Made by a program: the position numbers and the translations under genes | Part shown: piece after piece, positions 1 through 64,000 of the stretch | How positions within the stretch are numbered: the stretch's first letter is position 1 | Layout of the letters: every line of letters begins with the position of its first letter | DNA from: an uncultured Eubacteriales bacterium | Lineage (GTDB): Bacteria > Bacillota > Clostridia > Oscillospirales > CAG-272 | DNA length: 64,000 nt | Reading direction: 5' to 3' | Assembly: GCA_934446365.1 (NCBI GenBank) | Contig: CAKSDZ010000002.1 | Coordinates: 122,653-186,652 of the forward strand | The notes under the pieces: model-generated | What the model was told of the DNA's origin: nothing | Database searches by the model: none | Seen by the model: the letters and a program-made list of their open reading frames with translations, nothing else

Positions 1-978
1 GGCGGACGCTTCGGATTCCGTCGGCTCCGCCGGCATCTCCGGCGGAAATTCGTCCGGCATCGCGCTTTTCAGGGAGGCGATTGCCACCTCGATCTGACTT
101 TCGTCCGGCTCTCGGGTGGTAATGCGCTGCATCCAAAGCCCCGGCGCGGAAAGAATCCGAATCAACAGATTGTCATGCTTGCCGGCGTACATCAAAAATT
201 CAAAACCGATTCCGACCGTAAGCGGCAGCAGCAAAAGCTTGCATGCGGTTCTCGCAAATATATTCTCAAACGGGATGAAAAAGCCGATGATAATGCCGAT
301 AAGCAGCATGACGAACATAAAGCTCGTGCCGCAGCGCGGATGGAAGCGCCTCTGCTTTTTGACGTTCGCTACCGTCAGCTCTTCCCCGCTTTCATAGCAA
401 AAGATGGATTTGTGCTCCGCGCCGTGATATTCAAAGGTGCGGCGGATATCGGGCATGAGAGACACCAGCAGCATATAGCCGATGAAGATGATAATCCTGA
501 GCACGCCCTCGACCGCGCTCTTCCAAATGCCAAGCTCGCCGCCGAGCGCACTGCCGATGAGTTTTCCAAGCCATGTCGGCAAAAAAATGAAAATGGCAAC
601 TGCGAGAAGCACGCCGAGGACAATGGCAAACGGCATCAAAACGTCAAGCGCGGATTTTCCGAACTTCTTTTTCAGCCACTTCTCAAATTTTCCCTCTTCC
701 TCCTCGATTCCAAGCATATTCGCGGAATCGTTCATGGTGGAAAAGGACATTTTCATCGATTCGATAAAGGAAACCACGCCGCGGATAAGCGGCCAGCCCA
801 AGGGCTTATGCTTCTGCCTTGCGGACACAAATTTAGAGGTCTTTGTGCGGATGGTGCCGTCCATCGACCTCACGGAAACCGCGAGATTTTCTCCGCTGCG
901 CATCATCACGCCCTCGATCACCGCCTGCCCGCCGACCTTGCCAAGCCTCGGATTCTTTTCCTTGCATGATTGTTTCAT
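1..978 (-). CDS. DUF1385 (YqhQ-like) membrane protein; 3' end runs off the window
   Basis: Absent from the ORF track because it has no stop in the window. Manual translation from the ATG at 978 gives MKQSCKEKNPRLGKVGGQAVIEGVMMRSGENLAVSVRSMDG. GGQAVIEGVMMR is the DUF1385 signature. I checked codon by codon that the frame is open over bases 1-144. Confidence 0.75.
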   Translation of the reverse strand, partial: MKQSCKEKNPRLGKVGGQAVIEGVMMRSGENLAVSVRSMDGTIRTKTSKFVSARQKHKPLGWPLIRGVVSFIESMKMSFSTMNDSANMLGIEEEEGKFEKWLKKKFGKSALDVLMPFAIVLGVLLAVAIFIFLPTWLGKLIGSALGGELGIWKSAVEGVLRIIIFIGYMLLVSLMPDIRRTFEYHGAEHKSIFCYESGEELTVANVKKQRRFHPRCGTSFMFVMLLIGIIIGFFIPFENIFARTACKLLLLPLTVGIGFEFLMYAGKHDNLLIRILSAPGLWMQRITTREPDESQIEVAIASLKSAMPDEFPPEMPAEPTESEASA

Positions 979-1130
979 TGACAAAAACCTTTCCGGTTTC
1001 GATAAGGATACCTCAAACAAAATAAATTTTAAGCTCACATCCGCAAAATCCGCAAAAAAAGCAAGACCTGCGGCATGTTTTCTTTTATTATATCATAAGA
1101 TTGTTAACAATTAAATACTTTTTAAAATAA

Positions 1131-1155
1131 AAAACCGTCTGAACGACGGTTTTTT
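1131..1155 (-). terminator. Intrinsic terminator downstream of secG
   Basis: AAAACCGTC / GACGGTTTT hairpin (loop tgaac) flanked by A and T runs, directly after the secG stop. Confidence 0.6.
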
Positions 1156-1168
1156 CCATTTCTTTTTA

Positions 1169-1411
1169 TTAGGTGAACAGATAAGAGACAACGACAATAA
1201 CGACAAACACAATGGCTACAATCGTCGTCATTTTAGATAAAAACTTACCCTTGCCCGCATTCTTGCCGTTCCGACCGAGATACGTGTCGGTTCCGCCTGC
1301 AATCGCACCGGAAAGACCGCGTTTTTTCTTATCCTGCAACATGACAACAACAATCAAAAACAGCGATGCCGCAAGCAAAATAGCACCGAGAACAATCTGT
1401 AAAACGCTCAT
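1169..1411 (-). CDS. secG: Preprotein translocase subunit SecG
   Basis: MSVLQIVLGAILLAASLFLIVVVMLQ..., a small two-TM protein. Start moved to the ATG at 1411, preceded by AAAGGAAG. Confidence 0.85.
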   Translation of the reverse strand: MSVLQIVLGAILLAASLFLIVVVMLQDKKKRGLSGAIAGGTDTYLGRNGKNAGKGKFLSKMTTIVAIVFVVIVVVSYLFT

Positions 1412-1652
1412 TTCAATCTTCCTTTCCGGCGGATATTCCAGTTTCCGCACGCCCGCCGACTCTTCGGTGCGGACCCTCTTGATTCAAGCATAAATTCCAT
1501 CAATTTATGATAGCTATGGAGAATTATAGCACAAAAAAAAGGAAATTGCAATAGGTTTCGATAATTTTTACACATTTTCTGCCGCCGATTTTTCCGAGAT
1601 CAAAAGCGCGGCTCCTCTCCAAGACAGAGACAGCAAATCAAAAGCTGCGCCT

Positions 1653-2258
1653 TCACCGGCGGATATATCCCTTTTCGACGCCTTCCTCCACCATAGCGCA
1701 AACGGTATCCCAAAGCGCGGGAATCGCCTCGCGGATCGGTCCGACTCTGCGGTACACCGCGGCGGAATCGACGTTTCCCATCCGCCACGTGTGTCCCTCG
1801 TTGAGGTGATTGGCAAGCAAAGGCTGCAAACGGTCGAGCGCCGCCGCAAAGGAGGCATCCGCCGTCCTTCCCTCGTCAAATTCCTCCCAAAGGGCGCGGA
1901 GCGCCGCGCCCTCCGGAATCATCGCAAATATTTTGTCCGCAGCGGCCTCTTCCCGCTCCTTTTGACCAGCCGTCGCCGCCGCGTCGAAGGCGAACGTGTC
2001 GCCCGCATACACCTCGACAAGGTCATGAATGAGCGTCATTTTCAGAACGCGCTCCATGTTCACCGGCCGCGCCGCATAGCGCGCCAGCGCAAGCGCCATA
2101 ACCGAAAGATGCCACGAATGCTCCGCATCGTTCTCATAATGTGAGCCGTCATACGTCAGGGAACGGCGCTGAATGCTTTTCATTTTGTCGATCTCGACGA
2201 TAAAATCAAGCGCTTCCGAAGCACCGTCCGTCATACCGATTTTCTCCGCTGCGCTCAT
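1653..2258 (-). CDS. HD-domain phosphohydrolase (YfbR-like 5'-deoxynucleotidase family)
   Basis: AEHSWHLSVMALAL ... LIHDLVEVYAGD gives the H..HD..D metal-binding pattern. The start overlaps the SDR stop by 4 nt. Confidence 0.75.
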   Translation of the reverse strand: MSAAEKIGMTDGASEALDFIVEIDKMKSIQRRSLTYDGSHYENDAEHSWHLSVMALALARYAARPVNMERVLKMTLIHDLVEVYAGDTFAFDAAATAGQKEREEAAADKIFAMIPEGAALRALWEEFDEGRTADASFAAALDRLQPLLANHLNEGHTWRMGNVDSAAVYRRVGPIREAIPALWDTVCAMVEEGVEKGYIRR

Positions 2259-3121
2259 ACGCCGGAATAAGCCGCAAAACCGCCGTCCACCGGAACGACG
2301 ACGCCGTTGACAAAGCCGGACGCCGCGTTGTCACAGAGCCAAAGGAGCGTTCCCGTCAGGTCCTCCGGCGTTCCGAATTTACCCATCGGCGTGTGCGCGA
2401 TGATTTTTTCCGCACGCGCGGTATAAGAACCGTCGGGATTCAGCAGCAGCGAGGTATTCTGATTGGTGATGAAAAATCCGGGCGCAATCGCGTTGACGCG
2501 AATGCCCACCTTCGCGAAGTGAACGGCGAGCCACTGCGTAAAATTGGAGACCGCCGCTTTCGCACCGGAATACGCCGGAATCCTCGTCAGCGGACGGAAG
2601 CTGTTCATGCTGGAAACATTGATAATCGTCGAGCCGGGCTTTTTCGCCATATCGATTGCAAAAACCTGCGTCGGAATCAGCGTGCCGAGGAAGTTGAGGT
2701 TGAACACAAACTCGATGCCCGCGGGATCGAGATCGAAAAACGTCTTGACACCCTCGACCGCGCCGTCGAGGTCTGCCGGTTCAAGATAATCCTTTGTCGT
2801 CGTGCCGCGGGGATTGTTCCCGCCCGCGCCGTTGAGCAGAATGTCGCAGGTTCCGAGCTTCTCCGCAATCTCCTTTTTGGCAGCCTCCATCGAATCGCGT
2901 TCGAGCACATTGGCGGCAACGCCGATGGCGTTTCCTCCGTCCTCACGGATTTCCCTTGCAACCTGCTCCGCGGCGTCCAGTCTGAGGTCACAGACCGCGA
3001 CACCCGCGCCGCATGCGGCCAGCGTCTTGGCAAAGCCGGAGCAAAGCACGCCGCCTCCCCCCGTGACGACCGCGACCTTTCCCTTCAAATCGATTTCAAA
3101 CGGAAGCTTCATCTTCTTCAC
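2255..3121 (-). CDS. SDR-family oxidoreductase
   Basis: KGKVAVVTGGGGVLCSGFAKTLA Rossmann motif, plus the YSGAKAAV catalytic Y-x3-K. Confidence 0.85.
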   Translation of the reverse strand: MKKMKLPFEIDLKGKVAVVTGGGGVLCSGFAKTLAACGAGVAVCDLRLDAAEQVAREIREDGGNAIGVAANVLERDSMEAAKKEIAEKLGTCDILLNGAGGNNPRGTTTKDYLEPADLDGAVEGVKTFFDLDPAGIEFVFNLNFLGTLIPTQVFAIDMAKKPGSTIINVSSMNSFRPLTRIPAYSGAKAAVSNFTQWLAVHFAKVGIRVNAIAPGFFITNQNTSLLLNPDGSYTARAEKIIAHTPMGKFGTPEDLTGTLLWLCDNAASGFVNGVVVPVDGGFAAYSGV

Positions 3122-3163
3122 CCTTTCCGCATAAAAAGCGGAATATCCTTTCTTTTTATACTT

Positions 3164-3811
3164 TTATATAAATGATTTTATGATTTTGTATAAGTCTTCG
3201 GCATCCCCCGCCACATAGGCGGCGCCCGCTTTTTTGAGGACATCCTCGCCGCGGTACCCCCAAGAAACGCCGATGGGAAGCATTCCGGCGTTTTTCGCCG
3301 TCATCATATCGACGTCGGCATCGCCAATGAGCGTCGTCTCCTCCGGCTTCACATCAAAATTCTCAACAATCATAAAAGCCCGCGCCGGATTCGGCTTCAC
3401 CGGTACCTCCTTGACAGCCCCCCATATCGCATCAAAGGCACCCGGAAAAAGCGCTTCGGTCATCTCGCCGACATGCTCATGCTCCTTATTGGACAGTACA
3501 GCAAGCTTTATCCCCAACGCACGAAGCTTCGCCAGCAGCTCAGCAATACCGTCATATGCAGTCGTTTTATCAAAATAATGCTCGGCATAGGCGCTAAAAT
3601 AGGCTTCGGTCGCCTCATTCATGCGTACCTCATCAAAATCATCCGGCAAACACAGCCGAATAAAGCCTGCGTTATACACCGCATCAAGAACTTCCTTTTC
3701 CGTAATCGGCTCATATCCCAAACATGCGCGCATCAAGTTTACAGAAGTATGCCAATCCGGCAGCGTATTGGCCAACGTTCCGTCAAAATCAAAAATTGCC
3801 GCTTTTATCAT
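3164..3811 (-). CDS. HAD-superfamily hydrolase (phosphoglycolate phosphatase-like), paralog 1
   Basis: MIKAAIFDFDGTLANT (DxDGT motif) and GDADVDMMTAKNAG (motif IV). ATG at 3811 lies behind AAGGAG. Confidence 0.85.
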   Translation of the reverse strand: MIKAAIFDFDGTLANTLPDWHTSVNLMRACLGYEPITEKEVLDAVYNAGFIRLCLPDDFDEVRMNEATEAYFSAYAEHYFDKTTAYDGIAELLAKLRALGIKLAVLSNKEHEHVGEMTEALFPGAFDAIWGAVKEVPVKPNPARAFMIVENFDVKPEETTLIGDADVDMMTAKNAGMLPIGVSWGYRGEDVLKKAGAAYVAGDAEDLYKIIKSFI

Positions 3812-4063
3812 CAGCAATATCTCCTTATATGCGATTTCAGCTCCCTTTCAATATCTTCTCCGAAAACGGCACAATCCCTTTCAGCTAACGAAAACAATGT
3901 AAAAGCTTTTATATTTTCTGCTTAGCATCTGTTGGCCGCAATGTTTGAATACGGTACCAAGATTTATGTAGAAAACCATCATACTTTCATCCCATTATGG
4001 CAATAGCGCATTTTATATTTTCACCATTTCCATACATAAGGAGAATTTTCGGTTGCCATGCTT

Positions 4064-4717
4064 TTATATGATGGCTTTTGTAATCCTATACAATTCCTCC
4101 GAGTTAGCTGCCACATAGGCAGCGCCCGCTTTTTTGAGGACATCCTCGCTGCGGTACCCCCAAGAAACGCCGATGGGAAGCATTCCGGCGTTTTTCGCCG
4201 TCATCATATCGACGTCGGAATCCCCGACAAATGCCACCTCCTCCGGTTTCACGCCGAAATCCCGTGCGATCATAAAGGCACGGGCAGGGTCCGGCTTTAC
4301 CGGCACGCCTTCCACCGTTCCCCATATCGCGTCGAACGCGCCCGGAAAAAGTGTCTCGGTCATCTCGCCGACATGCTCGTTGTCCTTATTGGACATGACG
4401 GCAAGCCGGATGCCGTCCGCCCGAAGTCTTGCCAAAAGGCCGGCAACGCCCTCATACGGCGCCGTTTTGTCGAGATAATATTTGGCGTATGCGGCAAAAT
4501 AAGCCTCCACGGCCTCGTCCATACGCGCCTCGTCAAAATCGTCCGGCAGGCAAAGCCGGATAAACCGCACCGTCGCGTTGTTCACCGCGTGCAGGACTTC
4601 CTTTTCCGTAATCGGCTCATATCCGAAATGCGCGCGCATCAGGTTCAGCGAGGTACACAGGTCCGGCAGCGTATTGGCCAGCGTTCCGTCAAAATCAAAA
4701 ATTGCCGCTTTTATCAT
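4064..4717 (-). CDS. HAD-superfamily hydrolase, paralog 2 (tandem duplicate)
   Basis: MIKAAIFDFDGTLANTLPDL ... GDSDVDMMTAKNAGMLPIGVSWGYR. Collinear with the 3164-3811 product. ATG at 4717. Confidence 0.85.
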   Translation of the reverse strand: MIKAAIFDFDGTLANTLPDLCTSLNLMRAHFGYEPITEKEVLHAVNNATVRFIRLCLPDDFDEARMDEAVEAYFAAYAKYYLDKTAPYEGVAGLLARLRADGIRLAVMSNKDNEHVGEMTETLFPGAFDAIWGTVEGVPVKPDPARAFMIARDFGVKPEEVAFVGDSDVDMMTAKNAGMLPIGVSWGYRSEDVLKKAGAAYVAANSEELYRITKAII

Positions 4718-4913
4718 CGTTTCATTTTCCTTATATAATCGGTATTTCCGTATTATTGTACCAAACAACCGCATATTTGTCCATAGAAAATGAAAAAAAT
4801 ATTTGAAAAGTTCTCTTTTGGAGCGCATCCGAACATCGGATTCATTGACTTTATTGCCCGAATATGTTATATTGATAGATAAATTCGGCAGCAGCCGGTA
4901 CAGGGAGGCAGCA

Positions 4914-5576
4914 ATGGCAGAAGCAAAAACCTATTTCGCGGAATTTCCGGCGCTTTCGGACAGCGCCGCCATCGAGAATAGAATCCATGAAGTGTCAGAA
5001 GCGCGCCGGGAGCGCATCCGGACGGCCAAAAGACCGGAAACCCAAGCATCTCTGCTCGCGGCCGGCCTGATTCTCAACGCGGTCATGAAAAAGGAATTTG
5101 GGCTGTCGGAGTTCAAAATCGAAATCGGAGAGCACGGAAAGCCGTATCTTGCCGACCACAGGGAGATTCATTTCAACCTTTCCCACAGCGCGGCGGTCGT
5201 CGCATGCACCGTCTCCGATGTGGAATGCGGCGTCGATGTCGAAAAAATCGAGGCTTCGCACAACATGATGGGCATCGCCAACCGGTTCTTTTCCCTGCCC
5301 GAATATAACGCGATGCTGCTGTCGCAGAATCCGAAAGAGGCATTCTGCCGGCTGTGGACGCTGCGGGAAAGCTATGTCAAAATGCGCGGAATGGGCTTCG
5401 ATATCGGACTTTCCACGCTCCGCTGCGATTTCCACCGCGGCGTATGCTCGATTTACCAAGACGGAATTTTGCAGACCGACGCATTTTTCCATGAGTTCCG
5501 CAACATTTACGGCTATCGCGGCGCAGTATGCACCGCGAAGGAAGCCACACATGAAATCAGCCGGATTGAAATTTGA
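4914..5576 (+). CDS. 4'-phosphopantetheinyl transferase (Sfp type)
   Basis: GKPYL...FNLSHS...GVDVEKI...WTLRESYVKMRGMG motifs. ATG at 4914 follows GGGAGG. Confidence 0.8.
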   Translation: MAEAKTYFAEFPALSDSAAIENRIHEVSEARRERIRTAKRPETQASLLAAGLILNAVMKKEFGLSEFKIEIGEHGKPYLADHREIHFNLSHSAAVVACTVSDVECGVDVEKIEASHNMMGIANRFFSLPEYNAMLLSQNPKEAFCRLWTLRESYVKMRGMGFDIGLSTLRCDFHRGVCSIYQDGILQTDAFFHEFRNIYGYRGAVCTAKEATHEISRIEI

Positions 5577-5643
5577 ACGTCAAGCCGCGAAAAGCGCCGG
5601 ATCCCCGCACGTCTTTCCTTTTACAGAAGCATAAACCAACAGC

Positions 5644-5686
5644 AAAACGGAAGCTCCTTATTTTGATAAGGCGCTTCCGTTTTTTC
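5644..5686 (+). terminator. Intrinsic terminator after the PPTase gene
   Basis: ACGGAAGC...GCTTCCGT stem with inner CCTTA/TAAGG, followed by TTTTTT. Confidence 0.75.
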
Positions 5687-5689
5687 GGG

Positions 5690-5720
5690 AAAAAGAACGT
5701 CCGCCGCAAGCGGCGGATGC
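5690..5720 (-). terminator. Probable terminator of the ECF S-component gene
   Basis: TCCGCCGC-tt-GCGGCGGA hairpin followed on the minus strand by CGTTCTTTTT. Confidence 0.55.
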
Positions 5721-5726
5721 GTGTTT

Positions 5727-6302
5727 TTAATCTCTCAGATATTTCTTCTGCAGCATATCCGCCACCTTGGCCAGCAAAGCGACGATAATCATGGAGGCGA
5801 TGCCGCTGACAAGCATGGACAGTGCGCATCCGATCGACGCGACAATGACCACCTCGCGTTCATATTTCAGCACATATATCTTGAACAGATAACGGATAAC
5901 AGGCTCCGTCAGCACGTTGACCACCGTGGAAAGCGCCGCGACTGCGGCATATCTCCCGATAAGCCCTCCTGCGGAGATTTCCGTTTTTCTGCGAAACAGA
6001 AGTCCCGCAAAAAATCCCGCGGCCATGCCGAGAATCGCTTTTGCAATCAGCGTCGGAAAAGCGGAGGTGAAATATCCCGTAAGTAAATCGGACAGCATAA
6101 GGCCGACGCCGCCCACCGCCGCGCCGTAAACGGGTCCCAGCATGATTCCCGCAAGAATGACAAAAGCGTGACCGACATATATTTTTCCCGTACTATCGCC
6201 GATCGGGATTTCGAGCCGCAGATAGTCAAAGCAAATCAGCGCAAGCGCGGCAAGCATCGCGGCAATCACAAGTCGGCGCAGATAAAGTTTTCTTTTGTTC
6301 AC
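5727..6302 (-). CDS. ECF-transporter S component-like membrane protein (substrate unknown)
   Basis: 191 aa with about six hydrophobic helices; composition and size are typical of ECF S subunits. GTG start behind GGGAGGAG. Confidence 0.55.
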   Translation of the reverse strand: MNKRKLYLRRLVIAAMLAALALICFDYLRLEIPIGDSTGKIYVGHAFVILAGIMLGPVYGAAVGGVGLMLSDLLTGYFTSAFPTLIAKAILGMAAGFFAGLLFRRKTEISAGGLIGRYAAVAALSTVVNVLTEPVIRYLFKIYVLKYEREVVIVASIGCALSMLVSGIASMIIVALLAKVADMLQKKYLRD

Positions 6303-6379
6303 AGTAAGCTCCTCCCGGGCGGCTGTCAGAGCACGCTGCCGCCCGCACTTGATTTTTAGGATGATATGGAGTATACTGC

Positions 6380-6409
6380 AATATTGGATATAGAAAAATA
6401 TCCAATATT
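6380..6409. promoter_or_regulatory. Perfect 12-bp inverted repeat; candidate MocR operator
   Basis: AATATTGGATAT (6380-6391), 6-nt spacer, ATATCCAATATT (6398-6409), in the divergent intergenic region. Confidence 0.45.
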
Positions 6410-6453
6410 ATATTATTTTATCATACCAGATTTCAAAATCAGGAGAGTCGGTC

Positions 6454-7869
6454 ATGCTCACTTATATCTTGGAAAAAAAGAAAGGCGAGGCGCTTTATCG
6501 CTCGCTGTATCAGAAAATAAAGGAGGATATCGTCTCCGGCAGGCTCCGCTCCGGCGAAAAGCTGCCCTCAAAGCGAGCAATGGCGGAGCATCTCGGCGTC
6601 AGCTGCATCACGGTCGAAAACGCATACGAACAGCTCATTGCCGAAGGATATCTCCGTCCCGCGCAAAGAAAAGGATATTTTGTCGAGGAAATCCTGCCGT
6701 ATCCGCATCCGGCGGCAAAGCCGGTGCGGCATCTGCCGGAGGGCTGCGAAAAGCCGTCGGAAAGCTCCGATGTTCCGGTCGAGCTGGACCTTGCGGACAC
6801 CTCGGCAGACCCCGCCCGCTTCCCTTTCTCCATATGGATCAAGCTTTTGCGGCGGGTAACGCTCGACTGCCAAAAGGCGCTTTTGCGTCCGGTTCCGTAC
6901 AACGGGATTCCGGAGCTGCGGGAGGTCATCGCGGAGGATATCCGCCGCTCCCGCGGCATCGAAGCCTCGCCGGAACAAATCGTGCTGGGCGCCGGCACGG
7001 AATCCCTCTACAATTTATTGCTTCTCTTTTTCGGAAAGGAGAAGCGGTACGCGATCGAGAACCCCGGTTATCCGAAAATCCGAAAAATCTATCGGGCGGC
7101 AGGCGCGGATATCCGCGGAATTCCGCTCGACGATTCCGGCGTGAGCTTGGAAGCGCTGAACGAATCGGATGCCGATATCCTGCATATCTCGCCTTCCCAT
7201 CATTTTCCGACCGGAATCGTCATGCCCGCAAAACGGCGGCATGAGCTTTACGGCTGGGCGATGGAAAAGAAAGAGCGCTATATCATAGAGGACGATTATG
7301 ATTCCGAATTCGGATATTATGCGAAGCCCATTCCCGCGATACGAAGCATCGACCGCTCGGGGAAAATTCTCTATATGAATACCTTCACCAAAACGCTCGC
7401 GCCGTCCCTCCGTATCAGCTATATGGTGCTGCCGGAGGAAATCGCGAAAGCCTTTCGGGAAAAGCTCGGCTTCTTTTCCTGTCCGGTGCCGAGCTTTGAA
7501 CAATATACCCTCGCTTCTTTTATCGCGGAGGGCTATTTCGACCGACACATCAGCCGCATGCGCAAATATTACAGAGAGGTTCGCAGGCTTTTGACGGACG
7601 GACTTGGCGGCGCCGTTTCCTCAGGGAAAATTCAAATACGCGGAAAGGATTCCGGTCTGCATTTTCTCATGACGGTCGATACCACGCGTTCCGACGCGGA
7701 GCTATGCCGCCTCTTTCGAGGGCATGGCGTCAAAATCCGGGCGCTTTCGGAATTTATGTTCGAGAAAAAAAGCGATACGCACACGCTTCTTGTCAACGAT
7801 TCGTCTCTTTCGCCGGAGAGTGCCGCGGGAGCGGCGAAAAAAATTCTCGAATGCCTTTCCGACTGCTGA
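6454..7869 (+). CDS. MocR/PdxR-type regulator (GntR HTH fused to an aminotransferase-like PLP domain)
   Basis: N-terminus: YRSLYQKIKEDIVSGRLRSGEKLPSKRAMAEHLGVSCITVENAYEQLIAEGYL. This is followed by a ~350-aa fold-type I aminotransferase-like domain. Confidence 0.9.
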   Translation: MLTYILEKKKGEALYRSLYQKIKEDIVSGRLRSGEKLPSKRAMAEHLGVSCITVENAYEQLIAEGYLRPAQRKGYFVEEILPYPHPAAKPVRHLPEGCEKPSESSDVPVELDLADTSADPARFPFSIWIKLLRRVTLDCQKALLRPVPYNGIPELREVIAEDIRRSRGIEASPEQIVLGAGTESLYNLLLLFFGKEKRYAIENPGYPKIRKIYRAAGADIRGIPLDDSGVSLEALNESDADILHISPSHHFPTGIVMPAKRRHELYGWAMEKKERYIIEDDYDSEFGYYAKPIPAIRSIDRSGKILYMNTFTKTLAPSLRISYMVLPEEIAKAFREKLGFFSCPVPSFEQYTLASFIAEGYFDRHISRMRKYYREVRRLLTDGLGGAVSSGKIQIRGKDSGLHFLMTVDTTRSDAELCRLFRGHGVKIRALSEFMFEKKSDTHTLLVNDSSLSPESAAGAAKKILECLSDC

Positions 7870-7962
7870 ACATGCCCTTGCACGGAATACCGTCCGCCAA
7901 AAGGCGGAACCGCTACGGAAAAGCGTCTTGCACAAAAACAAAATTCCCCGATCAATCGCGTG

Positions 7963-8073
7963 TTCCATAGGGATTTTTCAGACGACGTAAAAGACTAACA
8001 AAATTTTCTTTGTTAGTCTTTATTTTTGTTTTGCAAATCACACACCTTTGCTCGCAAAGCATAGTGTGCTACC
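7963..8073 (+). repeat. ~110-bp conserved module, copy 1 (homologous to 45812-45925 in inverse orientation)
   Basis: By-eye alignment: TTCCATAGGGATTT, a 13-bp-stem hairpin (7990-8021), TTTTTGTTTTGCAAATCACACAC, hairpin CTTTGC/GCAAAG, then CATAGTGTGCTAC. Confidence 0.7.
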
Positions 8074-8108
8074 CTTTGAACAAGTAGTTGTTAAAACTAC
8101 ATTTATCT

Positions 8109-9152
8109 TTAATCAGTATAGGTGAAAAGCTCCCAAGGGATATCGACTTGTTTTTTCTCGCTTAAAATTTCATCAATATGTAATAATAATGGAAAATCTT
8201 CCTTTTTAAGAGTACCCTTTTTAATATTGATTTTTATTGCCTTTGCAACTCTTACGGCAACCACTAAAGATTCAAGCGTAACGCCTTTTAATTCTGCTTT
8301 TGCTTGGTCAATATCAAGGCCTTTTCCAAGCAAAACGCCGACAAGTCTTGTTCTGCCACCGTAAACGGTAACGTATAAATCGCCAACTCCTACGCAAAGG
8401 TTATTCAACGAGAGTGCATTTTGGAATTGTAAAAGTTTATACATTTCTTTTGTCGCTTGACCAAAAACAGCCGCTTGAGAGTTAAAATGTAAGGTATTGT
8501 CTTTGAAATTCTTTTGGTTTAATCCAATCGTAAGTGCTATACCTAACGCATATCCGTTTTTAAGAGCAACAGCGCTTTCAATTCCTACGACGTCGGTCGT
8601 GATACTTATATGGTAATAATCCGTTTGCATTATTTCTTTTAAGTATTGCAATACTTTTATATCATCGCCACAAAAAGTAACTTCGGTTTGGTCGTGCACC
8701 ACCAATTCATAGCTTGTACAAGGCCCGCCGATTGCATTAAGCGAAAGAGATTTATTGATGGATTTTAGTTTCTCTTTCCAAAAGCTTGGATAAGTGAATA
8801 ATTTCCCGTCGGGTGTATCTATAAGCCCTTTTGTAACGGTAAGTACTACTGCGGTTTCGGGGATAACGGGCAAAACCTTATCTGCAAACCAATCTACACC
8901 AAAGCTGCTAACGCCGCCAATAACGACGTTTGCGCCAACCAACGCCTTTTCTAACTCTTCAATTTGAAAAAATTCTATTCCCTTTGGGAATGGGATATCA
9001 AATTTAGGATGTTTATTATTTTGTAAACATTCATCGATTATTTCTCTATCCAAGTGCGTCCCAACGATTCTTACTGTGTGTCCGTTTTCTCTTGCGGGAA
9101 ATGCAAGTGCCGACCCCATCATACCCGCGCCAACTATCGTTACAATTGCCAT
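8109..9152 (-). CDS. NAD(P)-dependent glycerol-3-phosphate dehydrogenase-family protein, in an AT-rich island
   Basis: MAIVTIVGAGMMGSALAF Rossmann start and GpsA-like length. Codon usage and GC are clearly unlike the flanking DNA. Confidence 0.7.
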   Translation of the reverse strand: MAIVTIVGAGMMGSALAFPARENGHTVRIVGTHLDREIIDECLQNNKHPKFDIPFPKGIEFFQIEELEKALVGANVVIGGVSSFGVDWFADKVLPVIPETAVVLTVTKGLIDTPDGKLFTYPSFWKEKLKSINKSLSLNAIGGPCTSYELVVHDQTEVTFCGDDIKVLQYLKEIMQTDYYHISITTDVVGIESAVALKNGYALGIALTIGLNQKNFKDNTLHFNSQAAVFGQATKEMYKLLQFQNALSLNNLCVGVGDLYVTVYGGRTRLVGVLLGKGLDIDQAKAELKGVTLESLVVAVRVAKAIKINIKKGTLKKEDFPLLLHIDEILSEKKQVDIPWELFTYTD

Positions 9153-9295
9153 AAATACTCCTTATAATAAAATGAAAAATTTGAAAATTGTGATATAATC
9201 ATACTATATATTGAACACGAAATCAAGCAGTTTTTTTGTGGCGCAGTTTTTGAAAGATTTTCAAACTTTGCCAAAAGGAGAGTTTATGACTTTAT

Positions 9296-9449
9296 ATGAA
9301 TGACAAAATAAAATTTTAATTTTTTACAGCAACGGCAATTTGCAACGATTAAGAAATTGAGTAAAATCGTGTGAACGAGCGAATCTTCCATTCATCGCGA
9401 CTTAAAGGTGTTAGAAAGCAAAGGCTTCGTTAAAGGAGAGTTTTTATAA
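9296..9449 (+). pseudogene. Degenerate N-terminal fragment of a DeoR/GlpR-type HTH regulator
   Basis: Manual translation gives ...QQRQFATIKKLSKIV*TSESSIHRDLKVLESKGFVKGEFL*. This is a DeoR HTH pattern interrupted by stops and ending at the island edge. Confidence 0.45.
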
Positions 9450-9463
9450 AAGCCGATCCGGCG

Positions 9464-9784
9464 TTATAAAACCGTAAGCAATACCGCCGACAGAAGCAAA
9501 AGGCAAGAGGCGGTGCCAAGCATGCCGACCGCCATGCCGCGCTTTCCGGTGCGTCCAAAGAGCCGGCGCGCCACAAAGGAAACGGCCGCGCAAAGTGCAT
9601 CCCATATCACCGCAAACGGAGCCAGCAGCACAAGCAAAATCGAAAGCATGAGCTTCTTTCTCCGACTCTCTTTCCGGAGCGGCGCGCCGCTTTTCCGGTA
9701 TGGTGACGCAGCGCGCACCGGACATTCGACCGAATAGGAATATACCTTGCACCCTTCTATTATTCTATAATCACAGTTTCCCAT
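9464..9784 (-). CDS. Hypothetical protein: Cys-rich N-terminus plus two TM helices (alternative start 9649)
   Basis: GAGGTG RBS before the ATG at 9784. The C-terminal MLSILLVLLAPFAVIWDALCAAV...GMLGTASCLLLLSAVLLTVL is hydrophobic. A consensus promoter lies upstream. Confidence 0.4.
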   Translation of the reverse strand: MGNCDYRIIEGCKVYSYSVECPVRAASPYRKSGAPLRKESRRKKLMLSILLVLLAPFAVIWDALCAAVSFVARRLFGRTGKRGMAVGMLGTASCLLLLSAVLLTVL

Positions 9785-9827
9785 AGCTACACCTCAAATT
9801 TTACCGTTCAATGCTGTTTGCAAGACA

Positions 9828-9856
9828 ATTATACGACCTTTTACGGTAATTGTCAA
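9828..9856 (-). promoter_or_regulatory. Consensus sigma-A promoter reading toward 9784
   Basis: Minus strand TTGACA (9856-9851), 17 nt, TATAAT (9833-9828). Confidence 0.55.
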
Positions 9857-9971
9857 GTGGTTTTGCGGAGTTTTTTACCTCAAAATATAATTTTTTCAAA
9901 AATCCTCTTTACAATTCGGAATTTCCATGATAAAATATTACCGTAAAATATAATTTTGGAGGTTTTCTGTC

Positions 9972-10691
9972 ATGGAATGGCTCGAAAACATCAAAAAGCT
10001 CAAAAAAGAAAAAGGACTGACCAATGAATCTCTGTCCGAAAAATCGGGGATATCCGTCGGGACGCTCAATAAGCTTCTCAGCGGCGCAACGACGGACCCC
10101 AAGCTCTCCACCCTGCGCCCGCTTGCGGATGCGCTGGAGGTGTCCCTCGACGAGCTGCTCGCTATCCGAAAGGAAAACACACCGGGACTGCCTGCCGCGC
10201 TCGCCGCAAAATACGGAGAGCTCGACGACTCCGGGCGGGAAACGGTAGAGTATATCATCAATAAGGAACATGAGCGCGTCATGAAAGACCGCGCGGCGAA
10301 GCCCTATTCACTGGAAACGCCGGCCGTCAGACGTTTGAAGCTCTACAACATCGCAGTTTCCGCCGGTACCGGTTCCTATCTCGCGGACGGCGATTACAGC
10401 GAAATCTCCGTCTATGCCAACGCTAAAACGGACGCCGCGGATTTCGCGGTGAGGGTATACGGCGACAGCATGTCGCCGCGGTATGAAAGCGGCGATATCC
10501 TGCTCGTTTCCAAAACCGACGAAATCGACAGAGGCGAGCTCGGCATCTTCTCGCTCAACGGAGAAAGCTACTTCAAAAAATATGGCGGCGACAGGCTCAT
10601 TTCCCTCAATCCGGCATACCGCGACATGCTCTTAAACAGCCATGACGAAATCGTCTGCTTCGGCAAGGTAATCGGACGGCTGAAAAAATAA
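9972..10691 (+). CDS. XRE-family HTH regulator with a C-terminal S24 (LexA/CI-like) peptidase domain
   Basis: LTNESLSEKSGISVGTLNKLLSG HTH, the YGDSMSP catalytic Ser motif, and a downstream FKKYGG Lys. Confidence 0.85.
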   Translation: MEWLENIKKLKKEKGLTNESLSEKSGISVGTLNKLLSGATTDPKLSTLRPLADALEVSLDELLAIRKENTPGLPAALAAKYGELDDSGRETVEYIINKEHERVMKDRAAKPYSLETPAVRRLKLYNIAVSAGTGSYLADGDYSEISVYANAKTDAADFAVRVYGDSMSPRYESGDILLVSKTDEIDRGELGIFSLNGESYFKKYGGDRLISLNPAYRDMLLNSHDEIVCFGKVIGRLKK

Positions 10692-10778
10692 GGGCATCGG
10701 AAAATGCAGAAAAGAGCGGCATCCGGACATAAAGAGCAGAAATTGCAATCAATGATCGGTGCTGTATTGCCAAAACCG

Positions 10779-11005
10779 ATGATTCTCCGAGGAATTTCCG
10801 GCAGCGGCAAGACCACGGCGGCGGGAGCCTTGCAGAAAAATTCGGCAGAACTACGTGGTCATTTCGCAAAAGGACGTCTCACGTCAGGGGTCAGGAACGG
10901 TAGCCGCGCTTCCCTTGCTCACTTTACTTTTGCAATACGGGAAGCAGCATTCCGAGGTGACAATTCCGGAGGACATTTGGGATTCCGAATGCTCGGAAAG
11001 CAATA
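10779..11005 (+). pseudogene. Frameshifted or truncated P-loop kinase/ATPase remnant
   Basis: MILRGISGSGKTTAAGALQK (Walker A) in one frame. NYVVISQKDVSRQ...LLLQYGKQHSEVTIPEDIW continues in another frame. No intact ORF exists. Confidence 0.35.
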
Positions 11006-11073
11006 ACAACACAGATTATCAGCAAAAACGCAGCCGGGAAAATCCACAAAGCCGATCAAAGGAGAACCCTTCC

Positions 11074-11436
11074 ATGATTCAAAAAATGCCGACCCATTGC
11101 GGCGACGACACGACGTCCTCCTGTGTCATCGCCGGCGATTATATTTTTCTTGCCCATCACGGCGGCGGACAAGCTGTAAATGATATCATCCACCAAACAC
11201 GCGCGACCTTGGAAAGCATGGCACACACATTGTCGACCGCCGGAGCCACGCTTGACGATTTGGTCCAAGTGAATTTTTATATCAAAAACGCTGCCGATTT
11301 CCGCCGCGGCAGAGACGTATTTAAGGAGTATTTCAAAAACGGCGCTCCCGCGAGAATGACGGTCGTAACCGAATTTGTGGGTCCAAACTGTCTGTGCCAA
11401 ATGGACGGTATCGCATATAAACCGGCAGCGAAATAA
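11074..11436 (+). CDS. RidA/YjgF-family protein
   Basis: 120 aa; ...TLDDLVQVNFYIKNAADFRRGRDVFKEYF..PARMTVVTEF. ATG at 11074 follows AAGGAG. Confidence 0.75.
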   Translation: MIQKMPTHCGDDTTSSCVIAGDYIFLAHHGGGQAVNDIIHQTRATLESMAHTLSTAGATLDDLVQVNFYIKNAADFRRGRDVFKEYFKNGAPARMTVVTEFVGPNCLCQMDGIAYKPAAK

Positions 11437-11494
11437 AGGATAGGCACGATATGGCGCCGTCATGTCGGCGGTTTCAGAAAAATCGAGGCTTCGG

Positions 11495-12934
11495 CTATTT
11501 TCTCGGCAGACAGAGCCCCGCACATTCCGTTTCCTCCCGCACCTCCCGGCGCAGCCAAACCACGGCGGAAAGGTTGAGCACGGTCATGACCGCGACGGAA
11601 ATATCGGAAAACTTCCAAACCATGCTTTGTGACAGCACCGCGCCGAGAAGCGTCACCGCGCAATAGGCGGCAAGATATACACGCTCCGCTTTTTTGGAAG
11701 CCGTGAAGTAGCCAAGGCAGGTTTTTCCGTAATACGCCCAGCAGATGACCGTCGCAAACGCGAACAGCAGAATCGACGCGCTGATCAGATATGCGGCTTT
11801 CTTGCCGTAATATTTGGAAAAGGAATAAATCACGAGCAGCATGCCGTTATCCGTGATAAATTCGCCGTCGCTTGCAAGGAGGATGACAAGTCCGGTCAGC
11901 GTACACATGACAATCGTATCGAAAAACACCTCAAAAATCCCGAGGAGTCCCTGCTTTGCGGGGATTTTTGTGTCGGAATTGACATGCGCCATCGGCGCGG
12001 TCCCGCATCCCGCTTCATGCGTGAAGGAGCCTTTGGCAACACCGTGACGCAGCGCGCCGGAAAGGAGAAATCCGACGACTCCCCCGGAGGCGGCGGAGAC
12101 GGAAAATGCACCTTGCAGGATGGTACGCATCACCTCGGGAATCCTGCCGGCGTCGAGAATGACGGCGCGAACCGAAATAAACAGATACACCGCGCTCACC
12201 ACGGGAATCGCCACGGCGGTCACGCGGGAAATCCCCTTGAAGCCTCCGAAAATGACGACGGCACAAATCACGGCGGTGACAATGCCGAAAATGGGCTTTG
12301 AAAAATTGAAGGTCGACGATGCCGCGTCCGACGCCGCGTTCATCTGGACGATATTGCCCATCGAAAACGAGGAAAGAAGCCCGAGCATGGCAAAAACCGC
12401 AGCAAAAATGCTGCCCGTTTTTCCGCCGATGCCGTTTTTCATATAATACATCGGACCGCCCCGCACACCCTCGCCCTCACCGGAGCGGTAACGCATGGCA
12501 AGCACAATTTCGGCGTATTTGAGTATCATGGAAAGCAGTGCGGATATCCACATCCAAAAAAGCGCGCCCGGACCGCCCATCACGATTGCGACGGCAACGC
12601 CGACGATATTCCCGACACCGAGCGTTCCCGCAAGGGAGACGGACAGGGCGACAAGCGGCGAGGTTTTGCCGGCGCCCTCACGGGAAAACATCAGCTTTAT
12701 GCTTTTCCAAGGATGCAAAAGGTAGAATCCGCCGAGATATACCGTAAAATAAAGTCCGCAGCCGACGAGAATCAGCGGCAGAAGGATGCCGACGCCGGCA
12801 TCACAAAGCTTGCCAAGAAAGGTCAATACACGCACCTCTTTCCGGATTTTTTCTCCATATGTATATGCAAGCGGCGGGAAAATCTTTCCGTTCCCTTTCT
12901 CTTTTCCGTGATATTCGACAAAATTAGCACTCAC
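11495..12934 (-). CDS. Alanine/glycine:cation symporter (AgcS family); true start probably internal
   Basis: GPGALFWMWISALLSMILKYAEIVLAMRYR and a polytopic profile. The N-terminal ~35 codons of the ORF may be 5' UTR. Confidence 0.85.
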   Translation of the reverse strand: MSANFVEYHGKEKGNGKIFPPLAYTYGEKIRKEVRVLTFLGKLCDAGVGILLPLILVGCGLYFTVYLGGFYLLHPWKSIKLMFSREGAGKTSPLVALSVSLAGTLGVGNIVGVAVAIVMGGPGALFWMWISALLSMILKYAEIVLAMRYRSGEGEGVRGGPMYYMKNGIGGKTGSIFAAVFAMLGLLSSFSMGNIVQMNAASDAASSTFNFSKPIFGIVTAVICAVVIFGGFKGISRVTAVAIPVVSAVYLFISVRAVILDAGRIPEVMRTILQGAFSVSAASGGVVGFLLSGALRHGVAKGSFTHEAGCGTAPMAHVNSDTKIPAKQGLLGIFEVFFDTIVMCTLTGLVILLASDGEFITDNGMLLVIYSFSKYYGKKAAYLISASILLFAFATVICWAYYGKTCLGYFTASKKAERVYLAAYCAVTLLGAVLSQSMVWKFSDISVAVMTVLNLSAVVWLRREVREETECAGLCLPRK

Positions 12935-12987
12935 ATTCCGCCAAATATGAATTTAATGTTAAAAATAAAAATTTTTTCAAAAAACCC

Positions 12988-13016
12988 TTGATTTTTTTGT
13001 GCAGGCGTATTAGAAT
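12988..13016 (+). promoter_or_regulatory. groESL promoter
   Basis: TTGATT, 17 nt, TAGAAT, immediately upstream of CIRCE. Confidence 0.6.
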
Positions 13017-13027
13017 AGGCGTAGCAA

Positions 13028-13054
13028 TTAGCACTCGACCAAATCGAGTGCCAA
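13028..13054 (+). promoter_or_regulatory. CIRCE operator (HrcA binding site)
   Basis: TTAGCACTC-N9-GAGTGCCAA versus the consensus TTAGCACTC-N9-GAGTGCTAA; one mismatch. Confidence 0.9.
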
Positions 13055-13105
13055 CAAATCGCTGAACAATATATCATATAAAAATCAAAACGGAGGATTC
13101 ACATC

Positions 13106-13390
13106 ATGAAACTGAAACCCTTGGCAGACCGCGTTGTGGTAAAGATGGTCGAAGCGGAAGAGACCACCAAAAGCGGTATCATTCTCACCGCTTCCGCAAA
13201 AGAAAAGCCGCAGGTCGCGGAAGTGATTGCGGTAGGTCCCGGCGCGGAAAAGGACGGCAAGACCGTTCCGATGTCCGTAAAGGTCGGAGACCGCGTCATC
13301 ACCAGCAAATATTCCGGCACGGAAATCAAAATCGACGGTACGGAATATATCATCGTCTCGCAAAACGACATTCTTGCAGTTGTTGAATAA
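13106..13390 (+). CDS. groES: Co-chaperonin GroES
   Basis: MKLKPLADRVVVKMVEAEETTKSGIIL... Confidence 0.98.
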   Translation: MKLKPLADRVVVKMVEAEETTKSGIILTASAKEKPQVAEVIAVGPGAEKDGKTVPMSVKVGDRVITSKYSGTEIKIDGTEYIIVSQNDILAVVE

Positions 13391-15046
<1,656 letters not shown>

Positions 15047-15065
15047 TAAGCCTGAAATCAAAAAT

Positions 15066-15098
15066 CGCACCGGAAACTCCGGTGCGGTTTTCTTTTTT
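15066..15098 (+). terminator. groEL intrinsic terminator
   Basis: CGCACCGGA-aac-TCCGGTGCG followed by TTTTCTTTTTT. Confidence 0.9.
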
Positions 15099-15890
15099 CT
15101 CCTTTGAAAAGGAGAAGATACGTGCTTTTCTCACTGAGGAGAAAAGCACCAAAAGACTCACCGAGACGCTGTCTCGGACTCTCAATCTTCTGCTGGGAAG
15201 CGCATACCTACGGCTCCCAACAGTTGTTTGCTCTCGCTTCGCTCGGCAAGCCAACATTCGCCGTGCGGGAAGTTTGTGCGACTGGGAAGCTCGCGTCCGC
15301 AGGCGCAAGGCTTTCGGAGCGCACTCGCTGCCCGTTCGGCGTGTTCCGCCGTGGCTTGCGTACCTCTGTGGTACGCAAACACGTGCCGGGAGCCGACGGG
15401 ATATACTCTCGGATTGCACCAACGGTCAAGCCGAAGGCTTGCAGTTCTTTTGATGCTTTTCTTTCTGTAAAGAAAAGCATGCGTTCTCTCCTTTGCAAAG
15501 GAGAAGATATGTGCTTTTCTCACTGAGGAGAAAAGCACCAAAAGACTCACCGAGACGCTGTCTCGGACTCTCATTCTTCTGCTGGGAAGCGCATACCCAC
15601 GGCTCGAAAGGTGTTGCAGTGCTCGCACAGGCCACCACTCCCCGTGCGGCAAGCAACTGCGACTGGGAAGTTTGCGCCCGCAGGCGCAAGGCTTTCGGAG
15701 CGCACTCGCTGCCCGTTCGGCGTGTTCCGCCGTGGCTTGCGTACCCTCTGTGGTACGCAAACTGGGAGCCGACGGGATATACTCTCGGATTGCACCAACG
15801 GTCAAGCCGGAGGCTTGCGGCTTCTTTTCGTCCTTTTCTTGTCCGCACAAGAAAAGAACATGTTTCTCTCCTTTGAAAAAGGAGAAAGAA
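15097..15890. repeat. Tandem array of a ~390-bp hairpin-dense repeat (unit A 15097-15484, unit B 15485-15863, terminal partial hairpin 15864-15890)
   Basis: The units align along their length. The same family recurs at 33545-34345. Reading frames are not conserved between units. Confidence 0.9.
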
Positions 15891-15895
15891 AAACA

Positions 15896-15934
15896 GCAGG
15901 AACACACTTGCAGTGCTCCTGCCGTTTTATTTTT
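15896..15934 (-). terminator. Bidirectional terminator (rpsR side)
   Basis: GCAGGA..CACTtgcAGTG..TCCTGC hairpin with T runs on both strands. Confidence 0.65.
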
Positions 15935-15943
15935 ACAATCGTA

Positions 15944-16195
15944 TCAATCACTGATAAAGGGAAGCAGCGCAACGTGACGCGCTCTTTTGATCGCTTCCGT
16001 CAGCTCTCTCTGATGCTTCGCGCAAGTGCCTGTCACTCTGCGGGGCAGAATCTTCGAGCGCTCCGAAATGAACTTGCGCAGTCTTGCGACATCCTTATAA
16101 TCGATCTTCTCGACCTTTTCCGCGCAGAATACGCAGACTTTCTTTCTTCTGCGATTTCCGCCGTTCGGGCGAGCCGGTCTCTGTTCTCTATCCAT
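15944..16195 (-). CDS. rpsR: 30S ribosomal protein S18
   Basis: [49 protein letters not shown]. Confidence 0.97.
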
Positions 16196-16240
16196 TGTGA
16201 TGAAACCTCCTATTCCGTAATATTGTGAATCCAATTCCGC

Positions 16241-16672
16241 TTAAAACGGCAGATCATCGTCCCCCGCGATCTCCTCAAACTTCGGAGTCTCGGCGCCTCC
16301 CGCCGTAAATACGGGAGCCTGATAATCATCGCTTCGTGCGGAATCGTTCTTACGCTCCACGAAGCTGGCCTCATCGGCCACCACCTCGGTAGCATAACGC
16401 TTGGAACCGTCGTTCGCAGTCCAGCTTCTTGTTTGAAGGGAGCCGCAGATACAGATTGCACTGCCCTTTCTGAAATATTTCGCAATGAATTCAGCTGTGC
16501 TTCTCCATGCGACAATATTGATGAAATCGCTTTGCGGCTGTTCTCCGGATTTCGTATATCGGCGGCTTACTCCTATCGAAAAGGAACAAACGCTGACGCC
16601 GCTCGGCGTCTGTTTGAGTTCCGGATCCGCGGTCATATGACCGATCAGAATCACCTTGTTAAGACTTGCCAT
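16241..16672 (-). CDS. ssb: Single-stranded DNA-binding protein
   Basis: MASLNKVILIGHMTADPELKQTPSGVSVCSFSIGVSR... and the acidic tail DDDLPF. Confidence 0.97.
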   Translation of the reverse strand: MASLNKVILIGHMTADPELKQTPSGVSVCSFSIGVSRRYTKSGEQPQSDFINIVAWRSTAEFIAKYFRKGSAICICGSLQTRSWTANDGSKRYATEVVADEASFVERKNDSARSDDYQAPVFTAGGAETPKFEEIAGDDDLPF

Positions 16673-16691
16673 TCCAATACCTCCCCACAAA

Positions 16692-16982
16692 TCAAGCTCG
16701 GATTGTCATCGAGCGCATAACACCCTCTGTGATGTTGAAGATACGTTCAAGCTCCGCGACAAAGCTCGGTTCCGCTTTATAATTGACAAGGACATAATAG
16801 CCCTCTGTCAAATCATTGATCGGATACGCAAGCTTGCGTTTGCCCCACTCATTGAAAGCTTCAATGGTGCCGTTCTCCTCGATCAGGCTCTTAAACTTAT
16901 TCACAAGAGCGGCTGTGGCCTCTTCCGTGCCCGTGGAATCCACGATATACATCGTTTCATAGGATACGAGATTCTTTTCCAT
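16692..16982 (-). CDS. rpsF: 30S ribosomal protein S6
   Basis: MEKNLVSYETMYIVD...WGKRKLAYPI. ATG at 16982 follows AAAGGAGG. Confidence 0.95.
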   Translation of the reverse strand: MEKNLVSYETMYIVDSTGTEEATAALVNKFKSLIEENGTIEAFNEWGKRKLAYPINDLTEGYYVLVNYKAEPSFVAELERIFNITEGVMRSMTIRA

Positions 16983-17073
16983 CTGATTTGCACCTCCTTT
17001 TGGACATAAGGCCGCGGACAGCAAAAATTTATCCGCAGCAAGGAGAAAAAACTCAAATAAGTTCTTTTCCATC
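16983..17073 (-). promoter_or_regulatory. rpsF 5' leader (possible S6:S18 autoregulatory leader)
   Basis: ~90-nt UTR between the consensus promoter and the RBS, containing a CTGCGGA...TCCGCGG hairpin. Identity with the known rpsF leader family was not verified. Confidence 0.35.
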
Positions 17074-17079
17074 TTTGGT

Positions 17080-17108
17080 ATTATAACATTCCTGTGATTA
17101 TTTGTCAA
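17080..17108 (-). promoter_or_regulatory. rpsF-ssb-rpsR promoter
   Basis: Minus strand TTGACA (17108-17103), 17 nt, TATAAT (17085-17080). Confidence 0.7.
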
Positions 17109-17304
17109 TCGATTTCGGGGTAAAATTGTGGTTTTTTTCACCGGAAATCGGTAAAAATACGACAGCATCCGTCATTTTAAAAGGAATCCAATGTTTTTTC
17201 TATTGATTTTAAAGGATATAACTGATATAATAATATTGATAAAATGAAAAATGTCTCCGCCATTTCAGAAGTGGACGGACGTGCGGACAAGATCGGAGGC
17301 TGCC

Positions 17305-19002
17305 GTGAAAAAAAGAAAAAAATGGTTTCGCACCCTTGTGCGGCAGCGTTTTTTCATCATATTACTGTTGGTTTTGCAGCTGTCGGCTATCATATTCTTT
17401 TTGGCTAACCGAAGCCATGCTTCCGTCGTGATCAAGCACATGCTTCAGGTTCTCAGCTTTTTTGTCGCACTTCATATCATCGCCAAGCGGGATAAAGGTG
17501 CCTATAAGCTGACATGGGTCTTTACCATTTTGATTTTTCCGCTGTTCGGCGGCTGTCTCTATCTGCTGTTCCGCTATCAGACCCGCTCCAAAAAGCTGCG
17601 GATGACCATGCAGAATATCGCGGACACCACAAGACCCGCAGCACTTCTGCCCGGCGACAAGTACCGTCTCGCAACAAAGCCGCACTGCCCTCTTCGTGCC
17701 GGACACGGCGACTTGCCGGACGATGTCTGTATAAAAGCCTCGGAGGAAGAGCTGCAAACGTCATACTCGGCGCCCGAAACGTTTCCGTGCGAGGCTTGCT
17801 GCATGAGAGATAAATTCGACCGCGTAACGGAAAAGGTTCCCTCTCATGCCAGACAAATCGAATATTTGGACAAATTCGCTGGCTTTCCCGTATATGAAAA
17901 CACACGGACAAAATATCTTTCCCCGGGAGAAGCGTTCCATGCGGCGCTCCTGCCCGAGCTGGAAAAAGCACGGTCTTATATCTTTCTTGAATTTTTCATC
18001 ATCGAGGAAGGCATCATGTGGGACAGCGTTCTTGAAATTCTGAAACGCAAGGTCGCCGAGGGTGTCGATGTCCGTGTCATTTACGACGACATCGGATGCT
18101 TCCTGCGTCTTCCCAAGGATTATCCGAAAAAGCTCAAAGAAGCCGGCATCCGCTGCGTCGTTTTCAACAAATTCAAGCCCTTGCTTACGGCAACGCAGAA
18201 TTGCAGGGACCACAGAAAGATCATCTCCATCGACGGAAAAGTCGCATTCACAGGCGGCATCAATCTTTCGGATGAATACATCAACGCAACGCATCCTTTC
18301 GGTCATTGGAAGGATTCGGGAATCCTTGTCGAAGGCGAGGCCGCATGGAGTCTGACGCTTATTTTCCTGCAAATGTGGATTTTAAGCGGCAACAAAGAGG
18401 ATGACATCAAAAAATATTATCCGTGGAAAAACGAACCGTGTCCGATTGTCAAAACCGACAGCTGGGTTCAGCCGTATGCGGACGCGCCGTATGACGCGGA
18501 AAACGTCAGCGAGCATGTCTATATCCAAATCATCAATACGGCGAAAAAATATCTTTATATCAACACGCCGTATCTCATCGTAGACGACAGCATGATATCG
18601 GCGCTTTCGCTCGCCGCCAAAAGCGGAGTTGACGTTCGGATTGTAACGCCGTTCCGCTGGGACAAGCGTGTCGTGCATTTCACAACGCGCTCCTATTACC
18701 GTGAGCTGATTCGGGCGGGCGTGAAAATTTACGAATATTCCGAGGGCTTCATCCATTCCAAAACCTTTGTCTCGGATGATACCGTCGCGACCGTCGGAAC
18801 GGCAAATCTCGATTTCCGCAGTCTCTATCTGCAATTTGAATGCGGCGTATGGATGTATAAAAGCGAGGCGGTGACGGAGCTTCGCGACGATTTTCTGAAA
18901 ACGCTCGAAAGCTGTCATGAAATCAAGGAGGAAGAATGCCGCGGAAATGTCGTAACACGCTTTCTTCAAGATTTTCTCCGTTTGTTCGCACCCCTCATGT
19001 AA
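17305..19002 (+). CDS. cls: Cardiolipin synthase (PLD family, two HKD motifs)
   Basis: RDHRKIISIDGKVAFTGGINL and IHSKTFVSDDTVATVGTANLDFRS. The GTG at 17305 sits behind GGAGG, which is better than the ATG at 17251. Confidence 0.9.
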   Translation: MKKRKKWFRTLVRQRFFIILLLVLQLSAIIFFLANRSHASVVIKHMLQVLSFFVALHIIAKRDKGAYKLTWVFTILIFPLFGGCLYLLFRYQTRSKKLRMTMQNIADTTRPAALLPGDKYRLATKPHCPLRAGHGDLPDDVCIKASEEELQTSYSAPETFPCEACCMRDKFDRVTEKVPSHARQIEYLDKFAGFPVYENTRTKYLSPGEAFHAALLPELEKARSYIFLEFFIIEEGIMWDSVLEILKRKVAEGVDVRVIYDDIGCFLRLPKDYPKKLKEAGIRCVVFNKFKPLLTATQNCRDHRKIISIDGKVAFTGGINLSDEYINATHPFGHWKDSGILVEGEAAWSLTLIFLQMWILSGNKEDDIKKYYPWKNEPCPIVKTDSWVQPYADAPYDAENVSEHVYIQIINTAKKYLYINTPYLIVDDSMISALSLAAKSGVDVRIVTPFRWDKRVVHFTTRSYYRELIRAGVKIYEYSEGFIHSKTFVSDDTVATVGTANLDFRSLYLQFECGVWMYKSEAVTELRDDFLKTLESCHEIKEEECRGNVVTRFLQDFLRLFAPLM

Positions 19003-19036
19003 AACCTGTGCCGAATGCACAGGTTTTTATTTTTCA
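19001..19036 (+). terminator. cls intrinsic terminator
   Basis: AACCTGTGC-cgaat-GCACAGGTT followed by TTTTATTTTT. Confidence 0.8.
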
Positions 19037-19086
19037 AGACAATGCCGCACCATCCCAAAAGGATTTTTCCATGTGAAAAGACAGCC

Positions 19087-20283
19087 TTACGGCTGTCTTT
19101 TCGTATTATCTTCCAAATACGACACCGTCCGACACGGCTTCCCTCCCCGAAAATAGACGCGCGGCACACGGCGTGCAATCCCGCAGACAAGCTCATAATT
19201 GAAAGAATATGCCATATCGGCGATCTCCTCTACGGAAATGAACGCTTCCCCGTCGCGGCCGACGAGCGTGACGCTGTCCTCGATTGCCGCTTCCGGCACG
19301 GCGCTGATATCCACCATCATCTGATCCATGCAAATCCTGCCGAGAATCGGACAGCGCCTCCCGTGAATCAGCACCTCCCCGCGTCCCGACAGGGCGCGCG
19401 GATACCCGTCCGCATATCCGACGGGTATCGTGGCCACACGAACCGTATGATCGGTCACATAGGTAAAGCCGTAGCTCACCCCGTGATGCGGTTCCAGCGT
19501 TTTGATATGGGAAATATGCGTGATAAGCTCCATCGCGGGCCTGAGGACAAACCGCTTTCCAAGCTCGGCGCGTACCTCGTCCGACGGATACAAGCCGTAA
19601 AGGATAATGCCCGCGCGGACCATGTCGTAATACCGGTCAAACTCCAAAATCCCTGCGCTGTTGTTGATGTGCTTCATCGGGATTTTTACGCCGCGCGCTT
19701 CCAGCATGGAGACAAACCGGTCAAATGCCGCGCGCTGCTCCATGGACGGTGCCTTATCCGAGCCGTCGGCGGCGGCAAAATGGCTGAAAATTCCCTCGAC
19801 CGCGATGCCGGGCAGCGCAGCCGCCGCGGCAGCCTCATCCGCGCTTTCCTCGCTTACATTCCAGCCGATACGCGACATGCCGGTATCGACGGCAAAATGC
19901 ACCCGGGCAGTCTTTCCCTCCGACACGGCAAGCGCGGAAAGCTTCCGAATCCGGTCGGGCTGAAATACGGTCAGCGTGATATCATAATCCAGCGCCTGTC
20001 GGTAAAGGCTCGGCGACGTATAGCCGAGAATCAGAATCGGCTTTTTTATTCCGTGACGGCGAAGCTCAACCGCCTCTCCCATCTCGGCAACGGCAAAAAA
20101 GTCCGCCATATCCTCAAATTCTTCGGCGAGAACGGCGGCGCCATGCCCATAGGCATCCGCCTTGACGACCAGCGCAAGCTTCGTTTGCGCCGGGATTTTC
20201 TCTTTGACAAGCTTTATATTGTGCTCGATCGCGTCAAGATCGATTTTCGCATACACTCTCCGATATTCCATATCCCGCCTCAT
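19087..20283 (-). CDS. alr: Alanine racemase
   Basis: [38 protein letters not shown] (PLP Lys motif). The ATG overlaps the pxpA stop (ATGA). Confidence 0.95.
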
Positions 20284-21050
20284 GAAACGATATCCGCGAG
20301 CGGCACCGTTTCGATGCCGGCCGCGGCAAAGGCGGCGCGCAGATTTTTTACAAAGGCAAGCGCGTGGACGCCGTCTCCGTGTACGCAGACGGAATCCGCC
20401 GCAATCTCGATGTCCGTTCCGTCTATGGCGCGGACTTTTTTCTCGTTTATCATGCGGACGACGCGCCGGACCGCTTCCCTCTCGTCCGTAATCACGGCGC
20501 CCGGCTTTGTCCTTGCGACAAGCGAGCCGTCAGGTTCATAAGCGCGGTCGGCAAAGACCTCGCTTGCTGCGCGCAGTCCTTTCCGCTTTGCCGCCTCGAT
20601 CATTGCGGAGCCGGAAAGCGCCAGCAGAATCAGCGACGCATCGACCTCGGCGATTCCCTCGCAGACCGCCTCGGCAAGTCTCATATCCTTCCCCGCCATA
20701 TTATAGAGCGCGCCGTGCGGCTTGACATGGGAAAGCTTCGCTCCCTGCGCTTTGGCAAACGCCGCAAGCGCTCCGATTTGATACTGTACATAAGCTTTTG
20801 CCTCCTCGGGCGAAACATTCATATTCCGCCTGCCGAAGCCGAGAAGATCGGGAAAACCGGGATGCGCGCCGAGCGCCGCGCCCGCCTGCGTTGCCAGCTT
20901 CACGGTTTTCCTCATCGTCACGGGATCGGACGCATGGAAGCCGCAGGCGATATTGGCGGAGGTGATAAGCGGAAGGATTTCCTCGTCCATCCCGAGCGTA
21001 TAAACGCCGAAGCTCTCTCCGAGATCGCAGTTGAGATCGATTTTTGGCAT
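20280..21050 (-). CDS. pxpA: 5-oxoprolinase subunit PxpA (LamB/YcsF family)
   Basis: [15 protein letters not shown]...[12 protein letters not shown]...[10 protein letters not shown]. Start trimmed to the ATG at 21050. Confidence 0.92.
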
Positions 21051-21079
21051 AAAGCACCTCGCAAATTCTCTTGATAAAA

Positions 21080-21874
21080 TCAGTTTTTCAGCATGCTGTT
21101 TCTCACATCCGTGATGAACATATGTCCCGGTGCATGGGTAATGGCAAAGGAGGGCTTCGCCGCCATGACCGCCGCCTGCGGCGTCACGCCGCACGGCCAA
21201 AATACCGGGATTTCCCCCGCTTTCACCGTGACGGCATCGCCGAAATCCGGTTTTGCAAGATCGGTGATTCCGATTGCCGCCGGATCTCCCATATGCACGG
21301 GCGCGCCGTGTACGCGCGGCATTCCCGCCGTGATGACCGCCGCACGGACGGCGTCCGCGGGCGTCATCGGCCGCATACTGACCACCATGTTTCCGTGAAA
21401 AATCCCCGCCGGCTCGCACGGAATATCCGTCAGATACATCGGGACGTTGACGTTCTCCTCGATATGCCGCACCGGAATCTCCGCCTCCATGAGCGCCGCC
21501 TCAAAGGAAAAGCTGCACCCGATGAGAAAGCTCACAAAATCGTTCCGCCAAAAATCCGAAACGTCCGTGTATTCCCCGCAAAGGATGCCGTTTTCGTAGA
21601 TTCGATACTTCGGGAAATCCCGCGCGATATCCGCATCCTTCGCAGTCATGCGAAGCGAACGGCTCCCCGTGTCCGTGACCTCAAGCACAGGACAGGAACG
21701 CGGATTGCGCTGTGTGAACAGCAGAAAATCATAGGCATATTCGCGCGGCAGCACGCAAAGATTCGCCTGCGCGAAGCCCTCGCACATGCCGGAGGTCTGC
21801 CCTGTGATGGTTCCCTCCCGAATGAGCCTTCGCACCTGCGCGGGACTTTGATCGGCGTACGGATTTTTCGTCAT
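21080..21874 (-). CDS. DUF1445/UPF0317 putative hydro-lyase (YcsI-like; D-glutamate cyclase family)
   Basis: [15 protein letters not shown]...[10 protein letters not shown]...[10 protein letters not shown]...FWPCGVTPQ. Confidence 0.85.
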
Positions 21875-21895
21875 ACTGTTTTCTCCTTTCCTCGC

Positions 21896-22837
21896 TCACC
21901 GGAATCGGATGCCGGCGAGCCTTTTCTGTTCCTCACGCGCGGCCCTCTGTGCCGCATCAAGCGTGCATCGGACAAACCGGACGCGGTCGCCCGGCTTCGC
22001 CTGCGCGAGAAGCGGAATATCGGCGGTGATAACCGTCGCAAGCTTCGCATATCCGCCGACCGTCTGCCGGTCGGCAAGCAGAACAATCGGCTTCCCGTTC
22101 GGCGGAATCTGAACGCTTCCCATCGCGATGCCGCCCGAAACGATGTCCACGCCGTTTTTGGAAGCAAGCGGCTTGCCGTCAAGCCGCATTCCCATGCGGT
22201 CGGACGCCGGCGTCACGGCATATTCCTCCGAAAAGAAAGTGGAAAGCGTCTGCTCCGGGAAGCGGTCGTCCTCGGGACCTGGAACCGCACGCACGGAAAG
22301 CATTCCATTTTCAAAATACGGCGCATACGGGAGACGGCGGCGCGCGGTTTCCTCCTCGGAAAGAGGAGAAGCCGGAAAAACCGGCAGAATATCGCCGGCC
22401 ATAAGCTTTCGTCCCTCAAAGCCGCCGACATGCGCTTTGAGATTCGTGCTGCGGCTGCCCATCACGAGCGGCACGTCGATACCGCCGCGCACCGCCATAT
22501 ATGCCCGACAGCCGGAGACCGCGAAGCCCATCGCAATTTCATCACCCGGGAAAACGGCAATCGCCTGCATCATCGGCACCGCAGCGCCATTGATTTTCGG
22601 GGAAAAATCCCCGCCCGCAAAGGCGACCACCGTGCGGTCGAGCACGCGCGCGCCAATTCCCATGAGCGTCATTTCGAGTACGGCGTCGTTTTTATCGTTC
22701 CCGACAAGCAGATTTGCTATCACAGCAGCGCGCGTGTCCATCGCGCCGGACGGAGAAAAGCCGTCCTTCATGTAGCCGTGCCGGCCGAGGTCCTGCACCG
22801 TTGTGAGCGGCCCCGGGGATAGAATCTGTATACTCAT
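21896..22837 (-). CDS. pxpC: 5-oxoprolinase subunit PxpC (KipA / allophanate hydrolase subunit 2 family)
   Basis: MSIQILSPGPLTTVQDLGRHGYMKDGFSPSGAMD. Confidence 0.92.
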   Translation of the reverse strand: MSIQILSPGPLTTVQDLGRHGYMKDGFSPSGAMDTRAAVIANLLVGNDKNDAVLEMTLMGIGARVLDRTVVAFAGGDFSPKINGAAVPMMQAIAVFPGDEIAMGFAVSGCRAYMAVRGGIDVPLVMGSRSTNLKAHVGGFEGRKLMAGDILPVFPASPLSEEETARRRLPYAPYFENGMLSVRAVPGPEDDRFPEQTLSTFFSEEYAVTPASDRMGMRLDGKPLASKNGVDIVSGGIAMGSVQIPPNGKPIVLLADRQTVGGYAKLATVITADIPLLAQAKPGDRVRFVRCTLDAAQRAAREEQKRLAGIRFR

Positions 22838-23565
22838 ATCGACTCCTCCGCGACCTGATGGATATAGGTCCCCGCCGCCACAGCCGCCGCGAGCGCATCA
22901 TAGCGTGCTCTGTCAATCGGCACAAACCGGATAGAATCGCCGGCGGCATACAAAACCGGCGGCGTGCGGGTGGGATCATACGGCAAAATCGGCGTCCTGC
23001 CGATGAGCCGCCAGCCGCCGGGCGATTCCATCGGATAAATTCCGGTCTGAGAACCGCCGATTCCGACCGAGCCCCGCGGAATCCGCTCTCTCGGACTGTC
23101 GAGCCGCGGCGCCGAAATCGATTCGTCAAGCCCGCCGAGATACGGGAAGCCGGGCAGAAAACCGAGCATATAAATCCGGTAGTCACGCGAGCTGTGCCGT
23201 CTTATGACCTCCTCTGCGGAAAGTCCGGCAAGAGAGGCCACATCCGCAAGGTCGGGGCCGAACTCCCCGCCGTAGCAGACGGGAATCCGGTGGATTCTCC
23301 GTATAGACGTCGCCGCCCCTTCCCCGCGGACTATCGCTTTTTCAATCCTGCGGCATAATTTCGGGTAAGAAATCGCCGCGGAATCGTAACAGACCGTGAG
23401 CGAGCAAAACGCCGGAACAAGCTCCGTGATTCCCGTCACATGCTCCGCGCAAAGTGCATCGGCGAGCGCACGGACGCGCTCGCCCGTGCGCTCCGATATC
23501 ACATCCCCGAACGTCACGGCAAGCGCGGCGTCGCCGCAGGGCAGAATCCGATAGTCTTTCATCAC
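22834..23565 (-). CDS. pxpB: 5-oxoprolinase subunit PxpB (KipI family)
   Basis: ILPCGDAALAVTFGD...VYMLGFLPGFPYLGGLD. ATGA overlaps on both sides. Confidence 0.92.
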   Translation of the reverse strand: MMKDYRILPCGDAALAVTFGDVISERTGERVRALADALCAEHVTGITELVPAFCSLTVCYDSAAISYPKLCRRIEKAIVRGEGAATSIRRIHRIPVCYGGEFGPDLADVASLAGLSAEEVIRRHSSRDYRIYMLGFLPGFPYLGGLDESISAPRLDSPRERIPRGSVGIGGSQTGIYPMESPGGWRLIGRTPILPYDPTRTPPVLYAAGDSIRFVPIDRARYDALAAAVAAGTYIHQVAEESI

Positions 23566-24641
23566 CTATGTTCCTTTTCGTCAAAATAACCCTTTTCAAT
23601 GGTCTTTTCAAACCACTTCGCACAGGTCTTTTCCAGCTTCATGGAATACTTCACACATTCCCGCATCGAGGTGACAATCGAGCAGTTCAACGTCTCTCCG
23701 ATGCCGTCGATCGCCGGAATCGTCCAGCCGTACATATCGATCATGCCGCAGTCGGCGGCCTTTTCCATCGCCTGCGCCTGCAAGGATGCGTCGTGGAAAA
23801 TATCGATATCGCCGCCGAGATAAGCGAGCATGGCGGAAAGTCCGTAGCATCCCCAGTCGGACGTCGTGGCGGTGATGATGTTGTCCGCCTTGGTGCGAAC
23901 GGCAAGCCCGCCGCCGCATTCGCACGCACATTCTCCCTCCGCTGCATACGGAATGTAACGGCGCAGCTGCTCCGAAATGGTTCCCATGCCCATTTCGTTT
24001 CCGAGGTCTCCGATGGAAATATTCAGCACGCCCGCCGTGACGAGCTTTTCAAACAAAACATCCATTTTCGCTTCCAGCGGCGTGATGTCGAGCCCCACCG
24101 CATTGTGGTATGCGCCCTTTTCATTGGCGCCCGGCGCCTCAACCGTAATCACCGCCTTCGGCATACACGATTTCATGAGCTTTGCCGACTCTCCAGCGGC
24201 CCTCAGGCGGTCCTTGGTAAAGGCATGATAAGCGAGAGAGGCCGGCATATCCCCCATTTTCTCGACGGAATCGAAATAGTGCAGCCCAATAAGCCTCGCC
24301 AGTCCCTCGACGGCGGGAATATTCTCCTCCTGACAGATGATGACGGGTCTTACCGCAAACGCCTTGACAAGAGCGCGCGCAAGCAGCATCGACCCGATGA
24401 TGCCGTCGGTTTCCGCCGAACCGAACGGACGGAGCACAAAGCCCGTGATGATATATACATAATCCCCCGCTTGAAGCGCCGCTTTCAGCTTTTTCGCGGC
24501 ATTGGCCGTGAGCGGCTCCCCCGTATAGCGGCGGGACGCCTCATACAAAATCTTGCAGACGCCGTAGCCTCTCGGGTCGAGATTCATGAGGTCGTCAAGG
24601 CTCTGCCCGAGATTTCTGATTGTAAGTTCTTTTTGTGTCAT
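23562..24641 (-). CDS. DUF4392 protein (D-glutamate cyclase-like domain)
   Basis: MTQKELTIRNLGQSLDDLMNLDPRGYG...ETDGIIGS...VEAPGAN...DWGCYGL. ATG at 24641 follows GGGAG. Confidence 0.75.
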   Translation of the reverse strand: MTQKELTIRNLGQSLDDLMNLDPRGYGVCKILYEASRRYTGEPLTANAAKKLKAALQAGDYVYIITGFVLRPFGSAETDGIIGSMLLARALVKAFAVRPVIICQEENIPAVEGLARLIGLHYFDSVEKMGDMPASLAYHAFTKDRLRAAGESAKLMKSCMPKAVITVEAPGANEKGAYHNAVGLDITPLEAKMDVLFEKLVTAGVLNISIGDLGNEMGMGTISEQLRRYIPYAAEGECACECGGGLAVRTKADNIITATTSDWGCYGLSAMLAYLGGDIDIFHDASLQAQAMEKAADCGMIDMYGWTIPAIDGIGETLNCSIVTSMRECVKYSMKLEKTCAKWFEKTIEKGYFDEKEHR

Positions 24642-24705
24642 GTTTTTTCTCCCTGCCGCACCCGCGGCCAATCCTTTTTTATTCCATACGGAGTTTTGCC
24701 GAGGG

Positions 24706-25548
24706 TCACAGAGCGGTCGCCGTCAAGAAGTCCTCGACCAGTGCGTCCTGAAGCGTTTTGAGAAGCGCCGGCGCCTTGCCGCCGACCGGCTTTCCGTCAA
24801 TCGTCTCGGCCGCAAGGCAGAACGAGCCGGAGCTTGAAACGATAACCTCGTCCGCCGCCATCATTTCGGCTACGGTAAACGGCGTTTCCTCGACCGGAAT
24901 TCCGAACCGATTGCACATTTTGATAAGATGCGCGCGGGCAATACCCGGCAGGATATATTCATCCGTCGGCGCAGTCCTGAATACGCCGTCTTTCAGAATC
25001 GAAACATTGCTGTGCGCGCATTCCGTCACGCGCTCGCCGCGATGAAGCACCGCCTCGTCACAGCCGGCTTTATCCGTCTCCTTGGCATACAAAACGCTCG
25101 GAATCAGGTTGAGCGTTTTGACGTTGCAATAGAGAAAGCGTTTGTCTTCCAGCGTAATCAGCTTGATTTTCTGATAGGTGTCCTTGACCGCAAGCGGTTT
25201 CAGCATAATCCAAATATTCGCCGGCGTGCCGTCGTCATAGACATGATTGCGGATGCCGGTGCCGCGCGTCGCCTGTATGTAAACGAACTGCGAGCCGTCG
25301 TCCACCTTTTTCACCATTTCACGAAGGATGTCCTTCATTTCGTCCTTGGTATGAGGAATGTTGATATCGAGCAGTCGCGCGCTGTTATAAAAACGGTCGA
25401 TGTGCTCATCCAGCGCATAGATGATGTGGTTTCTGCTGTAAGTGGCGTCATAAATGCCGTCCCCGAAATAGCAGACGCGGTCGAGCATCGGGATGCTCAT
25501 CTTTTCCAGCTCGTCATAAGCTCCGTTGTAGTATCCGAGATTTTTCAT
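24706..25548 (-). CDS. dat: D-amino-acid (D-alanine) aminotransferase, class IV
   Basis: DRVCYFGDGIYDATYSRN...CNVKTLNLIPSVLYAKE...; 280 aa. Confidence 0.88.
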   Translation of the reverse strand: MKNLGYYNGAYDELEKMSIPMLDRVCYFGDGIYDATYSRNHIIYALDEHIDRFYNSARLLDINIPHTKDEMKDILREMVKKVDDGSQFVYIQATRGTGIRNHVYDDGTPANIWIMLKPLAVKDTYQKIKLITLEDKRFLYCNVKTLNLIPSVLYAKETDKAGCDEAVLHRGERVTECAHSNVSILKDGVFRTAPTDEYILPGIARAHLIKMCNRFGIPVEETPFTVAEMMAADEVIVSSSGSFCLAAETIDGKPVGGKAPALLKTLQDALVEDFLTATAL

Positions 25549-25572
25549 AGGCTCCTCCCAAAATATATGCTG

Positions 25573-25633
25573 AAAATAAAAACTCGGACAAAGGGGCGCG
25601 GGAAATCCTCCCCGCGGAACGCCATTGTCCGAG
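25573..25633 (-). terminator. Strong intrinsic terminator inside the dat leader (possible attenuator)
   Basis: Minus strand CTCGGACAA...(inner CGCGGG/CCCGCG)...TTGTCCGAG followed by TTTTTATTTT. It ends ~15 nt before the dat RBS GGGAGGAG. Confidence 0.75.
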
Positions 25634-25679
25634 GTATCGAAATCGTAGCCTGATTCGATTTTTCATAAAACTATAAAAT

Positions 25680-25708
25680 AGTATATAACCGATTCTCAAA
25701 AATGTCAA
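25680..25708 (-). promoter_or_regulatory. Candidate promoter of the dat operon leader
   Basis: Minus strand TTGACA (25708-25703), 17 nt, TATACT (25685-25680). Confidence 0.55.
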
Positions 25709-25740
25709 GCTTGTAAGAAAAATTTCCGTGAAGCTCGGTA

Positions 25741-26529
25741 TTATTTTTTCCGCTCCGCTTCCCTCACGGCCGCTTTCATTTCCGATACGAAGGCGCGGAT
25801 ATGCGGCGCCGCCTCCGTGCCGTACCGTTCGATGAGCTTCATAATGGCGGAGCCGACGATAACGCCGTCCGCATGTTCCGCCATCTCGCGCGCCTGCGCC
25901 GGATTCGAGATGCCGAATCCCACCGCCGCCGGGATTTTCTTTGCGGCATGCACAAGCCCCGTCATTTCGGAAATATCCGTCGTGATATGCTCGCGCGTGC
26001 CCGTCACACCGAGTGAGGAAACGCAGTATACAAAGCCCTCCGCGTCACGCGAAATCATGGAGATTCTCTCATGCGAGGTCGGCGCGATAAGCGAGATGAA
26101 ATCAAGGCCATAGCGGCGGAATACCGGAGCAAACTCCTCTTTTTCCTCATAGGGAACGTCCGGCAGAATCACGCCGTCCATGCCGATTTCCGCCGCCGCA
26201 CGGGCGAAACGCTCCGTGCCGTAGGAAAACACGACGTTCGCATAGGTCATAAAGAGAAGCGGGATTTTCACGGTCTTCCGAATCTCGCGCACCGCCTCGA
26301 ATACCTTGTCCGTCGTCGTGCCCGCCGCAAGCGAACGCATATTGGCGGACTCGATGACCGGCCCCTCCGCCGTCGGATCGGAAAACGGAATGCCGATTTC
26401 GATGATGTCCGCCCCTGCCTCGGCTGCTTCTTTTACAAAGGATACCGTCGATGCGATATCCGGATCGCCGCAGGTGATAAAGGCGATGAACGCCTTGCCC
26501 CCCTCAAAGGCTTCCGCAATTTTACTCAT
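25741..26529 (-). CDS. trpA: Tryptophan synthase alpha chain
   Basis: [24 protein letters not shown]...[16 protein letters not shown]. Confidence 0.96.
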
Positions 26530-27706
26530 GGATATCCTCCCCTCTGTACCGCGCGATTGCCGCACAGTCCTTATCGCCGCGTCCCGAAAGATTGACGATG
26601 ATGATTTTATCTCTGCTCATCTCCGGCGCCAGCTTCATCGCATAGGCGACGGCATGCGCGCTTTCGATTGCCGGAATGATGCCCTCCGTCCGGCTGAGAT
26701 ACTCAAATGCGTTCACCGCCTCGTCGTCCGTGACCGCGACATATTCCGCACGGCCGGTATCGTGCAGATTCGCGTGTTCCGGTCCCACGCCCGGATAGTC
26801 CAGACCCGCCGAGATTGAATATACCGGTGCGATCTGCCCGTATTCGTCCTGACAGAAATACGACTTCATGCCGTGGAAGATGCCGAGCCGTCCCGTTGCA
26901 ATCGTCGCCGCCGTCTCCGCGGTGTCGATGCCCCGCCCGGCCGCCTCACAGCCGATGAGACGCACCTCCTTGTCTCCGATGAAATTGTAAAACGCGCCTA
27001 TCGCGTTGGAGCCGCCGCCGACACAGGCGATTACGGCGTCGGGAAGCCGCCCTTCCTTTTCGAGGCACTGCACCCGCATCTCCTTTGAAATCACCGCCTG
27101 AAAATCGCGCACAATCGTCGGGAACGGGTGCGGTCCCATCACGGAGCCGAGCACATAGTGCGTGTCGGAAATGCGGTTCGTCCATTCGCGCATCGTTTCG
27201 TTGACCGCGTCTTTGAGCGTCGCCGTTCCGGACGTGACCGCATGCACCTTCGCGCCCAGCAGGCGCATCTTATAGACGTTGAGCGCCTGTCTTTCGGTGT
27301 CCGTTTTCCCCATGAAAATCTCACATTCCATGCCCATCAGCGCCGCCGCGGTCGCCGTCGCGACGCCGTGCTGTCCGGCGCCGGTCTCCGCAATCACGCG
27401 TGTTTTTCCCATTTTTTTCGCAAGGAGCACCTGCCCCAGCACATTGTTGATTTTGTGCGCGCCGGTGTGGTTGAGGTCCTCTCTTTTGAGATAAATCTTC
27501 GCGCCGCCGAGGTTTTTCGTCATTTTCTCCGCATAATAAAGCAAAGAGGGACGCCCCGCATATTCCTTTAAAAGCGAATCCAGCTCCGCACAGAACGCCG
27601 GATCGTTTTGATAGCGGTTATATGCCTCCTCCAGCTCCAATACGGCGTTCATCAGAGTTTCCGGTATATACTGTCCGCCGTGTATGCCAAATCTTCCCCT
27701 TGACAT
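26522..27706 (-). CDS. trpB: Tryptophan synthase beta chain
   Basis: [16 protein letters not shown]...[11 protein letters not shown]...GGGSNAIG. Confidence 0.97.
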
Positions 27707-27734
27707 TGTGTCACCCAATTCCTTTCCGCCGGAC

Positions 27735-28340
27735 CTACGTTCCGGCACGTCTTGCGGCCTCCACCGCCGCCATGATTTTATCCCGATCCTTTTTCCCGTC
27801 CGTCTCGACGCCGGAGCTTACATCCACGGCATACGGACCGTACTCACGGGCGAGCGCTTCGATATTATCCGGCGCAAGTCCGCCGGCGAGAATCCATTCG
27901 CGCCGGATACCCGATACAAGCGCATGCTCGAAGCGCTTGCCGCCGCCGCGGCCGCTGTCAAGCAAAACCCTGTCGGCGGCGCTTTTTTCGGCTTTTTCAA
28001 TGTCCGGCGCCGAACCAATAATAAACGCCTTCCATATTTCAAGTCCCGGACAGAGCCGCCGCAGGCGGCCGATGTCCGTTTCCGTCTCATCTCCGTGCAG
28101 CTGCGCGACGGAGATAACGCCCTCCCGGTACAAGCCGCAGATAAAATCCGGTTCCGCATCCACAAAAACGCCGACGCTGACAATCTCCGGCTTTATAAGC
28201 GCCCGCAGCCGCTTCGCCGTCTCGGCCGTGACGTTCCGCCTGCTCCTCTCCCAAAAGACAAAACCGACATAATCCGGCACGGCGAGATTGACCGCCTCCG
28301 CGTCACAGGTGCGCGAGAGTCCGCATATCTTGATTTTCAT
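27735..28340 (-). CDS. trpF: Phosphoribosylanthranilate isomerase
   Basis: [17 protein letters not shown]...AQLHGDE...[11 protein letters not shown]. The ATG at 28340 overlaps the trpC stop. Confidence 0.93.
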
Positions 28341-29137
28341 GCACCGGAACCTCCGTTCCCGCATGCCGCGCGAAGTGCTCTCACCGCGTGCGCCCTGTCT
28401 TTTGCCCGCATCAGAAATTCGCCGACAAGCAGCGCGTCGGCACCGGCCGCCGCAAGGCGCGCCGCATCCTCCGAGGAGGACACGCCCGATTCCGCGACGA
28501 ACAGCACATCCCGTGGGATTTTCTCCCGAAGCCGTCCGGCGCTCTCCAAATCCACGCTGAAATCCGCAAGATTCCGGTTGTTCACTCCGATGATACGGGC
28601 ACCCGCGCGGACTGCGGAATCGATTTCCTGCGCACAATGCGTTTCGACAAGCGCGCTCATGCCGAGGTCATCGCAGATACCGATATACCTTGTAATCGTC
28701 TGCATGTCGAGCAGCGCACAGATGAGAAGAACGGCGTCCGCACCGAGCAGCCGCGCCTCGTAAAGCTGATATTCGTCCACCGTGAAGTCCTTACGGAGCA
28801 TCGGCAGCTCCGTTTTCGCGCGGATATCCCGAAAGATATCGTCCGACCCGAGAAAGCGCGTGGGCTCCGTCAGAACGGAAAGGCAGTCCGCGCCGCCCGC
28901 CTCATAATCGCGGGCGATTTCGGCATACGGGAAATCCTGCGAGATGATTCCTTTGGACGGCGACGCTTTTTTTACCTCGCAGATAAGCGATATCCCGGAG
29001 CGGGAGAGCGCTTTCACGAACCGGAAATCCCCCGGCAAGTGCTTCGCCTGTTCCTTAATTTGCGCCAACGAACATATTTTTTTGTTTTCGGCGACCCGTT
29101 TTTCCGCCGCCGCCGCAAGCGTTTCCAAAATATTCAT
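28337..29137 (-). CDS. trpC: Indole-3-glycerol-phosphate synthase
   Basis: [13 protein letters not shown]...[15 protein letters not shown]...IGVNNRNL. Confidence 0.95.
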
Positions 29138-30141
29138 ACGCCGGATTCCGTAATCAGCTCATGGAGCTTGCGTTCCGCAGCCCCGCTGTCGATGAGCTGC
29201 GCCGCAAGCGCGACGCCCTCGCGCATGGTACCGGCGGCGCCGCCGATATAAAGTCCCGCGCCGGCGTTGAGCAGCACCACATCGCGGTGTACGCCGCGCT
29301 CGCCCGAGAGCACCGCCCGCGTAATCGCCGCATTCTCCTGCGGCGTGCCTCCCACAAGCTCGGATTTTTGACACGTGGAAAGGCCGAAGTCCTCCGGTGC
29401 AATCCGATAGGTGCGGAAATCGCCGTTTTCAAATTCGCAGACAACGGTCGGCGCGGAAAGCGAAATCTCATCCAGCCTGTCGGTGCCGTAGACCGCCATG
29501 CCCCGCCGAACGCCAAGCCCCGCCAGCACATGCGCGAGCGGCTCCACAAGCGACTTGTCATAAACGCCCAGCACCTGTCTTGTCGGATGCGCAGGATTGG
29601 TCAGCGGTCCCAAAATATTGAAAACCGTGCGGACGCCAAGCTCACGGCGCACCGGTCCCACATATTTCATCGAAAGATGATATTTCTGCGCGAACAGAAA
29701 GCAAATGCCGATTTTGTCAAGCAGTCTCGCACACGTCTCGGAATCCAGCGAGATGTTCACTCCCAGCGCTTCGAGGCAGTCCGCGGCGCCGCTCGCGGAG
29801 GACGCCGCGCGGTTTCCGTGCTTCGCCACCTTGACCCCGCCCGCCGCGATGACAAATGCCGCCGTCGTGGAAATGTTGAAGGTTTTCGCACCGTCCCCGC
29901 CCGTCCCGACGATTTCCAGCGTATCGCCGGAAGTCTTGACGGGTTCCGCACGCTCGCGCATGACGGAGGCGCAGGCCGTGATTTCATCGATGGTTTCCCC
30001 CTTGGTTTCCAGTGCGGCAAGGAATGCCGCCGTCTGCATGCCGGACGCTTCCCCGCTCATGATTTCGTTCATCACCGCCGCCGCTTCCTCATAAGAAAGG
30101 TCGTTTCTGCCGATGAGCTTCATCGTCGCTTCTCTAATCAT
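29134..30141 (-). CDS. trpD: Anthranilate phosphoribosyltransferase
   Basis: [22 protein letters not shown]...KHGNRAASS. Confidence 0.96.
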
Positions 30142-30144
30142 CTC

Positions 30145-30717
30145 TCACTCCCCCAAAGCAATAAAATTTTCAAGAATCCTGATGCCGTCCGGCGTCAGAA
30201 TCGATTCCGGATGGAACTGCAATCCGAACACGAGATACCGACGATGCTCCACCGCCATGATTTCCCCGTCGTCCGCACGCGCCGTGACCTTCAAGCAGTC
30301 CGGCATGGTATCTCCGACCGCCGCCAAGGAATGGTAGCGCGCGACGGTCATCTCCTGCGGCAAGCCGCGGAACAGGGCGGATGACGTATCCGCCGTTATG
30401 ACGGAGCTTTTGCCGTGCATCAGCCGCTTCGCATGCGCAATCCGCGCTCCGTAAGCCTCACAGATTGCCTGATGACCGAGGCATACGCCGAGAATCGGGA
30501 AACGCTCTCCCAGCCTTCGGACGACCTCGATGCAGACGCCCGCCGCCGCGGGATACCCCGGTCCCGGCGAAAGGATGATCCTCTCCGGCGCCATACGGGC
30601 GATTTCCTCCACGCTTTTTTCGTCGTTTCGGATAACCGTGATATCCGGATTCAGCGTCCCGACGAGCTGATACAGATTATAGGAAAAGCTGTCGTAATTA
30701 TCGATCAGTAAAATCAT
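30145..30717 (-). CDS. trpG: Anthranilate synthase component II (glutamine amidotransferase)
   Basis: MILLIDNYDSFSYNLYQL...GVCLGHQAI...LQFHPES. Confidence 0.95.
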   Translation of the reverse strand: MILLIDNYDSFSYNLYQLVGTLNPDITVIRNDEKSVEEIARMAPERIILSPGPGYPAAAGVCIEVVRRLGERFPILGVCLGHQAICEAYGARIAHAKRLMHGKSSVITADTSSALFRGLPQEMTVARYHSLAAVGDTMPDCLKVTARADDGEIMAVEHRRYLVFGLQFHPESILTPDGIRILENFIALGE

Positions 30718-32186
30718 AGGTCTATTCCTCCGCTTGCCGTTTTCAGCGCCTCGGTCACGGCCGCCGCCTTGTTGAGGCACTCCTCATATTCCTTTTCCGG
30801 CACGCTGTCGGCGACAATGCCGGCGCCGGAACGCACAAATACTTTGCCGTTCTTTTTATAGGCGATTCGGATGGCGATGCATGTGTCGAGGTTTCCCGTA
30901 AAATCGATATAGCCAATCGCGCCGCCGTAAATGCCGCGCTTGTTGTTTTCCAGCTCGGCAATGATTTCACAGGCGCGGATTTTCGGCGCGCCGGACAGCG
31001 TTCCGGCGGGCAGAATCGCATCCACCGCATCGACGGCGTCGCACGCCGGCTTGATTTCCCCGCGCACGGTGGAGCCGATGTGCATCACATGGGAATAACG
31101 CTCAATCTCCATATACTTTTCCACCGAAACGCTGCCGAAACGGCTGATTTTGCCGATGTCGTTGCGTCCGAGGTCGACAAGCATGTTGTGCTCGGCACAT
31201 TCCTTTTCGTCCGCGAGAAGCTCGCGTTCCAGTGCCGCGTCCTGCGCCGGCGTCTTTCCGCGCGGACGGGTTCCGGCAAGGGGAAACGTATGCAGCACGC
31301 CGTCCTCAAGCTTTACAAGGGTTTCCGGAGAAGCGCCCGCCACCTCGATATCCTCACCGGAAAAATAGAACATATACGGCGACGGATTGGTCGTGCGCAG
31401 CACCCGGTAGGTGTCAAGTAAGCTTCCCTCATAATCCGCTTCGAGACGGTTAGAGAGTACCACCTGAAAGATATCGCCGTCCACAATGTATTCCTTGGCG
31501 CGCTTCACCATCGAGCAGTACGCCGTCCGGTCAAAAAGCGCACGGAACTCCGATTTCAAGGCGCCCTTTTCCGAGGGAGCCTCCGTGCCGGAAAGCACGA
31601 GCTCCCGAAGCCTTGCAAGCTCGGTCTCCGCTCTTTGATATTCGTGTTCGAGGTCGTCGGTGCGGATGTTGACAATCAGAACGATCTTCTGCCTGAGATT
31701 GTCGAACGCGATAACCTTATCGAACAGCATGAGGTCCACATCCCGGAACCGCTCCTCATCACAGACATCGATCGCAAGGGTCGGTTCCGCATATTTGATA
31801 TAATCATAGGCGAAATATCCGACAAGTCCGCCGGTAAACGGCGGCAGAAAATCGAGTCGCGGGCTCTTGTTTTCGGCGAGAATCCGCCGGATGGCCTCCC
31901 CCGGATGCGAGGTATTCTCCGTCGCGGTGCCGCCGTTCCTTATCGTAATTTTTCCGTCCGTGCAGGTAAATTCAAGCTTCGGGTCAAAGCCGAGAAACGT
32001 ATACCGTCCCCACGTCCTGCTCTCCTCTACGGATTCCAAAAGATAGCAGCATTTGCTGATTTCCCGCAACTTCTGCAAAACACCGACCGGCGTGCGTGTG
32101 TCGGAATAAAGCTCCGTGCTGACCGGAATCACGCGATAATCGCCTGCTGCCGCAATTTCCCTTGCTTCCCTCAAAGTCGGTCTCAT
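30714..32186 (-). CDS. trpE: Anthranilate synthase component I
   Basis: ...LSNRLEADYEG...PSPYMFY...GTLSGAPKIRA...RGIYGGAIGY. ATG at 32186. Confidence 0.96.
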   Translation of the reverse strand: MRPTLREAREIAAAGDYRVIPVSTELYSDTRTPVGVLQKLREISKCCYLLESVEESRTWGRYTFLGFDPKLEFTCTDGKITIRNGGTATENTSHPGEAIRRILAENKSPRLDFLPPFTGGLVGYFAYDYIKYAEPTLAIDVCDEERFRDVDLMLFDKVIAFDNLRQKIVLIVNIRTDDLEHEYQRAETELARLRELVLSGTEAPSEKGALKSEFRALFDRTAYCSMVKRAKEYIVDGDIFQVVLSNRLEADYEGSLLDTYRVLRTTNPSPYMFYFSGEDIEVAGASPETLVKLEDGVLHTFPLAGTRPRGKTPAQDAALERELLADEKECAEHNMLVDLGRNDIGKISRFGSVSVEKYMEIERYSHVMHIGSTVRGEIKPACDAVDAVDAILPAGTLSGAPKIRACEIIAELENNKRGIYGGAIGYIDFTGNLDTCIAIRIAYKKNGKVFVRSGAGIVADSVPEKEYEECLNKAAAVTEALKTASGGIDL

Positions 32187-32213
32187 TTCATCACACCTTC
32201 CCTCGGGGATGGC

Positions 32214-32495
32214 AAAAACAAAAAACCCGTCCCCGACATTCAAAAAAATGTCAAGGACGAGTTCAACTCGCGGTGCCACCTTGATTCACGGCAAAATCCG
32301 TGCTTCTCATCGGGATACCAACATATCCCCGGCAGGCTGACGGCTGCCATCCGTCGCAGAATACTCGGAGCATAGCTCCTTTGACTGCGCCCTCCGCGGT
32401 CCATTTGATGACTTGTTTTCCACCCGACTCTCAGCGCCGCGGGCTCTCTGTGGGAGCATCATCACCGTTATCTCCGCTTCAACGGTTTCAACTTG
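32214..32495 (-). promoter_or_regulatory. T-box riboswitch leader with Trp specifier (UGG)
   Basis: Minus strand: stem I GAGAGCCCGCGG...CCGCGGAGGGC with specifier loop ...aaaUGGa.... The T-box sequence is AATCAAGGTGGCACCGCG (32269-32280 region). The terminator CGTCCTTGACA/TGTCGGGGACG is followed by GGTTTTTTG. Confidence 0.88.
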
Positions 32496-32501
32496 GTTTG
32501 C

Positions 32502-32530
32502 ATTATATCACCGGAAAGACGGTTTGTCAA
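32502..32530 (-). promoter_or_regulatory. trp operon promoter
   Basis: Minus strand TTGACA (32530-32525), 17 nt, TATAAT (32507-32502). Confidence 0.75.
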
Positions 32531-32595
32531 GACCTCCCGTCAAAATTTTTCATGGAAAAGCTTTTCTCTCCGGCATACTTTTGGCAATATACCGG

Positions 32596-32624
32596 TTGAC
32601 AGAAAAAATCAACCGTGCTATAAT
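32596..32624 (+). promoter_or_regulatory. pdxK promoter
   Basis: TTGACA (32596-32601), 17 nt, TATAAT (32619-32624). Confidence 0.7.
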
Positions 32625-32666
32625 TTCAGAAAAATCCTTTATTTTGAATCAGAAAAGAGGTCAATT

Positions 32667-33509
32667 ATGCAAAAAAGAGTTTTGGCCGTTCACGATATCT
32701 CCTGCGTCGGGAAGTGCTCGCTGACCGTAGCGCTGCCGATTATCTCCGCCGCGGGAATCGAAACCTCCGTCCTCCCCACGGCGGTGCTTTCTACGCACAC
32801 GGGCGGCTTCGAGGGCTACACTTTCCGTGATCTGACGGAGGATATCCGTCCCATTTCCGCCCACTGGAAATCCTTAAACTTGAAAATGGACGCCGTTTAT
32901 ACCGGTTATCTCGGCTCATTCGAGCAGCTCACACTGGTAAGCGAGCTGATCCGTGATTTCCGCAGACCGGATACCGTTGTGCTTGTCGATCCCGTTATGG
33001 CGGACAACGGAAAGCTGTATCCGCTTTTCACGATGGATTTCGTGGCGGGAATGAGAAAGCTCTGCGGCATCGCGGATATTATCGTTCCGAATCTGACGGA
33101 GGCCGCACTCATGCTTGGTGAGGAATACCGAGAAAGCTATGACCGCGCCTATATCGAGGCGACACTGAAAAAGCTCGCGGCAATCGGACCCCGCAAGGTC
33201 GTGCTCAGCGGCGTATCCTTTGAGCCGGATAAGCTCGGTGCCGCGTCATACGACAGCGCGACGGACACGATATCTTATTATTTTGCCGAACGGGTAGACG
33301 GTTATTATCACGGAACGGGCGATGTGTTCGGAAGCGCACTTCTCGCCGCCGTCATGAACGGATTCTCTCTTGCGGATTCCATCCGCGTGGCGGTGGAATA
33401 CACGGTCGGCGCGATCCGGCGCACAAAAGCCGCCGGTACCGATATCCGCTATGGTGTGGATTTTGAAAATGAAATTCCGAATCTTCTGCGCTTACTGGGA
33501 AAGCTTTGA
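32667..33509 (+). CDS. pdxK: Pyridoxal/pyridoxamine kinase
   Basis: MQKRVLAVHDISCVGKCSLTVALPIISAAGIETSVLPTAVLSTHTGGF...DPVMADNGKLY...GTGDVFGS. ATG at 32667. Confidence 0.88.
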   Translation: MQKRVLAVHDISCVGKCSLTVALPIISAAGIETSVLPTAVLSTHTGGFEGYTFRDLTEDIRPISAHWKSLNLKMDAVYTGYLGSFEQLTLVSELIRDFRRPDTVVLVDPVMADNGKLYPLFTMDFVAGMRKLCGIADIIVPNLTEAALMLGEEYRESYDRAYIEATLKKLAAIGPRKVVLSGVSFEPDKLGAASYDSATDTISYYFAERVDGYYHGTGDVFGSALLAAVMNGFSLADSIRVAVEYTVGAIRRTKAAGTDIRYGVDFENEIPNLLRLLGKL

Positions 33510-33518
33510 AAAGAAAAA

Positions 33519-33546
33519 TTCCGCCATATAGGCGGATTTTTCTTTT
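33519..33546 (+). terminator. pdxK intrinsic terminator
   Basis: TCCGCC-atata-GGCGGA followed by TTTTTCTTTT. Confidence 0.85.
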
Positions 33547-34345
33547 CTCCTTTCCAAAGGAGAAAGATATGTGCTTTTCTCACTGAGGAGAAAAGCACCA
33601 AAAGACTCACCGAGACGATGTCTCGGACTCTCATCGTGCTACTGGGAAACACATACACACGGCTCCCAACAGTTGTTTGCTCTCGCTTCGCTCGGCAAGC
33701 CAACATTCGCCGTGCGGAGAGCATCTGCCACTGGAAACCCGCGCCCGCAGGCGTAAGGCTACCGGATTGCACTCGCTGCCCGTTCGGCGTGTTCCGCCGT
33801 GGATTGCACGAGTTTACCGAGTGCAAACACGTGTCGGGAGCCGACGGAATACATTTTCGGCCCGCACTAACGGTCAAGCCGCAGGCTTGCAGTTCTTTTG
33901 ATGCTTTTCTTTCTGCAAAGAAAAGCATGCGGTTTCTCCTTTCCAAAGGAGAAGATGTGTGCTTTTCTCACTGAGGAGAAAAGCACCAAAAGACTCATCG
34001 AGACGCTGTCTCGGACTCTCATCGTGCTGCTGGGAAGCGCATACACACGGCTCCCAACAGTTGTTTGCTCTCGCTTCGCTCGGCAAGCCAACATTCGCCG
34101 TGCAGAAATTTTGTGCCACTGGAAAGCTCGCGCCCGCAGGCGCAAGGCTGCCGGATTGCACTCGCTGCCCGTTCGGCGTGTTCCGCCGTGGATTGCACGA
34201 GTTTACCGAGTGCAAACACGTGTCGGGAGCCGACGGAATACATTTTCGGCCCGCACTAACGGCCAAGCCGAAGGCTTGCAGTTCTTTTGATGCTTTTCTT
34301 TCTGCAAAGAAAAGCATGCGGTTTCTCCTTTCCAAAGGAAAAAGA
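33545..34345. repeat. Second tandem array of the ~390-bp repeat family (unit C 33545-33933, unit D 33934-34322, terminal partial hairpin 34323-34345)
   Basis: Collinear with 15097-15890, in the same orientation and with the same three-hairpin junctions. Confidence 0.9.
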
Positions 34346-34375
34346 AAAAGCATGCTATCGCATGCTTTTTCTTTT
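34343..34375 (-). terminator. Bidirectional terminator after the 34376-35818 gene
   Basis: AAAAAGCATGC-tatc-GCATGCTTTTT with flanking A/T runs. Confidence 0.8.
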
Positions 34376-35818
34376 TTATTCCGCCACAATGTAATTCGCG
34401 TAAGGTCCCCAGAAATAGTTCGTAACAAAATTCGCATACGATTCCTCCGGAACATAGAAGCGGCTTCTTTCGGGAAGCCCTTCCCTTGCGCCGCCCGACA
34501 CATTGTTGACCGTGCATTTATCCGGATCCACCGCTAAAATATGGATTTTTTCAAGGCTCTCCGCCCCGCGGAACGTGCCGTCCGGAATCTGACCGATGTT
34601 ATCCGTCACAAAAAGCTCCGCGAGTGTCCCACAGCCGGCAAAGGTATCGGCGGTAAACGCCACAACCTTCTTTCCGTCGTAAGCCACAGGTGTCCTGAGC
34701 GTCGTCTGCGTTTTGCCAAGCTCCGTGACGCCGGTGATATATACGCCGAAATCCGTCACGTTATAAGTGAAGTAGACCTCGTTTTCATCGTACTCATACA
34801 CGTCCGGCTCATCCGGATTATCCGGGATCTCCGGTTCGTCCGGCACCTCGATGTCCACCGTGATCTCTCCCATCTTAGCGGCAAGATCGATCGCGAGCTG
34901 CCTTGTATGCAGAACCGCGCCCGCGCTGTTGGTATGGAAATTGCTGTCGAAGAAATAGCCGGAGCGATAAAGATATTCATTCGGATCGCCGAGCACCTCA
35001 CAGTCGAACCGCTCGGAAAGGAAATCGGTAAACGCTTCGAGCGTTTCCAGCGTCGTGTCGGGATCGATCGCCATCTCGTTCATCGGACAAAAGCCGAGAT
35101 AGACCGTTGCGCCCTTTTTCTGCGCATATTTCACATAATCATTGACATAGTCGATGAAATCCTCCGAAATCATCTCCAAATTAAAATCGATAATCATGCC
35201 GGAATCATATCCGCCTGCCATGGTGTTGTAGTCCTTTGTCCGATTATACCGGATAAAGCCGTAATCGTCAAACGACGAGGCGTTATAGATGCCGTCGGGG
35301 TCCAAAACCGTCCCCTCCCGCATATATTGCAGCTTTGAGGAGGCAAACCGCCAAAAACCGCCGAGCATCGCGGGAATATCGTCGGAATCAAGATACCGGA
35401 GAAGCGAAAAATGTCCGTCCACCGCCTGCCACATCGCCTCCGCATTGAAGTAGAGCGACCATGTCTGCGCGTTCATTTCCGGCGCAATGACGATGATATC
35501 TCCCTCGCCAATGCCAGATTTGGAATAGTCGAGCATCGTTTTTGTGCCGAGCGTGGCATACAAACCGAAGTTGACGACCGGCATACCGAGCGTTTTCTCC
35601 AAAAGCTCGGCATCGACACCGAATGCGGCGGAGCTGCCGCCAATCACAATGATTTTTGCTCCGTCCGTATTCCGGAGCCGCTCCACCTTGTCGTCAAATT
35701 CGCCGAGAAACGTCCTTTCAAACTGTGTCGGCGTAAAAAATCCGGAAGCCAGTACCGCGACAAGCGGCAAAAGCAGCAGAAGCACGATTAAGAGAAATCG
35801 AATCCATGATTTTTTCAT
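34376..35818 (-). CDS. Membrane-anchored SGNH/DltD-like domain protein with C-terminal BspA-type leucine-rich repeats
   Basis: N-terminal TM MKKSWIRFLLIVLLLLLPLVAVLA. Also IIVIGGSSAAFG...GEGDIIVIAPE...YFFDSNFHTNSAG. C-terminal VVAFTADTFAGCGTLAELFVTDNIGQIPDGTFRGAESLEKIHI. Confidence 0.7.
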   Translation of the reverse strand: MKKSWIRFLLIVLLLLLPLVAVLASGFFTPTQFERTFLGEFDDKVERLRNTDGAKIIVIGGSSAAFGVDAELLEKTLGMPVVNFGLYATLGTKTMLDYSKSGIGEGDIIVIAPEMNAQTWSLYFNAEAMWQAVDGHFSLLRYLDSDDIPAMLGGFWRFASSKLQYMREGTVLDPDGIYNASSFDDYGFIRYNRTKDYNTMAGGYDSGMIIDFNLEMISEDFIDYVNDYVKYAQKKGATVYLGFCPMNEMAIDPDTTLETLEAFTDFLSERFDCEVLGDPNEYLYRSGYFFDSNFHTNSAGAVLHTRQLAIDLAAKMGEITVDIEVPDEPEIPDNPDEPDVYEYDENEVYFTYNVTDFGVYITGVTELGKTQTTLRTPVAYDGKKVVAFTADTFAGCGTLAELFVTDNIGQIPDGTFRGAESLEKIHILAVDPDKCTVNNVSGGAREGLPERSRFYVPEESYANFVTNYFWGPYANYIVAE

Positions 35819-35831
35819 TCACCGCACCCCC

Positions 35832-37289
35832 TTAAAACTGGAAATAGATAAACGCGGATGCGCCGCCGACGGAGAGCAGCAGCGACCATGCGGCCGTCAC
35901 CGCAAGCGTCACAACGGCGAGCGTATACTGTCTCGATGCCGTCCCGTTTTCCGTGAGGCGCGGTTCGTCACACATCGTGTCGAGCATCGACATCACCAGA
36001 ATCGAAAGCACCGTAACCAAAGCCGCCGTCACGGTCATTCCCATCGAAGAAAGTGTCGCCGTGACAGAACCCGCCTCCCACGAGGTGAAGAGCTTGCCAA
36101 GGAGCACCCACAGGTCCGCCGTACTGTTCGCCCGGAAGAAAATCCATGCGAAGCAGACGAGGAGAAATGTGACAATGCGCTGACCCAGCATGAACACCTT
36201 GGAATCCGTTTTGATTTTGAGCTTTTCATACAGCCGGTACCTCGGCTTTTTGGTAATCGCGCCGACGATTTGATAAAGCCCGTGCAGCACGCCCCACAAA
36301 ACGAAGGTCCAGCTCGCGCCGTGCCAAAGTCCGCTGACAAGAAATACTACGAAAATATTGAAATAATTCCGCGCGCGGGAGCAGCGATTTCCGCCGAGCG
36401 GTATGTAGAGATAATCCTTAAACCAGCTGGAAAGGCTGATATGCCATCTCGCCCAAAACTCCTTGATGCTGCGGGCACGGTACGGACGGTTGAAATTCTG
36501 CATCAGGCGAATGCCCATGATCCTCGCACAGCCGATGGCGATATCCGTATAGCCGGAAAAATCGCAGTAAATCTGCACCGCAAAAAGCACAGCGCCAAGA
36601 AGCACGCCAAATCCCGTCGCGCCCGCCGCGTCGTTGAACACGGCGTTGACAAATTCCGCGATGATATCGGCGACCACAATCTTCTTAAAGAAGCCGACCG
36701 CCATTTTTTGAAGTCCCGCAAATGCGTTTGAAGCCTCGAGCTTATGCTCTTCCTTCAACTGCGGCATCAGATTTTCCGGACGCTCAATCGGTCCCGCGAC
36801 AAGCTGCGGGAAGAAGGAGACAAACAGCGCGTACCAGCCGAAATGCCGCTCCGCCTTAATACTTCCCCGATATACGTCGATGACATAGGAAAGCGTTTGG
36901 AACGTATAGAACGAGATACCGACCGGAAGAATCAAATTTAAGGAAAATTCCTCCGCCGAGCCGCCGAAAAGATTCCACATCGAGATGACGGAACCCGCAA
37001 GAAAATTGAAATACTTGAAAAAGAACAGCACGCCGAGCGATGTGATAAGCGTGATGCAGAGCCATAATCTCTTTTTGCGGCGGCTCTCCGTTTTTTCAAT
37101 GAGAATCGCGCTTACATAGGAGACCGCCGTCGTAAACAGAATGAGAAAAATCAGCGGCGGATTCCAAATCATGTAGAAAAAATAGCTCGCCGCAAGCAGC
37201 AGCGGCCATTTGCACCTTTTCGGCAGGATAAAATAGAGAAGAAGCACCAGCGGATAAAAAATCAGAAATTCAGCGGAATTGAAAATCAT
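35832..37289 (-). CDS. MBOAT-family O-acyltransferase (AlgI/DltB/PatA-like)
   Basis: MIFNSAEFLIFYPLVLLLYF...FWARWHISLSSWFKDYLYIPLGGNR...SGLWHGASW (conserved His). Confidence 0.9.
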   Translation of the reverse strand: MIFNSAEFLIFYPLVLLLYFILPKRCKWPLLLAASYFFYMIWNPPLIFLILFTTAVSYVSAILIEKTESRRKKRLWLCITLITSLGVLFFFKYFNFLAGSVISMWNLFGGSAEEFSLNLILPVGISFYTFQTLSYVIDVYRGSIKAERHFGWYALFVSFFPQLVAGPIERPENLMPQLKEEHKLEASNAFAGLQKMAVGFFKKIVVADIIAEFVNAVFNDAAGATGFGVLLGAVLFAVQIYCDFSGYTDIAIGCARIMGIRLMQNFNRPYRARSIKEFWARWHISLSSWFKDYLYIPLGGNRCSRARNYFNIFVVFLVSGLWHGASWTFVLWGVLHGLYQIVGAITKKPRYRLYEKLKIKTDSKVFMLGQRIVTFLLVCFAWIFFRANSTADLWVLLGKLFTSWEAGSVTATLSSMGMTVTAALVTVLSILVMSMLDTMCDEPRLTENGTASRQYTLAVVTLAVTAAWSLLLSVGGASAFIYFQF

Positions 37290-37543
37290 GCGCGCCGCCT
37301 CCCCTCAAGCATCACAAAACCGAGTCTTACGGCCAGCACCGCAAGCAAATAAAGAAGCGTATCCGAAAGCCCCGCCCCATACGACAGAAACAAGACGAAG
37401 GCAAACGCGCAGAAAAGCGCGTTTGCCGTCATAAAAATCCATTTTCTGCGGAATTTGTATTCACAGAAGCTGATAAGCGCCGAAATGACGATGCAAATCA
37501 GCATGAGAGGCGAGGAAAGTATAAAATTCTCCGAACCGAACAT
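37286..37543 (-). CDS. Small (85 aa) three-TM membrane protein, translationally coupled to the MBOAT gene
   Basis: MFGSENFILSSPLMLICIVISALISF.... GGAGGA RBS; its stop overlaps the MBOAT ATG (ATGA). Confidence 0.55.
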   Translation of the reverse strand: MFGSENFILSSPLMLICIVISALISFCEYKFRRKWIFMTANALFCAFAFVLFLSYGAGLSDTLLYLLAVLAVRLGFVMLEGRRRA

Positions 37544-37559
37544 AGTTCCTCCGATCCAA

Positions 37560-39518
37560 TCATTTTCCTTCTTTGGCGAGCTGCGCGAGGATATCCGAGG
37601 CAACCTGCTCCGACCGCTTCTGCGCACCCTCATCCGTCATATGCCATGCCGAATTCCAAAAATATTCGTCGTCATAAATGCAGTTCCGGTAATCGGAAAT
37701 CGAAACAACGCCGGGAAGCGAGGTGATAAGAGCCTCGAAATTCAAAACCTCACTCTCGTTTACGGAAGCCATGCCGCTTTTCTGCATGGCGGCAAAGGAG
37801 AAATAAACCGAACCGCCCTTTTCCGTGATCTTCGATAGGAGCGTTTTCAGCGCATCCTCCGCGCCGAACTGACAGCGGAAGGAGTAGCTGTATCTCTGGC
37901 CGTCCCATGCGCGGACGGAGAGATCGTCTCCGTATTTGTCCATTGAAGAGGAAAGCGCGTCAAACCGCTTGAACGTCGTCGAACTGCTCGCAAGGGTTGT
38001 GCAGAAGGTCGAAAACGTCGGAAGCAGGTCGGTATAGAGCGACACATCGATATATTTCAGGAAATCATAGTTGGACTTGCGGAAATCCCAGAACCGGTAC
38101 CCGCAAGTCGTGGTACCAAGCGTCATGGTTCCCGGCTCCGGCGACCAAAGAATGATGTCCCCTTCTCCGATGAAATCCTCGGCGATATCGAAATACAGAA
38201 GCGCGTTGATATTGGCGTTCTCACCCAAATTGATGATTTCATATTCTCCGCCCAAGGCCTCTTCGAGAATGGAGCCGTTATAGCCATAAAGGGAGCCGGA
38301 ACCGCCGATGATGATGATTTTCTTTTTGTCGGCAGCCCATATCAGACGGTCGATTTTCGCCGCACCGCAGCTCTGCCATGTATCATAGAGCGTATAAACC
38401 GTATTGATTCGGATATTTTTTAAGCTCTCGCAATTAAAAAAGCTTCTTTCCGAAATTCCGTTTACGACATCCCGCCAATCGCCCGACGTTTCAAAGGAAG
38501 CGTCAAACAGAATCAGCGTTTCCAAATTCTCGCAGCGGTCAAACGCATATTCCTCGATCTGCTTCACGGTTTTGGCAATCACAAGCGTTTTCATGCCGCT
38601 TTGGTAGAAAGCATCCTCCGCGATTTTCGTCACGGTGCAGCCGCCCAAAATCTGCGGAATCACAACGGTTTCCGCGTTTCCGGTATATCCCGTAATCGTC
38701 GCCGACGAGCCGGAGGTCGTATACGTAAACTCATCCTCGGGCGTATTCTTTTCCCACATGCAGTAGAGGTCGATTTTCGCCGCGCCGTTCGCCGTGACCT
38801 TGCCGCCCAGCGACACAGCCTCGCCCGTGCCGTCCTCTTTTGTGTTATAGCCTACAAGCGTATAGCCGTCCCTCAGAAAATACCGGTTTTCCACACGAGT
38901 GTTGGGATTTTTATAGAAAACAAGAGAAAAGGTCTCCGATTCCGGCATGCCTCCGCTCAGCTTTCCGCCGTTGGGATGATAAACAAGCGTCATGCTCGTA
39001 TTGAGATACACGGTTGTATCATAGGAAGCGTCGAACGTATAGGTCGTATTCTTCGACGCGGCCGTAACCGGTCTCGACGCCGTCGAATTGGCAAGCGCAT
39101 TTCCAATAGACCAGCCGTCGAAGATAAAGTCGTCCTTCATTTTCACCGTAAGCGTCACGGTCTGTCTTGAACCGACGCCTCTTTTCACCTCATACTCGAC
39201 ATCACAGGTGGCGGCATTATAAATGAGCGTCACATAATTTCCGATCTTGACGCTTTCGCTGTCGGGAACGTCGACCGGATCGGGAATCTCCGGCTCCCCG
39301 CCCGTGCCGCTGGTACCGCTCGGCTCCGGCTCTCCGGATGTCGTATCCTCGGCAGAGGTGGTGTCTTCCGGCGGCTGTGCCGTCGTATCTTCTCCCGATG
39401 TGGTATCCGCCGGCTTTCCGGCCGTCGTTTCCACAGGCTTGTCGTTTTTGTCACATGCCGCAAAAAGCGCGCACATCGCGAGCGCCAATATCAATGCGAC
39501 AATTCGTTTGAATTGCAT
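37560..39518 (-). CDS. Lipoprotein: Listeria-Bacteroides (InlB B / Flg_new) repeat + BspA-type LRR + C-terminal SGNH/DltD-like domain
   Basis: MQFKRIVALILALAMCALFAAC lipobox. YHPNGGKL...GYTLVGYNTKEDGTG repeat. LRR segment TVTKIAEDAFYQSGMKTLVIAKTVKQIEEYAFDRCENLETLIL. C-terminal domain IIIIGGSGSLYG...GEGDIILWSPE...YFWNSAWHMTDEG. Confidence 0.7.
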   Translation of the reverse strand: MQFKRIVALILALAMCALFAACDKNDKPVETTAGKPADTTSGEDTTAQPPEDTTSAEDTTSGEPEPSGTSGTGGEPEIPDPVDVPDSESVKIGNYVTLIYNAATCDVEYEVKRGVGSRQTVTLTVKMKDDFIFDGWSIGNALANSTASRPVTAASKNTTYTFDASYDTTVYLNTSMTLVYHPNGGKLSGGMPESETFSLVFYKNPNTRVENRYFLRDGYTLVGYNTKEDGTGEAVSLGGKVTANGAAKIDLYCMWEKNTPEDEFTYTTSGSSATITGYTGNAETVVIPQILGGCTVTKIAEDAFYQSGMKTLVIAKTVKQIEEYAFDRCENLETLILFDASFETSGDWRDVVNGISERSFFNCESLKNIRINTVYTLYDTWQSCGAAKIDRLIWAADKKKIIIIGGSGSLYGYNGSILEEALGGEYEIINLGENANINALLYFDIAEDFIGEGDIILWSPEPGTMTLGTTTCGYRFWDFRKSNYDFLKYIDVSLYTDLLPTFSTFCTTLASSSTTFKRFDALSSSMDKYGDDLSVRAWDGQRYSYSFRCQFGAEDALKTLLSKITEKGGSVYFSFAAMQKSGMASVNESEVLNFEALITSLPGVVSISDYRNCIYDDEYFWNSAWHMTDEGAQKRSEQVASDILAQLAKEGK

Positions 39519-39657
39519 GATTATCCCCCATTCTTTCATAAAACACCGAAAGTCCGCCGTAAGCGGCGCTTCTCCGATCCATAATCCCGAGCGACCGACA
39601 GACAGATCTCTCGGATTTTCATGGCACACCGATTTGTAATATCGAATCGATACAAAA

Positions 39658-39686
39658 ATCATATCACAAAAGCGAAACCATGTCAA
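39658..39686 (-). promoter_or_regulatory. Promoter of the MBOAT operon (leaves a ~130-nt 5' UTR)
   Basis: Minus strand TTGACA (39686-39681), 17 nt, TATGAT (39663-39658). Confidence 0.6.
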
Positions 39687-39884
39687 TTCCCGTCGGCGCC
39701 AAAATTCGGGGCGGCTTTTTAGCAAAAAAGACGAATTCCGGTGCAAATATCCCTTCGCCCTTGTCAAAATGAAATATCTTTGCCGTTGTTGTTGACTTTA
39801 TCCCGAATTCTATGGTATTATAATATTATCTCAAACTTGTATCAATTCTATTATATATAAAAAATCAACGAGAGGATATGGATC

Positions 39885-40337
39885 ATGAAAGTAGTATTGC
39901 TTTGCGACGTCAAGGGACAAGGGAAAAAAGGAGAGGTCGTCAACGTATCGGACGGATACGCGAGGAATTTTCTGTTCCCGAAAAATCTCGCCACACTCGC
40001 GGATAATAAAATTATGAACGAGCTGAAAGGCAAAGAGGAAGCGCGGCTCCGCCAAATCGAGCTGGAAAAGCAGGCAGCGCGCGCTACGGCGGAAAAGCTT
40101 CAAGGCATCGTTGTGAAAATCGGGGCACAGGCCGGCGCCGACGGCAAAATATACGGCTCCGTCACGACAAAGGAAATCGCGGAGCAGCTGGCTGCCCAGC
40201 ACGGGATCGAGGTAGACCGCAGGAAAATCAATCTTGCCGACCCCATCAAGGCATTCGGCACCTATACGCCCGAAATCAAGCTGTATCCTGAAATCACAGG
40301 AAAAATCAACGTCATCGTCACCGACTCGGACAAATAA
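39885..40337 (+). CDS. rplI: 50S ribosomal protein L9
   Basis: [36 protein letters not shown]. Confidence 0.96.
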
Positions 40338-40391
40338 CCGCGGTTTCAAAAACCTATATGCGCCGGTCAACACGGCGAAAGGGAGCTCCAT

Positions 40392-41723
40392 ATGGCTGAA
40401 AATCAAAGAAGTCTTCCGTGCGCGCTCGAAGCGGAGCAGTCCGTACTCGGCTCAATTTTAATCGACCCGAACTGCTTCGCGGACCTCACGGAAATTATCC
40501 GCGGCGAGGATTTCTATCTCGAGGAACACGGCGAAATCTTCTACGCGATGTATGACCTTTTCTCGAAAAACAGAGAAATCGACCTTGTCACGCTGATTGA
40601 TACGCTCGTTTCCCGCGGGATCTACAACGAGGAAGAAAGCAAAAAATACATCAAAATCATCGCGGAAACCGTGCCGTCCGCATCCAATGTGCTCGATTAT
40701 GCGCAGATTGTGAGAGAAAAAAGCCTGCTGCGTTCGCTCATTGCCGCGTCGGACGAAATCCGCGATATGGCGTTTTCCGCGCAGGGAGACGTAAAGGATA
40801 TCATCGACAGCGCCGAGCAAAAGGTGTTCTCCATCGCGCAGGGCAGCGAGGCCAAGGGCTTCGTCCACATCAGAGAAGCCATCAGCCGCACCTATGCAAG
40901 GCTTGACCTGCTCGCCAAGGACAAAAGCGCGGCTTCGGGAACGCCGACCGGCTATTCCGCACTCGACCGGACGCTCGTCGGGCTCGGCGAGGGCGACCTC
41001 GTGCTGGTCGGTGCGCGTCCCGGCATGGGAAAAACCAGCTTCGCCATGAATATTGCGGCCAATATTGCAAAATCGACGAAAAAGAATATCTGCGTTTTCT
41101 CGCTCGAAATGTCGGCAGAGCAGCTCGCCTCCCGTATGCTGTCGAGCGAGGCGCTTGTCGACAGCTACGCGATCCGCTCCGGAGAGCTGAATCCGGAGCA
41201 GTATAAAAAGCTTGCGGACGCCGCAGCCGAGCTTTCGGAATGCAACATTTTAATCGACGACACGACGGGAATCACCGTCACCAGAATGAAAGCGAAGCTT
41301 CGCCGCGTCAAGAATCTCGGCCTTGTCGTCGTGGACTATTTGCAGCTCATGCAGAGCGAACGCAAAACCGACAGCCGTGTGCTCGAGGTCGGAGACATCT
41401 CCCGCGGCCTGAAGCTTCTCGCCAAGGACCTGAAAATCCCCGTCATCTGCTGCGCACAGCTCTCCCGCGGACCGGAAAGCCGCACGGACAAGCGTCCGAT
41501 GCTGTCCGACCTGCGAGACTCCGGCGCCATCGAGCAGGACGCCGACATCGTCCTGTTCCTCTACCGCGACGAGTACTACAAGGAGCCCGGAGAGGGCGAG
41601 CAGAGCGTCGCGGAATGTATCGTAGCCAAAAACCGCCACGGCTCGACCGGAACCGTAAAGCTCGGCTGGATCGGGCAGTTCACCAAATTCATCACGCAGG
41701 ATTTTGAGCATGAAGAACCGTGA
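40392..41723 (+). CDS. dnaB: Replicative DNA helicase DnaB
   Basis: LPCALEAEQSVLGSILID...GARPGMGKTSFAMNIA...VVDYLQLM...SQLSRGPE. Confidence 0.97.
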   Translation: MAENQRSLPCALEAEQSVLGSILIDPNCFADLTEIIRGEDFYLEEHGEIFYAMYDLFSKNREIDLVTLIDTLVSRGIYNEEESKKYIKIIAETVPSASNVLDYAQIVREKSLLRSLIAASDEIRDMAFSAQGDVKDIIDSAEQKVFSIAQGSEAKGFVHIREAISRTYARLDLLAKDKSAASGTPTGYSALDRTLVGLGEGDLVLVGARPGMGKTSFAMNIAANIAKSTKKNICVFSLEMSAEQLASRMLSSEALVDSYAIRSGELNPEQYKKLADAAAELSECNILIDDTTGITVTRMKAKLRRVKNLGLVVVDYLQLMQSERKTDSRVLEVGDISRGLKLLAKDLKIPVICCAQLSRGPESRTDKRPMLSDLRDSGAIEQDADIVLFLYRDEYYKEPGEGEQSVAECIVAKNRHGSTGTVKLGWIGQFTKFITQDFEHEEP

Positions 41724-43071
41724 AGCCGCGCTGACCCGTAAAATCAGAGACTTCTGCAAGTCGCATGATTTTTATACGGACGGAGAAAGAACGCTCGTCG
41801 GCTTTTCCGGCGGCGCGGATTCCGTCTGTCTTGTTCATGCGCTCCATACCTTGCTCGGCGCCGACCGGCTTATCGCCGTGCACGTCAATCATATGCTCCG
41901 CGGCGCCGAAGCCGACGCGGACGAGGCGTTCTGCCGGGATTTCTGTGCCGAGCGGGAGATTCCTTTTTTCACAAGAAAAATCGACGTTTCGGCGATATGC
42001 GGCAGTGCGGGCTTTGAAAAGGCCGCGCGCGACATCCGCTATGCCGTATTCCGGGAGGAAGCCGAAAAAAACGGCTGCACCTCCGTTTCCCTTGCGCATA
42101 CGGCGAGCGACAATCTCGAAACGGTGATTTTTCATCTTTGCCGCGGTACGGGACTTGCCGGGCTTGCCGGCATTCCGCCGAAGCGTCCGCTCGGACCTAT
42201 CACCGTCGTGCGGCCGCTCCTCTCCTGCACAAGAGAGGAAATCATGGCGTATATCGAAGAAAACGGCCTGTTCTATCGGACAGATTCGACCAATTCCGAT
42301 ATCCGCTATACACGGAACTTTATCCGGCATGAAATCGTACCGCTTCTCAAACAAATCAATCCCGCGGCGGAAGCAAACGCGGGTGCTGCGGCTGCCGCCG
42401 CCTTGGACGCGGCGGACTATCTCCACGCCGAAGCCGTCAAAATCACGGAAAAAAATCAGCTCCGGACGGAAGCGCCCACAGCGCTGCTCTCTTCCCTGCC
42501 GTCCGCACTGTTTTACGACCTGCTGGATACGATGTATCAAAACGCCGGAGGCGACACGCTTTATTCCGTTCAGGCGGAAGCCGTGCGCAGACTGATTCGG
42601 TCGGGAAAAAAAGGCCGTCATATCGAGCTTGCGGGCGCAATCGTCGCCGCGGTCGACGGAGCCACGCTCCGCCTCGTGCCGAAAAAGGATTTTGAAAACG
42701 AGGCTCGCGGCGCCGATTTTTCCGTACCGCTGCACATCGGAGAAAACCGTCTGCCCTGCGGCGGCAAGCTTTATATCGGAATCACGCCTCCCGCGGATTT
42801 GACGGAAGCCGCACGGTTTTCGGCGCATATCCGCCTGCCCGAAGCCTCGCTGCGCTCTCTTTATGCGAGAACTCGCCGCGAAGGCGAGAGCTACCGCACG
42901 GGCGGCATGACGCGCACGTTCAAAAAGCTGCTTTGCGGCGCGCCTCTCGCGGTCAAGCGCTGCCGTCCCGTCGTCTGCGATACGGACGGCATCCTTTGGT
43001 TTCCCGGCGCCGGACTTGCCGACGGCAAAGCCTGCGGCGAGCTCACGGACGCTTTTTATCTTGAATTTTGA
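41710..43071 (+). CDS. tilS: tRNA(Ile)-lysidine synthetase
   Basis: LVGFSGGADSVCLVHAL PP-loop. The ATG at 41710 overlaps the dnaB end (the track start at 41704 is TTG). Confidence 0.9.
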   Translation: MKNREAALTRKIRDFCKSHDFYTDGERTLVGFSGGADSVCLVHALHTLLGADRLIAVHVNHMLRGAEADADEAFCRDFCAEREIPFFTRKIDVSAICGSAGFEKAARDIRYAVFREEAEKNGCTSVSLAHTASDNLETVIFHLCRGTGLAGLAGIPPKRPLGPITVVRPLLSCTREEIMAYIEENGLFYRTDSTNSDIRYTRNFIRHEIVPLLKQINPAAEANAGAAAAAALDAADYLHAEAVKITEKNQLRTEAPTALLSSLPSALFYDLLDTMYQNAGGDTLYSVQAEAVRRLIRSGKKGRHIELAGAIVAAVDGATLRLVPKKDFENEARGADFSVPLHIGENRLPCGGKLYIGITPPADLTEAARFSAHIRLPEASLRSLYARTRREGESYRTGGMTRTFKKLLCGAPLAVKRCRPVVCDTDGILWFPGAGLADGKACGELTDAFYLEF

Positions 43072-43093
43072 CTTTTCCGAAAGGGATAAAATC

Positions 43094-43642
43094 ATGGACT
43101 TACAGCACGATATCGAAAAAATTCTCCTTTCCGAAGCGGAGCTTGATGCCATTGTCGAGGGTCTTGCCGTTCGCATCAGCCGCGACTATGCGGACAAAAA
43201 GCTGCTTCTCATCGGCATTTTGAAGGGTTCCGTCGTCTTTATGGGAGATCTGATGAAAAAGCTGACGGTGCCCTCTCAAATCGATTTTATGAAGGTTTCC
43301 TCCTACGGCTCCGGCACGCAGTCCTCGGGGAATCTGAAAATCACGCTCGACCTGCTCCGGAATGACTTGGATAAAACCGATATTCTCGTCGTCGAGGATA
43401 TCATCGACAGCGGAAAGACGCTGGACGCGCTCACAAAAATGCTTGCATCCCGCGGCGCGCGCAGTATCCGGACCTGCACGCTGCTCGACAAGCCGTCACG
43501 CCGCGAGGTCGCGTTCACGCCGGATTACATAGGAGCGGAAATCCCCGACGAATTTGTCGTCGGCTATGGGCTTGACTATGACGAGGATTACCGCACGCTC
43601 CCGTTCGTCGGCATCCTGAAAAAAGAAATTTATCAAAAATAA
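43094..43642 (+). CDS. hpt: Hypoxanthine phosphoribosyltransferase
   Basis: ILVVEDIIDSGKTL PRPP motif and EFVVGYGLDY. Confidence 0.95.
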   Translation: MDLQHDIEKILLSEAELDAIVEGLAVRISRDYADKKLLLIGILKGSVVFMGDLMKKLTVPSQIDFMKVSSYGSGTQSSGNLKITLDLLRNDLDKTDILVVEDIIDSGKTLDALTKMLASRGARSIRTCTLLDKPSRREVAFTPDYIGAEIPDEFVVGYGLDYDEDYRTLPFVGILKKEIYQK

Positions 43643-43723
43643 ACACATATCATGAGAAAAACGGCGCCTCCATTCGACAAAAAGACAAAACCGCTTCCAA
43701 GTATAAGAGAAAGGAATTTTGTC

Positions 43724-43975
43724 ATGAAAAAATGGATTGCGCCGTTTCTTGTCCTCGCGCTGGCCGTTCTGCTCATCGTCTGCGGAAAAGGAATCACGGA
43801 AAAAATTCTCGAAAGAAACGCGGACAAAACCGATTCGGGCAGAAAGCTCCATGCGTCACAAATGATATCTTCGTTCACAGCGGATTTCATCGCTCCCCGC
43901 TGCACTTATGAAACAAGCGGGGAAATCATATTCTTTTCTCCCGACGGAGAACCGAGCGAAAGGAGCATCATATGA
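43724..43975 (+). CDS. Small signal-anchored hypothetical protein
   Basis: MKKWIAPFLVLALAVLLIVCGKG.... AAAGGA RBS; the stop overlaps the next ATG. Confidence 0.45.
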   Translation: MKKWIAPFLVLALAVLLIVCGKGITEKILERNADKTDSGRKLHASQMISSFTADFIAPRCTYETSGEIIFFSPDGEPSERSII

Positions 43976-45168
43976 AAAAATCACTTTCCCTCTTTCTGAC
44001 CGCCTGCCTCTGTATCGTCCTGCTCTGCGCCTGCACGGAACAGCCGTCACCGCCTCCGCCGGGGACGGAAAACGCGCCCATAACCGACGCCGACAGATCC
44101 GAGGAGAGCATGGCGCAGTCATCACAAAATACAGAAACGCCGCCGGCTGTCACCCAAGCCGATACCGAGACGGAAAGCGGTGAAAAAGCGCCGGATATCA
44201 TCTCCGGAGCCGAAATTTTGAGATTTCCCTATGCCGACGGCATTCTGTTTGAACAGCTCGGCGCGGCGGCGTCCTCGCAGGACACGTCCGTCATACGGAT
44301 CCGAACCGAAAAAGATTTCCGCGAGTTTTTGGAAGAAGCGGCAGCTTTCATTCAGAAAATGGGCGGATACGGGTATGATTTCGATGCGTCCCGCCTGTCG
44401 TCCGCATATGACGAAGCCTTTTTCGCGGAACGCTCGCTTCTCGTCTTTCAGCTCTCCGCGGAAAGCGGCTCCATCCGTTACCGCAATCCGAATATCTCCT
44501 ATGACAAAAGCACCGACACCATCGCGGTGACGGTAGAAAAATGCATTCCCGAGGCCGGCACCTGCGACATGGCCTCATGGCTCTTGCTTGTGCCTCTTGA
44601 AGCCGACATGGCTGAGGCGGAAACCGTCCGGCTTTCGGTGAGCGTGATAAGGGAGGGCACAGATATCTCCGAACCGACAAGCATACAAAGCGATGCGGAA
44701 GGCGTCTATATCACCCGCATTTCCTATGTCGATCATAAGGAAGTATTAAACAACATCCCTTATGAAACGATATCCGCCAATACCGGTACTGCATTTTCTC
44801 TGATGCGTTTTTCCCGCTGGGAAGAGTTTTCCGCATGGAAAGAGGAAAATCTCCTCCCACATGAAAGCGTGAAAGGATACGGGCAGGACGGTCAAGCGAC
44901 GACGGCTGCCGCGGTTTTCGACGAAGCTTTCTTTGAAGAAAACGCGCTTTTTGTCCTGCTTTGGAGTGAATCAAGCGGCTCTTATTCTCATGAGTTCCGG
45001 AGCGCTACATGCGACAAGGCCGGAGAGGTCACCGTCGTGGTGCAGACCACCCGTCCGCAGCTTCACACAGATGACATGGCCTCGTGGCTTCTGTTCCTGC
45101 CGATAAAACCGGAATATGCCGACACGGAATCGGTCAGCATTCTGATTTCGATTCAAGACACAGAATAA
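43972..45168 (+). CDS. Hypothetical lipoprotein with an internally duplicated ~110-aa domain
   Basis: MKKSLSLFLTACLCIVLLCAC lipobox. Two copies of the pattern DEAFF-E--L-V---SES-GS...DK...V-V....DMASWLL--P. Confidence 0.65.
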   Translation: MKKSLSLFLTACLCIVLLCACTEQPSPPPPGTENAPITDADRSEESMAQSSQNTETPPAVTQADTETESGEKAPDIISGAEILRFPYADGILFEQLGAAASSQDTSVIRIRTEKDFREFLEEAAAFIQKMGGYGYDFDASRLSSAYDEAFFAERSLLVFQLSAESGSIRYRNPNISYDKSTDTIAVTVEKCIPEAGTCDMASWLLLVPLEADMAEAETVRLSVSVIREGTDISEPTSIQSDAEGVYITRISYVDHKEVLNNIPYETISANTGTAFSLMRFSRWEEFSAWKEENLLPHESVKGYGQDGQATTAAAVFDEAFFEENALFVLLWSESSGSYSHEFRSATCDKAGEVTVVVQTTRPQLHTDDMASWLLFLPIKPEYADTESVSILISIQDTE

Positions 45169-45339
45169 CAAAAAAGAGAGCGTCTCCGCAGTTCCCATAG
45201 GGATTTAAGTTTAATAACGGCAAAACTTGCCTTTTCAAAAGTCGAGTTTTCTTTTACGCACGCAAAACTGCTTTAATATAATTTGTTTTTATGGTAAAAT
45301 AAACCCACCGATAAAAGGGAATTTATAGAATAGTAGGAT

Positions 45340-45780
45340 ATGAAGAAAATGAGTAATACCTTAAGAATCATTAAGAATGTGGAAAATATAAAAGAACATA
45401 ACAATGTTGCGTTAGAGTGTGATTTAATATGTGAATGCGGAAATAAATACTTTAAAATATATCATTCCGGAAAACAAACCAAAGGTATATTTGCCCCTTA
45501 TTTAGTTAAAAGCAATCATCAAATAGTTATTGAAGGAAAATGCACATGTTGTGAAAAGAGTATTGTAATTTTTGATAGCAGCCTTGACGGAACAAAAAAA
45601 TGCGAATTAAGTAAAACTCCTAAACAATTATTTAATATTTTAAACGATATTTACGCCTATAAAATTCATTTAATGTATAACTACTATGAAAACAATTTCA
45701 GAACAAACTTGTTTGAGGACTGTTTCATAGAAATATCCAATAGTAAATTCAAAAAGCCACGTCGCTTGTATGAAGGATGA
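45340..45780 (+). CDS. Hypothetical Cys-rich (CxxxCxC ... CxCC) 146-aa protein; cargo of the cassette
   Basis: MKKMSNTLRIIKNV...CDLICECGNKYFKIYHSGKQ...GKCTCCEKSIVIFD. AT-rich codon usage unlike the host genes. GGA-rich RBS (aatagtaggatATG). Confidence 0.55.
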   Translation: MKKMSNTLRIIKNVENIKEHNNVALECDLICECGNKYFKIYHSGKQTKGIFAPYLVKSNHQIVIEGKCTCCEKSIVIFDSSLDGTKKCELSKTPKQLFNILNDIYAYKIHLMYNYYENNFRTNLFEDCFIEISNSKFKKPRRLYEG

Positions 45781-45811
45781 TAAGAATATATTAGAAAAAC
45801 ACTTTCAAAAG

Positions 45812-45925
45812 TGTAGCACACTATACTTAACAGAGTTAAGTCGTGTGTTTTTGCAAAGCAAAAAGGAAAAGACTAACGAAAATTTTCGTTAGTCTTTTAT
45901 ACTATCTAAAAAATCCCTATGGGAA
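45812..45925 (-). repeat. ~110-bp conserved module, copy 2 (inverse orientation relative to 7963-8073)
   Basis: Contains the 32-nt perfect palindrome AAAAGACTAACGAAAATTTTCGTTAGTCTTTT (45867-45898), hairpin CTTAAC/GTTAAG, GTAGCACACTAT, and the terminal AAATCCCTATGGGAA. Confidence 0.7.
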
Positions 45926-45951
45926 ACGACCCTTCCACGCTCTCTTTTTTG

Positions 45952-47673
45952 TTAAATCTGGTATTTCGCAAGCTCGTTTTTCACAATTTCCGCAATCTTT
46001 TCCGCAGCTTCCGCAATCGGAAATTCGCCCTTCCACGATTTGTCGCGCAGGGAAACCTCGACAACACCGCGCTCGCAGGTTTTCGGCGACACGACGGCGC
46101 GCACCGGAATGCCGAACAAATCCGCATCCGCGAACATCGCGCCGGGACGGATATTGCGGTCGTCGTAAAGCACCTCGATTCCCGCCGACTGCAAGGCTTC
46201 ATACAGACGGTCCGCCGCCGCGCTCACGACTGCGTCGTCACAGCGGAGATTGCAGACCTCCACCTGCCACGGGGCGATGGACATCGGCCAAATGGGGCCG
46301 TAATCGTCGTGGCTTTCCTGGCAGATAGAAGCGCAAAGCCTTCCGATGCCGATGCCGTAGCAGCCCATAATCGGATTTTTCGCCTCTCCGTCCGCATCAA
46401 GATAGGTCATGCCCATCGATTTCGTATATTTGGTTCCGAGCTGGAAGATGTTCCCGACCTCGATTCCCTTTTGAATGGTAATCACCGGTTTTCCGCAGGA
46501 CGGGCATACCGCGCCCGCGTAAATCTTCGCAACATCGACATAGTTGACGTCCCCGATATCGCGCGCGATGTTGAAGCCCGTATAGTGATAATCCGTCTCG
46601 TTCGCGCCGCAGACGAGATTGCAGGCTCCGGCAAGAGAACGGTCCCAAACGACCGTAACCCCGTCGGGAAGTCCGAGCGCACCGATAAAGCCCGCGACGA
46701 TGCCGCTTTCCTCCGTGATGACCGCCGGATGGAATTCACCCCCGAGGAAATTGCGCAGCTTGGTCTCATTGACGTCGAGATCGCCGCGGATAAAGACGAT
46801 GACGTAGGAATCGTCCGCATTTTTCTGATAAACGACCGCCTTGCAAAGGCGTTTTTCGTCCGCATCGAGGAATTTTGCCAAATCATCGATGGTTTTTGCA
46901 CCGGGCGTATGGATTTTGGTGAGCGGCGCGTCCTCTGCCTGTCCGTTTTTCACGATGCATTCCGCCGCCTCCATATTCGCCTTATAGCCGCACTCCGGAC
47001 AAATGGCGAGCGTATCCTCTCCGATTTCGGAAAGCAGCATGAATTCATGCGACACACTGCCGCCCATCATGCCGGAATCCGATTTGACCGCGATGACGTT
47101 TTTTGCGCCGGCACGGCGGAAAATGCGCTCATACGCCTCGTAGCAGCGCTCATAATAGGCTTCCAGATCCTCCTGCGACGTGTGGAACGAATAGGCGTCC
47201 TTCATGGTAAATTCACGCACGCGAATCAGTCCCCCGCGTGCACGCGGTTCGTCGCGGAATTTCGTCTGAATCTGATAAATCATAAACGGAAAATCCGCAT
47301 AGGATTTCGCCGTATCGCGCGCGAGGTGGACGGCCGCCTCCTCGTGCGTCATGCCGAGCACCATGTTGTTGCCGCCTCTGTCCTTGAAGCGCGCCATCTC
47401 GCTGCCGATGCTCGTATACCGGCCTGACTGCTCCCACAGCGTCGCCGGCATCACCACGGGAAACAGCACCTCCTCGCCGTCGATGCGGTCCATCTCCTCA
47501 CGGATGATTTTTTCGATTTTGGACGTGATCCGTTTTGCCGGCGTAAACAGAGAATAAATCCCGTTTCCCACGTATTTCATATAGCCACCGCGCATCATGA
47601 GCGCATGACTTGCAATCACACAGTCTTTCGGCGCTTCCTTGAAGCGTTCGCCGAGCATTTTGGCAACTTTCAT
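45952..47673 (-). CDS. proS: Prolyl-tRNA synthetase
   Basis: HALMMRGGYMKYVGNGIYSLFTPAKRI...FRDEPRARGGLIRVREFTMKDAYSFH. Confidence 0.97.
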   Translation of the reverse strand: MKVAKMLGERFKEAPKDCVIASHALMMRGGYMKYVGNGIYSLFTPAKRITSKIEKIIREEMDRIDGEEVLFPVVMPATLWEQSGRYTSIGSEMARFKDRGGNNMVLGMTHEEAAVHLARDTAKSYADFPFMIYQIQTKFRDEPRARGGLIRVREFTMKDAYSFHTSQEDLEAYYERCYEAYERIFRRAGAKNVIAVKSDSGMMGGSVSHEFMLLSEIGEDTLAICPECGYKANMEAAECIVKNGQAEDAPLTKIHTPGAKTIDDLAKFLDADEKRLCKAVVYQKNADDSYVIVFIRGDLDVNETKLRNFLGGEFHPAVITEESGIVAGFIGALGLPDGVTVVWDRSLAGACNLVCGANETDYHYTGFNIARDIGDVNYVDVAKIYAGAVCPSCGKPVITIQKGIEVGNIFQLGTKYTKSMGMTYLDADGEAKNPIMGCYGIGIGRLCASICQESHDDYGPIWPMSIAPWQVEVCNLRCDDAVVSAAADRLYEALQSAGIEVLYDDRNIRPGAMFADADLFGIPVRAVVSPKTCERGVVEVSLRDKSWKGEFPIAEAAEKIAEIVKNELAKYQI

Positions 47674-47796
47674 TGATTCCTCCGATGTTTTTCATTTCTT
47701 AACAAAATTCAGTTTTTACGCTTATATATAATAGGATTATATCATTGTACGAAATCGATGTCAAGCGGATAAAAAGAAATCCGGCAAGGATTTGCC

Positions 47797-47835
47797 AAAA
47801 AAGCCTCCCGCTGCTCTGCGGGAGGCTTTCATTTT
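47797..47835 (-). terminator. Bidirectional terminator after the 47852-49504 gene
   Basis: GCCTCCCGC-tgctct-GCGGGAGGC flanked by AAAAAA and TTTCATTTT. Confidence 0.85.
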
Positions 47836-47851
47836 ATCGACAGATGTTGAT

Positions 47852-49504
47852 TTAAAAAAGGTTTTGGCTGAACACCAAAATATAATAGTCTCCCGACTGA
47901 AAGGTGGAAAGCAGCGCCTGATAAGCAAGCATCTCTTTATAAATATCGGTCGTCTTGAGCGTCGCATATTCGCTCTCCGTGAGCATCAGGAAATAGGTTT
48001 CCTGCCCTTCTTGGTCCTTATACCAATTCTCCGACGACTGATAGCGGTTGGGAGAAATGCCGGAGGCGCTCAGGTTGATATTTCTGACCTTGACCTTGCT
48101 GTCCGAAAGGAGCGTCGCGCGTCCCGCATTCCAAAAGGTGGCGTAGCCATACGTCAAGTCGCGCGCTTCAAGCTCTTCCAACGTCATATAGATCGAATCA
48201 TCCCTGCCGTAGTCCGCCGGTATGGAAACGACCGTTTTGACATTGATGAGGGAAAAAGCGAGGATTACCGCCATGATAAGCCCGCCTATCCGCTTGCCGA
48301 CGATTTCATTTTCACAAATCAGCCATTTGATGCACAGAAACGTCACGACAGCGGAGCTGCCGACAAAGGGCGTCAGACGCCATGCCGCAACGGAAAGCAT
48401 TCCGCAGATATAGCCGAACAGGATCACGCCCGTCAAAAGAACATGGGCAAGCAGCGCGATTTTCGTGTACCGATCGCGGATTTTATGATACCGAAACAGA
48501 AGAATGCACGGACACACGAGCATGAGAAGCGCGCCGGCAAGCCTTATCATCGTCAAAACGGAGGCAAAGGAGAACAGTGCCGCCGGTGTCTCAATGCCGA
48601 GAAGCGAGAAATAATGCTCGAAAAATTTGCCCGCATTTTCATGCCAAGTGGAAAGCGACGACCACAGAGAATAGGAATTTTCATAGTATGCGTCAATCTT
48701 GCCGGACTGTGTGATGACCGCCAGAACGGCAAGTCCCATAAGAGAGCCCAGAATCACGATAACGGCGATGATATATTTTCTTCCGTTATTCCATGAAATG
48801 AGCGGGGTTTCCTTGTCAAAAAAGGCATAAAGCGCAAGTGCGCCGAGCGCCGGCACGACCGTTATCGCCAGCACCTGAAAGCTGTCCGTACCGCACCCAA
48901 GGCAGACGGCAAACAGAAGCGCCGACCAAATGATGAGCCGCGCCCGCTTCCCCTTCTCCCACGGACTGTCGAGAACCCGGAAAATCAGTCCGAGCAGGAG
49001 AAAAACAAGCAGAATGCCGAGGCTGTAATAGATCGTGTGCTCCCACATGATCTCGCGCAGCTTTTCCGAGCCGGACAAAATAAGCACGGTGGAAAACACG
49101 GCCGCGGCCGTCCACTTCCAGCCCCATTTCATGGAACGGAAGAAAAACGCCAGCACCGCGCAGAAAAGAACGGCAAATACCGACATGCTGAGAATCTGTG
49201 CCGGCATCGAAAGTCCAAAGACCGCGACCGCGGGCACCATCCATATAAAGGAGCCGAACGGCAGAATCGCCGCGTAATAAAAATCCTCGGCCAAAATCTT
49301 TCCGGATTCCAGCGCCGCATTTGCCCACAGAATCGAATCCGTGCAGTCGGAATGGAAATACCCCTCGGAGGGTCCGATGATATAGTAGAGAATCACGCCG
49401 AGCGACAGGAGAAAGAGCGGCAGGGCGACGAGAAGATCCGTCAGCCACCGCTTCTCCCGAAATTTTTGAAAATATGCCGCAAGCTTCATATCGATCCCTT
49501 TCAT
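47852..49504 (-). CDS. Polytopic membrane protein, GT-C-like glycosyltransferase candidate (alternative start 49489)
   Basis: At least 10 predicted hydrophobic helices, followed by a soluble ~150-aa C-terminal domain. The ATG at 49489 has the better RBS (AAAGGGA). Confidence 0.6.
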   Translation of the reverse strand: MKGIDMKLAAYFQKFREKRWLTDLLVALPLFLLSLGVILYYIIGPSEGYFHSDCTDSILWANAALESGKILAEDFYYAAILPFGSFIWMVPAVAVFGLSMPAQILSMSVFAVLFCAVLAFFFRSMKWGWKWTAAAVFSTVLILSGSEKLREIMWEHTIYYSLGILLVFLLLGLIFRVLDSPWEKGKRARLIIWSALLFAVCLGCGTDSFQVLAITVVPALGALALYAFFDKETPLISWNNGRKYIIAVIVILGSLMGLAVLAVITQSGKIDAYYENSYSLWSSLSTWHENAGKFFEHYFSLLGIETPAALFSFASVLTMIRLAGALLMLVCPCILLFRYHKIRDRYTKIALLAHVLLTGVILFGYICGMLSVAAWRLTPFVGSSAVVTFLCIKWLICENEIVGKRIGGLIMAVILAFSLINVKTVVSIPADYGRDDSIYMTLEELEARDLTYGYATFWNAGRATLLSDSKVKVRNINLSASGISPNRYQSSENWYKDQEGQETYFLMLTESEYATLKTTDIYKEMLAYQALLSTFQSGDYYILVFSQNLF

Positions 49505-49516
49505 ACGAAAATCCCG

Positions 49517-51091
49517 TTAAGAATCTTCATTCGCCGATTTTTCTTCATGATATTCCTTCTCCGTATTCACGTTCCAAACCGGCTCCTTGTCATGCGAGCC
49601 GGATGCGACGGCACGCACGGCTTCCATCGCCGTCAGCATCGAATGATCCATGTTGTTATAGCGGTGCTGGCCGTTTCTGCCGATGCACCACAGATTGTCG
49701 ATTCCGTCGAGATAAGCGCGGACCGTATCAAACTGCTCGTAGGTGCCGAAATACGCCGGATATGCCTTTTTGATTTTGATGCGAACGCTGTCGAGCACGT
49801 CCGCAGGGTCGATGACGCCGATTTTGGCAAGCTCCTCCGTGGCAAAGCGGATGAAATCCTCATCGGACATGCTCCAAAGCTCGTCCCCCTCGTTGCAGAA
49901 ATATTCAAGCCCGATCCAAACGGTATGCTCAAAATCCTTCACCATATAAGGCGACCAGTTATTGAAAATTTGAAGCCTGCCGAGCTTCACATCCCGTTCC
50001 TGCACATAAATCCAGCAGTCCGGCACGATATTTCCGACCGTTTTCATTTTCGTCTGGTTTTGAATCTTCAATTTGTCCACAAGCAGACCGACCGTGATAA
50101 AATCGCGGTACGGCAGAGCCGAGGCGATGTCATGAACCTCCCTTGGCACGACCTCTCCCATCCCTTCGATGAGGTCTTTCACCGGCATCGAGGAAAAATA
50201 GACGTCGGCCGTCATGCGTTCCCTCGCGCCGCCGCGGTCTGCGACAATGCCGGAAATGTGATGTCCGTCCGTTTCGATTGTCTCCACCCGGCAGTTCCGG
50301 ATGATCTCGCCGCCCATCTCTTCCACGCGGGAGGCCAGCGTCTCCCAAAGCTGTCCCGGTCCCTTTTTCGGATACAGATACTGCTCGATGAGTGAGGTTT
50401 CCACATGATTTTTGTCTTTCTTGAACGGCTTCGAGAGAAACGCCCACACGGCACGCATGAGGGAAAGCCCCTTGACGCGTTGTGCGCCCCAGTCCGCGGA
50501 GATATCCGCGGGATTGCGTCCCCAAACCTTTTCCGTGTAATCCTCAAAAAACATCTCATAGAGCGGCGCGCCGAAGCGGTTGATATAAAAGTTTTTGAGC
50601 GAATCCTCTTTTTTCTTGAATATACACGACCACACGTAGCCGAAGCCCGCCTTCATCGTGCGGGCAAAGCCCATATTTTTCAGCGTTTCTCCTTTGAGAG
50701 AAATCGGATAGTCGAAAAATTTCTGCAAAAAATAGATTCTCGACACACGGCCGCGCAGCAGCATGACCTCGTCTTCCTTTTCCGGATCCGGTCCCGTTTT
50801 GGCAATCGGCTTTTCTCTTTCCAAGAGAATATCGTCGATGGACGGCGCGCCTTGAAGCGGCATCAGCTCCTGCCAAAGCGCATTGACCTCGCGGCTTTTG
50901 GAGAAAAAGCGGTGACCGCCGATGTCGATGCGGTTCCCGTGATATTCGACGGTTCTCGAAATACCGCCTATGATGTCGCTTTCCTCGACAATGACAGGCT
51001 TTATATCCGTCGTTTTCAAAAGCTCATATGCCGCGGTAAGTCCCGCAGGTCCCGCTCCGATAATCAATGCGGTTTTCGGTGTTTCGTTCAT
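49517..51091 (-). CDS. FAD/NAD(P)-binding oxidoreductase (UDP-galactopyranose mutase / amine-oxidase-like fold)
   Basis: [17 protein letters not shown]...[12 protein letters not shown]...[10 protein letters not shown] dinucleotide-binding pattern. Confidence 0.75.
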
Positions 51092-51124
51092 ATCCGTTAT
51101 CCTTTCCTTTTCATGTAAAATCCT

Positions 51125-51559
51125 TTACCTGCCGCGGTAAACAAAGAGCTTGCGTCCTACATAGTTCCATATCAGCACGATGCCTTTGACAACACAGGAG
51201 AGCAGCAGGTACCACAGGCCATGGTCCCCGATGAAGCGCGTGCCGAGAAGCGTCAAAAGCTCCGTGATGCCGAAGCCGACGACACCGACGGCGACATAGA
51301 TGAAAAATGCTCCCGCGGTTTTTCCGCGCGCACGCTGCTCCTCGCTTTTGAAAACAAATATATTGGACAAAATAAAATTGACAATCAAACCGGCGATAAA
51401 TCCGACGGCAACGGAAATCGCAACATAGGTCTTATCATCCTTTCCGGCGGAAAAAACATGATACAGCATCAGATAATTCACCGCCATATCCACGACGGCA
51501 GCCACACCGCCCACCACGGCATAGCGCAGAAATTCAAACAAGGTATCTCTTTTTTTCAT
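51125..51559 (-). CDS. GtrA-family membrane protein
   Basis: MKKRDTLFEFLRYAVVGGVAAVVDMAVNYLMLY...; four TM helices; ATG behind GGGGGA. Confidence 0.85.
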   Translation of the reverse strand: MKKRDTLFEFLRYAVVGGVAAVVDMAVNYLMLYHVFSAGKDDKTYVAISVAVGFIAGLIVNFILSNIFVFKSEEQRARGKTAGAFFIYVAVGVVGFGITELLTLLGTRFIGDHGLWYLLLSCVVKGIVLIWNYVGRKLFVYRGR

Positions 51560-51739
51560 GTATCCCCCATAAAGCATCGAAATCGAACGGCAAAAGCACA
51601 GGTGCGGACAGAAATGCCGCTTATTTTCCTGCGAGCCGATTATATCTCTTGACCTGCCGGTCGTCCTCCGTCAAGCGCCATGCAAAGCCGATAAGGAAAA
51701 CGGCTCGCTCTATTCCCCACGCAAAAACCAAACGGGCAC

Positions 51740-52189
51740 TTATCCGTTTTTCTCCATAACAAAATTGACAAGAAGAATGCCGCGCCGTTCAACCCGCTGC
51801 TCTCTGACAACCTGATAGCCGCGCTTTTCAAAAAAAGGTCTTGCCGTAACAGAAGCGTGTGTGATGACCTTTCCCGGAACCGCCTGCTCCAATTCATCGC
51901 AAAGGACAGTGGCGACGCCTTGCCTCTGATAATCCTTATGGACATACAGCCGGTCGAGATAGCCCGTTTTATCGATATCCCCAAAGCCTATGACGGTTTT
52001 ATCCGTTTCCGCGACAAAGCAAAAATGCTCCGAAAACGAACGGCTCCATTTTTCCGGCTCCATATCGTCCGGCGCCCACGCATTCACCTGCTCGCTTGTA
52101 TAATCCTTTATATTGACGGCATGAACCGTGTCGTAAAACAACCCGTAAAGTTTCCTGCAATCTTCCGGACGGTATTTTCTGATGATCAT
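51740..52189 (-). CDS. GNAT-family N-acetyltransferase
   Basis: RLYVHKDYQRQGVATVLCDELE acetyl-CoA binding motif. Confidence 0.85.
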   Translation of the reverse strand: MIIRKYRPEDCRKLYGLFYDTVHAVNIKDYTSEQVNAWAPDDMEPEKWSRSFSEHFCFVAETDKTVIGFGDIDKTGYLDRLYVHKDYQRQGVATVLCDELEQAVPGKVITHASVTARPFFEKRGYQVVREQRVERRGILLVNFVMEKNG

Positions 52190-52345
52190 GCGCCAAACAT
52201 CTCTCTTTTCAAAGAAGGATATCGGTATTTAGTCGTATCAAATACATTCTTTTCGCAGCTTCATATTAACGCTTTCACCAAATTTATTATATTATATAAT
52301 TTGTTTTATTTCAAGATAAGAAAGGCAAAAGAAAGAAAATTCTTC

Positions 52346-52380
52346 CGAAAAATAAAAAGCACCCGGTGAGATGGGCGCTT
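52346..52380 (-). terminator. rpsT terminator
   Basis: Minus strand AGCGCCC-atctcacc-GGGTGCT (one G-U pair) followed by TTTTTATTTTT. Confidence 0.7.
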
Positions 52381-52401
52381 TTCGTTTTTTATCGGATAAG
52401 A

Positions 52402-52668
52402 TCAGCCGTTCATACGGTTGAGCATGGAAGTAAATCTGCTCTTTTTTCTTGCGGCATTGTTCTTGTGAAGAATACCGTGAGCAACTGCCTGGTCGATCTT
52501 CTTGACAGCCTGCTTGTAGGTCTCCTGGGCGGCAGCTTTGTCGCCTGCTGCCACAGCGGCTTCATATTTTTTGAGATCGGTTTTGAGAGCGGATTTGAAC
52601 ATCTTGTTTTGAAGCGTCTTCGTCTCGATGACCTTAACGCGCTTTTTCGCTGACTTAATATTCGGCAC
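52402..52668 (-). CDS. rpsT: 30S ribosomal protein S20
   Basis: PNIKSAKKRVKVIETKTLQNKMFKSALKT. AAGGAGG abuts the track start, so the GTG at 52668 is preferred. Confidence 0.93.
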   Translation of the reverse strand: MPNIKSAKKRVKVIETKTLQNKMFKSALKTDLKKYEAAVAAGDKAAAQETYKQAVKKIDQAVAHGILHKNNAARKKSRFTSMLNRMNG

Positions 52669-52827
52669 TGTATACACCTCCTTGTTGGTTCTGATAAAAT
52701 CGGGAAACCGCCATGAGAGGGTGGCGTCCTGCCCTTTTTATCTGCATTTACTGTTTTATCATATCATTTATTTCGGCAAATATCAATAGGTTTTTCAAAA
52801 AATATTTGAAAGAATTTCCGATATTCG

Positions 52828-53538
52828 CTATTCCTTTTTCTTTTTAAAGGAAAATTTAGACTCTTCTCCCGCAATCAGGCGCTGGATATTCTTCCGATGG
52901 AGGAACACGACAAGCGCCGCCATCAGAATCGTACAGATAATCGACGCGGGAGGCGGCGGCGAAAACCAAAACGGCATAATGCTGTTGCAGACGGGAATGA
53001 GAAGCGATCCGATAATGGAACCGAGCGAGACATATCCCGAAAGCGCCACCGTCAGCACGAAAACAATCATGAGAAAGATCCACGCCGGCGGATTGATGAC
53101 GAGCACCACGCCGGCAAGGCTTGCGACGCATTTTCCGCCGCGGAAGCCGAAAAAGATCGGAAACGCATGTCCGATAAGGCACATAAACCCGGAAATGAAC
53201 GCAAAGCCGGTATACCACGGCATAACAAGAAGTCCCATCGCCGTCGCGACGAAAGATTTTGTAAAGTCTCCGGCAAAGGTCAAAAGCGCGGATTTAACCC
53301 CATAGGTACGCAGCATATTGGTCGAGCCGGCGTTGCCGCTTCCATGGTCCCTCACATCGTCGGCATACATTTTGCGCGAAAAAATAACCGCGAAATTGAT
53401 GCTGCCGAGCAGATACGGAACGACGACACACAGCACGGCGCAAATGGCAAACACCATCGGATTGTCCGCATATCCAAGCTCGCCGATAAGTCCGTTCCAA
53501 ATGAGCTTCGGCAAGCCCGAAAGTTCTGATGAATCCAT
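52828..53538 (-). CDS. plsY: Glycerol-3-phosphate acyltransferase PlsY
   Basis: GSINFAVIFSRKMYADDVRDHGSGNAGSTNMLRTYG. Confidence 0.93.
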   Translation of the reverse strand: MDSSELSGLPKLIWNGLIGELGYADNPMVFAICAVLCVVVPYLLGSINFAVIFSRKMYADDVRDHGSGNAGSTNMLRTYGVKSALLTFAGDFTKSFVATAMGLLVMPWYTGFAFISGFMCLIGHAFPIFFGFRGGKCVASLAGVVLVINPPAWIFLMIVFVLTVALSGYVSLGSIIGSLLIPVCNSIMPFWFSPPPPASIICTILMAALVVFLHRKNIQRLIAGEESKFSFKKKKE

Positions 53539-53553
53539 ATGATTCCCCTCCGT

Positions 53554-54879
53554 TTATTCGTCGCCCTTTTGGCGAATGACAAAGCGTATCGGCGTTCCGG
53601 TAAAGCCGAACACCTCACGCAGCTTATTTTCGAGATAACGCTGATAAGAGAAATGGAAAAGCTCCGCATCGTTGCAGAAAATGACGAAGGTCGGCGGCCT
53701 TACGCCCGATTCCGTCATATAGTAAATTTTCAGTCTCCGCCCCTTATCGGTCGGCGGCTGAACCCTTGTCACCGCGTCGGAAAGCACATCGTTGAGCATT
53801 CCCGTGGAAATCCGCAGGGACGCCTGCTCATTTACGTATACGATATGCTCAAAGAGCTTCGGCAGACGCTGCCCCGTTTTCGCGGATATGAAAAGAATCG
53901 GCGCATACGGCATATAGGCAAGCGCCGTCCGGATTTTATCGGTATAGCTCTTGACCGAGGAATTATCTTTCTCGACAAGGTCCCACTTGTTCACGACGAT
54001 GATGCACGCCTTCCCCGCCTCATGGGCGATACCCGCGATTTTTTCGTCCTGCTCGGTAATGCCCTCCGCAGCGTCGATGAGAATCAGACACACATCCGCA
54101 CGTTCCACCGCGGAATGCGCGCGCAGCACGCTGTATTTCTCGATTTTGTCGAGGACGCGGCTCTGTCTGCGAATGCCAGCGGTATCGATAAAGGTGAACT
54201 TCCCGTATTCGTTTTCGACAAAGCTGTCGATGGCGTCGCGCGTGGTGCCGGCCATGTCGGAAACGATCATGCGGTCCTCGCCCAAAATCCGGTTAACAAG
54301 CGAGCTTTTTCCCGCATTCGGCTTGCCGATGACCGCCACCTTGATGGAATCGTCCTCCTCCGCCGGCGCGTCGTCTGCCGGAGAAAGCTCCAAAATCCGG
54401 TCGAGCAGGTCGCCCGTTCCCGTTCCGTGAACGGAAGAGAGGGCGATCGGGTCCCCGTCGAAGCCAAGCTCATAAAATTCATAATATTCCAGCGGCAGCG
54501 CGCCCACGGAATCGATTTTATTCACACACAGAATCACAGGCTTCCCGCTCTTGATTAACATCACCGCGATGTCGCGGTCGTCGGCGGTGACGCCCGCATG
54601 GATGTCGCACATGAAAACGATGACGTCGGCGGTCTCGATTGCGATTTCCGCCTGTGTTTTCATTTTTTCGAGGATCATATCGTCCGTTTTCGGCTCGATT
54701 CCGCCCGTGTCGATAAGCACAATCGGCTTGCCGTTCCATTCGGTTTCATAATAGATGCGGTCGCGCGTCACGCCCGGCACATCCTCCACAATGGATATGC
54801 GGGAGCCGGCAATTTTATTAAAAAGCGTGCTCTTGCCGACGTTCGGACGTCCGACAATCGCCGCCACGGTCTTTGCCAT
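53554..54879 (-). CDS. der: Ribosome-biogenesis GTPase Der (EngA)
   Basis: Two G domains: GRPNVGKSTLFN and GKPNAGKSSLVN, plus a KH-like C-terminus. Confidence 0.97.
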   Translation of the reverse strand: MAKTVAAIVGRPNVGKSTLFNKIAGSRISIVEDVPGVTRDRIYYETEWNGKPIVLIDTGGIEPKTDDMILEKMKTQAEIAIETADVIVFMCDIHAGVTADDRDIAVMLIKSGKPVILCVNKIDSVGALPLEYYEFYELGFDGDPIALSSVHGTGTGDLLDRILELSPADDAPAEEDDSIKVAVIGKPNAGKSSLVNRILGEDRMIVSDMAGTTRDAIDSFVENEYGKFTFIDTAGIRRQSRVLDKIEKYSVLRAHSAVERADVCLILIDAAEGITEQDEKIAGIAHEAGKACIIVVNKWDLVEKDNSSVKSYTDKIRTALAYMPYAPILFISAKTGQRLPKLFEHIVYVNEQASLRISTGMLNDVLSDAVTRVQPPTDKGRRLKIYYMTESGVRPPTFVIFCNDAELFHFSYQRYLENKLREVFGFTGTPIRFVIRQKGDE

Positions 54880-54898
54880 AAAATCGCACCTGCCTTTC

Positions 54899-56200
54899 TC
54901 ACAGATTTCCTGTGATTTTATCTAAAAATTCATAGCCGTCGTTGGCACAAGGCTCGACCTCCACCCCCAATGCCTCGGACAGCTCGGAGACGCTCATGCC
55001 GCAGAGAAAGAGGTCCCCTTCGTACCGCAGAGAACTCATCGGAATGAAAAGCGCCTCGCCGAGCGGCTTTCCCCGGAGCTGCTCCAAAAGGTCCTGCCCC
55101 GTCAGAAGTCCCGCGACGGTAATGCTTTCCCCGAAATAATGATTGTCAATTTGATATACGTTTATATGAATGCCCGAAAATTTTTCCTCAATCCGGTCGC
55201 ACAGCCCGCGGATAAATGTATACGCCGCGGCGCCCGTCGCCACCGAAACAGCTCTTTTTCGCCCGTCGTCCTGCACCTGCGAGAGCGCATCGTCGAACTC
55301 CTCCCTCATCGACGCCATCATGCCGACGCCGTTTTCGAGCTGACGGAAGCCCTCGTAATAGTCCGCATCCGGAAGCGGCAGTCCCGCGGCGATATAAAGC
55401 TCATCCGCCGCGAAGAAAATGCGCTCTCCATAGCAGGAAAGGCAGCCCTCGGCGAACGTTTCCACCTGCGCCACCACGGCGGCCGCTTCCTCTCGGGAAA
55501 ACGGCGTCAGCGGATAGAGCCCCTTCCGATAACAGGTCATTCCTGCCGGCACAATCGAAACGCTCGTGACCGCCGGATAAAGGCAGGCAAGGTCGTGCAT
55601 CGTGCGTTCCAGCTCCGCGCCGTCGTTGACGCCGCGGCAGAGCACGATTTGGCAGTTCATCTCGGTTCCCGCGTCCGCAAAGCGTTTCAGATAGGAAAGC
55701 GACTTTCCGGCGTTCGGATTTTTCAGCATAAATACACGCAGCTCGGGATTTGTCGTATGCACCGATATGTTGATCGGCGACATTTTCATCTTGATAATGC
55801 GGTCGATATCCGCGTCGTCAAGATTGGTCATCGTGATGTAGTTGCCTTGGAGAAAGGAAAGACGGCTGTCGTCGTCCTTGAAATAGAGCGTATCCCGCAT
55901 GCCGCGCGGAAGCTGGTCGATAAAGCAGAAGATGCACTTGTTGCGGCAGGAATGCTTTTTATCCATCAGAAAGGTTTCAAATTCAAGACCGATGTCGTCG
56001 TATTCCCCTTTTTTGATATCGACCGGCCGCTCCGTTCCGTCGCGTGTGGTTATGATATGCAGCTTTTTCTCGCACAGATAAAAACGATAGTCCAGCACGT
56101 CCGCAATCCCGTTGCCGTTGACGGAAACCAGATAATCGCCGGGGCGGATTCCGTGCCTCTCGGCCGGAGAGCCCTTTACAACATCAGTGATCAAAACCAT
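54899..56200 (-). CDS. DUF512 protein with N-terminal PDZ domain (radical-SAM-like)
   Basis: VKGSPAERHGIRPGDYLVSVNG...CRNKCIFCFIDQLPRGMRDTLYFKDDDSRLSFLQGNYITMTNL. Confidence 0.85.
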   Translation of the reverse strand: MVLITDVVKGSPAERHGIRPGDYLVSVNGNGIADVLDYRFYLCEKKLHIITTRDGTERPVDIKKGEYDDIGLEFETFLMDKKHSCRNKCIFCFIDQLPRGMRDTLYFKDDDSRLSFLQGNYITMTNLDDADIDRIIKMKMSPINISVHTTNPELRVFMLKNPNAGKSLSYLKRFADAGTEMNCQIVLCRGVNDGAELERTMHDLACLYPAVTSVSIVPAGMTCYRKGLYPLTPFSREEAAAVVAQVETFAEGCLSCYGERIFFAADELYIAAGLPLPDADYYEGFRQLENGVGMMASMREEFDDALSQVQDDGRKRAVSVATGAAAYTFIRGLCDRIEEKFSGIHINVYQIDNHYFGESITVAGLLTGQDLLEQLRGKPLGEALFIPMSSLRYEGDLFLCGMSVSELSEALGVEVEPCANDGYEFLDKITGNL

Positions 56201-56293
56201 AACACTCCATCCGGGACCTTTTTGCGCTCCCATCCCCCGAAAAAGAAATACGGCAGGTATGCCTCTTGCCCGCATACCTGCCAGATTGCAAAA

Positions 56294-56476
56294 TCACGCG
56301 TCCTGTTTTACAATTTCCTTGCCGTTATATGTTCCGCAAGCTTTGCAAACTCTGTGTGAAAGATTGTACTCTCCGCATTTCGGGCATTTCGTCATACCCG
56401 GCAGATCAAGCTTCCATACGTTTGAACGTCTTTTATCGCGTCTTGCCTTCGATACTTTTCTCTTCGGTACTGCCAT
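56294..56476 (-). CDS. rpmF: 50S ribosomal protein L32
   Basis: [18 protein letters not shown]...[18 protein letters not shown]. Confidence 0.96.
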
Positions 56477-56539
56477 GTTACCTACACCTCCCCTTGCGCC
56501 GTCCGACAAGCCGGAGCGGCCGTCTCTTTATAAATTGCG

Positions 56540-57046
56540 CTATTTCAATAATGTTTTCAGGACCGCAAGCCTCGGGTCCGTCTCATGCTTCTCGCACGTA
56601 CACGGTCCCTCGTTGAGATTCTTGCCGCATTTCGGACAAAGTCCGAGACAATCCTCGCGGCAAAGCGTCTTCGACGGCATTTCGAGCATCAGCTGCTCCT
56701 CGACGGGAGGCAGAAGATCGAGTTTGTTGTCCTCGATAAAGATGTAATCGTCGTTTTCACGCGACACATCGCCCGACGCGATATCCTTTTCAAACGAAAT
56801 CTCAAGCTCGCTGCAGACAGGCTCCGCGCAGCGCGCACATGCGGTCGTATATCTCACCTTCACAAAAGCGGAAAGAAGCATATACCCCGCCATGTTTTTG
56901 ACAAGCCCTTTTACCATCACAGGCTCCGTGAAATCGATGTCCCCGTATACGGAGGAAAGAAGTCCGTCCGCCGCAGGAACGAAGGAGAATTCAAATTCGA
57001 GGGTATCGGCAGCACCCGACAGGACGGGCGTCATATCCAAGACCAT
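56540..57046 (-). CDS. YceD/DUF177 family protein
   Basis: Located upstream of rpmF as usual. C-terminal CREDCLGLCPKCGKNLNEGPCTC. Confidence 0.88.
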   Translation of the reverse strand: MVLDMTPVLSGAADTLEFEFSFVPAADGLLSSVYGDIDFTEPVMVKGLVKNMAGYMLLSAFVKVRYTTACARCAEPVCSELEISFEKDIASGDVSRENDDYIFIEDNKLDLLPPVEEQLMLEMPSKTLCREDCLGLCPKCGKNLNEGPCTCEKHETDPRLAVLKTLLK

Positions 57047-57288
57047 TCTTCTCCGACCTCCTCATACCATTCCACATGATACCAAAATACAGCATATTAT
57101 ATTATACATTGCAAAACAACCTTTGTCAATATCTTTTTCCGATTTTTACACAGATTCCTTTTAATTATGGAGAAAAAACGTCTTTTTTCTCGCGCAAGAG
57201 GAAAAAACAAAGGGATTTTCCTCTCTCACCGGTCAAAGATATCCCGCTTTTCGGAAAAATCCGCCGGCTCCCGCCGGCGGATTCCCTT

Positions 57289-59691
57289 TTATTTCACAAT
57301 CACGTTGAGAATCTTGTTTTTGACATAGATTTTCTTCACGATCTGCTTATCCTTCACAAAGGAGGCGAACTTTTCGCTCCGCATGGCGGCGGCAAAAGCC
57401 GTATCCTCGTCGGCATCCATAGGAATTTCGACCGTATCCCGCGGCTTGCCCTGTACGGAAAGCGCGATAGTGACCGTATGATCGACCGTTTTGGCCTCGT
57501 CGTATTCCGGCCACTTCGCAAGCGAGGCAAGCTCCGTCTCACCGAGCCTCGACCACAGCTCCTCCGAGAGATGCGGTGCAAACGGGCAGAGCAGCTTCAC
57601 GAAGACTTTCAGCTCGTCCACGGTCAGCGTCTTTGCCTCATAGATCTCGTTGAGAAGCGACATCATCGCGGCAATCGCCGTGTTGAATTTCATCGTGTCG
57701 ATATCTGTCGTGACCTTTTTGATGGTCTTGTGGAACGAATTTTCAAGCTTCGGGGTGACGCCCTCGCCCTTTGCAAGATACATCAGTCCCTCGACGCGTT
57801 CAAGGAACCGCTTGCAGCCCTTGATGCTGGACGGCGACCACGGCGCGGACTTTTCAAAATCGCCGATGAACATTTCATAAAGCCGAAGCGTGTCGGCGCC
57901 GTATTCCTCGACGATATCGTCGGGATTGACGACGTTGCCGCGCGATTTGGACATCTTCTCTCCGTTCTCGCCGAGAATCATGCCGTGCGCGGTGCGTTTC
58001 TTGTACGGCTCCTTGCACGGAACAATGCCGAGATCATATAAGAACTTCGACCAAAAACGGGAGTAGAGCAGGTGCAGCGTCACATGTTCCATGCCGCCGT
58101 TGTACCAGTCGACCGGCATCCAGTAATCGAGCGCCTCACGGGAGGCAAGCTCCTTATCATTATGCGGGTCGCAGTAACGCAGGAAATACCACGACGAGCC
58201 CGCCCAGTTCGGCATCGTGTCCGTTTCACGCTTCGCGGGACCGCCGCAGTGCGGACAGGTCGTATTCACCCAGTCCGTCGCCTTTGCGAGCGGCGATTCG
58301 CCGTCCTCCGTCGGTTCAAATTCGGTGATATCCGGCAGCGTCAGCGGCAGCTCGGATTCCGGAATCGGCACCCAGCCGCATTTTTCGCAGTATACGAGCG
58401 GCACCGGCTCGCCCCAGTAGCGCTGACGCGAGAATACCCAGTCGCGCAGCTTGAAATTCGTCTTGGCGTGCCCGATTCCCTTTTCGGTGAGCCAATCCGT
58501 AATCGCCTTTTTCGCTTCGGCGACCTCCATGCCGTCGAGGAAGCCGGAGTTCACCATTTTCCCGGTCTCCACATCGGTGAAAGCCTCATTCTGTACGTCT
58601 CCGCCGGCGACGACCTCGATAATCGGCAGGCCGAATTTCTTCGCAAAATCCCAGTCGCGCGTATCGTGCGCCGGCACCGCCATGATGGCGCCGGTTCCGT
58701 AGGTGGCAAGCACATAGTCGGAAACAAAAATCGGGATTTCCCTGCCGTTCACGGGATTGACGGCGTAAACGCCCTCGAGCTTTACGCCGGTCTTGTCCTT
58801 GGCCATCTCCGTGCGCTCGAAGTCGGATTTTTTCGCCGCAGCTTCGCGGTATGCCGCGACCTCGGCATAATTTGTGAGCTTGTCCCGCCATTTTTCCACG
58901 AGCGCATGCTCCGGCGCCATCACCATGTATGTAGCGCCGAACAGCGTGTCGGGACGTGTCGTATAAACCGTGATTTCGTCGTTTTCGCTCGTCTTGAAGT
59001 TCACTTCCGCTCCATAAGAGCGGCCGATCCAGTTGATTTCCTGCGTTTTGACGCGCTCGATGAAGTCGAGGTCCGCCAGATCATCGATGAGCCTGTCCGC
59101 ATATTCGGTGATCTTTAACATCCACTGGCTCTTGACCTTGTGGACGACCTCGCCGCCGCAGCGCTCACACACGCCGCCGACGACCTCCTCATTCGCCAGC
59201 ACGACCTTGCAGGAGGTGCAGAAGTTGACCGTCATCTCTTTTTTATAAGCAAGGCCTTTTTCAAAGAGCTTCAAGAATATCCACTGCGTCCATTTATAAT
59301 ATTCAGGCGAGCTGGTGTTGATTTCTCTCGACCAGTCGAATGAAAGTCCGATTTTTTGGAGCTGGCTCTTGAAGCGCGCGATATTGTTTTTCGTGATGAC
59401 CGTCGGATGGATATGCGTTTTGATTGCATAATTCTCCGTCGGAAGCCCGAATGCATCCCAGCCGATCGGGAACAGTACGTTGTAGCCCTCCATGCGTTTC
59501 TTGCGCGCGATGATGTCGATGGCGGTATAGGGACGCGGATGTCCGATGTGCAGTCCTTGGCCGGAGGGATACGGAAATTCGACAAGCGCGTAATATTTCG
59601 GAAGCGTATAATCGTTTTTGGCTTCAAATGCGTGCTTTTCCTCCCAAATTTTCTGCCACTTCGGTTCAATGGTCTTGTAGTCGTATGCCAT
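57289..59691 (-). CDS. leuS: Leucyl-tRNA synthetase
   Basis: [17 protein letters not shown] (HIGH) and KMSKSRGN (KMSKS). Confidence 0.98.
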
Positions 59692-59724
59692 ATTATTGTC
59701 CTCCTTTTGGGCGAAATAAAATCT

Positions 59725-60117
59725 TTATTCTTGCGGTTCGAGAGGAATCTCCTCCGCATCGTTCCAAAGCTTTTCGAGCTTGTAGAAATCCCGTTCGCTT
59801 TTGTGAAAAATGTGTACGATCACATGCGCATAGTCCATCGCAATCCACATGCCGGAATCAAAGCCGTCCACATGCAGCGGATGCACGCCCCGCTCGCCGA
59901 GCTTATATTCCAGCTCGCCCGCAAGGCCCTTGATCTGCGTATTCGAGGTGCCGGTGCAAATGACGAAATATTCGGTAAGATCATTGCCCTCGGCAAATTT
60001 CAGAAGCTTGATGTCCCGCGCCTTCTTTTCATCGAGAATGCGCACAACCGTGTCCGCAAGCTCTCTTGCGGAAGCGCCCACGAGGGAGGACATTCCGGTT
60101 TCTTTCTCCGTATTCAT
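59725..60117 (-). CDS. rsfS: Ribosomal silencing factor RsfS
   Basis: DIKLLKFAEGNDLTEYFVICTGTSNTQIKGLA...WIAMDYAHVIVHIF. ATG at 60117. Confidence 0.92.
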   Translation of the reverse strand: MNTEKETGMSSLVGASARELADTVVRILDEKKARDIKLLKFAEGNDLTEYFVICTGTSNTQIKGLAGELEYKLGERGVHPLHVDGFDSGMWIAMDYAHVIVHIFHKSERDFYKLEKLWNDAEEIPLEPQE

Positions 60118-60208
60118 AGATTTTCTCCGTTCCGTATTTTGGATATATATGTAGTTATACCACGGCCACCGGGGTTCCGTCAAGTCCCCCGGCAGCCGGA
60201 ATTTCAAA

Positions 60209-61351
60209 TTATGAGAGATAATAATTGTTGATATAGAGGTTCGAGGCGTTTTTGCTGTCCGTAAAGAAGCCGTCTCTGTCAAAAATCTCGCCGGTAATGT
60301 CGGTCTTATACACGTTCAGACACTCATTGATATCGGCCAGCGCTTCCCTTTTGTTGAGACAGTAGTAAATCCAAAGCCCGGTCGCCGGATTCTGCACCGA
60401 TGAGCCGCCGATTGTGCGCACGGCGATGCCGGCATTGTCAACGGCGTACACCGACTTCGTATAGGAAACGATATCCGCGACCGACATGGAGGTGCTGACA
60501 TGATTTATCAGCGTCGGCACCATCGAAATCATATTCCCGACCGTGATATTGTTCTTGACCTGACGCAGCGCCTCGACCATGAAATCACCGCGCATTTCCA
60601 CGCGGCCGATGTCGCCCGTGGCATAGCCCGAACGGTAACGGATCAGCTGCTCGCACTGGCTGCCGTCAAGATGCTGATAGCCCGCCTTCAAATGGATATA
60701 AAGATTCTGGTCCGGGTCATCATAATCCATATCGCATGGGACGTCATACCAAATGCCGCCTACGGCGTCGATCACATTGCGGAAGCCGGTGGTGTTGATC
60801 AGCACATATTCATCGATGTTGACGCAGAGCGCCGCGGAAAGTCTTGCCTGCAAATCCTGCATGGCGAGATGCTTGGCCTTGGCCTCGGTGGCGCCGCTGC
60901 TTCTCTGTCTGTTGTAGGCCGCCGTGAATACGGCGTTCACCCGTGTCACGCTCGTATACCCGCCGACCTCTTTGTTGATAAAGGTGTCGCGCGGGATCTG
61001 GACGATGTTGATTTTTCCGTTCGCGGTGTCAAGCGATGCGAGCATCAGAACGTCCGTACTCATGGAGACGTCGTCCACACCGGCAATGAGAAAGGTATAG
61101 AAGCCGTCCTTTCTCGTATAAGGCTCCTCCGGCTTTGCCGCGACGTCGGTCGTCTCCTCCGGCGCCTCGGTGGTGCCGTCCGTGGGAAACTGCTGCGTCG
61201 GATCGACCGCCGGCTTATGCAGCAGAAGCGCTGTCACGGTGATGCCGGCAATGACGAAAACGGCGCAGACATAAGCGGCAACAATCAGCAAGGCCCGCGA
61301 GCTCCGGCTTCTTCTTTTTTGTTTTCTGAAATTTTCTTTTTCCATAACCAA
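60209..61351 (-). CDS. LCP (LytR-CpsA-Psr) family protein
   Basis: N-terminal TM; FLIAGVDDVSMSTDVLMLASLDTANGKINIVQIPRDT. Confidence 0.9.
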   Translation of the reverse strand: MVMEKENFRKQKRRSRSSRALLIVAAYVCAVFVIAGITVTALLLHKPAVDPTQQFPTDGTTEAPEETTDVAAKPEEPYTRKDGFYTFLIAGVDDVSMSTDVLMLASLDTANGKINIVQIPRDTFINKEVGGYTSVTRVNAVFTAAYNRQRSSGATEAKAKHLAMQDLQARLSAALCVNIDEYVLINTTGFRNVIDAVGGIWYDVPCDMDYDDPDQNLYIHLKAGYQHLDGSQCEQLIRYRSGYATGDIGRVEMRGDFMVEALRQVKNNITVGNMISMVPTLINHVSTSMSVADIVSYTKSVYAVDNAGIAVRTIGGSSVQNPATGLWIYYCLNKREALADINECLNVYKTDITGEIFDRDGFFTDSKNASNLYINNYYLS

Positions 61352-61372
61352 TCCTCTTTTGGGAGCAGCGTA

Positions 61373-62002
61373 CTATACCAAACCGTTCCATGCCGAGATC
61401 ATCTCGGCATCGATCTTTCTGCCTTTCTCAATCAGATAAGTCACAGTGAAACCGATAATTTTTTTCGTGGTGTCGTCAAGCAGACGGTAAAGCGCGGCTT
61501 TGTCGTTTTTGTTTATTTTTTCACATTCGCCGTGCAAATATTCCCTCATTTCCGCACAGGAGCGATATTTTCTTCCCGGTTCCGTAAAATCCGCCGTAAA
61601 AAGCATTTTATCGAGCGCCGACATCTCCGCCTTTCCGGTCGTATGGCAGGCAATCGCGGAGCTTACCCTGTCCGTCACAATCTCCTCTCCGAAGAGTTCC
61701 CTTGCAAACGGAGCGCCGGTGGTCTGATGCAGCGTCGGGAGCACAGCCGACCGATCCTGCGGAAGCGGGATTCCGTATTTTTCACAGAGCGCGAGCTGCT
61801 CCTCGTCGGTTTTCGATTTGGTGATATCATGCAGGAGTGCCGCTGTGCAAAGCGTGACGGCCTCCTCCTCCGAGAGTCCGAAGGTCTGCGCCATCCAAGC
61901 ACATTCGTCATAAACGCCGAGCGTATGCCGGATTCTCTGCTCATCCTCATACAAGGGCAGCTTTTTCCTGATTTCCGCAATGCGGGGTTCGTTTTCCATC
62001 AT
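61373..62002 (-). CDS. yqeK: HD-domain protein YqeK (Ap4A hydrolase family)
   Basis: RIRHTLGVYDECAWMAQ...AALLHDITK. Sits in the nadD-yqeK-rsfS context. Confidence 0.88.
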   Translation of the reverse strand: MMENEPRIAEIRKKLPLYEDEQRIRHTLGVYDECAWMAQTFGLSEEEAVTLCTAALLHDITKSKTDEEQLALCEKYGIPLPQDRSAVLPTLHQTTGAPFARELFGEEIVTDRVSSAIACHTTGKAEMSALDKMLFTADFTEPGRKYRSCAEMREYLHGECEKINKNDKAALYRLLDDTTKKIIGFTVTYLIEKGRKIDAEMISAWNGLV

Positions 62003-62631
62003 CGGTATAAGTTTTTCTCCTTGATATATTCATACACAGGACGCGGCAGATAAGCGGAAGCGTCGCGTCCCTCATGAAGCATTTGTCGGATTTCGCTCGA
62101 CGATATCTCGACCGGAGCAAACGATATATCCAAAATTTTCGCGCCGTACAAAGCTGTGAGAAGCTTTTTCTTTTCCGCAACCCGCAAGGCCATCGCCTCC
62201 GTCTGACGTTCCCTTGCCGCATAGGCGACCGTACACAGGGTAAGGATATCCTCAAAGCGGTACCACTCGTCGAATGTGAGCAGCATATCCGTTCCGCAGT
62301 AAAGATAGAGATCGGAGAAGCCCATGTCCGCAAAGCGTTTCAGCGTCAGATAGGTATAGCTTTTGCCCTCGCTTTTCACCTCCATGTCGGAGACGACCGC
62401 GCGCCCCGAAAATTCCGGTGAAGCGGAAAACGCAAGACGGGTCATCGCAAGCCGCATCTCCGGATCGTCGCCCGCGCCGATGCTCTTATGCGGCGGGATC
62501 CGGTCGGGAATGATATAAAGCCGGTCAAGTGCCGCCTGTCTTAAAAATTCGGAGGCCGCCCTCACATGCCCGTTGTGGACGGGATCGAAGGTGCCGCCGA
62601 AGATGCCGATTTTCATCTGTCGTTTTTTCAT
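61999..62631 (-). CDS. nadD: Nicotinate-nucleotide adenylyltransferase
   Basis: IGIFGGTFDPVHNGHV. Confidence 0.94.
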   Translation of the reverse strand: MKKRQMKIGIFGGTFDPVHNGHVRAASEFLRQAALDRLYIIPDRIPPHKSIGAGDDPEMRLAMTRLAFSASPEFSGRAVVSDMEVKSEGKSYTYLTLKRFADMGFSDLYLYCGTDMLLTFDEWYRFEDILTLCTVAYAARERQTEAMALRVAEKKKLLTALYGAKILDISFAPVEISSSEIRQMLHEGRDASAYLPRPVYEYIKEKNLYR

Positions 62632-62637
62632 AGCGAA

Positions 62638-62931
62638 TTATGAGGGAAGCTCGATTTTCTTATGCTTCTCGGATTCACGGTAAAGAACGAACCGGCTCCC
62701 CGTCACCGATACGACCTCGGCGTGAAGTCTTTCCGCAAGAAGCTCCGCCGCCTCGCGCGGCCCGTATTCGCAGGTGTCAAGCGTTCTCAGCTTGATAAGC
62801 TCCCTCGCTTCCAGCGCGTTTCCGAGCTGTTCCGTCATATTGTCGCCGATACCGCCCTTTCCGATCTGAAAGATCGTGTCGTACCGGTTCGCCATCGCGC
62901 GCAGATAGGCGCGCTGCTTGCTTGATAGCAT
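62638..62931 (-). CDS. yhbY: YhbY-like CRM-domain RNA-binding protein
   Basis: MLSSKQRAYLRAMANRYDTIFQIGKGGIGDNM...ELIKLR. ATG at 62931. Confidence 0.88.
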   Translation of the reverse strand: MLSSKQRAYLRAMANRYDTIFQIGKGGIGDNMTEQLGNALEARELIKLRTLDTCEYGPREAAELLAERLHAEVVSVTGSRFVLYRESEKHKKIELPS

Positions 62932-62975
62932 ATAAACTCCGTTTCCGCCGTAAATACGGCTGTCATCAGGGATAA

Positions 62976-63557
62976 TCAGATTTGGGAGGCATCCGTATCG
63001 GAAGCGCTCTGCGCCGCCTGCTCCTCCTTCATGCGGTAATAAAGATTCTTGGTGTGCCCGAAAAAGCACAAAAAACAAATCAAGCAGATAAAGAATACAA
63101 GCATGCCGAGCAAGGCAATCACGCCGAGATTGGCATAGGCAGCCGCACCGGAAATCGCATGCGTCACCGCAAGAACGACCCACGCGGTTTTCAGCCGGGC
63201 GGCGTCGAGCGGATAGGAATTTTGCGTCTCAATTTCCATCACGCCCTCAACGATATGATAAGAAATATAATAGGAAAGCACACAAAAGACGGCGAATATC
63301 AAAATCGAAATCAAGTACGGCATCGCAAGTCCGATCCCGAAAAGATCCAAAACATACAGAATCCCCGTATAAACCGCCATGATGATGGACGGCATTCTCA
63401 CCTTTTCAAAGCGCGCACTTTCCTCCATAAGCTCCGAGATTCCGCCGAGAAGCAGAAGATATCCGACAAAAGCCGGTGTCAGACCGATTCTCACCATGTC
63501 GATATCCAAATGAACATCAATATAAATAAAAAAGAATCCCCAAAACAGTTTTTTCAT
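62976..63557 (-). CDS. Hypothetical polytopic membrane protein
   Basis: MKKLFWGFFFIYIDVHLDIDMVRIGLTPAFVGYLLLLGG...; 5-6 hydrophobic helices; GAGGGGAG RBS. Confidence 0.6.
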   Translation of the reverse strand: MKKLFWGFFFIYIDVHLDIDMVRIGLTPAFVGYLLLLGGISELMEESARFEKVRMPSIIMAVYTGILYVLDLFGIGLAMPYLISILIFAVFCVLSYYISYHIVEGVMEIETQNSYPLDAARLKTAWVVLAVTHAISGAAAYANLGVIALLGMLVFFICLICFLCFFGHTKNLYYRMKEEQAAQSASDTDASQI

Positions 63558-63571
63558 GGCCTCTCCCCTCG

Positions 63572-64000
63572 TCACTTGCCGGTTATCCCGGTCAAAGCGG
63601 CAAATTCTTTGGCAAAGCGCTCCATGGCGCGTGCCCTGTGGCTGACTGCGTTTTTCTCCTCTGCCGTCATTTCGGCAAAGGTTTTTCCAAGCGGCTCGTA
63701 AAGAAAATACGGATCATAGCCGAAGCCGCCCCCGCCGCGGGGCGCATCGATGATAACCCCCGGGCATTCGCCGCGCACGACGATTTCCCGTCCGTCCGGA
63801 AATACACAGGCAATCGCCGACACAAAATGCGCCGCGCGCTCACTTTGCGGAACATGCTTCATTTTTTCCACGAGCTTGCGGTTGTTGTCGGCGTCGTCAT
63901 GACCGCCCGCCCAGCGCGCGGAATACACGCCCGGCTCGCCGCCCAGCGCGTCGATGCAAAGACCGGAATCGTCCGCGATGCCGATATAGCCGAGCGCGGC
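63572..64000 (-). CDS. rdgB: Non-canonical purine NTP pyrophosphatase RdgB/HAM1; 5' end outside the window
   Basis: ...GVYSARWAG...FGYDPYFLY...KTFAEMTAEEKNAVSHRARA. The frame continues to base 64000. Confidence 0.9.
   Translation of the reverse strand, partial: AALGYIGIADDSGLCIDALGGEPGVYSARWAGGHDDADNNRKLVEKMKHVPQSERAAHFVSAIACVFPDGREIVVRGECPGVIIDAPRGGGGFGYDPYFLYEPLGKTFAEMTAEEKNAVSHRARAMERFAKEFAALTGITGK

Follow-up and report, generated by a model that had tools for sequence, protein, structure and literature searches.

What is the AT-rich block that lies between a MocR gene and a 106-aa gene in this window (the whole 64-kb stretch of DNA analysed), how did it get there, and why can only one of its ends be recognised? 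The explanation that best accounts for the comparisons below, and to which, taken as a whole, a probability of about 0.8 is given, is that a non-autonomous cassette entered the loop of a terminator, that a deletion then removed part of it and that its cargo was kept. At the level of sequence comparison, the data support the view that the island represents a small gene cassette that has no transposase and of which this copy is broken; its cargo gene has probably been kept by the host. The family to which it belongs looks like a previously undescribed one, present in gut Christensenellales-like bacteria and landing in the loops of terminator hairpins.

Composition and boundaries of the island

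The GC content of the island (~7900-9400, in 300-nt windows) is 0.33-0.43, while both sides range from 0.50 to 0.65 (flanks ~0.53), and the two lowest 1-kb GC bins of the 64 kb are found at 45001-46000 (0.344) and 8001-9000 (0.373). Its 347-aa ORF has a GC3 of 0.33, compared with a mean of 0.62 (sd 0.064) for the other 48 long ORFs of the window, that is, 4.5 sd under the host mean. In a preliminary description of this DNA, the AT-rich island was placed at 7963 to ~9449. The drop in GC content noted there is confirmed, and the ends of the island shift, the refined extent being ~7959-9434. Comparison with the empty site described below puts the end of the element at ~7959 rather than 7963, uncertain by ~2 nt, and the other boundary is a deletion junction at ~9434/9435 rather than 9449.

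The end motif TTCCATAGGGATTT is located at 7963-7976, with one-mismatch copies at 45193 (+) and 45911 (-). When up to two mismatches are allowed, the window contains 5 matches against 0.52 expected, a number reached in 0 of 100 shuffles. No left inverted repeat of the island was found in the window by motif search with mismatches allowed, and the earlier remark that the matching second repeat is missing still stands after this relaxed search. The features of the island are as follows (coordinates, strand, description and basis):

7932..7958, +, host DNA, 5' half of the intrinsic terminator that follows MocR (A-run, stem AAAATTCCCCGAT, loop start CAATCG; the 3' half of the hairpin is absent from the window); alignment with the L073 empty site
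7959..7979, -, right-end terminal inverted repeat (reverse complement GAAAAATCCCTATGGAACACG); motif matches, boundary by empty site
7957..8088, -, conserved right-end module, between the cargo stop codon and the terminal repeat; covariance model R1
7990..8021, no strand, hairpin B, AAAGACTAAC...GTTAGTCTTT, 13-bp stem; A-run on one side, T-run on the other
8039..8072, -, hairpin A, (G/A)TAG plus outer stem CACAC/GTGTG plus copy-variable inner stem; RNAalifold
8109..9152, -, cargo, intact 347-aa NAD-dependent glycerol-3-phosphate-dehydrogenase-family gene; PF01210, PF07479
9153..9285, no strand, AT-rich divergent promoter region between cargo gene and DeoR remnant; predicted sites, L018 homology
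9286..9434, +, DeoR/GlpR-family pseudogene, HTH residues 1-50 only; tblastn with the intact L018 DeoR
9435..9463, no strand, deletion junction, then host DNA, namely the terminator of the 106-aa gene GCCGATCCGGC; L073 alignment

The core of the terminal repeat, AAATCCCTAT, is invariant across the cassette family, and the right-end module matches model R1 with 118.6 bits (E 3e-23; fold z-score -3.9). Hairpin B is a predicted terminator-like site on the + strand. Its pairs are invariant, with three G-C to A-U swaps, and other copies have a different stem at the same place. It has the form of a two-way terminator, which is predicted to stop both transcription of the cargo gene and read-in from MocR. 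Within hairpin A, compensatory changes are seen in the RNAalifold analysis of 34 copies, where 8, 12 and 7 sequences are changed on both sides at three inner pairs, and the outer stem also shows double changes. The divergent promoter region is homologous to the L018 intergenic region and carries promoter-like sites on both strands, such as TTGATT-17-TATGAT at 9226-9198(-).

The order of parts originally read from the sequence is borne out. The island was said to start with the end motif and a conserved module, and the motif at 7963-7976 is indeed accompanied by a module (7957-8088(-)) that is 81% identical to the one in the 45-kb cassette. The glycerol-3-phosphate-dehydrogenase-family gene, at 8109-9152(-), does turn its 3' end toward this module. 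The proposed DeoR/GlpR-like HTH remnant with in-frame stops, at 9286-9434(+), corresponds to residues 1-50 of a 237-aa DeoR that is intact in L018 (tblastn with the L018 protein: 24/39 identical, E 6e-15). Its reading frame is interrupted by stops at codon 6 and residue 30 and shifts near residue 11, and its nucleotide homology to L018 ends at ~9406.

A second, intact cassette of the same family

45187..45937, +, intact sister cassette (left repeat CGCAGTTCCCATAGGGATTT, left module with promoter, 146-aa Cys-rich ORF, right module, right repeat); covariance model, L071/L072 empty site

The right modules of the island and of this cassette (7957-8088(-) and 45797-45930(+), ~130 nt, 81% identity) are the only two strong matches in the window to a covariance model of 34 copies, with 119 and 145 bits, respectively. 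With the terminal repeat also in common, the suggestion that both belong to one family proved correct. The sister cassette splits a terminator into AAAAAAGAGAGCG-TCTC and CGCTCTCTTTTTT (45170-45186 and 45938-45951). The corresponding empty site in L071 and L072 reads CAGAAAAAGAGAGCG-TCTC-CGCTCTCTTTTTCTG, i.e. stem-TCTC-stem, an intact hairpin. The termini of the 45-kb cassette are uncertain by up to 3 nt, given a shared CGC, and its right end includes 9 extra nt that are accounted for by neither the empty site nor the repeat.

Insertion into a terminator loop and later deletion

In L073, a syntenic relative, the MocR gene (protein 78% identical to that of the window) is directly followed by the 106-aa gene. 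Only 116 bp separate the two, including an intact terminator hairpin, and the neighbourhood is otherwise colinear. This empty site reads AAAAACAGGATATCCCGA-gccatcggca-ATCGGGATATCCTGT, an uninterrupted 13-bp-stem terminator with no scar. An intact hairpin at this exact spot means that the island is an insertion into the loop of that terminator, and the synteny of the MocR-to-XRE interval thereby agrees with the insertion proposed at the outset. The gene pair formed by XRE-S24 and the 106-aa gene belongs to the host, occurs at the empty site as well and is no part of the element. Empty sites were seen directly in two cases only, L073 and L071/L072.

What the island has lost can be read from the intact form. 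The L018 cassette (~5009-7184) contains, in order, a terminal inverted repeat, DeoR, the G3PDH-like gene, the ~130-nt hairpin module and the second terminal repeat, and the same form is found in L049. These two cassettes are 97% identical and have unrelated flanks, with no similarity beyond ~14 nt outside each core repeat. The window island is colinear with L018 5722-7175 (75% identity) and lacks ~700 bp of the cassette, a size taken from L018, comprising DeoR residues 51-237 and the left repeat. Some host DNA is missing as well, ~30 bp that include the 3' half of the MocR terminator. The junction at 9435..9463 comes from aligning window positions 9380-9500 with L073 8470-8560. The preliminary description had regarded this copy as older and as eroded or one-ended. 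The intact form, with both terminal repeats and a full DeoR where the window keeps only part, agrees with the second view, and the distribution of the truncated form agrees with the first. The same truncated island is present in L027 (93% identity, colinear over 3.2 kb), and in L075, whose MocR is 91% identical, the three genes have the same order and spacing, so the loss predates the split of these lineages. Within the species, both islands of the window are present in every metagenome contig examined. No empty-site alleles were seen, all contigs with exact flanking proteins carrying both islands, and with this fixation no ongoing mobility is documented in this species.

The cargo gene and its likely source

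The 347-aa protein belongs to the glycerol-3-phosphate dehydrogenase superfamily (Rossmann plus C-terminal domain), the Pfam domains PF01210 (NAD_Gly3P_dh_N, E 1e-13) and PF07479 (NAD_Gly3P_dh_C, E 6e-18) spanning its full length, both above the gathering score. Its closest solved structure is 1TXG, the Archaeoglobus G3PDH (E 5e-46). Both Pfam domains are shared with GpsA, the NAD(P)H-dependent glycerol-3-phosphate dehydrogenase, but the cargo scores far below the equivalog cut-offs: the NCBIfam GpsA equivalog NF000941 gives 99.2 bits against a cut-off of 423, and all 13 NCBIfam models remain under their cut-offs (202-603). By these scores, the cargo protein is divergent from canonical GpsA. 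Its dN/dS of 0.125 in comparison with L027 and L075 indicates that the gene is under purifying selection.

Homologs with 80-87% identity lie beside an intact DeoR gene in genomes of 35-43% GC. This protein search, which bears on the donor lineage raised in the preliminary description, supports a low-GC Clostridia lineage as the probable donor. In its native contexts the gene is paired with a DeoR/GlpR repressor gene and, in L019, followed by a glycerophosphodiester phosphodiesterase gene, an arrangement that suggests a predicted catabolic role (G3P to DHAP) rather than a housekeeping one.

A family of cassettes with interchangeable cargo

At least ~55 further copies with the same ends were found (44 genome and ~11 metagenome loci), with ~25 unrelated cargo genes, in Christensenellaceae and other Clostridia gut MAGs, one of which, JAZTZE01 (SGB_6417), has at least 3 of them. 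All copies are AT-rich (0.26-0.37). Their cargo types include GNAT, nucleotidyltransferase, Cass2-like AraC, a SUKH immunity protein, restriction-modification and small unknowns, as well as metabolic enzymes, and a Pfam census of the ~25 types returned no transposase or recombinase. Two points escaped the preliminary description, the terminator loop as target and the wide distribution of the family.

Terminal inverted repeats are present at both ends of the intact copies (L018, L049, the 45-kb cassette and 17 others), and the window island has the right one only, owing to the deletion. They measure ~20-24 bp, lie 0.4-2.9 kb apart and contain the invariant core ATAGGGATTT (core repeat CCCATAGGGATTT), each core being a mini-palindrome, TCCC-ATA-GGGA. 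Their outer 8-14 nt occur in three variants, each found on either side, and the exact termini are uncertain by a few nt. Besides the right-end module, in which the (G/A)TAG 5' of hairpin A is nearly invariant, ~15 of 23 copies have a common left module with a terminator hairpin and the promoter TTGAAT-17-TGnTATAAT. The cassettes are solitary rather than arranged in arrays, short remnants of a second copy being limited to L033 and L066. A presumed tandem second cassette in L032 turned out to be only a host terminator.

The targets have a structure in common, not a sequence. Of 21 complete copies, 11 have flanks that pair over at least 9 nt, and the pairing is better between the flanks of one copy than between mismatched ones (p = 2e-4). 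Right flanks show a variable GC-rich 7-mer followed by a T-run at +23 to +34, and at 25 of 29 flanks it is the 3' end of the host gene that lies toward the cassette. In about a third of the complete copies the flanks do not pair, for which secondary rearrangements are needed as an explanation. Neither filled/empty pair, of which there are two only, shows a direct repeat longer than 3 bp (at most an ambiguous 2-3 bp), and inspection by eye of the listed flanks of the other complete copies revealed no direct repeat. A conserved loop target was considered and dropped, AAAK/RTAA-type loops in unoccupied terminators of 0.5 Mb of loci being only chance matches in AT-rich sequence. The idea that the outer stems travel with the element, based on the CACCC/GGGTG of both L018 and L049, was ruled out by same-cargo copies with unrelated stems (L043/L054/L065 and L024/L041/L051).

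Searches for a mobilising enzyme and for known relatives

A mobilising enzyme was found neither in any copy nor in ~600 kb of flanking DNA nor among the window ORFs scanned. Clustering of all flanking ORFs (~600 kb) gave no recurrent transposase, Pfam detected no recombinase among the window ORFs, and no integrase was seen among the neighbouring genes with Pfam calls or scanned in the window and the related loci examined. No cognate autonomous element with the same repeats was found by exact patterns among the matches listed (44 genome and 17 metagenome loci) and in viral contigs. No Y1/HUH gene or RAYT was found, nor was a DEDD or IS3-type gene, bridge RNA or seekRNA detected, Rfam giving no match. 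For the right-end module, Rfam returned no family at gathering or permissive thresholds, blastn no match in phage and plasmid collections, and viral contigs 0 matches to the module pattern or the repeat. The window contains no tRNA or tmRNA genes. A literature search yielded nothing relevant on terminator-targeting cargo elements, Christensenellaceae cassettes or the motif strings.

Proposed course of events and competing explanations

According to the preferred explanation, window positions ~7959-9434 would be what remains of a small mobile, non-autonomous gene cassette, namely its right-hand two thirds. Its intact form, of ~2.18 kb, would comprise a DeoR/GlpR-type repressor gene divergent from the G3P-dehydrogenase-family gene and a ~130-nt right-end module in which hairpin A is joined by a small hairpin and by hairpin B, the two-way terminator. 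It would have come from a low-GC cassette pool common to Christensenellales-like gut Clostridia and, before this species and the L027 and L075 lineages parted from their ancestor, have entered the apical loop of the intrinsic terminator that follows the MocR gene. Since the family has no gene for its own movement, we infer from this absence that it must move in trans by means of an unlinked enzyme, which would recognise the terminal repeats and join them to hairpin-loop DNA without target duplication. A likely route would involve an excised intermediate whose abutted ends are palindromic (...CCCTATGGGAAGA-GC-TCTTCCCATAGGG...), with an expected right-end-to-left-end junction of ...AAATCCCTATGGGAAGAG[C/CG]CTCTTCCCATAGGGATTT.... 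Because there is a terminator at each end, insertion presumably replaces the terminator that it splits, so neighbouring genes would be little disturbed. The window copy would have been immobilised by the later deletion, which took away the left repeat together with the greater part of DeoR and the 3' half of the split host terminator. The cargo gene, presumably left without its repressor and predicted to be expressed constitutively, would since then have been retained by selection.

Terminal inverted repeats without a transposase would also fit a derivative of a DDE transposon (a mobile insertion cassette or MITE with a passenger), moved by a cognate IS with a 2-3 bp duplication. Both junctions of the 45-kb cassette can be read as containing a shared CGC (3 bp), the self-complementary CG or GC of the repeat tips could hide a 2-bp duplication, and an unrelated element with an IS3-like end occupies the same terminator loop in L068/L070. 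The tips of the 45-kb cassette, however, would not be inverted repeats if the duplication were CGC. Moreover, the tips are the most variable part of the repeats and the subterminal core is invariant, the opposite of the pattern of most DDE ends, and no cognate IS with these repeats is found among the matches listed (44 genome and 17 metagenome loci) and in viral contigs, all of which makes this origin unlikely. Movement as single-stranded DNA, as in IS200/IS605 derivatives or in REP/REPIN sequences with their RAYT, is also rather unlikely; the HUH (Y1) enzyme responsible would recognise hairpins and cut in their single-stranded loops. IS200/IS605 elements have subterminal hairpins and no terminal inverted repeats, which are clear here, and insert beside a fixed tetra- or pentanucleotide, of which neither known site (TCTC^CGCT, TTGC^CGAT) gives any sign. 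Both window copies lie in opposite orientation on the same replichore (from skew; n = 2), and no Y1 gene was found. What speaks for such an enzyme is the insertion in a hairpin loop without target duplication, the mini-palindromic repeat core (TCCC-ATA-GGGA), a hairpin structure kept by compensatory change and not by sequence, and the nearly invariant (G/A)TAG before hairpin A, an arrangement known from REP sequences.

An integron-type gene cassette with the hairpin module as its attC site is brought to mind by the single promoter-proximal ORFs with a structured 3' element, by cargo typical of integron cassettes (GNAT, nucleotidyltransferase, Cass2-like AraC, SUKH, restriction-modification, small unknowns) and by the halves of hairpin B, GACTAAC / GTTAGTC, which match the attC consensus RYYYAAC / GTTRRRY at 6/7 positions by eye. 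Same-cassette copies and empty sites place the cassette boundary at the terminal repeat, ~45 nt past hairpin B, and because of this position the integron explanation is effectively refuted, its probability being very small. The copies, besides, are solitary and have a promoter each, no integrase was seen, and their target is a terminator loop rather than attI or attC. In the survey by Cury et al. (2016, PMC4889954), none of the Firmicutes genomes contained a complete integron. Equally little credence is given to the absence of any mobile element, with odd ancestral host DNA deleted in L073, or homologous recombination or a phage moron, as the cause. The fixation of the block in all contigs of the species and in two other lineages would suit it, but the L073 site is an uninterrupted 13-bp-stem terminator without a scar, L018 and L049 carry the same block, complete with both repeats, in unrelated surroundings, its GC3 is 4.5 sd below the host mean, and phage, plasmid and viral collections hold no match.

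Building on cassette insertion into terminator loops, a broader role may be envisaged, tentatively, in which the island is a fossil of a system that does for gut Clostridia (Christensenellales-like) something similar to what integrons do in Proteobacteria, as an undescribed pool of plug-and-play units served by a dedicated unlinked structure-recognising recombinase. A unit would consist of a terminator, a consensus promoter, a 5' UTR, an interchangeable ORF, the three-hairpin 3' module and a terminator. The enzyme would recognise hairpin or cruciform structure, not sequence, and would place units in intrinsic-terminator loops without duplication, and a part in recognition or regulation would fall to the conserved hairpin A and its (G/A)TAG foot.

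Significance and relation to known systems

For this genome, the cassette explanation accounts for two compositional islands, and it would date the horizontal acquisition of a G3P-dehydrogenase-like gene that was then domesticated, its regulator lost and the gene kept. More broadly, it points to transposase-less cassettes with a standard promoter/terminator chassis and terminator-loop homing in abundant, poorly cultured gut bacteria. A cassette system of their own in the Firmicutes, whose surveyed genomes lack complete integrons (PMC4889954), would, if true, be a new gene-flow route in the gut microbiome. An enzyme that places DNA in terminator hairpins, duplicating no target sequence and hardly harming neighbouring genes, would, if it exists, be of interest as a tool; both this value and the gene-flow route depend on such an enzyme being found.

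Among known systems, mobile insertion cassettes (MICs, e.g. MIC231 of the Bacillus cereus group) and cargo MITEs have short terminal inverted repeats around one or two passenger genes and no transposase, and are presumed to be mobilised in trans. The cassettes resemble them in their terminal repeats, passenger genes, lack of a transposase and presumed movement in trans. They differ from both in having no target duplication, no cognate IS found, variable repeat tips around an invariant core, insertion into terminator loops, and conserved left (terminator, promoter and 5' UTR) and right (three-hairpin) modules around interchangeable cargo. Hairpins are targets of other elements too: IS1397 and ISKpn1 target REP/BIME loops; members of the IS110/IS1111 family target REP, attC and transposon repeats, using a DEDD recombinase and a bridge or seek RNA, with subterminal inverted repeats and no target duplication; and class C group II introns target terminators, inserting after the terminator and not in its loop. 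The cassettes have in common with all of these a target in intergenic stem-loop sequence, and with IS110/IS1111 also the lack of target duplication and the subterminal inverted repeats, whereas those elements encode their own transposase or reverse transcriptase and the cassettes encode none.

REPINs, of ~100 nt and without genes, are moved by RAYT (TnpA_REP), an unlinked single-copy enzyme. They are similar to the cassettes in their inverted, palindrome-containing repeats, their extragenic location near gene 3' ends, the (G/A)TAG 5' of a conserved hairpin and the unlinked single-copy enzyme to be expected. In the cassettes, in contrast, the repeats are 0.4-2.9 kb apart around cargo predicted to be expressed, and no RAYT was found. 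Finally, the attC sites of integrons have the form R''-L''...L'-R' with crossover at G|TT of R', and their cassettes form arrays beside intI/attI. Integron cassettes likewise form a pool of small, AT-rich units, most of them with a single gene, whose accessory cargo is very diverse and whose ORF is followed by a conserved structured element, but the units described here are solitary at many chromosomal terminators, have their own promoter and are bounded by terminal inverted repeats, with no attC boundary and no IntI seen. Against this background, the family looks like a novel version of non-autonomous cargo elements.

Composition and structure of the island

The AT-rich island at about 7959-9434 and the intact cassette at about 45187-45937 (the 45-kb cassette) hold the two lowest 1-kb GC bins of the window, 8001-9000 (0.373) and 45001-46000 (0.344), with values of 0.48-0.61 elsewhere. 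In 300-nt windows, GC content is 0.33-0.43 between about 7900 and 9400, compared with 0.52-0.55 at 7300-7900 and 0.54 at 9400-9700. The codon composition is likewise atypical, as the GC3 of the 347-aa ORF of the island is 0.33, against a mean of 0.62 (sd 0.064) in the other 48 long ORFs of the window; that of the 146-aa ORF in the 45-kb cassette is 0.27. The island contains the following features:

9152..8109, minus strand: 347-aa ORF with both Pfam domains of NAD-dependent glycerol-3-phosphate dehydrogenases (G3PDH), its 3' end toward the right-end module
9286-9434, plus strand: DeoR remnant, aligning to residues 1-50 of the intact 237-aa DeoR

The best alignment block of the DeoR remnant has 24/39 residues identical to the intact protein, and it is disrupted by two stops, at codon 6 and residue 30, and by a frameshift near residue 11. 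At the other edge, the end motif TTCCATAGGGATTT lies at 7963-7976, with copies carrying one mismatch at 45193 (+) and 45911 (-); allowing up to two mismatches, the window holds five matches where 0.52 are expected by chance. The adjoining right-end module of about 130 nt is 81% identical to its oppositely oriented counterpart at the right end of the 45-kb cassette, and these two modules are the sole strong matches that a covariance model based on 34 members of the family gives in the window. The sharp GC drop, the shared end motif and module, the orientation of the G3PDH-family gene and the decayed DeoR fragment with in-frame stops, all proposed in the preliminary description, are thus borne out.

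Other repeats and low-GC sequence also occur in the window. Units of about 389 bp, containing palindromes such as GTGCTTTTCTCACTGAGGAGAAAAGCAC, are repeated at 15095-15830, just downstream of groEL, and at 33544-34342 (63-100% identity to a reference copy), and gene calls in the unit interval differ between strains (L014 versus L015). A second, mildly low-GC patch (51740-52369; 0.43) holds a 149-aa ORF that appears acetyltransferase-like from its sequence; no cassette motifs were found in this patch.

Insertion into the MocR terminator

All same-species contigs with exact copies of the MocR, XRE-S24 or G3PDH-like proteins also carry the island. MocR homologs of relatives (L075, 91% identity; L073, 78%) separate filled from empty sites. 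In L075 the island is present, with the three genes at the same spacing. The L073 locus, within a 683-kb scaffold, is colinear with the window on both sides over most of 15 kb, with most neighbouring genes in the same order and orientation, and only 116 bp without the island separate MocR from the 106-aa gene. This comparison of the MocR-to-XRE interval confirms the insertion and assigns the pair of XRE-S24 and 106-aa genes to ordinary host DNA. The 116 bp hold a perfect terminator, AAAAACAGGATATCCCGA-gccatcggca-ATCGGGATATCCTGT, of which the window retains, at 7932-7958, the 5' half and the first loop bases (...AAAATTCCCCGAT CAATCG), directly followed by the element end CGTGTTCC-ATAGGGATTT. 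The intact terminator of L073 and the half-hairpin abutting the element in the window indicate that the element entered the loop of the MocR terminator. Elsewhere in the window there are two tandem HAD-hydrolase paralogs (3158-4357; about 78% identical, 900-bp spacing), of which L073 has only one.

The intact form of the cassette

The search with the 347-aa protein shows that homologs with 80-87% identity are common in metagenome assemblies of Clostridia and Christensenellaceae. At three loci, each in a different neighbourhood, the G3PDH-like gene diverges from an intact DeoR/GlpR-type gene of 237-239 aa. At L018, inverted repeats (left core 5017-5032, right core 7161-7176) enclose the pair, and the element spans about 5009-7184, including about 14 outer nt per side, with the same right-end module. 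L049, from another Christensenellaceae MAG, carries the same 2.18-kb unit with 97% identity, and the similarity ends about 14 nt beyond each core repeat, where the flanks are unrelated; a unit shared inside and unrelated outside is direct evidence of movement as a block.

The island is colinear with L018 5722-7175 (75% identity) and has lost about 700 bp, comprising DeoR residues 51-237 and the left repeat, and, relative to L073, some 30 bp of adjacent host sequence that contained the 3' terminator half. The truncated structure recurs in the GTDB species representative L027 (Eubacteriales bacterium MAG4602), with 93% identity and no gaps over 3.2 kb, so that insertion and deletion are older than the split between it and the window. 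The earlier view of an older, eroded or one-ended insertion was right.

The 45-kb cassette and its target

The 45-kb cassette is intact and lies downstream of a 398-aa gene with few homologs. In L071 and L072, which carry a 75%-identical ortholog, this gene is separated from proS by 34 bp holding the terminator CAGAAAAAGAGAGCG-TCTC-CGCTCTCTTTTTCTG. The filled site of the window reads ...AAAAAAGAGAGCG-TCTC-[CGCAGTTCCCATAGGG ... CCCTATGGGAAACGACCCTTCCA]-CGCTCTCTTTTTTG, with the cassette between the terminator loop and the 3' stem. The two junctions have no more than an ambiguous CGC in common, and hence there is no real target duplication. Between the right repeat and the 3' stem there are nine nt (45929-45937, ACCCTTCCA) present neither in the empty site nor in the repeat consensus.

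In a third species (L068 5205-5248; L070 1345-1404; 85% ortholog of the 398-aa gene) the same loop carries a different insertion, about 30 nt into which the L068 contig stops. The end of this insertion reads TGAACTGCCCC...; it starts TGAACTGCCCCAAATTGTGCGGACAGTAC, which resembles an IS3-family end. Terminator loops seem to be a landing site shared by different elements.

Ends, flanks and modules

Conservation extends past the invariant AAATCCCTAT through positions +1 to +10 (GGGAAGAGCG), most strongly at +8 (G) and +9 (C). Further out, the right end is A/T-rich at +12 to +14, variable and GC-rich at +16 to +22 and a T-run at +23 to +34; the left flank is its mirror, with an A-run. The flanks pair over at least 9 nt in 11 of the 21 complete copies, own flanks pairing better than mismatched ones (p = 2e-4). 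Of the 29 flanks that adjoin an ORF, 25 face a host gene's 3' end. The split-terminator pattern of the two direct sites thus holds for most of the family, and non-pairing flanks may be later rearrangements between copies. Two copies with the same right-end module at different loci, L038 and L061, have the 7-mer reverse-complemented on the same side (CAGACGG left and CCGTCTG right in L038, a CAGACGG...CCCGTCTG-type pairing; CAGACGG right in L061), which may be coincidence. The outer 8-14 nt of the repeats exist in three variants, each found on either side, and the exact termini are therefore uncertain by a few nt.

In the right module, hairpin A consists of (G/A)TAG, CACAC, an inner stem and GTGTG. 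Three of its inner pairs have both partners changed, in 8, 12 and 7 of the 34 copies, and the outer stem shows double changes as well. A small TTTTGC-AAA-GCAAAA hairpin, recognised by eye, follows, and then hairpin B, whose perfect stem has an A-run on one side and a T-run on the other. Its invariance among the genome copies is in part a product of the search pattern; some metagenome copies have a different stem at this position. In the left module, found in about 15 of 23 copies, the repeat is followed by a hairpin resembling a terminator (AAACTCGACTTTT..AAGTCGAGTTTTC), then by a promoter of the form TTGAAT-17-TGnTATAAT and a 5' UTR that is also conserved. The right module of the DeoR-G3PDH cassette is the standard one, whereas its left part is its own. 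A terminator scan of the window detects a terminator-like site at 7990-8021 on the plus strand, that of MocR. With terminator hairpins in both modules, each end brings a terminator that would replace the split host one.

The cassette family and its cargo

A scan of species-representative genomes for hairpin B plus the repeat yields at least 44 loci, nearly all labelled Christensenellaceae, 'Candidatus Scatosoma', Eubacteriales or Clostridia and originating from the human or ruminant gut. A metagenome scan with the repeat alone gives at least 17 matches, 13 of which are further true ends (9 right, 4 left). The block ahead of the module is in every case short and AT-rich and holds one or two genes; its GC content (0.26-0.37) is always below that of the flanks. 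The 19 copies with a recognisable left repeat are 0.4 to 2.9 kb long. Short right-end fragments (...TCTTAAAAACCCCTATGGGAAACGC) just outside complete cassettes, at L066 4900-4935 and about 100 nt past the right end in L033, look like remnants of earlier insertions in the same place.

According to Pfam, the cargo includes an N6-methylase fused to a specificity domain, an EcoRI-type methylase with a GmrSD-HNH nuclease, an HTH-serine dehydratase, an esterase, an AraC protein with a Cass2-like domain, a nucleotidyltransferase, a HAD hydrolase, GrpB, GNAT, a SUKH-1 immunity protein, a 23S-IVS protein with a methyltransferase, DUF3885, an LCM methyltransferase, a xylose-isomerase-like barrel, a cyclase, a PF03601 membrane protein and several proteins without a family.

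The cargo protein of the island belongs to the G3P-dehydrogenase superfamily, its closest solved structure being Archaeoglobus 1TXG (E 5e-46), and scores far under every curated GpsA model (99 bits versus a cut-off of 423). Its dN/dS of 0.125 since the L027 split indicates that the gene is in use. In native low-GC contexts the G3PDH-like gene is paired with a DeoR/GlpR repressor, and in L019 a co-oriented glycerophosphodiester phosphodiesterase gene comes after it, the two overlapping by 4 nt; these two associations make a role in the use of G3P or glycerophosphodiesters plausible. In this low-GC genome (L019 5140-7853 and 10836-13056) the native pair lacks the module and precedes the phosphodiesterase gene; some 4 kb away there are a MazEF pair and a large serine recombinase. 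Because the repressor is dead in the window, expression of the cargo there is probably constitutive. The genes der (EngA), plsY and rpsT follow one another on the minus strand (52402-54879), with no canonical gpsA beside plsY; the cassette-borne gene might have replaced the housekeeping gpsA.

Possible mechanisms of mobilisation

The cassettes end in inverted repeats whose subterminal core is invariant and enter terminator loops without target duplication, and the same unit occurs at unrelated sites with no enzyme gene inside. No transposase or recombinase was found in any copy or among the scanned window ORFs, and no such ORF recurs across about 600 kb of family flanks. An unlinked enzyme would mobilise the cassettes in trans, binding the repeats and linking them to DNA that can fold into a hairpin or cruciform. 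Abutted ends would create a symmetric site, ...CCCTATGGGAAGA-GC-TCTTCCCATAGGG..., usable by a dimeric conservative recombinase or by a hairpin-recognising single-strand enzyme. Alternatively, a DDE enzyme may be responsible, in which case the palindromic CG/GC tip would mask a duplication of 2-3 bp. A reading as integron cassettes fails, since the boundary lies outside the hairpin and the copies are solitary and have their own promoters; moreover, complete integrons are absent in all surveyed Firmicutes genomes (PMC4889954).

Comparison with known systems

Rfam gave no family for the module, phage, plasmid and viral collections gave no match to the family, and no paper with the motifs or describing such cassettes was found in the literature. 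Among the nearest known kinds, mobile insertion cassettes embody the same idea; they duplicate their target and a parent insertion sequence is known for them, neither of which was found for this family. Integron cassettes draw on the same kind of cargo pool with a different architecture, and hairpin-targeting insertion sequences use the same kind of target but, unlike the cassettes described here, are autonomous.

Follow-up and report, generated by a model that had tools for sequence, protein, structure and literature searches.

Two AT-rich islands share the probable right end of a mobile gene cassette family that inserts into host terminator loops in gut Clostridia

The window analysed here is a stretch of 64,000 nucleotides from an uncultured Eubacteriales bacterium, in which two AT-rich islands share a module of about 110 bp. 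Our results lead us to propose, with a probability of about 0.8, that this module forms the conserved right end (RE) of mobile but non-autonomous gene cassettes, a family that is spread among many gut Clostridia and whose cargo lies inserted in the loop of a host terminator. Among known types, they come closest to the mobile insertion cassette (MIC), a MITE-like element with a passenger gene. Read in the sense of the cargo, a complete element consists of a 2-bp duplication, a left inverted repeat (IR-L), a terminator hairpin, a promoter and leader, the cargo, the RE and the same 2-bp duplication.

A preliminary description of this DNA had proposed that the module is common to both islands and that the differences in its two hairpins are fully compensatory, and both observations hold. 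Alignment of 7963-8073 on the plus strand (copy 1) with the reverse complement of 45812-45925 (copy 2) gave 92 identical positions in 118 columns (78%), against 50 ± 2.5% and at most 57% in shuffled controls. Hairpin 1 is AAAGACTAACAAA/TTTGTTAGTCTTT in copy 1 (7990-8021) and AAAAGACTAACGAAAA/TTTTCGTTAGTCTTTT in copy 2 (45867-45898), an A>G change on one arm being compensated by T>C on the other. Hairpin 2 changes from CTTTGC..GCAAAG (8046-8059) to CTTAAC...GTTAAG (45826-45840), with three substitutions per arm and pairing intact. The module is far more stably folded than its shuffles on both strands (z -4.5 to -6.9), and a profile built from related copies matched the window only at copies 1 and 2 (E = 3e-26 and 5e-37). 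The blocks between the hairpins, described earlier as single-stranded, are conserved but not all unpaired: CACAC pairs with GTGTG in a stem that encloses hairpin 2 and is 97% paired.

Island 2, at about 45184-45934, is a complete, slightly decayed element that is fixed in the species. It contains the following features.

45169-45183, plus strand: left arm of the host bidirectional terminator (A-run and stem, CAAAAAAGAGAGCGT), immediately 3' of the stop codon of a 398-aa gene
45185-45206, plus strand: IR-L, a diverged outer part and TTCCCATAGGGATTT; 15/15 inverted repeat with 45911-45925, also supported by the family end profile
45219-45242, plus strand: left-end hairpin GGCAAAACTTGCC followed by TTTTCAAAAGT; homologous hairpins in loci L050, L152 and L117
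45291-45300, plus strand: putative cassette promoter -10 with TG extension (ATGGTAAAAT); a consensus match only, to the TTGCAT-N17-TGGTACAAT of other left ends
45306-45324, plus strand: conserved leader CACCGATAAAAGGGAATTT, predicted to pair with the RE 5' extension in other elements
45340-45780, plus strand: cargo gene for a 146-aa Cys-rich protein, with no Pfam or NCBIfam match
45803-45932, plus strand: RE, copy 2, from alignment, profile, covariation and folding
45813-45824: TTTCAAAAGT and GTAGCACACTAT of this RE
45817-45821 with 45843-45847: outer stem (CACAC/GTGTG)
45826-45840: hairpin 2
45848-45866: TTTTTGCAAAGCAAAAAGG
45867-45898: hairpin 1
45911-45932: right inverted repeat (IR-R)
45937-45951, plus strand: right arm of the split host terminator (stem and T-run, ACGCTCTCTTTTTTG), adjoining the stop codon of proS, which lies on the minus strand

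The left-arm flank is an 18/18 inverted repeat with 45937-45954, the same flank geometry as in 32 complete elements of the family, and 45180-45347 matches the left-end profile with E about 1e-32. This copy lacks the RE 5' extension. Its flanking dinucleotides, TC and TT, differ, which counts against the cassette reading. The element had been recognised earlier in its RE half, while its left end (45185-45339), with inverted repeat, hairpin and promoter, and the host terminator arms at 45169-45183 and 45937-45951 had been missed. The 146-aa gene occupies the site in all strains sampled, and no strain of the window's species was found to lack island 1 or island 2; both are fixed.

Island 1 consists of cargo and RE only. 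It is a truncated or decayed element, since no recognisable left end was found upstream of its cargo.

7933-7953, plus strand: host A-run and stem arm (CAAAAACAAAATTCCCCGATC), adjoining copy 1 and downstream of a MocR-like gene (6454-7869)
7955-7976, minus strand: IR-R of copy 1; the plus strand reads ATCGCGTGTTCCATAGGGATTT
7977-8078, minus strand: RE core of copy 1, from alignment, profile and folding
7990-8021: hairpin 1
8022-8045: conserved block
8046-8059: hairpin 2
8061-8072, minus strand: GTAGCACACTAT
8109-9152, minus strand: AT-rich cargo gene for a 347-aa NAD-dependent glycerol-3-phosphate-dehydrogenase-like protein

The host arm at 7933-7953 has no partner elsewhere in the window. Thus one of the two window copies lacks the full architecture, having neither left end nor second terminator arm, which counts against the cassette reading. 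Cargo and RE are arranged in the same way at locus L048 of a sister species.

The preliminary description was to be abandoned if no further copies existed anywhere. We found the RE at no fewer than 118 loci (at least 118) in genomes of different GTDB species and, with a second, differently anchored pattern, at 52 of 119 metagenome loci among the matches listed; both scans relied on exact-match patterns, which bias copy numbers, host range and the invariance of some blocks. Most carriers among the matches listed are MAGs with the label Christensenellaceae or Ca. Scatosoma. That GTAGCACACTAT and TTTGCAAARCAAA did not vary in the first sample was an artefact of the search pattern, and a scan that did not require them recovered the variants GTAGCAAACTAT and GTAGCACATTAT as well as ATAGCTCAC paired with GTGAG. 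Four pattern scans of viral contigs gave chance matches or none, and the full RE had no BLAST match in plasmids and phages. The Rfam test suggested earlier was run with Rfam 15 on the window and three full-length elements and returned zero matches at the gathering threshold; a permissive scan of the module gave sub-threshold noise (best score 23 bits against a 60-bit cut-off). A literature search for five diagnostic sequence strings turned up no paper, and one by topic produced analogies only, namely MIC, IS30, IS1630 and IS1272. The module might also have proved to be the end of a known IS or MITE family, as the preliminary description had foreseen; it is so in kind, as a MITE/MIC-type end, but not by name, no described family having been found.

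In 32 complete elements both ends carry a terminal inverted repeat of 22 nt, composed of 15 nt of variable consensus and GGGATTT, and the IR-L consensus is AGGGCGTCACTCATAGGGATTT or ACCGCTCTTCTCATAGGGATTT. The terminal TTCC(C)ATAGGGATTT, for which a role as transposase or recombinase recognition site had been suggested, is the inner part of this repeat at both ends, in agreement with that suggestion. The outer 17 nt of the repeat were rejected as a third hairpin, as only 56% of positions were paired. With a left-end (LE) profile, about 45 loci proved to have a conserved LE upstream of their RE, where a predicted promoter, TTGCAT-N17-TGGTACAAT by consensus match, is followed by a conserved leader. 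The RE begins with a 5' extension, present in about two thirds of copies and complementary to the leader, and continues with hairpin 2 inside the CACAC/GTGTG stem, a conserved A/U-rich block, hairpin 1 and IR-R. Over about 90 nt the two ends repeat one another in inverted orientation, with one hairpin in each. Hairpin 2 and the adjacent blocks, an RE-specific stretch of 60 nt, have no counterpart in the left end; we favour the view that they bind a protein sub-terminally or stabilise the 3' UTR. On neither strand was a sigma-70 promoter accepted within the RE, the best hexamer pairs being 23 nt apart or failing in some subtypes; the pattern of the TTTGTGG-AAAAAT motif is that of a covarying hairpin, not of a promoter.

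The compensatory pattern seen in the window extends to a set of 109 non-identical copies from the family. Pairing reaches 99.4% in hairpin 1, where 5 of 10 pairs show double changes, and 95.6% in the stem of hairpin 2, where 2 of 5 do; covariation this strong was reached by none of 500 shuffles. Such covarying structure, with an A/U-rich single-stranded stretch ahead of a terminator-like hairpin, would also be expected if the module were primarily a functional RNA, conserved as such and linked only secondarily to mobile DNA. It could then be part of a 3' UTR or a small RNA that spans about 90 nt between AAAGUGUAGCAC and the hairpin-1 terminator. The absence of the RE-specific 60 nt from the left end, the complementarity of the 5' extension to the mRNA leader, and a variant, ATTTGTCG versus CGATAAAT, that stays paired only as G-U on the cargo strand point the same way. 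We nevertheless consider a primary RNA function very unlikely. Pairs are almost exclusively Watson-Crick and without strand asymmetry, the palindrome of hairpin 1 extends across its loop (AAAATTTT), the module always goes together with the inverted repeat and target duplication, no convincing promoter precedes the core in all copies, and Rfam gave no match even at permissive thresholds. As strand indicators, G-U versus A-C mismatches in hairpin 1 (7 versus 3) were uninformative. Additionally, an RNA role would add to the mobile-element reading and not displace it.

Mobility of the cassettes is indicated by near-identical elements in the genomes of different species with unrelated flanks. Loci L050 and L062 have only a 782-bp element in common (98.7% identity), and L087, L156 and L072 only a 1,030-bp element (98.8-99.2%). 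Similarity starts on the left exactly at TA|ACCGCTC, and on the right flank-specific sequence follows directly after ...GCACCTA. The dinucleotides outside IR-L and IR-R form the same direct repeat in 28 of the 32 complete elements (TA in 18, TT in 8, AA in 2; permutation p <= 1e-5), and all 10 non-palindromic pairs are direct, none inverted. An IS630 or Tc1-mariner MITE was rejected on these data, its strict TA duplication being contradicted by TT/TT in 8 and AA/AA in 2 of the 32.

The host flanks are inverted repeats of one another, matching at 9.2 of 13 nt compared with 6.2 in mismatched-pair controls; nine or more matches occur in 69% of elements and 5% of controls. On their outer sides these repeats carry an A-run and a T-run, whose spacing stays constant at about 10 nt, so that the element lies in the loop of a bidirectional terminator. 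The insertion point is a W-W dinucleotide in the middle of this intrinsic terminator of the host, with about 10 nt between it and the A-run on one side and the T-run on the other. Genes converge on the element from both sides in 18 of 29 cases, and the element usually lies 0-40 nt from a stop codon. At the site of island 2, sister species have an intact terminator after proS, which reads AAAAAGGGACGG-CTTA-CCGTCCCTTTTT in L169 and is also present in L166. In L168, a strain with the same ProRS, a different cassette type sits exactly in that terminator loop with TT/TT flanks. The direct site polymorphism between L168 and L169 concerns a cassette with ends unlike those of the RE family; that no empty/occupied pair was found for the family itself is a point against the cassette reading.

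A catalogue of the genes preceding the module had been proposed as a way of deciding whether it marks a cassette family, and the outcome supports that idea: the 101 ORFs upstream of the RE fall into 64 clusters. An element usually carries one gene and sometimes two to five, and the sequence upstream of the RE has a GC content of 0.24-0.49, mostly 0.29-0.41, independent of host GC. Cargo families include kinase/zeta-like proteins, GrpB, hexapeptide acetyltransferases, methyltransferases, GIY-YIG proteins, a glycosyltransferase and a cytidine deaminase, along with a five-gene cluster and a methyltransferase-endonuclease pair that we read as a restriction-modification system.

A diverse gene followed by a conserved structured site is also the arrangement of integron cassettes, and the window hairpin-1 arms, GACTAAC/GTTAGTC, are one mismatch away from the attC cores RYYYAAC/GTTRRRY. 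We regard as virtually out of the question that the module is an attC site or, alternatively, an IS200/IS605-type end (a PATE or a TnpB guide-RNA scaffold). Hairpin-1 arms in most family members are GGATAGC/GCTATCC or GAGTAGC/GCTACTC and thus have no AAC/GTT core. Copies are dispersed, complete elements possess another, inverted end along with a 2-bp duplication, and neither integrase-adjacent arrays nor IntI, TnpA or TnpB were found among the neighbours; attC was rejected on these grounds. The ends of IS200/IS605 elements are not inverted repeats and leave no duplication, and this type was likewise ruled out by the inverted ends and 2-bp duplication; there was no Rfam match and no TnpB-like protein was seen among the cargo ORFs. 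The cassettes do resemble those of integrons in their mostly single, small and highly diverse accessory genes, their conserved structured site and occasional tandems. They differ in having their own promoter, two inverted ends, a target duplication, no attC cores and no integrase, and in being dispersed to terminators genome-wide where integron cassettes are stacked at attI.

The elements combine terminal inverted repeats, a short direct duplication, near-identical copies at non-homologous sites and passenger genes without a transposase, as expected of non-autonomous transposons. No transposase with matching inverted repeats was found among about 130 cargo ORFs, no transposase or recombinase recurs among 1,073 neighbouring ORFs, and no autonomous partner IS with matching repeats was found in about 1.7 Mb of loci. 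Additional inverted-repeat pairs and left ends with no RE nearby, inspected for a transposase, contained only ordinary cargo. Since no transposase was found, the class of the enzyme is judged from its footprint alone, which most resembles that of the IS30 family: a 2-bp duplication centred in near-palindromic targets (2-3 bp at the target centre is typical of IS30-type elements), 22-bp inverted repeats and one abutted IR-2bp-IR junction. By analogy, we tentatively suggest an IS30-like enzyme, with somewhat less than even odds.

An identical dinucleotide at both junctions would also be expected from the crossover core of a serine recombinase or an IS110-type enzyme, which weakens the case for transposition. 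The cassettes could then be products of site-specific recombination by a serine-type or structure-recognising recombinase with a 2-bp core, in which the joined ends of a circular cassette recombine with terminator palindromes. The joined ends, IR-R + NN + IR-L, would mimic a terminator with A-run, palindrome and T-run, and the system would be functionally integron-like, dispersed and not arrayed. This fits targets that are set by shape and not by sequence, the integron-like diversity of the cargo, and the palindrome formed by the joined ends, target-like with its central dinucleotide between AAAAAATCCC and GGGATTTTTT; one such junction, IR(15)-TA-IR(15), lies between two tandem cassettes in L046, a single case. 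Serine integrases, however, depend on half-sites of defined sequence and on a core dinucleotide that is identical in the two partners. In the cassettes this dinucleotide can be TA, TT or AA, the stems show no sequence relationship, no recombinase gene is recurrent in the neighbourhood, and terminal inverted repeats with a short direct duplication are the classic footprint of a DDE transposase. Based on these results we judge recombination to be quite unlikely and retain the transposon reading.

Comparison with described systems places the cassettes closest to MICs, in which IS-type inverted repeats surround a non-transposase gene (PMC5444012, PMC6199540). As in MICs and passenger MITEs such as MIC231 of the Bacillus cereus group and the qnrS2 MIC of Aeromonas plasmids, IS-type repeats bracket a gene other than a transposase, there is no internal transposase, mobilisation in trans is presumed, the duplication is short and copies occur at unrelated sites. 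Unlike those of MICs, the ends are long, about 150 and 190 nt, each with a terminator hairpin, and are equipped with a predicted promoter and a leader. More than 60 cargo families in many species share a single pair of ends, and the target is the loop of an intrinsic terminator; the parent IS was not found.

IS30 duplicates the middle 2 bp of hot spots that are nearly palindromic, forms an IR-IR junction intermediate and inserts next to its own inverted repeats (PMC9333248). The cassettes share with this E. coli element the 2-bp duplication central to near-palindromes and inverted repeats of 20-30 bp; a 2-bp-spaced IR-IR junction, or insertion beside another copy's inverted repeat, may be represented by the single case in L046. 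No IS30-family transposase was found for them, which leaves them putative members at most, and no resemblance of their repeats to the IS30 repeat is apparent. IS1630 of Mycoplasma fermentans also targets inverted repeats of variable sequence (PMC3317919), yet it duplicates the whole repeat (16-26 bp) where the cassettes duplicate 2 bp. IS1272/TnSha1, of the IS1182 family in staphylococci, inserts in terminator hairpins with no primary-sequence specificity and carries sh-fabI (PMC4923244). It is similar as a Firmicutes element with a metabolic gene as cargo and a terminator hairpin as target. TnSha1, however, cuts in the stem, deletes part of the hairpin, leaves no duplication and contains an IS1272 copy, whereas cassette insertion is central, keeps the whole stem, creates a 2-bp duplication and involves no transposase of the element. 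Correia elements of Neisseria and RUP of pneumococcus are IS630-type MITEs, small TIR elements flanked by TA whose promoter and terminator activities rewire neighbouring genes. The cassettes are likewise small TIR elements with predicted promoter and terminator activities, but Correia and RUP have no cargo and a strict TA, while the cassettes carry genes and 10 of 32 have TT or AA.

A terminator role for hairpin 1 had been proposed earlier with respect to the cargo. Our scan did call hairpin 1 with its T-run as a terminator, but on the strand that the converging host gene occupies (proS, minus; the MocR-like gene, plus), where both copies have stems of 13-14 bp followed by ATTTTTGTTT or CCTTTTTGCT. 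On the cargo strand it was not called, only TCTTTT following the stem. Hairpin 1 is best read as a putative bidirectional terminator that replaces the host terminator split by the insertion. Promoter, terminators and leader/extension pairing are all predictions from sequence. In the mechanism we propose, a transposase supplied in trans would make 2-bp staggered cuts at the WW in the terminator centre. Because insertion splits the host terminator, each end would bring its own hairpin and T-run, which would stop transcription entering from the flanking host genes; the left-end hairpin of island 2 appears terminator-like for transcription from the left host gene. Hairpin 1 would be the RE copy of this insulator and would end the cargo transcript too. 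A two-way terminator role would explain why hairpin 1 covaries almost only through Watson-Crick pairs.

A more speculative reading, which we think improbable, is that the cassettes are moved by a system outside the described IS families, whose enzyme reads bidirectional terminators by their shape (an A-tract and a T-tract, each about 10 bp from a central WW), perhaps guided or assisted by hairpin 2 in its CACAC/GTGTG stem and the invariant blocks, and that the ends are a universal expression vehicle into which unrelated genes are swapped. If so, the vehicle would supply promoter, leader, a 5'-3' mRNA clamp and two insulating terminators; gene shuffling of a dispersed, integron-like kind would use terminators as safe-harbour sites across gut Christensenellales, and at least one further end family, that of L168, would use the same targets. 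An enzyme truly reading terminator geometry could be a useful engineering tool.

The cassettes would represent a common, overlooked vehicle of horizontal transfer in a poorly studied, health-associated gut lineage, one pair of ends carrying dozens of unrelated accessory genes that include resistance-enzyme-like acetyltransferases and methyltransferases. Landing downstream of genes in terminator loops and bringing replacement terminators would amount to a natural safe-harbour design with insulated expression and a lower cost of insertion. The LE and RE profiles and the A-run/N10/WW/N10/T-run footprint allow such islands to be annotated automatically. A third AT-rich patch of the window, at 52-53 kb, was rejected as an element and consists of ordinary genes, which we take to be rpsT/promoter. 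At L114, the hairpin-1 loop of the RE has itself been invaded by another small element.

The module shared by the two AT-rich islands of the window forms the right end of an element of the mobile-insertion-cassette type whose targets are terminator loops. Aligned with the reverse complement of 45812-45925, window 7963-8073 (+) is identical at 92 of 118 columns (78%), compared with 50 ± 2.5% (maximum 57%) for composition-matched shuffles, and either strand of the module folds with z = -4.5 to -6.9 relative to shuffles. The two hairpins and compensatory differences of the preliminary description were borne out at the following positions.

7990-8021 (copy 1) and 45867-45898 (copy 2): hairpin 1; one A>G change between copies, matched by T>C
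8046-8059 (copy 1) and 45826-45840 (copy 2): hairpin 2; three positions per arm changed between copies

The blocks between the hairpins are conserved, as had been noted, but they are not all single-stranded, since CACAC pairs with GTGTG to form an outer stem that carries hairpin 2 on top.

The Rfam comparison proposed earlier returned no family match for the module, permissive thresholds included, and module-derived patterns gave only chance matches in viral contigs. The proposed scan for further copies revealed a large family. With the pattern GTAGCACACTAT-N10-30-TTTGCAAARCAAA, at least 118 loci matched among genomes representing one per GTDB species; the carriers among the matches listed are about a hundred MAGs of gut Clostridia from humans and ruminants, most commonly labelled Christensenellaceae, Ca. 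Scatosoma and Stercoripulliclostridium. A metagenome scan anchored elsewhere in the module (CTTTTATA-N4-12-AAAAAATCCCTA) added at least 52 true copies.

Pairing and covariation in 109 non-identical module copies
Hairpin 1: 99.4% of cells paired; both sides changed at 5 of 10 pairs (GGATAGC, GAGTAGC, GACTAAC(G) and partners)
Hairpin 2 stem: 95.6% of cells paired; both sides changed at 2 of 5 pairs
Outer CACAC/GTGTG stem: 97% of cells paired; no double-sided changes in this sample

No shuffle reached the observed covariation, and slid controls collapsed. The two search-pattern blocks are invariant by construction in the genome-scan sample; both do vary in the differently anchored metagenome sample, which also contains one compensated outer-stem change, CTCAC with GTGAG.

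For several copies, a profile search detected inverted, partial versions of the module's 3' half a few hundred bases further upstream, and reading these regions uncovered a conserved left end with five parts, in order.

Part 1: inverted repeat (…AGGGCGTCACTCATAGGGATTT)
Part 2: A/T spacer
Part 3: hairpin with T-run
Part 4: putative promoter, by sequence match (TTGCAT-N17-TGGTACAAT)
Part 5: leader (AACTCACCGATAAATAAGAATTTG) and ribosome-binding site

A left-end profile located this arrangement in about 45 loci, and its match in the window (45187-45347) marks island 2's left edge. The conserved left end upstream thus identifies the module as the right end of an element that appears to have a promoter of its own and, as a rule, a single gene, with a length of 0.7-1.5 kb and up to 3.7 kb. 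The earlier proposal of a recognition site for a cassette family was therefore right in substance, given inverted repeats at both ends and diverse cargo; the module it described is real but only half of the element, the left end having been missed. We found no description of the cassette family in Rfam, the plasmid and phage collections, or the literature searched. No left-end homology was detected in the AT-rich stretch 9153-9460 upstream of the gpsA-like cargo of island 1. Between the promoter region of that cargo and a LexA-like repressor gene (9972..10691) lies a 106-aa ORF of normal G+C (9464-9784, -) without a family match.

Module conservation stops 17 nt downstream of AAATCCC, beyond which come sequence particular to each locus and a T-run. 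Right-end homology reaches 50-65 nt further upstream in about two thirds of loci, where it begins directly after the cargo stop codon (CAAATTCCAATTTATCGAGTTG...). This extension, absent from both window copies, is the complement of the leader over about 19 bp, including a 2×2 internal loop that is conserved; leader and extension are both present in 22 elements and both absent in 11. We read the pairing as a possible inner inverted repeat or 5'-3' clamp of the cargo mRNA. Sometimes the complementarity runs on into variable cargo-side bases, for example GACG/CGTC in locus L066 and GATG/CATC in L061, as though the cargo itself formed an inner hairpin's loop, though such cases are few.

Irrespective of host composition, the DNA on the upstream side of the module is AT-rich (GC 0.24-0.49, mostly 0.29-0.41), and the preceding ORF differs almost every time: the suggested catalogue of these genes yielded 64 clusters among 101 ORFs. 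Cargo families include kinase/zeta-like, GrpB, hexapeptide acetyltransferase, DUF4097, TfoX_N, SAM methyltransferase, GIY-YIG, glycosyltransferase and cytidine deaminase proteins, and a methyltransferase-endonuclease pair in one element is, on our interpretation, a probable restriction-modification system. Larger family members occur at L142 1600-4200 and L148 2900-6750, and the cargo of the latter recurs in L090, L095, L101 and L144. One larger member encodes this pair, a C5-cytosine-methyltransferase-like protein and a putative endonuclease assigned from sequence motifs, and another, about 3.7 kb, has five genes that by our reading include DnaB-like and WYL-like ones. The cargo of L142 and L148 suggests a defence-type function.

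Comparison between hosts indicates that the elements are mobile. A 782-bp element, 98.7% identical, is all that L050 and L062, from different species, share, and a 1,030-bp element, 98.8-99.2% identical, is all that L087, L156 and L072 share. On the left, similarity begins exactly at TA|ACCGCTC…, and on the right, flank-specific sequence directly follows …GACGCACCTA.

For target analysis, 39 left and 94 right ends were aligned on GGGATTT. The resulting profile consists of a 15-nt conserved inverted repeat, a T/A-rich dinucleotide outside it, then about 10 host bases that are variable but rich in G+C, and an A-run (80-90% A). In 28 of 32 complete elements the dinucleotides on the two sides form an exact direct repeat (TA 18, TT 8, AA 2; permutation p <= 1e-5). 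Because the non-palindromic cases comprise 10 direct and 0 inverted repeats, the dinucleotide is a target duplication or crossover core and not part of the inverted repeat. The host flanks are mutually reverse-complementary, matching at 9.2 of 13 nt versus 6.2 in mismatched pairs, with at least 9 matches in 69% of elements versus 5% of controls. Removal of the element and one dinucleotide copy restores ordinary bidirectional terminators, such as AAAAAAGCCGT-TTAT-ACGGCTTTTT in L152, and in 18 of 29 cases the element separates two convergent genes, with a stop codon usually no more than 40 nt away. The host terminator split by island 2, between a 398-aa gene and proS, is as follows.

45169-45183: left half, CAAAAAAGAGAGCGT
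45937-45951: right half, ACGCTCTCTTTTTTG

Both islands are present in all sampled strains of the window's species, and intact terminators follow proS in the sister species L166 and L169 (ProRS 87-91% identical), that of L169 (4725-4766) reading AAAAAGGGACGG-CTTA-CCGTCCCTTTTT. In L168 (4740-6345), whose ProRS is identical to that of L169, the proS-terminator loop holds a 1.6-kb cassette flanked by TT/TT. This cassette has GGGGTGCC.../...GGCCCCCC as its ends, is equipped with a hairpin and promoter of its own and encodes a 368-aa XRE/RstR-like protein; it represents a second family of ends directed at this target. In L114 (7554-7915) an element of about 355 bp that has imperfect inverted repeats (GAGTGATGTCCTTAGCGGAGAA / TTCTCCCTTAAGGATAACACGC) and no ORF occupies the AAAATTTT loop in a right end's own hairpin 1, and the same loop is interrupted in L065 (about 4850) by another sequence that runs off the locus. 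In this clade, terminator loops are thus targeted repeatedly, and by ends of more than one kind.

No transposase was found among the cargo, neighbours or extra inverted-repeat pairs of the examined loci. The IS630/mariner group is ruled out by the footprint of the cassettes, since TT and AA duplications occur. The IS30 family appears to be the best-fitting enzyme class: its members transpose by copy-out-paste-in through an IR-IR junction, duplicate the central 2 bp of the nearly palindromic hot spots into which they insert, and also insert beside their own inverted repeats (PMC9333248). The cassettes resemble it in their 2-bp duplication within a near-palindromic target. In a single case, L046 1762-1808, two tandem cassettes are abutted as IR(15)-TA-IR(15), which may parallel such a junction; the second has a different left-end interior and at least two genes. 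Less probably, a recombinase with a 2-bp core, for which the dinucleotide would be the crossover site, moves the cassettes. IS1272/TnSha1 (IS1182 family) provides a Firmicutes precedent for targeting terminator hairpins independent of sequence; its insertion cleaves and partly deletes the stem and produces no duplication (PMC4923244), unlike the cassettes with their 2-bp repeat.

Insertion would cut the host terminator in two, and each element end would then supply a hairpin and T-run facing outward-in. In each window copy, a terminator scan called hairpin 1 on the strand that carries the converging host gene (copy 1, plus, MocR-like gene; copy 2, minus, proS). On the cargo strand only four T's follow its stem, and the earlier reading of hairpin 1 as a terminator of the cargo genes needs reorienting. 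An RNA hairpin that works in both directions cannot tolerate G-U, because G-U becomes A-C on the other strand, and the almost purely Watson-Crick covariation is consistent with a two-way hairpin 1. Hairpin 2 and its flanking blocks are specific to the right end.

The window contains other repeats. A non-coding unit of about 389 nt is present twice in tandem both at 15095-15905, where the pair fills the groEL-rpsR gap, and at 33544-34342; in the segments that were compared, most of the four copies show 83-97% identity. These units had no match in Rfam, and each holds the 28-nt palindromes GTGCTTTTCTCACTGAGGAGAAAAGCAC and ATGCTTTTCTTTCTGTAAAGAAAAGCAT.

What the first reader, a model, noticed from the sequence alone, without database searches (positions are those of the whole stretch)
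15097..15890. Tandem pair of a ~390-bp hairpin-dense repeat wedged exactly between the groEL and rpsR terminators
- Two head-to-tail units (15097-15484 and 15485-15863) plus a terminal partial hairpin fill the whole gap between two convergent intrinsic terminators.
- Each unit is a chain of perfect or near-perfect hairpins: CTCCTTTgaaaAGGAG, GCTTTTCTCactgagGAGAAAAGC, GAGACgctGTCTC, GCG(T/C)CcgcaGGCGC, TTGCGTACCtctgtGGTACGCAA, CAAGCCgaaGGCTTG and GCTTTTCTTTctgtAAAGAAAAGC.
- A long-range complement also exists: CGGCTCCC (15211-15218) with GGGAGCCG (15388-15395).
- The long ORFs in the track across this region are in different frames in the two units, so it is not coding.
- I see no sigma-A-like promoter inside. 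The array is insulated by terminators on both sides.
- I cannot match it from memory to any named ncRNA or repeat family.
- Candidate explanations: a new MITE-like element family, a large structured ncRNA, or a DNA-level structural or recombination element.
Basis: seen in the sequence. Interest (0 to 1): 0.8.

Follow-up and report, generated by a model that had tools for sequence, protein, structure and literature searches.

The report
Mosaic hairpin repeat arrays between genes
The tandem pair is real. It belongs to an apparently unnamed family of non-coding, hairpin-rich DNA repeats of about 400 bp, found in arrays of variable length between genes of an uncultured human-gut Clostridiales bacterium; it behaves like the palindromic intergenic repeats known from other bacteria (REP/BIME, BOX, ERIC, MITEs), not like an RNA gene.

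Summary
Two head-to-tail units (15097-15484 and 15485-15863, 88% identical) plus a terminal hairpin fill the gap between the groEL and rpsR terminators.

- **Copies.** A second tandem pair lies at 33545-34346. Related arrays of 0.5 to 4 units occupy at least 7 intergenic sites in this and sister lineages, and one lies in a phage-like contig.
- **Anatomy.** Each unit is a chain of short hairpins joined by conserved linkers. The hairpins occur as discrete, fully compensated alternative versions that are shuffled between units. Units of one type are end-to-end quasi-palindromes.
- **Variation.** Strains with identical flanks carry 1, 2, 3 or 4 units, or different unit types, at the same site. Arrays mark rearrangement and deletion breakpoints.
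- **Against an RNA gene.** Both strands fold equally well. Orientation relative to neighbouring genes is mixed. No promoter was found inside. The long-range closing helix shows no covariation. Half-units exist. Rfam gives no match.
- **Negative results.** No coding signal, no transposase in the window, no target-site duplication and no clean empty site.

Best reading: a new family of DNA-level, recombination-prone mosaic palindromic repeats. How it spreads is unknown.

The parts
15061..15099 (+). groEL intrinsic terminator (hairpin AAAATCGCACCGGAaacTCCGGTGCGGTTTT plus T run). Its T run merges into the first junction hairpin of the array.
   Evidence: 14-pair stem, T tail; sequence
15097..15484 (+). 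Repeat unit 1 (type a: modules P, H1, H2, V1a, central hairpin, V2a, 3' hairpin, last hairpin)
15099..15114 (.). Junction hairpin P (CTCCTTTgaaaAGGAG; one arm all pyrimidine, the other all purine). It recurs at 15488-15503 and 15868-15884 and bounds every unit.
   Evidence: 5 matches in the window, 0 expected by chance
15122..15149 (.). Hairpin H1, GTGCTTTTCTCactgagGAGAAAAGCAC. Alternative compensated versions elsewhere are GTCG..CGAC, GTCC..GGAC and GTAC..GTAC.
   Evidence: columns 30/54: GC 14, CG 9, AU 5, none unpaired
15161..15177 (.). Hairpin H2, CCGAGACgctGTCTCGG. The alternative version TTGAGGC..GCCTCAA carries three compensated pairs.
15217..15262 (.). Variable module V1, an extension on the stem CACGGC/GCCGTG. 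It has at least 3 alternative versions plus a minimal GGAACA-loop form in L062. This is where units 1 and 2 differ most.
15293..15306 (.). Central hairpin GCGTCcgcaGGCGC, the symmetry centre of the quasi-palindromic unit. Some truncated arrays in relatives end a few to about 30 nt from it.
15321..15354 (.). Core of module V2a (GCACTCGCTGCCCGTTCGGCGTGTTCCGCCGTGG), invariant in the 4 window copies and nearly so in relatives. It contains the small hairpin CGGCGtgttcCGCCG.
15356..15378 (.). Hairpin TTGCGTACCtctgtGGTACGCAA. The compensated alternative in array B is TTGCAC..GTGCAA.
   Evidence: columns 451/465 and 452/464
15427..15441 (.). 3' hairpin CAAGCCgaaGGCTTG followed by a T-rich tract, which makes it terminator-like on the + strand. 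Alternatives are CAAGCG..CGCTTG and CGAACG..CGTTCG.
   Evidence: 100% paired; 3 of 6 pairs changed on both sides
15453..15480 (.). Last hairpin ATGCTTTTCTTTctgtAAAGAAAAGCAT
   Evidence: (I10)
15485..15863 (+). Repeat unit 2 (V1b version, different last hairpin)
15864..15890 (.). Terminal junction hairpin P plus an A-rich run that closes the array
15890..15928 (-). rpsR intrinsic terminator
   Evidence: 16-pair stem
33545..34346 (+). Second tandem pair of the same family (units 33545-33931 and 33934-34320, plus a terminal P). It is also wedged between the terminators of two convergent genes.

Best explanation
This is a non-coding, DNA-level repeat family. Each unit of about 390-430 bp is a mosaic of short palindromic (hairpin) modules joined by conserved linkers. 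Units sit head to tail and share a pyrimidine/purine junction hairpin.

**Shown here**
1. The family is dispersed over at least 7 intergenic sites in this gut Clostridiales lineage and its relatives. One copy lies in a phage-like contig.
2. Arrays grow and shrink by unequal homologous crossing-over.
3. Modules and whole units are exchanged between loci. The same site holds different unit types in strains with identical flanks.
4. Arrays are breakpoints for chromosomal rearrangements and deletions.
5. The individual hairpins, but not the long-range pairing of the unit ends, are kept by compensatory changes. Both strands are equally foldable.

**Inferred**
- The selected property is local hairpin or cruciform formation in DNA, or in RNA made from either strand.
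- The hairpins may be needed for spread, for example by a hairpin-recognising single-strand DNA transposase of the REP/RAYT or IS200/IS605 kind. Alternatively, templated repair within palindromes may maintain them.
- The family persists because sites between terminators are harmless landing places.
- Any benefit to the host is secondary and unproven. One possibility is back-up termination in both directions, from the outward-facing terminator-like hairpins at both ends of each unit.
For: **Family and dispersal**
- There are 4 copies in the window.
- L001 lies in a GTDB genome, L002 in a viral contig, and there are 9 metagenome stretches.
- 76 spurious-ORF clusters were found, more than half on contigs shorter than 2 kb, as expected of assembly-breaking repeats.
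- New sites: L042, L043, L048, L062, L063 and L065.

**Copy-number change and exchange**
- The rpsR-groEL gap holds 1, 2 or 3 units, or divergent units, in strains with an identical RpsR protein.
- The single unit of L012 is the 5' part of unit 1 joined to the 3' part of unit 2.
- Locus B holds 2 type-a units in the window but 4 type-b units in a 2.2-Mb genome.

**Breakpoints**
- L015: guaA replaces groEL beside the array.
- L023 is a recombinant of locus B and the pyrG/glmS locus, joined just after the central hairpin.
- L043: a P-loop gene is cut to 16 codons and the array to 1.5 units. The gene is intact beside 3 units in L065.

**Hairpin covariation (28 distinct units)**
- 93.7% of cells are paired, against 86.3 +/- 0.5 for shuffles and 35-52% for slid controls.
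- 88 cells changed on both sides, against 31.9 +/- 4 (0 of 500 shuffles reach this).

**No strand preference**
- Consensus folding energy is -187 on the plus strand and -188 on the minus strand.
- The minus strand is the more stable in 5 of 7 units.
- Among co-directional gene pairs the element is sense in 2 and antisense in 3.

**Other**
- The closing helix does not covary.
- No promoter was found inside the arrays.
- There is no Rfam match.
- There is no codon periodicity.
- In L062 a near-consensus promoter reads into the array, which separates it from its gene. This looks like an insertion.
Against: - **No proof of transposition.** No clean empty site was found. Sister species with 96% and 91% identical GroEL lack the element downstream of groEL, but their gene order also differs. 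There is no target-site duplication. No parent insertion sequence or transposase was found in the window or by BLAST against plasmids and phages.
- **Modest copy number.** At least 7 sites were seen across contigs of this and closely related lineages, far below classic REPs.
- **Some sites look old.** A remnant lies next to the rpsR terminator in the species with 91% identical GroEL. This fits long vertical residence as well as mobility.
- **The hairpin modules do not spread alone.** None occurs outside arrays in the window, unlike REPs.
- **A weak plus-strand signal remains.** On helices predicted on both strands there are 47 G-U against 24 A-C cells when read on the + strand, so an RNA role is not excluded.
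- **Constraint on sequence.** Strongly conserved linkers and a near-invariant 22-34-nt core argue for sequence-specific recognition by a partner that was not identified.
Confidence: 0.55

Rival explanations
1. A cis-acting transcription element that the host has taken over. The arrays would act on transcripts that enter them, as back-up terminators or insulators in both directions between convergent genes, or as 3'-end hairpins that stabilise mRNA. REP/BIME and ERIC elements do this in enterobacteria.
For: - Both window arrays sit between convergent genes.
- Each unit carries a terminator-like hairpin with a T-rich tail near its 3' end on the + strand, and a mirror one near its 5' end on the - strand.
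- Terminator-like sites are enriched: 12, 14 and 18 found against about 2-3 expected.
- In L065 the array starts 5 nt after the stop codon of an intact gene, with no other terminator.
- In the phage-like contig it abuts the stop codon of the tail-fibre gene.
Against: - In the window the arrays lie beyond strong canonical terminators on both sides, so little transcription should reach them.
- In L062 a three-unit array sits between a promoter and its gene, where termination would be harmful.
- Copy number and unit type vary freely between strains at one site, which argues against a tuned function.
- A single short hairpin would do the job. About 400 bp of conserved mosaic is not explained.
Confidence: 0.17
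2. A multi-copy gene family for a large structured non-coding RNA of about 390 nt, rod-like with side hairpins and modular expansion segments, encoded as tandem multimers.
For: - The fold is extreme, z = -11.
- 22 of 101 consensus pairs have compensatory changes.
- Hairpin covariation is far above the controls.
- Unpaired linkers are conserved and there is a near-invariant core.
- V1 behaves like an expansion segment on a conserved stem.
- Shared helices show G-U over A-C at 2 to 1 when read on the + strand.
Against: - There is no Rfam match even at E = 10.
- No promoter precedes or lies inside the arrays, and there is no consistent terminator.
- The minus strand folds as well or better.
- Orientation relative to neighbours is mixed.
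- The closing helix of the rod does not covary, and 5'/3' versions are mismatched in about half of the units (and alleles read).
- Type-b units are not rod-like.
- Half-units and truncated arrays persist.
- Unit number varies from 1 to 4 at one locus.
Confidence: 0.13
3. [quoted passage not shown] Tandem copies would arise from repeated insertion into the junction hairpin.
For: - The unit ends are inverted repeats: 35 nt at 83% and 17 nt at 94% complementary.
- Size is below 500 bp.
- The family is dispersed and intergenic.
- One copy lies in a phage-like contig.
- One array separates a promoter from its gene.
- In 3 of about 6 arrays the two outermost junction hairpins share a loop sequence that differs from the inner ones. 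This could be a duplicated target.
Against: - No direct target-site duplication flanks the arrays. The flanks are inverted (T-rich on the left, A-rich on the right).
- No related insertion sequence or transposase was found.
- No empty site was found.
- Array ends often fall at or near palindrome centres, or within a unit, instead of at fixed termini.
- The left and right end versions are unlinked.
Confidence: 0.1

Closest known systems
REP / BIME (bacterial interspersed mosaic elements) of enterobacteria and pseudomonads (PMC2817692, PMC3333891)
   Same: - Both are extragenic and often lie after genes or between convergent genes.
- Both are built from short palindromic units in mirrored orientation, joined by conserved linker motifs, with discrete unit types combined as a mosaic.
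- Both form tandem clusters whose length varies between strains.
- Both are hotspots of rearrangement.
   Different: - The repeated entity here is a composite of about 400 bp holding 6-9 different hairpins, not a 20-40-nt palindrome.
- Its hairpins are not found alone.
- Copy number is about ten sites, not hundreds.
- No RAYT (Y1 transposase) was found, and a GTAG/CGTC tag was not looked for.
- The host is a Gram-positive-type Clostridiales bacterium.
- There is no sequence similarity.
BOX elements of Streptococcus pneumoniae (modular boxA-boxB(n)-boxC; from my own knowledge)
   Same: - Both occur in Firmicutes and are non-coding and modular.
- In both the two ends are complementary, so the element folds into a long stem-loop.
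- In both an internal module varies in number.
- Both are intergenic and have no known transposase of their own.
   Different: - BOX elements are 100-300 bp with three module kinds. Here there are many more modules, each with alternative compensated versions.
- Here whole units are repeated in tandem and share a junction hairpin.
- The sequences are unrelated.
ERIC / IRU and related long imperfect palindromes (e.g. Yersinia YPAL; from my own knowledge)
   Same: - In both the whole element is an imperfect palindrome.
- In both, optional internal insertions occur at fixed positions.
- Both lie in intergenic DNA that may be transcribed.
   Different: - ERIC is 127 bp, occurs singly, and is enterobacterial.
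- Here only type-a units are global palindromes, and the units form arrays.
bcr1-bcr18 interspersed repeats of the Bacillus cereus group (discussed in PMC3184786)
   Same: - Both are Firmicutes repeat families of 100-400 bp.
- Some bcr families have conserved secondary structure supported by compensatory changes and an unclear function (RNA or DNA).
   Different: - bcr1-3 show target-site duplications and MITE behaviour, which was not seen here.
- The bcr repeats are not reported as tandem arrays with shared junction hairpins.
- The sequences are unrelated.
Viroid-like rod RNAs and retrozymes (PMC5680766; Obelisks, 10.1101/2024.01.20.576352)
   Same: - The unit size of about 390 nt falls in the viroid range.
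- Type-a units have a rod-like fold.
- The head-to-tail multimer arrangement resembles DNA copies of such elements.
   Different: - No self-cleaving ribozyme was found.
- There is no evidence of RNA or of circles.
- The rod-closing pairs do not covary.
- The copies are chromosomal, sit at fixed intergenic sites, and include half-units.

Membership tests
Any Rfam RNA family (including OLE, GOLLD, ROOL, HEARO, raiA, group I/II introns and small ribozymes) | Covariance-model match at or near the family's gathering score | tested here: not met
   In permissive E-value mode on window 14000-17000 and on 6 variant loci, nothing inside the element comes near threshold. The best match is a plant microRNA model at 25 bits against a threshold of 171.
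MITE | Terminal inverted repeats | tested here: met
   15097-15131 against 15471-15505 (35 nt, 83% complementary) and 15140-15156 against 15446-15462 (17 nt, 94%). However, the 5' and 3' end versions are unlinked across units.
MITE | Direct target-site duplication flanking the element | tested here: not met
   The flanks are inverted (T-rich on the left, A-rich on the right). No direct repeat was seen at 8 array ends read.
MITE | Filled and empty orthologous sites | tested here: inconclusive
   All same-species contigs carry an array at both loci. Sister species lack it downstream of groEL, but gene order differs. In L062 the array separates a promoter from its gene, which suggests an insertion.
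MITE | A related autonomous element that encodes a transposase | tested here: not met
   No blastn match in the plasmid or phage collections. No transposase or recombinase domain in 40 window ORFs. Whole genomes could not be searched.
REP / BIME | Short palindromic units in alternating orientation with conserved linkers, combined as a mosaic | tested here: met
   Type-a units align with their own reverse complement. Discrete hairpin versions are combined freely. The linkers are conserved.
REP / BIME | Very high copy number (over 100 per genome), with single palindromic units also dispersed alone | tested here: not met
   At least 7 array sites were seen. No solo hairpin occurs in the 64-kb window. 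One solo hairpin and one remnant were seen in a sister species.
REP / BIME | An associated RAYT (Y1 HUH transposase) flanked by the repeats | not testable with these tools
   None in the window. The rest of the genome could not be scanned.
Structured ncRNA gene | Strand-specific structure conservation, own promoter and terminator, consistent orientation | tested here: not met
   Both strands give equal consensus folding energy. The minus strand is the more stable in 5 of 7 units. No promoter was found. Orientation is mixed. The closing helix does not covary.
Viroid-like element / retrozyme | Self-cleaving ribozyme and circular RNA | tested here: not met
   No hammerhead, twister, HDV-like, hairpin, pistol or hatchet match. 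Circular RNA cannot be tested here.
Protein-coding repeat | Conserved reading frame, three-base periodicity of variation | tested here: not met
   Period-3 power is 15 against a shuffle mean of 111. Indels between units are 1, 3, 6 and 8 nt.

The most novel reading that the evidence does not exclude
The units could be genes, or DNA templates, for a new class of large modular hairpin-chain RNA of about 390 nt. This RNA would be transcribed as multimers and processed to unit length, a chromosomal, viroid-sized rod-like RNA element of gut Clostridiales.

Alternatively, the hairpin chain could be the single-strand DNA substrate of an unrecognised hairpin-specific nuclease or transposase. That would make it a 'giant REPIN' system in Gram-positive bacteria.

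Either reading would explain three things:
- the perfectly compensated hairpin versions
- the near-invariant 22-34-nt core
- the conserved linkers
Probability: 0.1. Interest if true: 0.8.

Novelty: new member of a known kind. Interest (0 to 1): 0.4.

Why it matters
- **Assembly and annotation.** The arrays break metagenome assemblies; more than half of the related spurious ORFs sit on contigs shorter than 2 kb. They also produce false gene calls of 150-380 aa in public catalogues. Naming and masking the family would improve annotation of a common, uncultured gut Clostridiales lineage.
- **Strain typing and genome change.** Array length and content differ between strains with identical flanks, which gives a natural strain-typing marker. 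Breakpoints at the arrays show that they drive rearrangements and gene loss in this lineage.
- **Repeat biology.** It extends the REP/BIME/BOX type of mosaic palindromic repeat to gut Clostridia. The unit is unusually large and ordered, and the compensation within hairpins is unusually clean, so it is a good system for asking what keeps such hairpins intact.

Tried and rejected
Direct alignment showed the repeat.
2. **Rfam**, in permissive mode on the window region and on variant loci, gave only chance-level hits. The ctRNA_pGA1 and psbA matches are the flanking terminators.
3. **Group II intron (class C, terminator-targeting).** I considered this because GAGCCG...CGGTC recalls domain V. There is no Rfam intron hit and the unit is too small, so I rejected it.
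4. **Coding or mini-ORF.** The junction hairpin provides AAAGGAG followed by ATG or GTG. The start codon and frame are not conserved and there is no codon periodicity, so I rejected it.
5. **Strand assignment by G-U against A-C counts** was inconclusive. There is a weak + bias on shared helices, equal consensus energies, and the minus strand is often the more stable.
6. **Long-range closing stem**: not supported. Part of that result reflects MAFFT misregister in the last hairpin. Reading the versions by eye gives 11 matched and 15 mismatched units.
7. **Empty-site search** through GroEL homologues of sister species and through a CmpB homologue. No clean empty site turned up. I found instead a remnant beside rpsR and an intact neighbouring gene.
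8. **Whether the phage copy splits a tail-fibre gene**: relatives are too distant (about 40% identity) to tell.
9. **BLAST against plasmid and phage collections** and two further viral pattern scans found nothing.
10. **Pfam scan of 40 window ORFs** for a transposase or recombinase: none. Some of the ORFs I scanned are probably spurious antisense frames.
11. **Intrastrand triplex motif idea** (PMC4666352). The pyrimidine/purine hairpin arms prompted it. I read only that paper's abstract and outline and did not pursue it.
Full report
**1.

The stretch 15097-15890 lies between the stop codon of groEL (13415-15046, +) and that of rpsR (15944-16234, -).
- The two units align at 88% identity, with differences concentrated in one patch and at the 3' hairpin.
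- Repeat finding gives three long direct-repeat families at spacings of 389, 381 and 376 nt, plus many inverted repeats.
- Terminator-like hairpins flank the array exactly, and no sigma-70-like promoter lies inside.
- One unit folds at -192.8 kcal/mol against -138 +/- 5 for shuffles (z = -11). The opposite strand gives z = -8.

- A second tandem pair of the same family lies at 33545-34346, again between two convergent terminators.
- The unit aligns end to end with its own reverse complement (275 of 439 columns; score 182 against -63 +/- 19). The central hairpin (15293-15306) and the junction hairpin P are therefore two symmetry centres.

**2. It matches no described RNA and does not code.**
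- Rfam in permissive mode finds nothing in the element, either in the window or in six variant loci.
- Units differ by indels of 1, 3, 6 and 8 nt, and variation has no three-base periodicity.

**3. It is a dispersed family.**
- Exact-pattern scans found one GTDB genome (a Eubacteriales MAG, L001, again a tandem pair). They also found one viral contig (L002) and nine metagenome stretches.
- I used the spurious 241-aa ORF that gene callers place across the array as a protein query. It returned 76 clusters, more than half on contigs shorter than 2 kb, the signature of an assembly-breaking repeat.
- Following these, and neighbouring proteins, gave at least seven distinct sites in this and sister lineages:

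| Site | Units seen |
|---|---|
| groEL/rpsR | 1 to 3 |
| pdxK-like locus B | 2 or 4 |
| guaA | joined to the rpsR array |
| ABC transporter / AAA_18 | 1.5 or 3 |
| pyrG/glmS | right half + P + left half |
| hydrolase/htpG | 3 |
| DUF2238/BcrAD | 3 |

- L002 really is phage-like, with tail-fibre, endolysin and holin-like genes. There the element sits antisense between two tail genes. No other viral contig carries it.
- Plasmid and phage collections have no similar DNA.

**4. Anatomy.**

Aligning 25-28 distinct units shows a fixed order of modules:
1. P, the junction hairpin
2. H1
3. the linker CAAAAGA
4. H2
5. the linker ..CTGGGAAGCGCATACCCACGGCTC
6. V1
7. CGCCGTGCGG..CTGGRAAGC
8. the central hairpin
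9. V2
10. GCACMAACGGTC
11. the 3' hairpin
12. TCTTTTG and the last hairpin
13. P again

- Each hairpin exists in a few discrete versions that are perfectly complementary. Examples are GTGC..GCAC / GTCG..CGAC / GTCC..GGAC and CCGAGAC..GTCTCGG / TTGAGGC..GCCTCAA. A third is CAAGCC..GGCTTG / CAAGCG..CGCTTG / CGAACG..CGTTCG. The versions are combined freely.
- V1 is an extension of variable content on the stem CACGGC/GCCGTG. Its minimal form in L062 is the mirror image of the right-arm core.
- V2 has two unrelated versions. Units with V2b are much less palindromic overall.
- An AT-rich module of about 95 nt is optionally present. It sits at several positions in the left arm, or reversed in the right arm.
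- The hairpins never occur outside arrays in the window.

**5. Which pairs are conserved.**
- On 28 distinct units, five local hairpins (H1, H2, the central hairpin, the 3' hairpin and the last hairpin) are 93.7% paired. Shuffles give 86.3 +/- 0.5%, and controls with the partner slid by 1-3 columns give 35-52%.
- 88 cells changed on both sides, against 31.9 +/- 4 (0 of 500 shuffles reach this). Covariation score is 0.26 against 0.125.
- H1, H2, the central hairpin and the 3' hairpin are 98-100% paired. The last hairpin is only 74.6% paired, partly because MAFFT misregisters that region.
- RNAalifold on 13 type-a units gives 101 pairs, 22 of them with compensatory changes.
- The 17-bp helix that would close the unit into a rod is not supported: 67.6% paired against 66.6% for shuffles. 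Reading the alignment, its 5' and 3' versions are matched in only 11 of 26 units.

**6. No strand is preferred.**
- Consensus folding energy is -187 on the plus strand and -188 on the minus strand.
- Single-unit folds favour the minus strand in 5 of 7 cases.
- Helices predicted on both strands show 47 G-U against 24 A-C cells when read on the + strand. This is a weak bias that related sequences could produce.
- The element is sense to co-directional neighbours at two sites and antisense at three. It also occurs between convergent genes and between divergent genes.
- No promoter-like site lies inside any array.

**7. It behaves as recombining DNA.**
- Contigs that encode the identical RpsR protein and have near-identical flanks hold one unit (L012), two units (L013, the same as the window) or two quite different units (L014/L016, L017). 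One (L015) holds three units followed by guaA instead of groEL.
- The single unit of L012 is exactly the 5' part of unit 1 joined to the 3' part of unit 2. This is what a crossover in their shared 47-nt identical stretch would produce.
- Locus B has two type-a units in the window and four type-b units in a 2.2-Mb genome.
- L023 joins locus B to the pyrG/glmS locus just after the central hairpin.
- In L043 a P-loop gene is reduced to 16 codons and fused to a half unit. The gene is intact beside a three-unit array in L065.
- Arrays may start or end at or near P, at or near the central hairpin, or inside a unit.

**8. Mobility is suggested but not proven.**
- Sister species (GroEL 96% and 91% identical) have short gaps of 144 and 225 nt without the element downstream of groEL. 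Their neighbouring genes also differ.
- The 91% species has a solo hairpin of the family right after the groEL stop codon. It also has a remnant of about 120 nt beside the rpsR terminator, so that site is old.
- In L062 a near-consensus promoter (TTGAAA, 18-nt spacer, TATAAT) points into the array. The next start codon lies 55 nt beyond the array, which looks like an insertion between a promoter and its gene.
- I found no target-site duplication and no parent insertion sequence. No transposase or recombinase domain appeared in 40 window ORFs.
- Between the L043 and L065 lineages, four-fold degenerate sites are about 80% identical and the elements about 80-88%. Conservation of the element is therefore not clearly above neutral.

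**9. Conclusion.**

The finding is a real and, as far as these libraries show, unnamed family. In kind it is closest to the mosaic palindromic intergenic repeats of other bacteria: REP/BIME, BOX, ERIC and the B. cereus bcr repeats.

It differs from them in four ways:
- its large ordered unit
- its tandem arrays with a shared junction hairpin
- the clean compensation of its hairpin versions
- its modest copy number

I place most weight on a DNA-level, recombination-prone repeat whose local hairpins are the selected feature. A host cis-acting role in termination, an RNA gene and a classical MITE get less weight. The enzyme or process that spreads it is unknown. Transcription data and whole-genome censuses would settle the matter.

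Noticed in passing
window 33545-34346: A second tandem pair of the same repeat family (86-88% identical to unit 1). It has the same orientation and is also wedged between two convergent terminators (pdxK-like gene and a 480-aa gene).
   Followed up: yes
L002 6680-7180 (= L050 1981-2484), IMGVR_UViG_3300045988_165406: One copy of the element sits in a phage-like contig, antisense between a 371-aa tail-fibre gene and a 145-aa gene. The C-terminal domain of that 145-aa gene is, in related phages, the end of a single longer tail-fibre protein. The element may therefore have split a tail-fibre gene, but relatives are too distant (about 40% identity) to tell.
   Followed up: partly
L004 about 1960-2055; L011 about 1545-1640 (-); L002 about 6925-7020 (-); L014 about 4435-4530 (-); L062 about 5140-5235 (-); L063 about 3830-3930 (-): An optional AT-rich module of about 95 nt occurs at different positions in the left arm of units, or reversed in the right arm. 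It has a conserved ATCTATACCC(A/T)TT motif and a terminal hairpin followed by GGGCAAC. It looks like a smaller element nested in the larger one. No promoter consensus was found in it.
   Followed up: partly
L034/L037/L040, first 30 nt after the groEL stop; L040 5479-5594: The species with 91% identical GroEL lacks the array. It has a solo hairpin GCTTTTCTTTggaaAAAGAAAAGC right after the groEL stop codon. It also has a remnant of about 120 nt (3' hairpin, last hairpin and a P-like hairpin) beside the rpsR terminator.
   Followed up: partly
L043 3025-3075 compared with L065 2856-3353: A P-loop (AAA_18) gene is intact (165 aa) in one lineage. In the other it is cut after 16 codons (MKRLILVGGTMGVGKT) and fused to a half unit, which gives a 208-aa chimeric ORF called as a gene in 23 contigs.
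   Followed up: yes
L062 5349-5397: Back-to-back near-consensus promoters: TTGACA, 17-nt spacer, TATAAT towards htpG, and TTGAAA, 18-nt spacer, TATAAT towards the array. A 1.3-kb three-unit array lies between the second promoter and the hydrolase gene it presumably served.
   Followed up: partly
window 15182-15907 (-), 33449-33946 (-), 33874-34503 (-), and public catalogues (P0121-P0196): Gene callers place ORFs of 150-380 aa across the arrays. These spurious 'proteins' form at least 76 clusters in the public protein collection, with no Pfam domain.
   Followed up: yes
window 15097-15116, 15122-15149, 15446-15505 and equivalents: The junction hairpin, H1 and the last hairpin all have one arm made only of pyrimidines and the other only of purines (for example TTTTCTTTTCTCCTTT / AAAGGAGAAAGAAAA), with further pyrimidine tracts next to them. 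Such tracts could in principle form triplex (H-DNA-like) structures.
   Followed up: no
L011 2895-3042 (-): A sub-threshold match to the ribosomal protein L20 leader (43.6 bits, threshold 58.7, E = 1.7e-5). It lies upstream of the gene whose terminator precedes the single-copy element in that locus, and is unrelated to the element.
   Followed up: no
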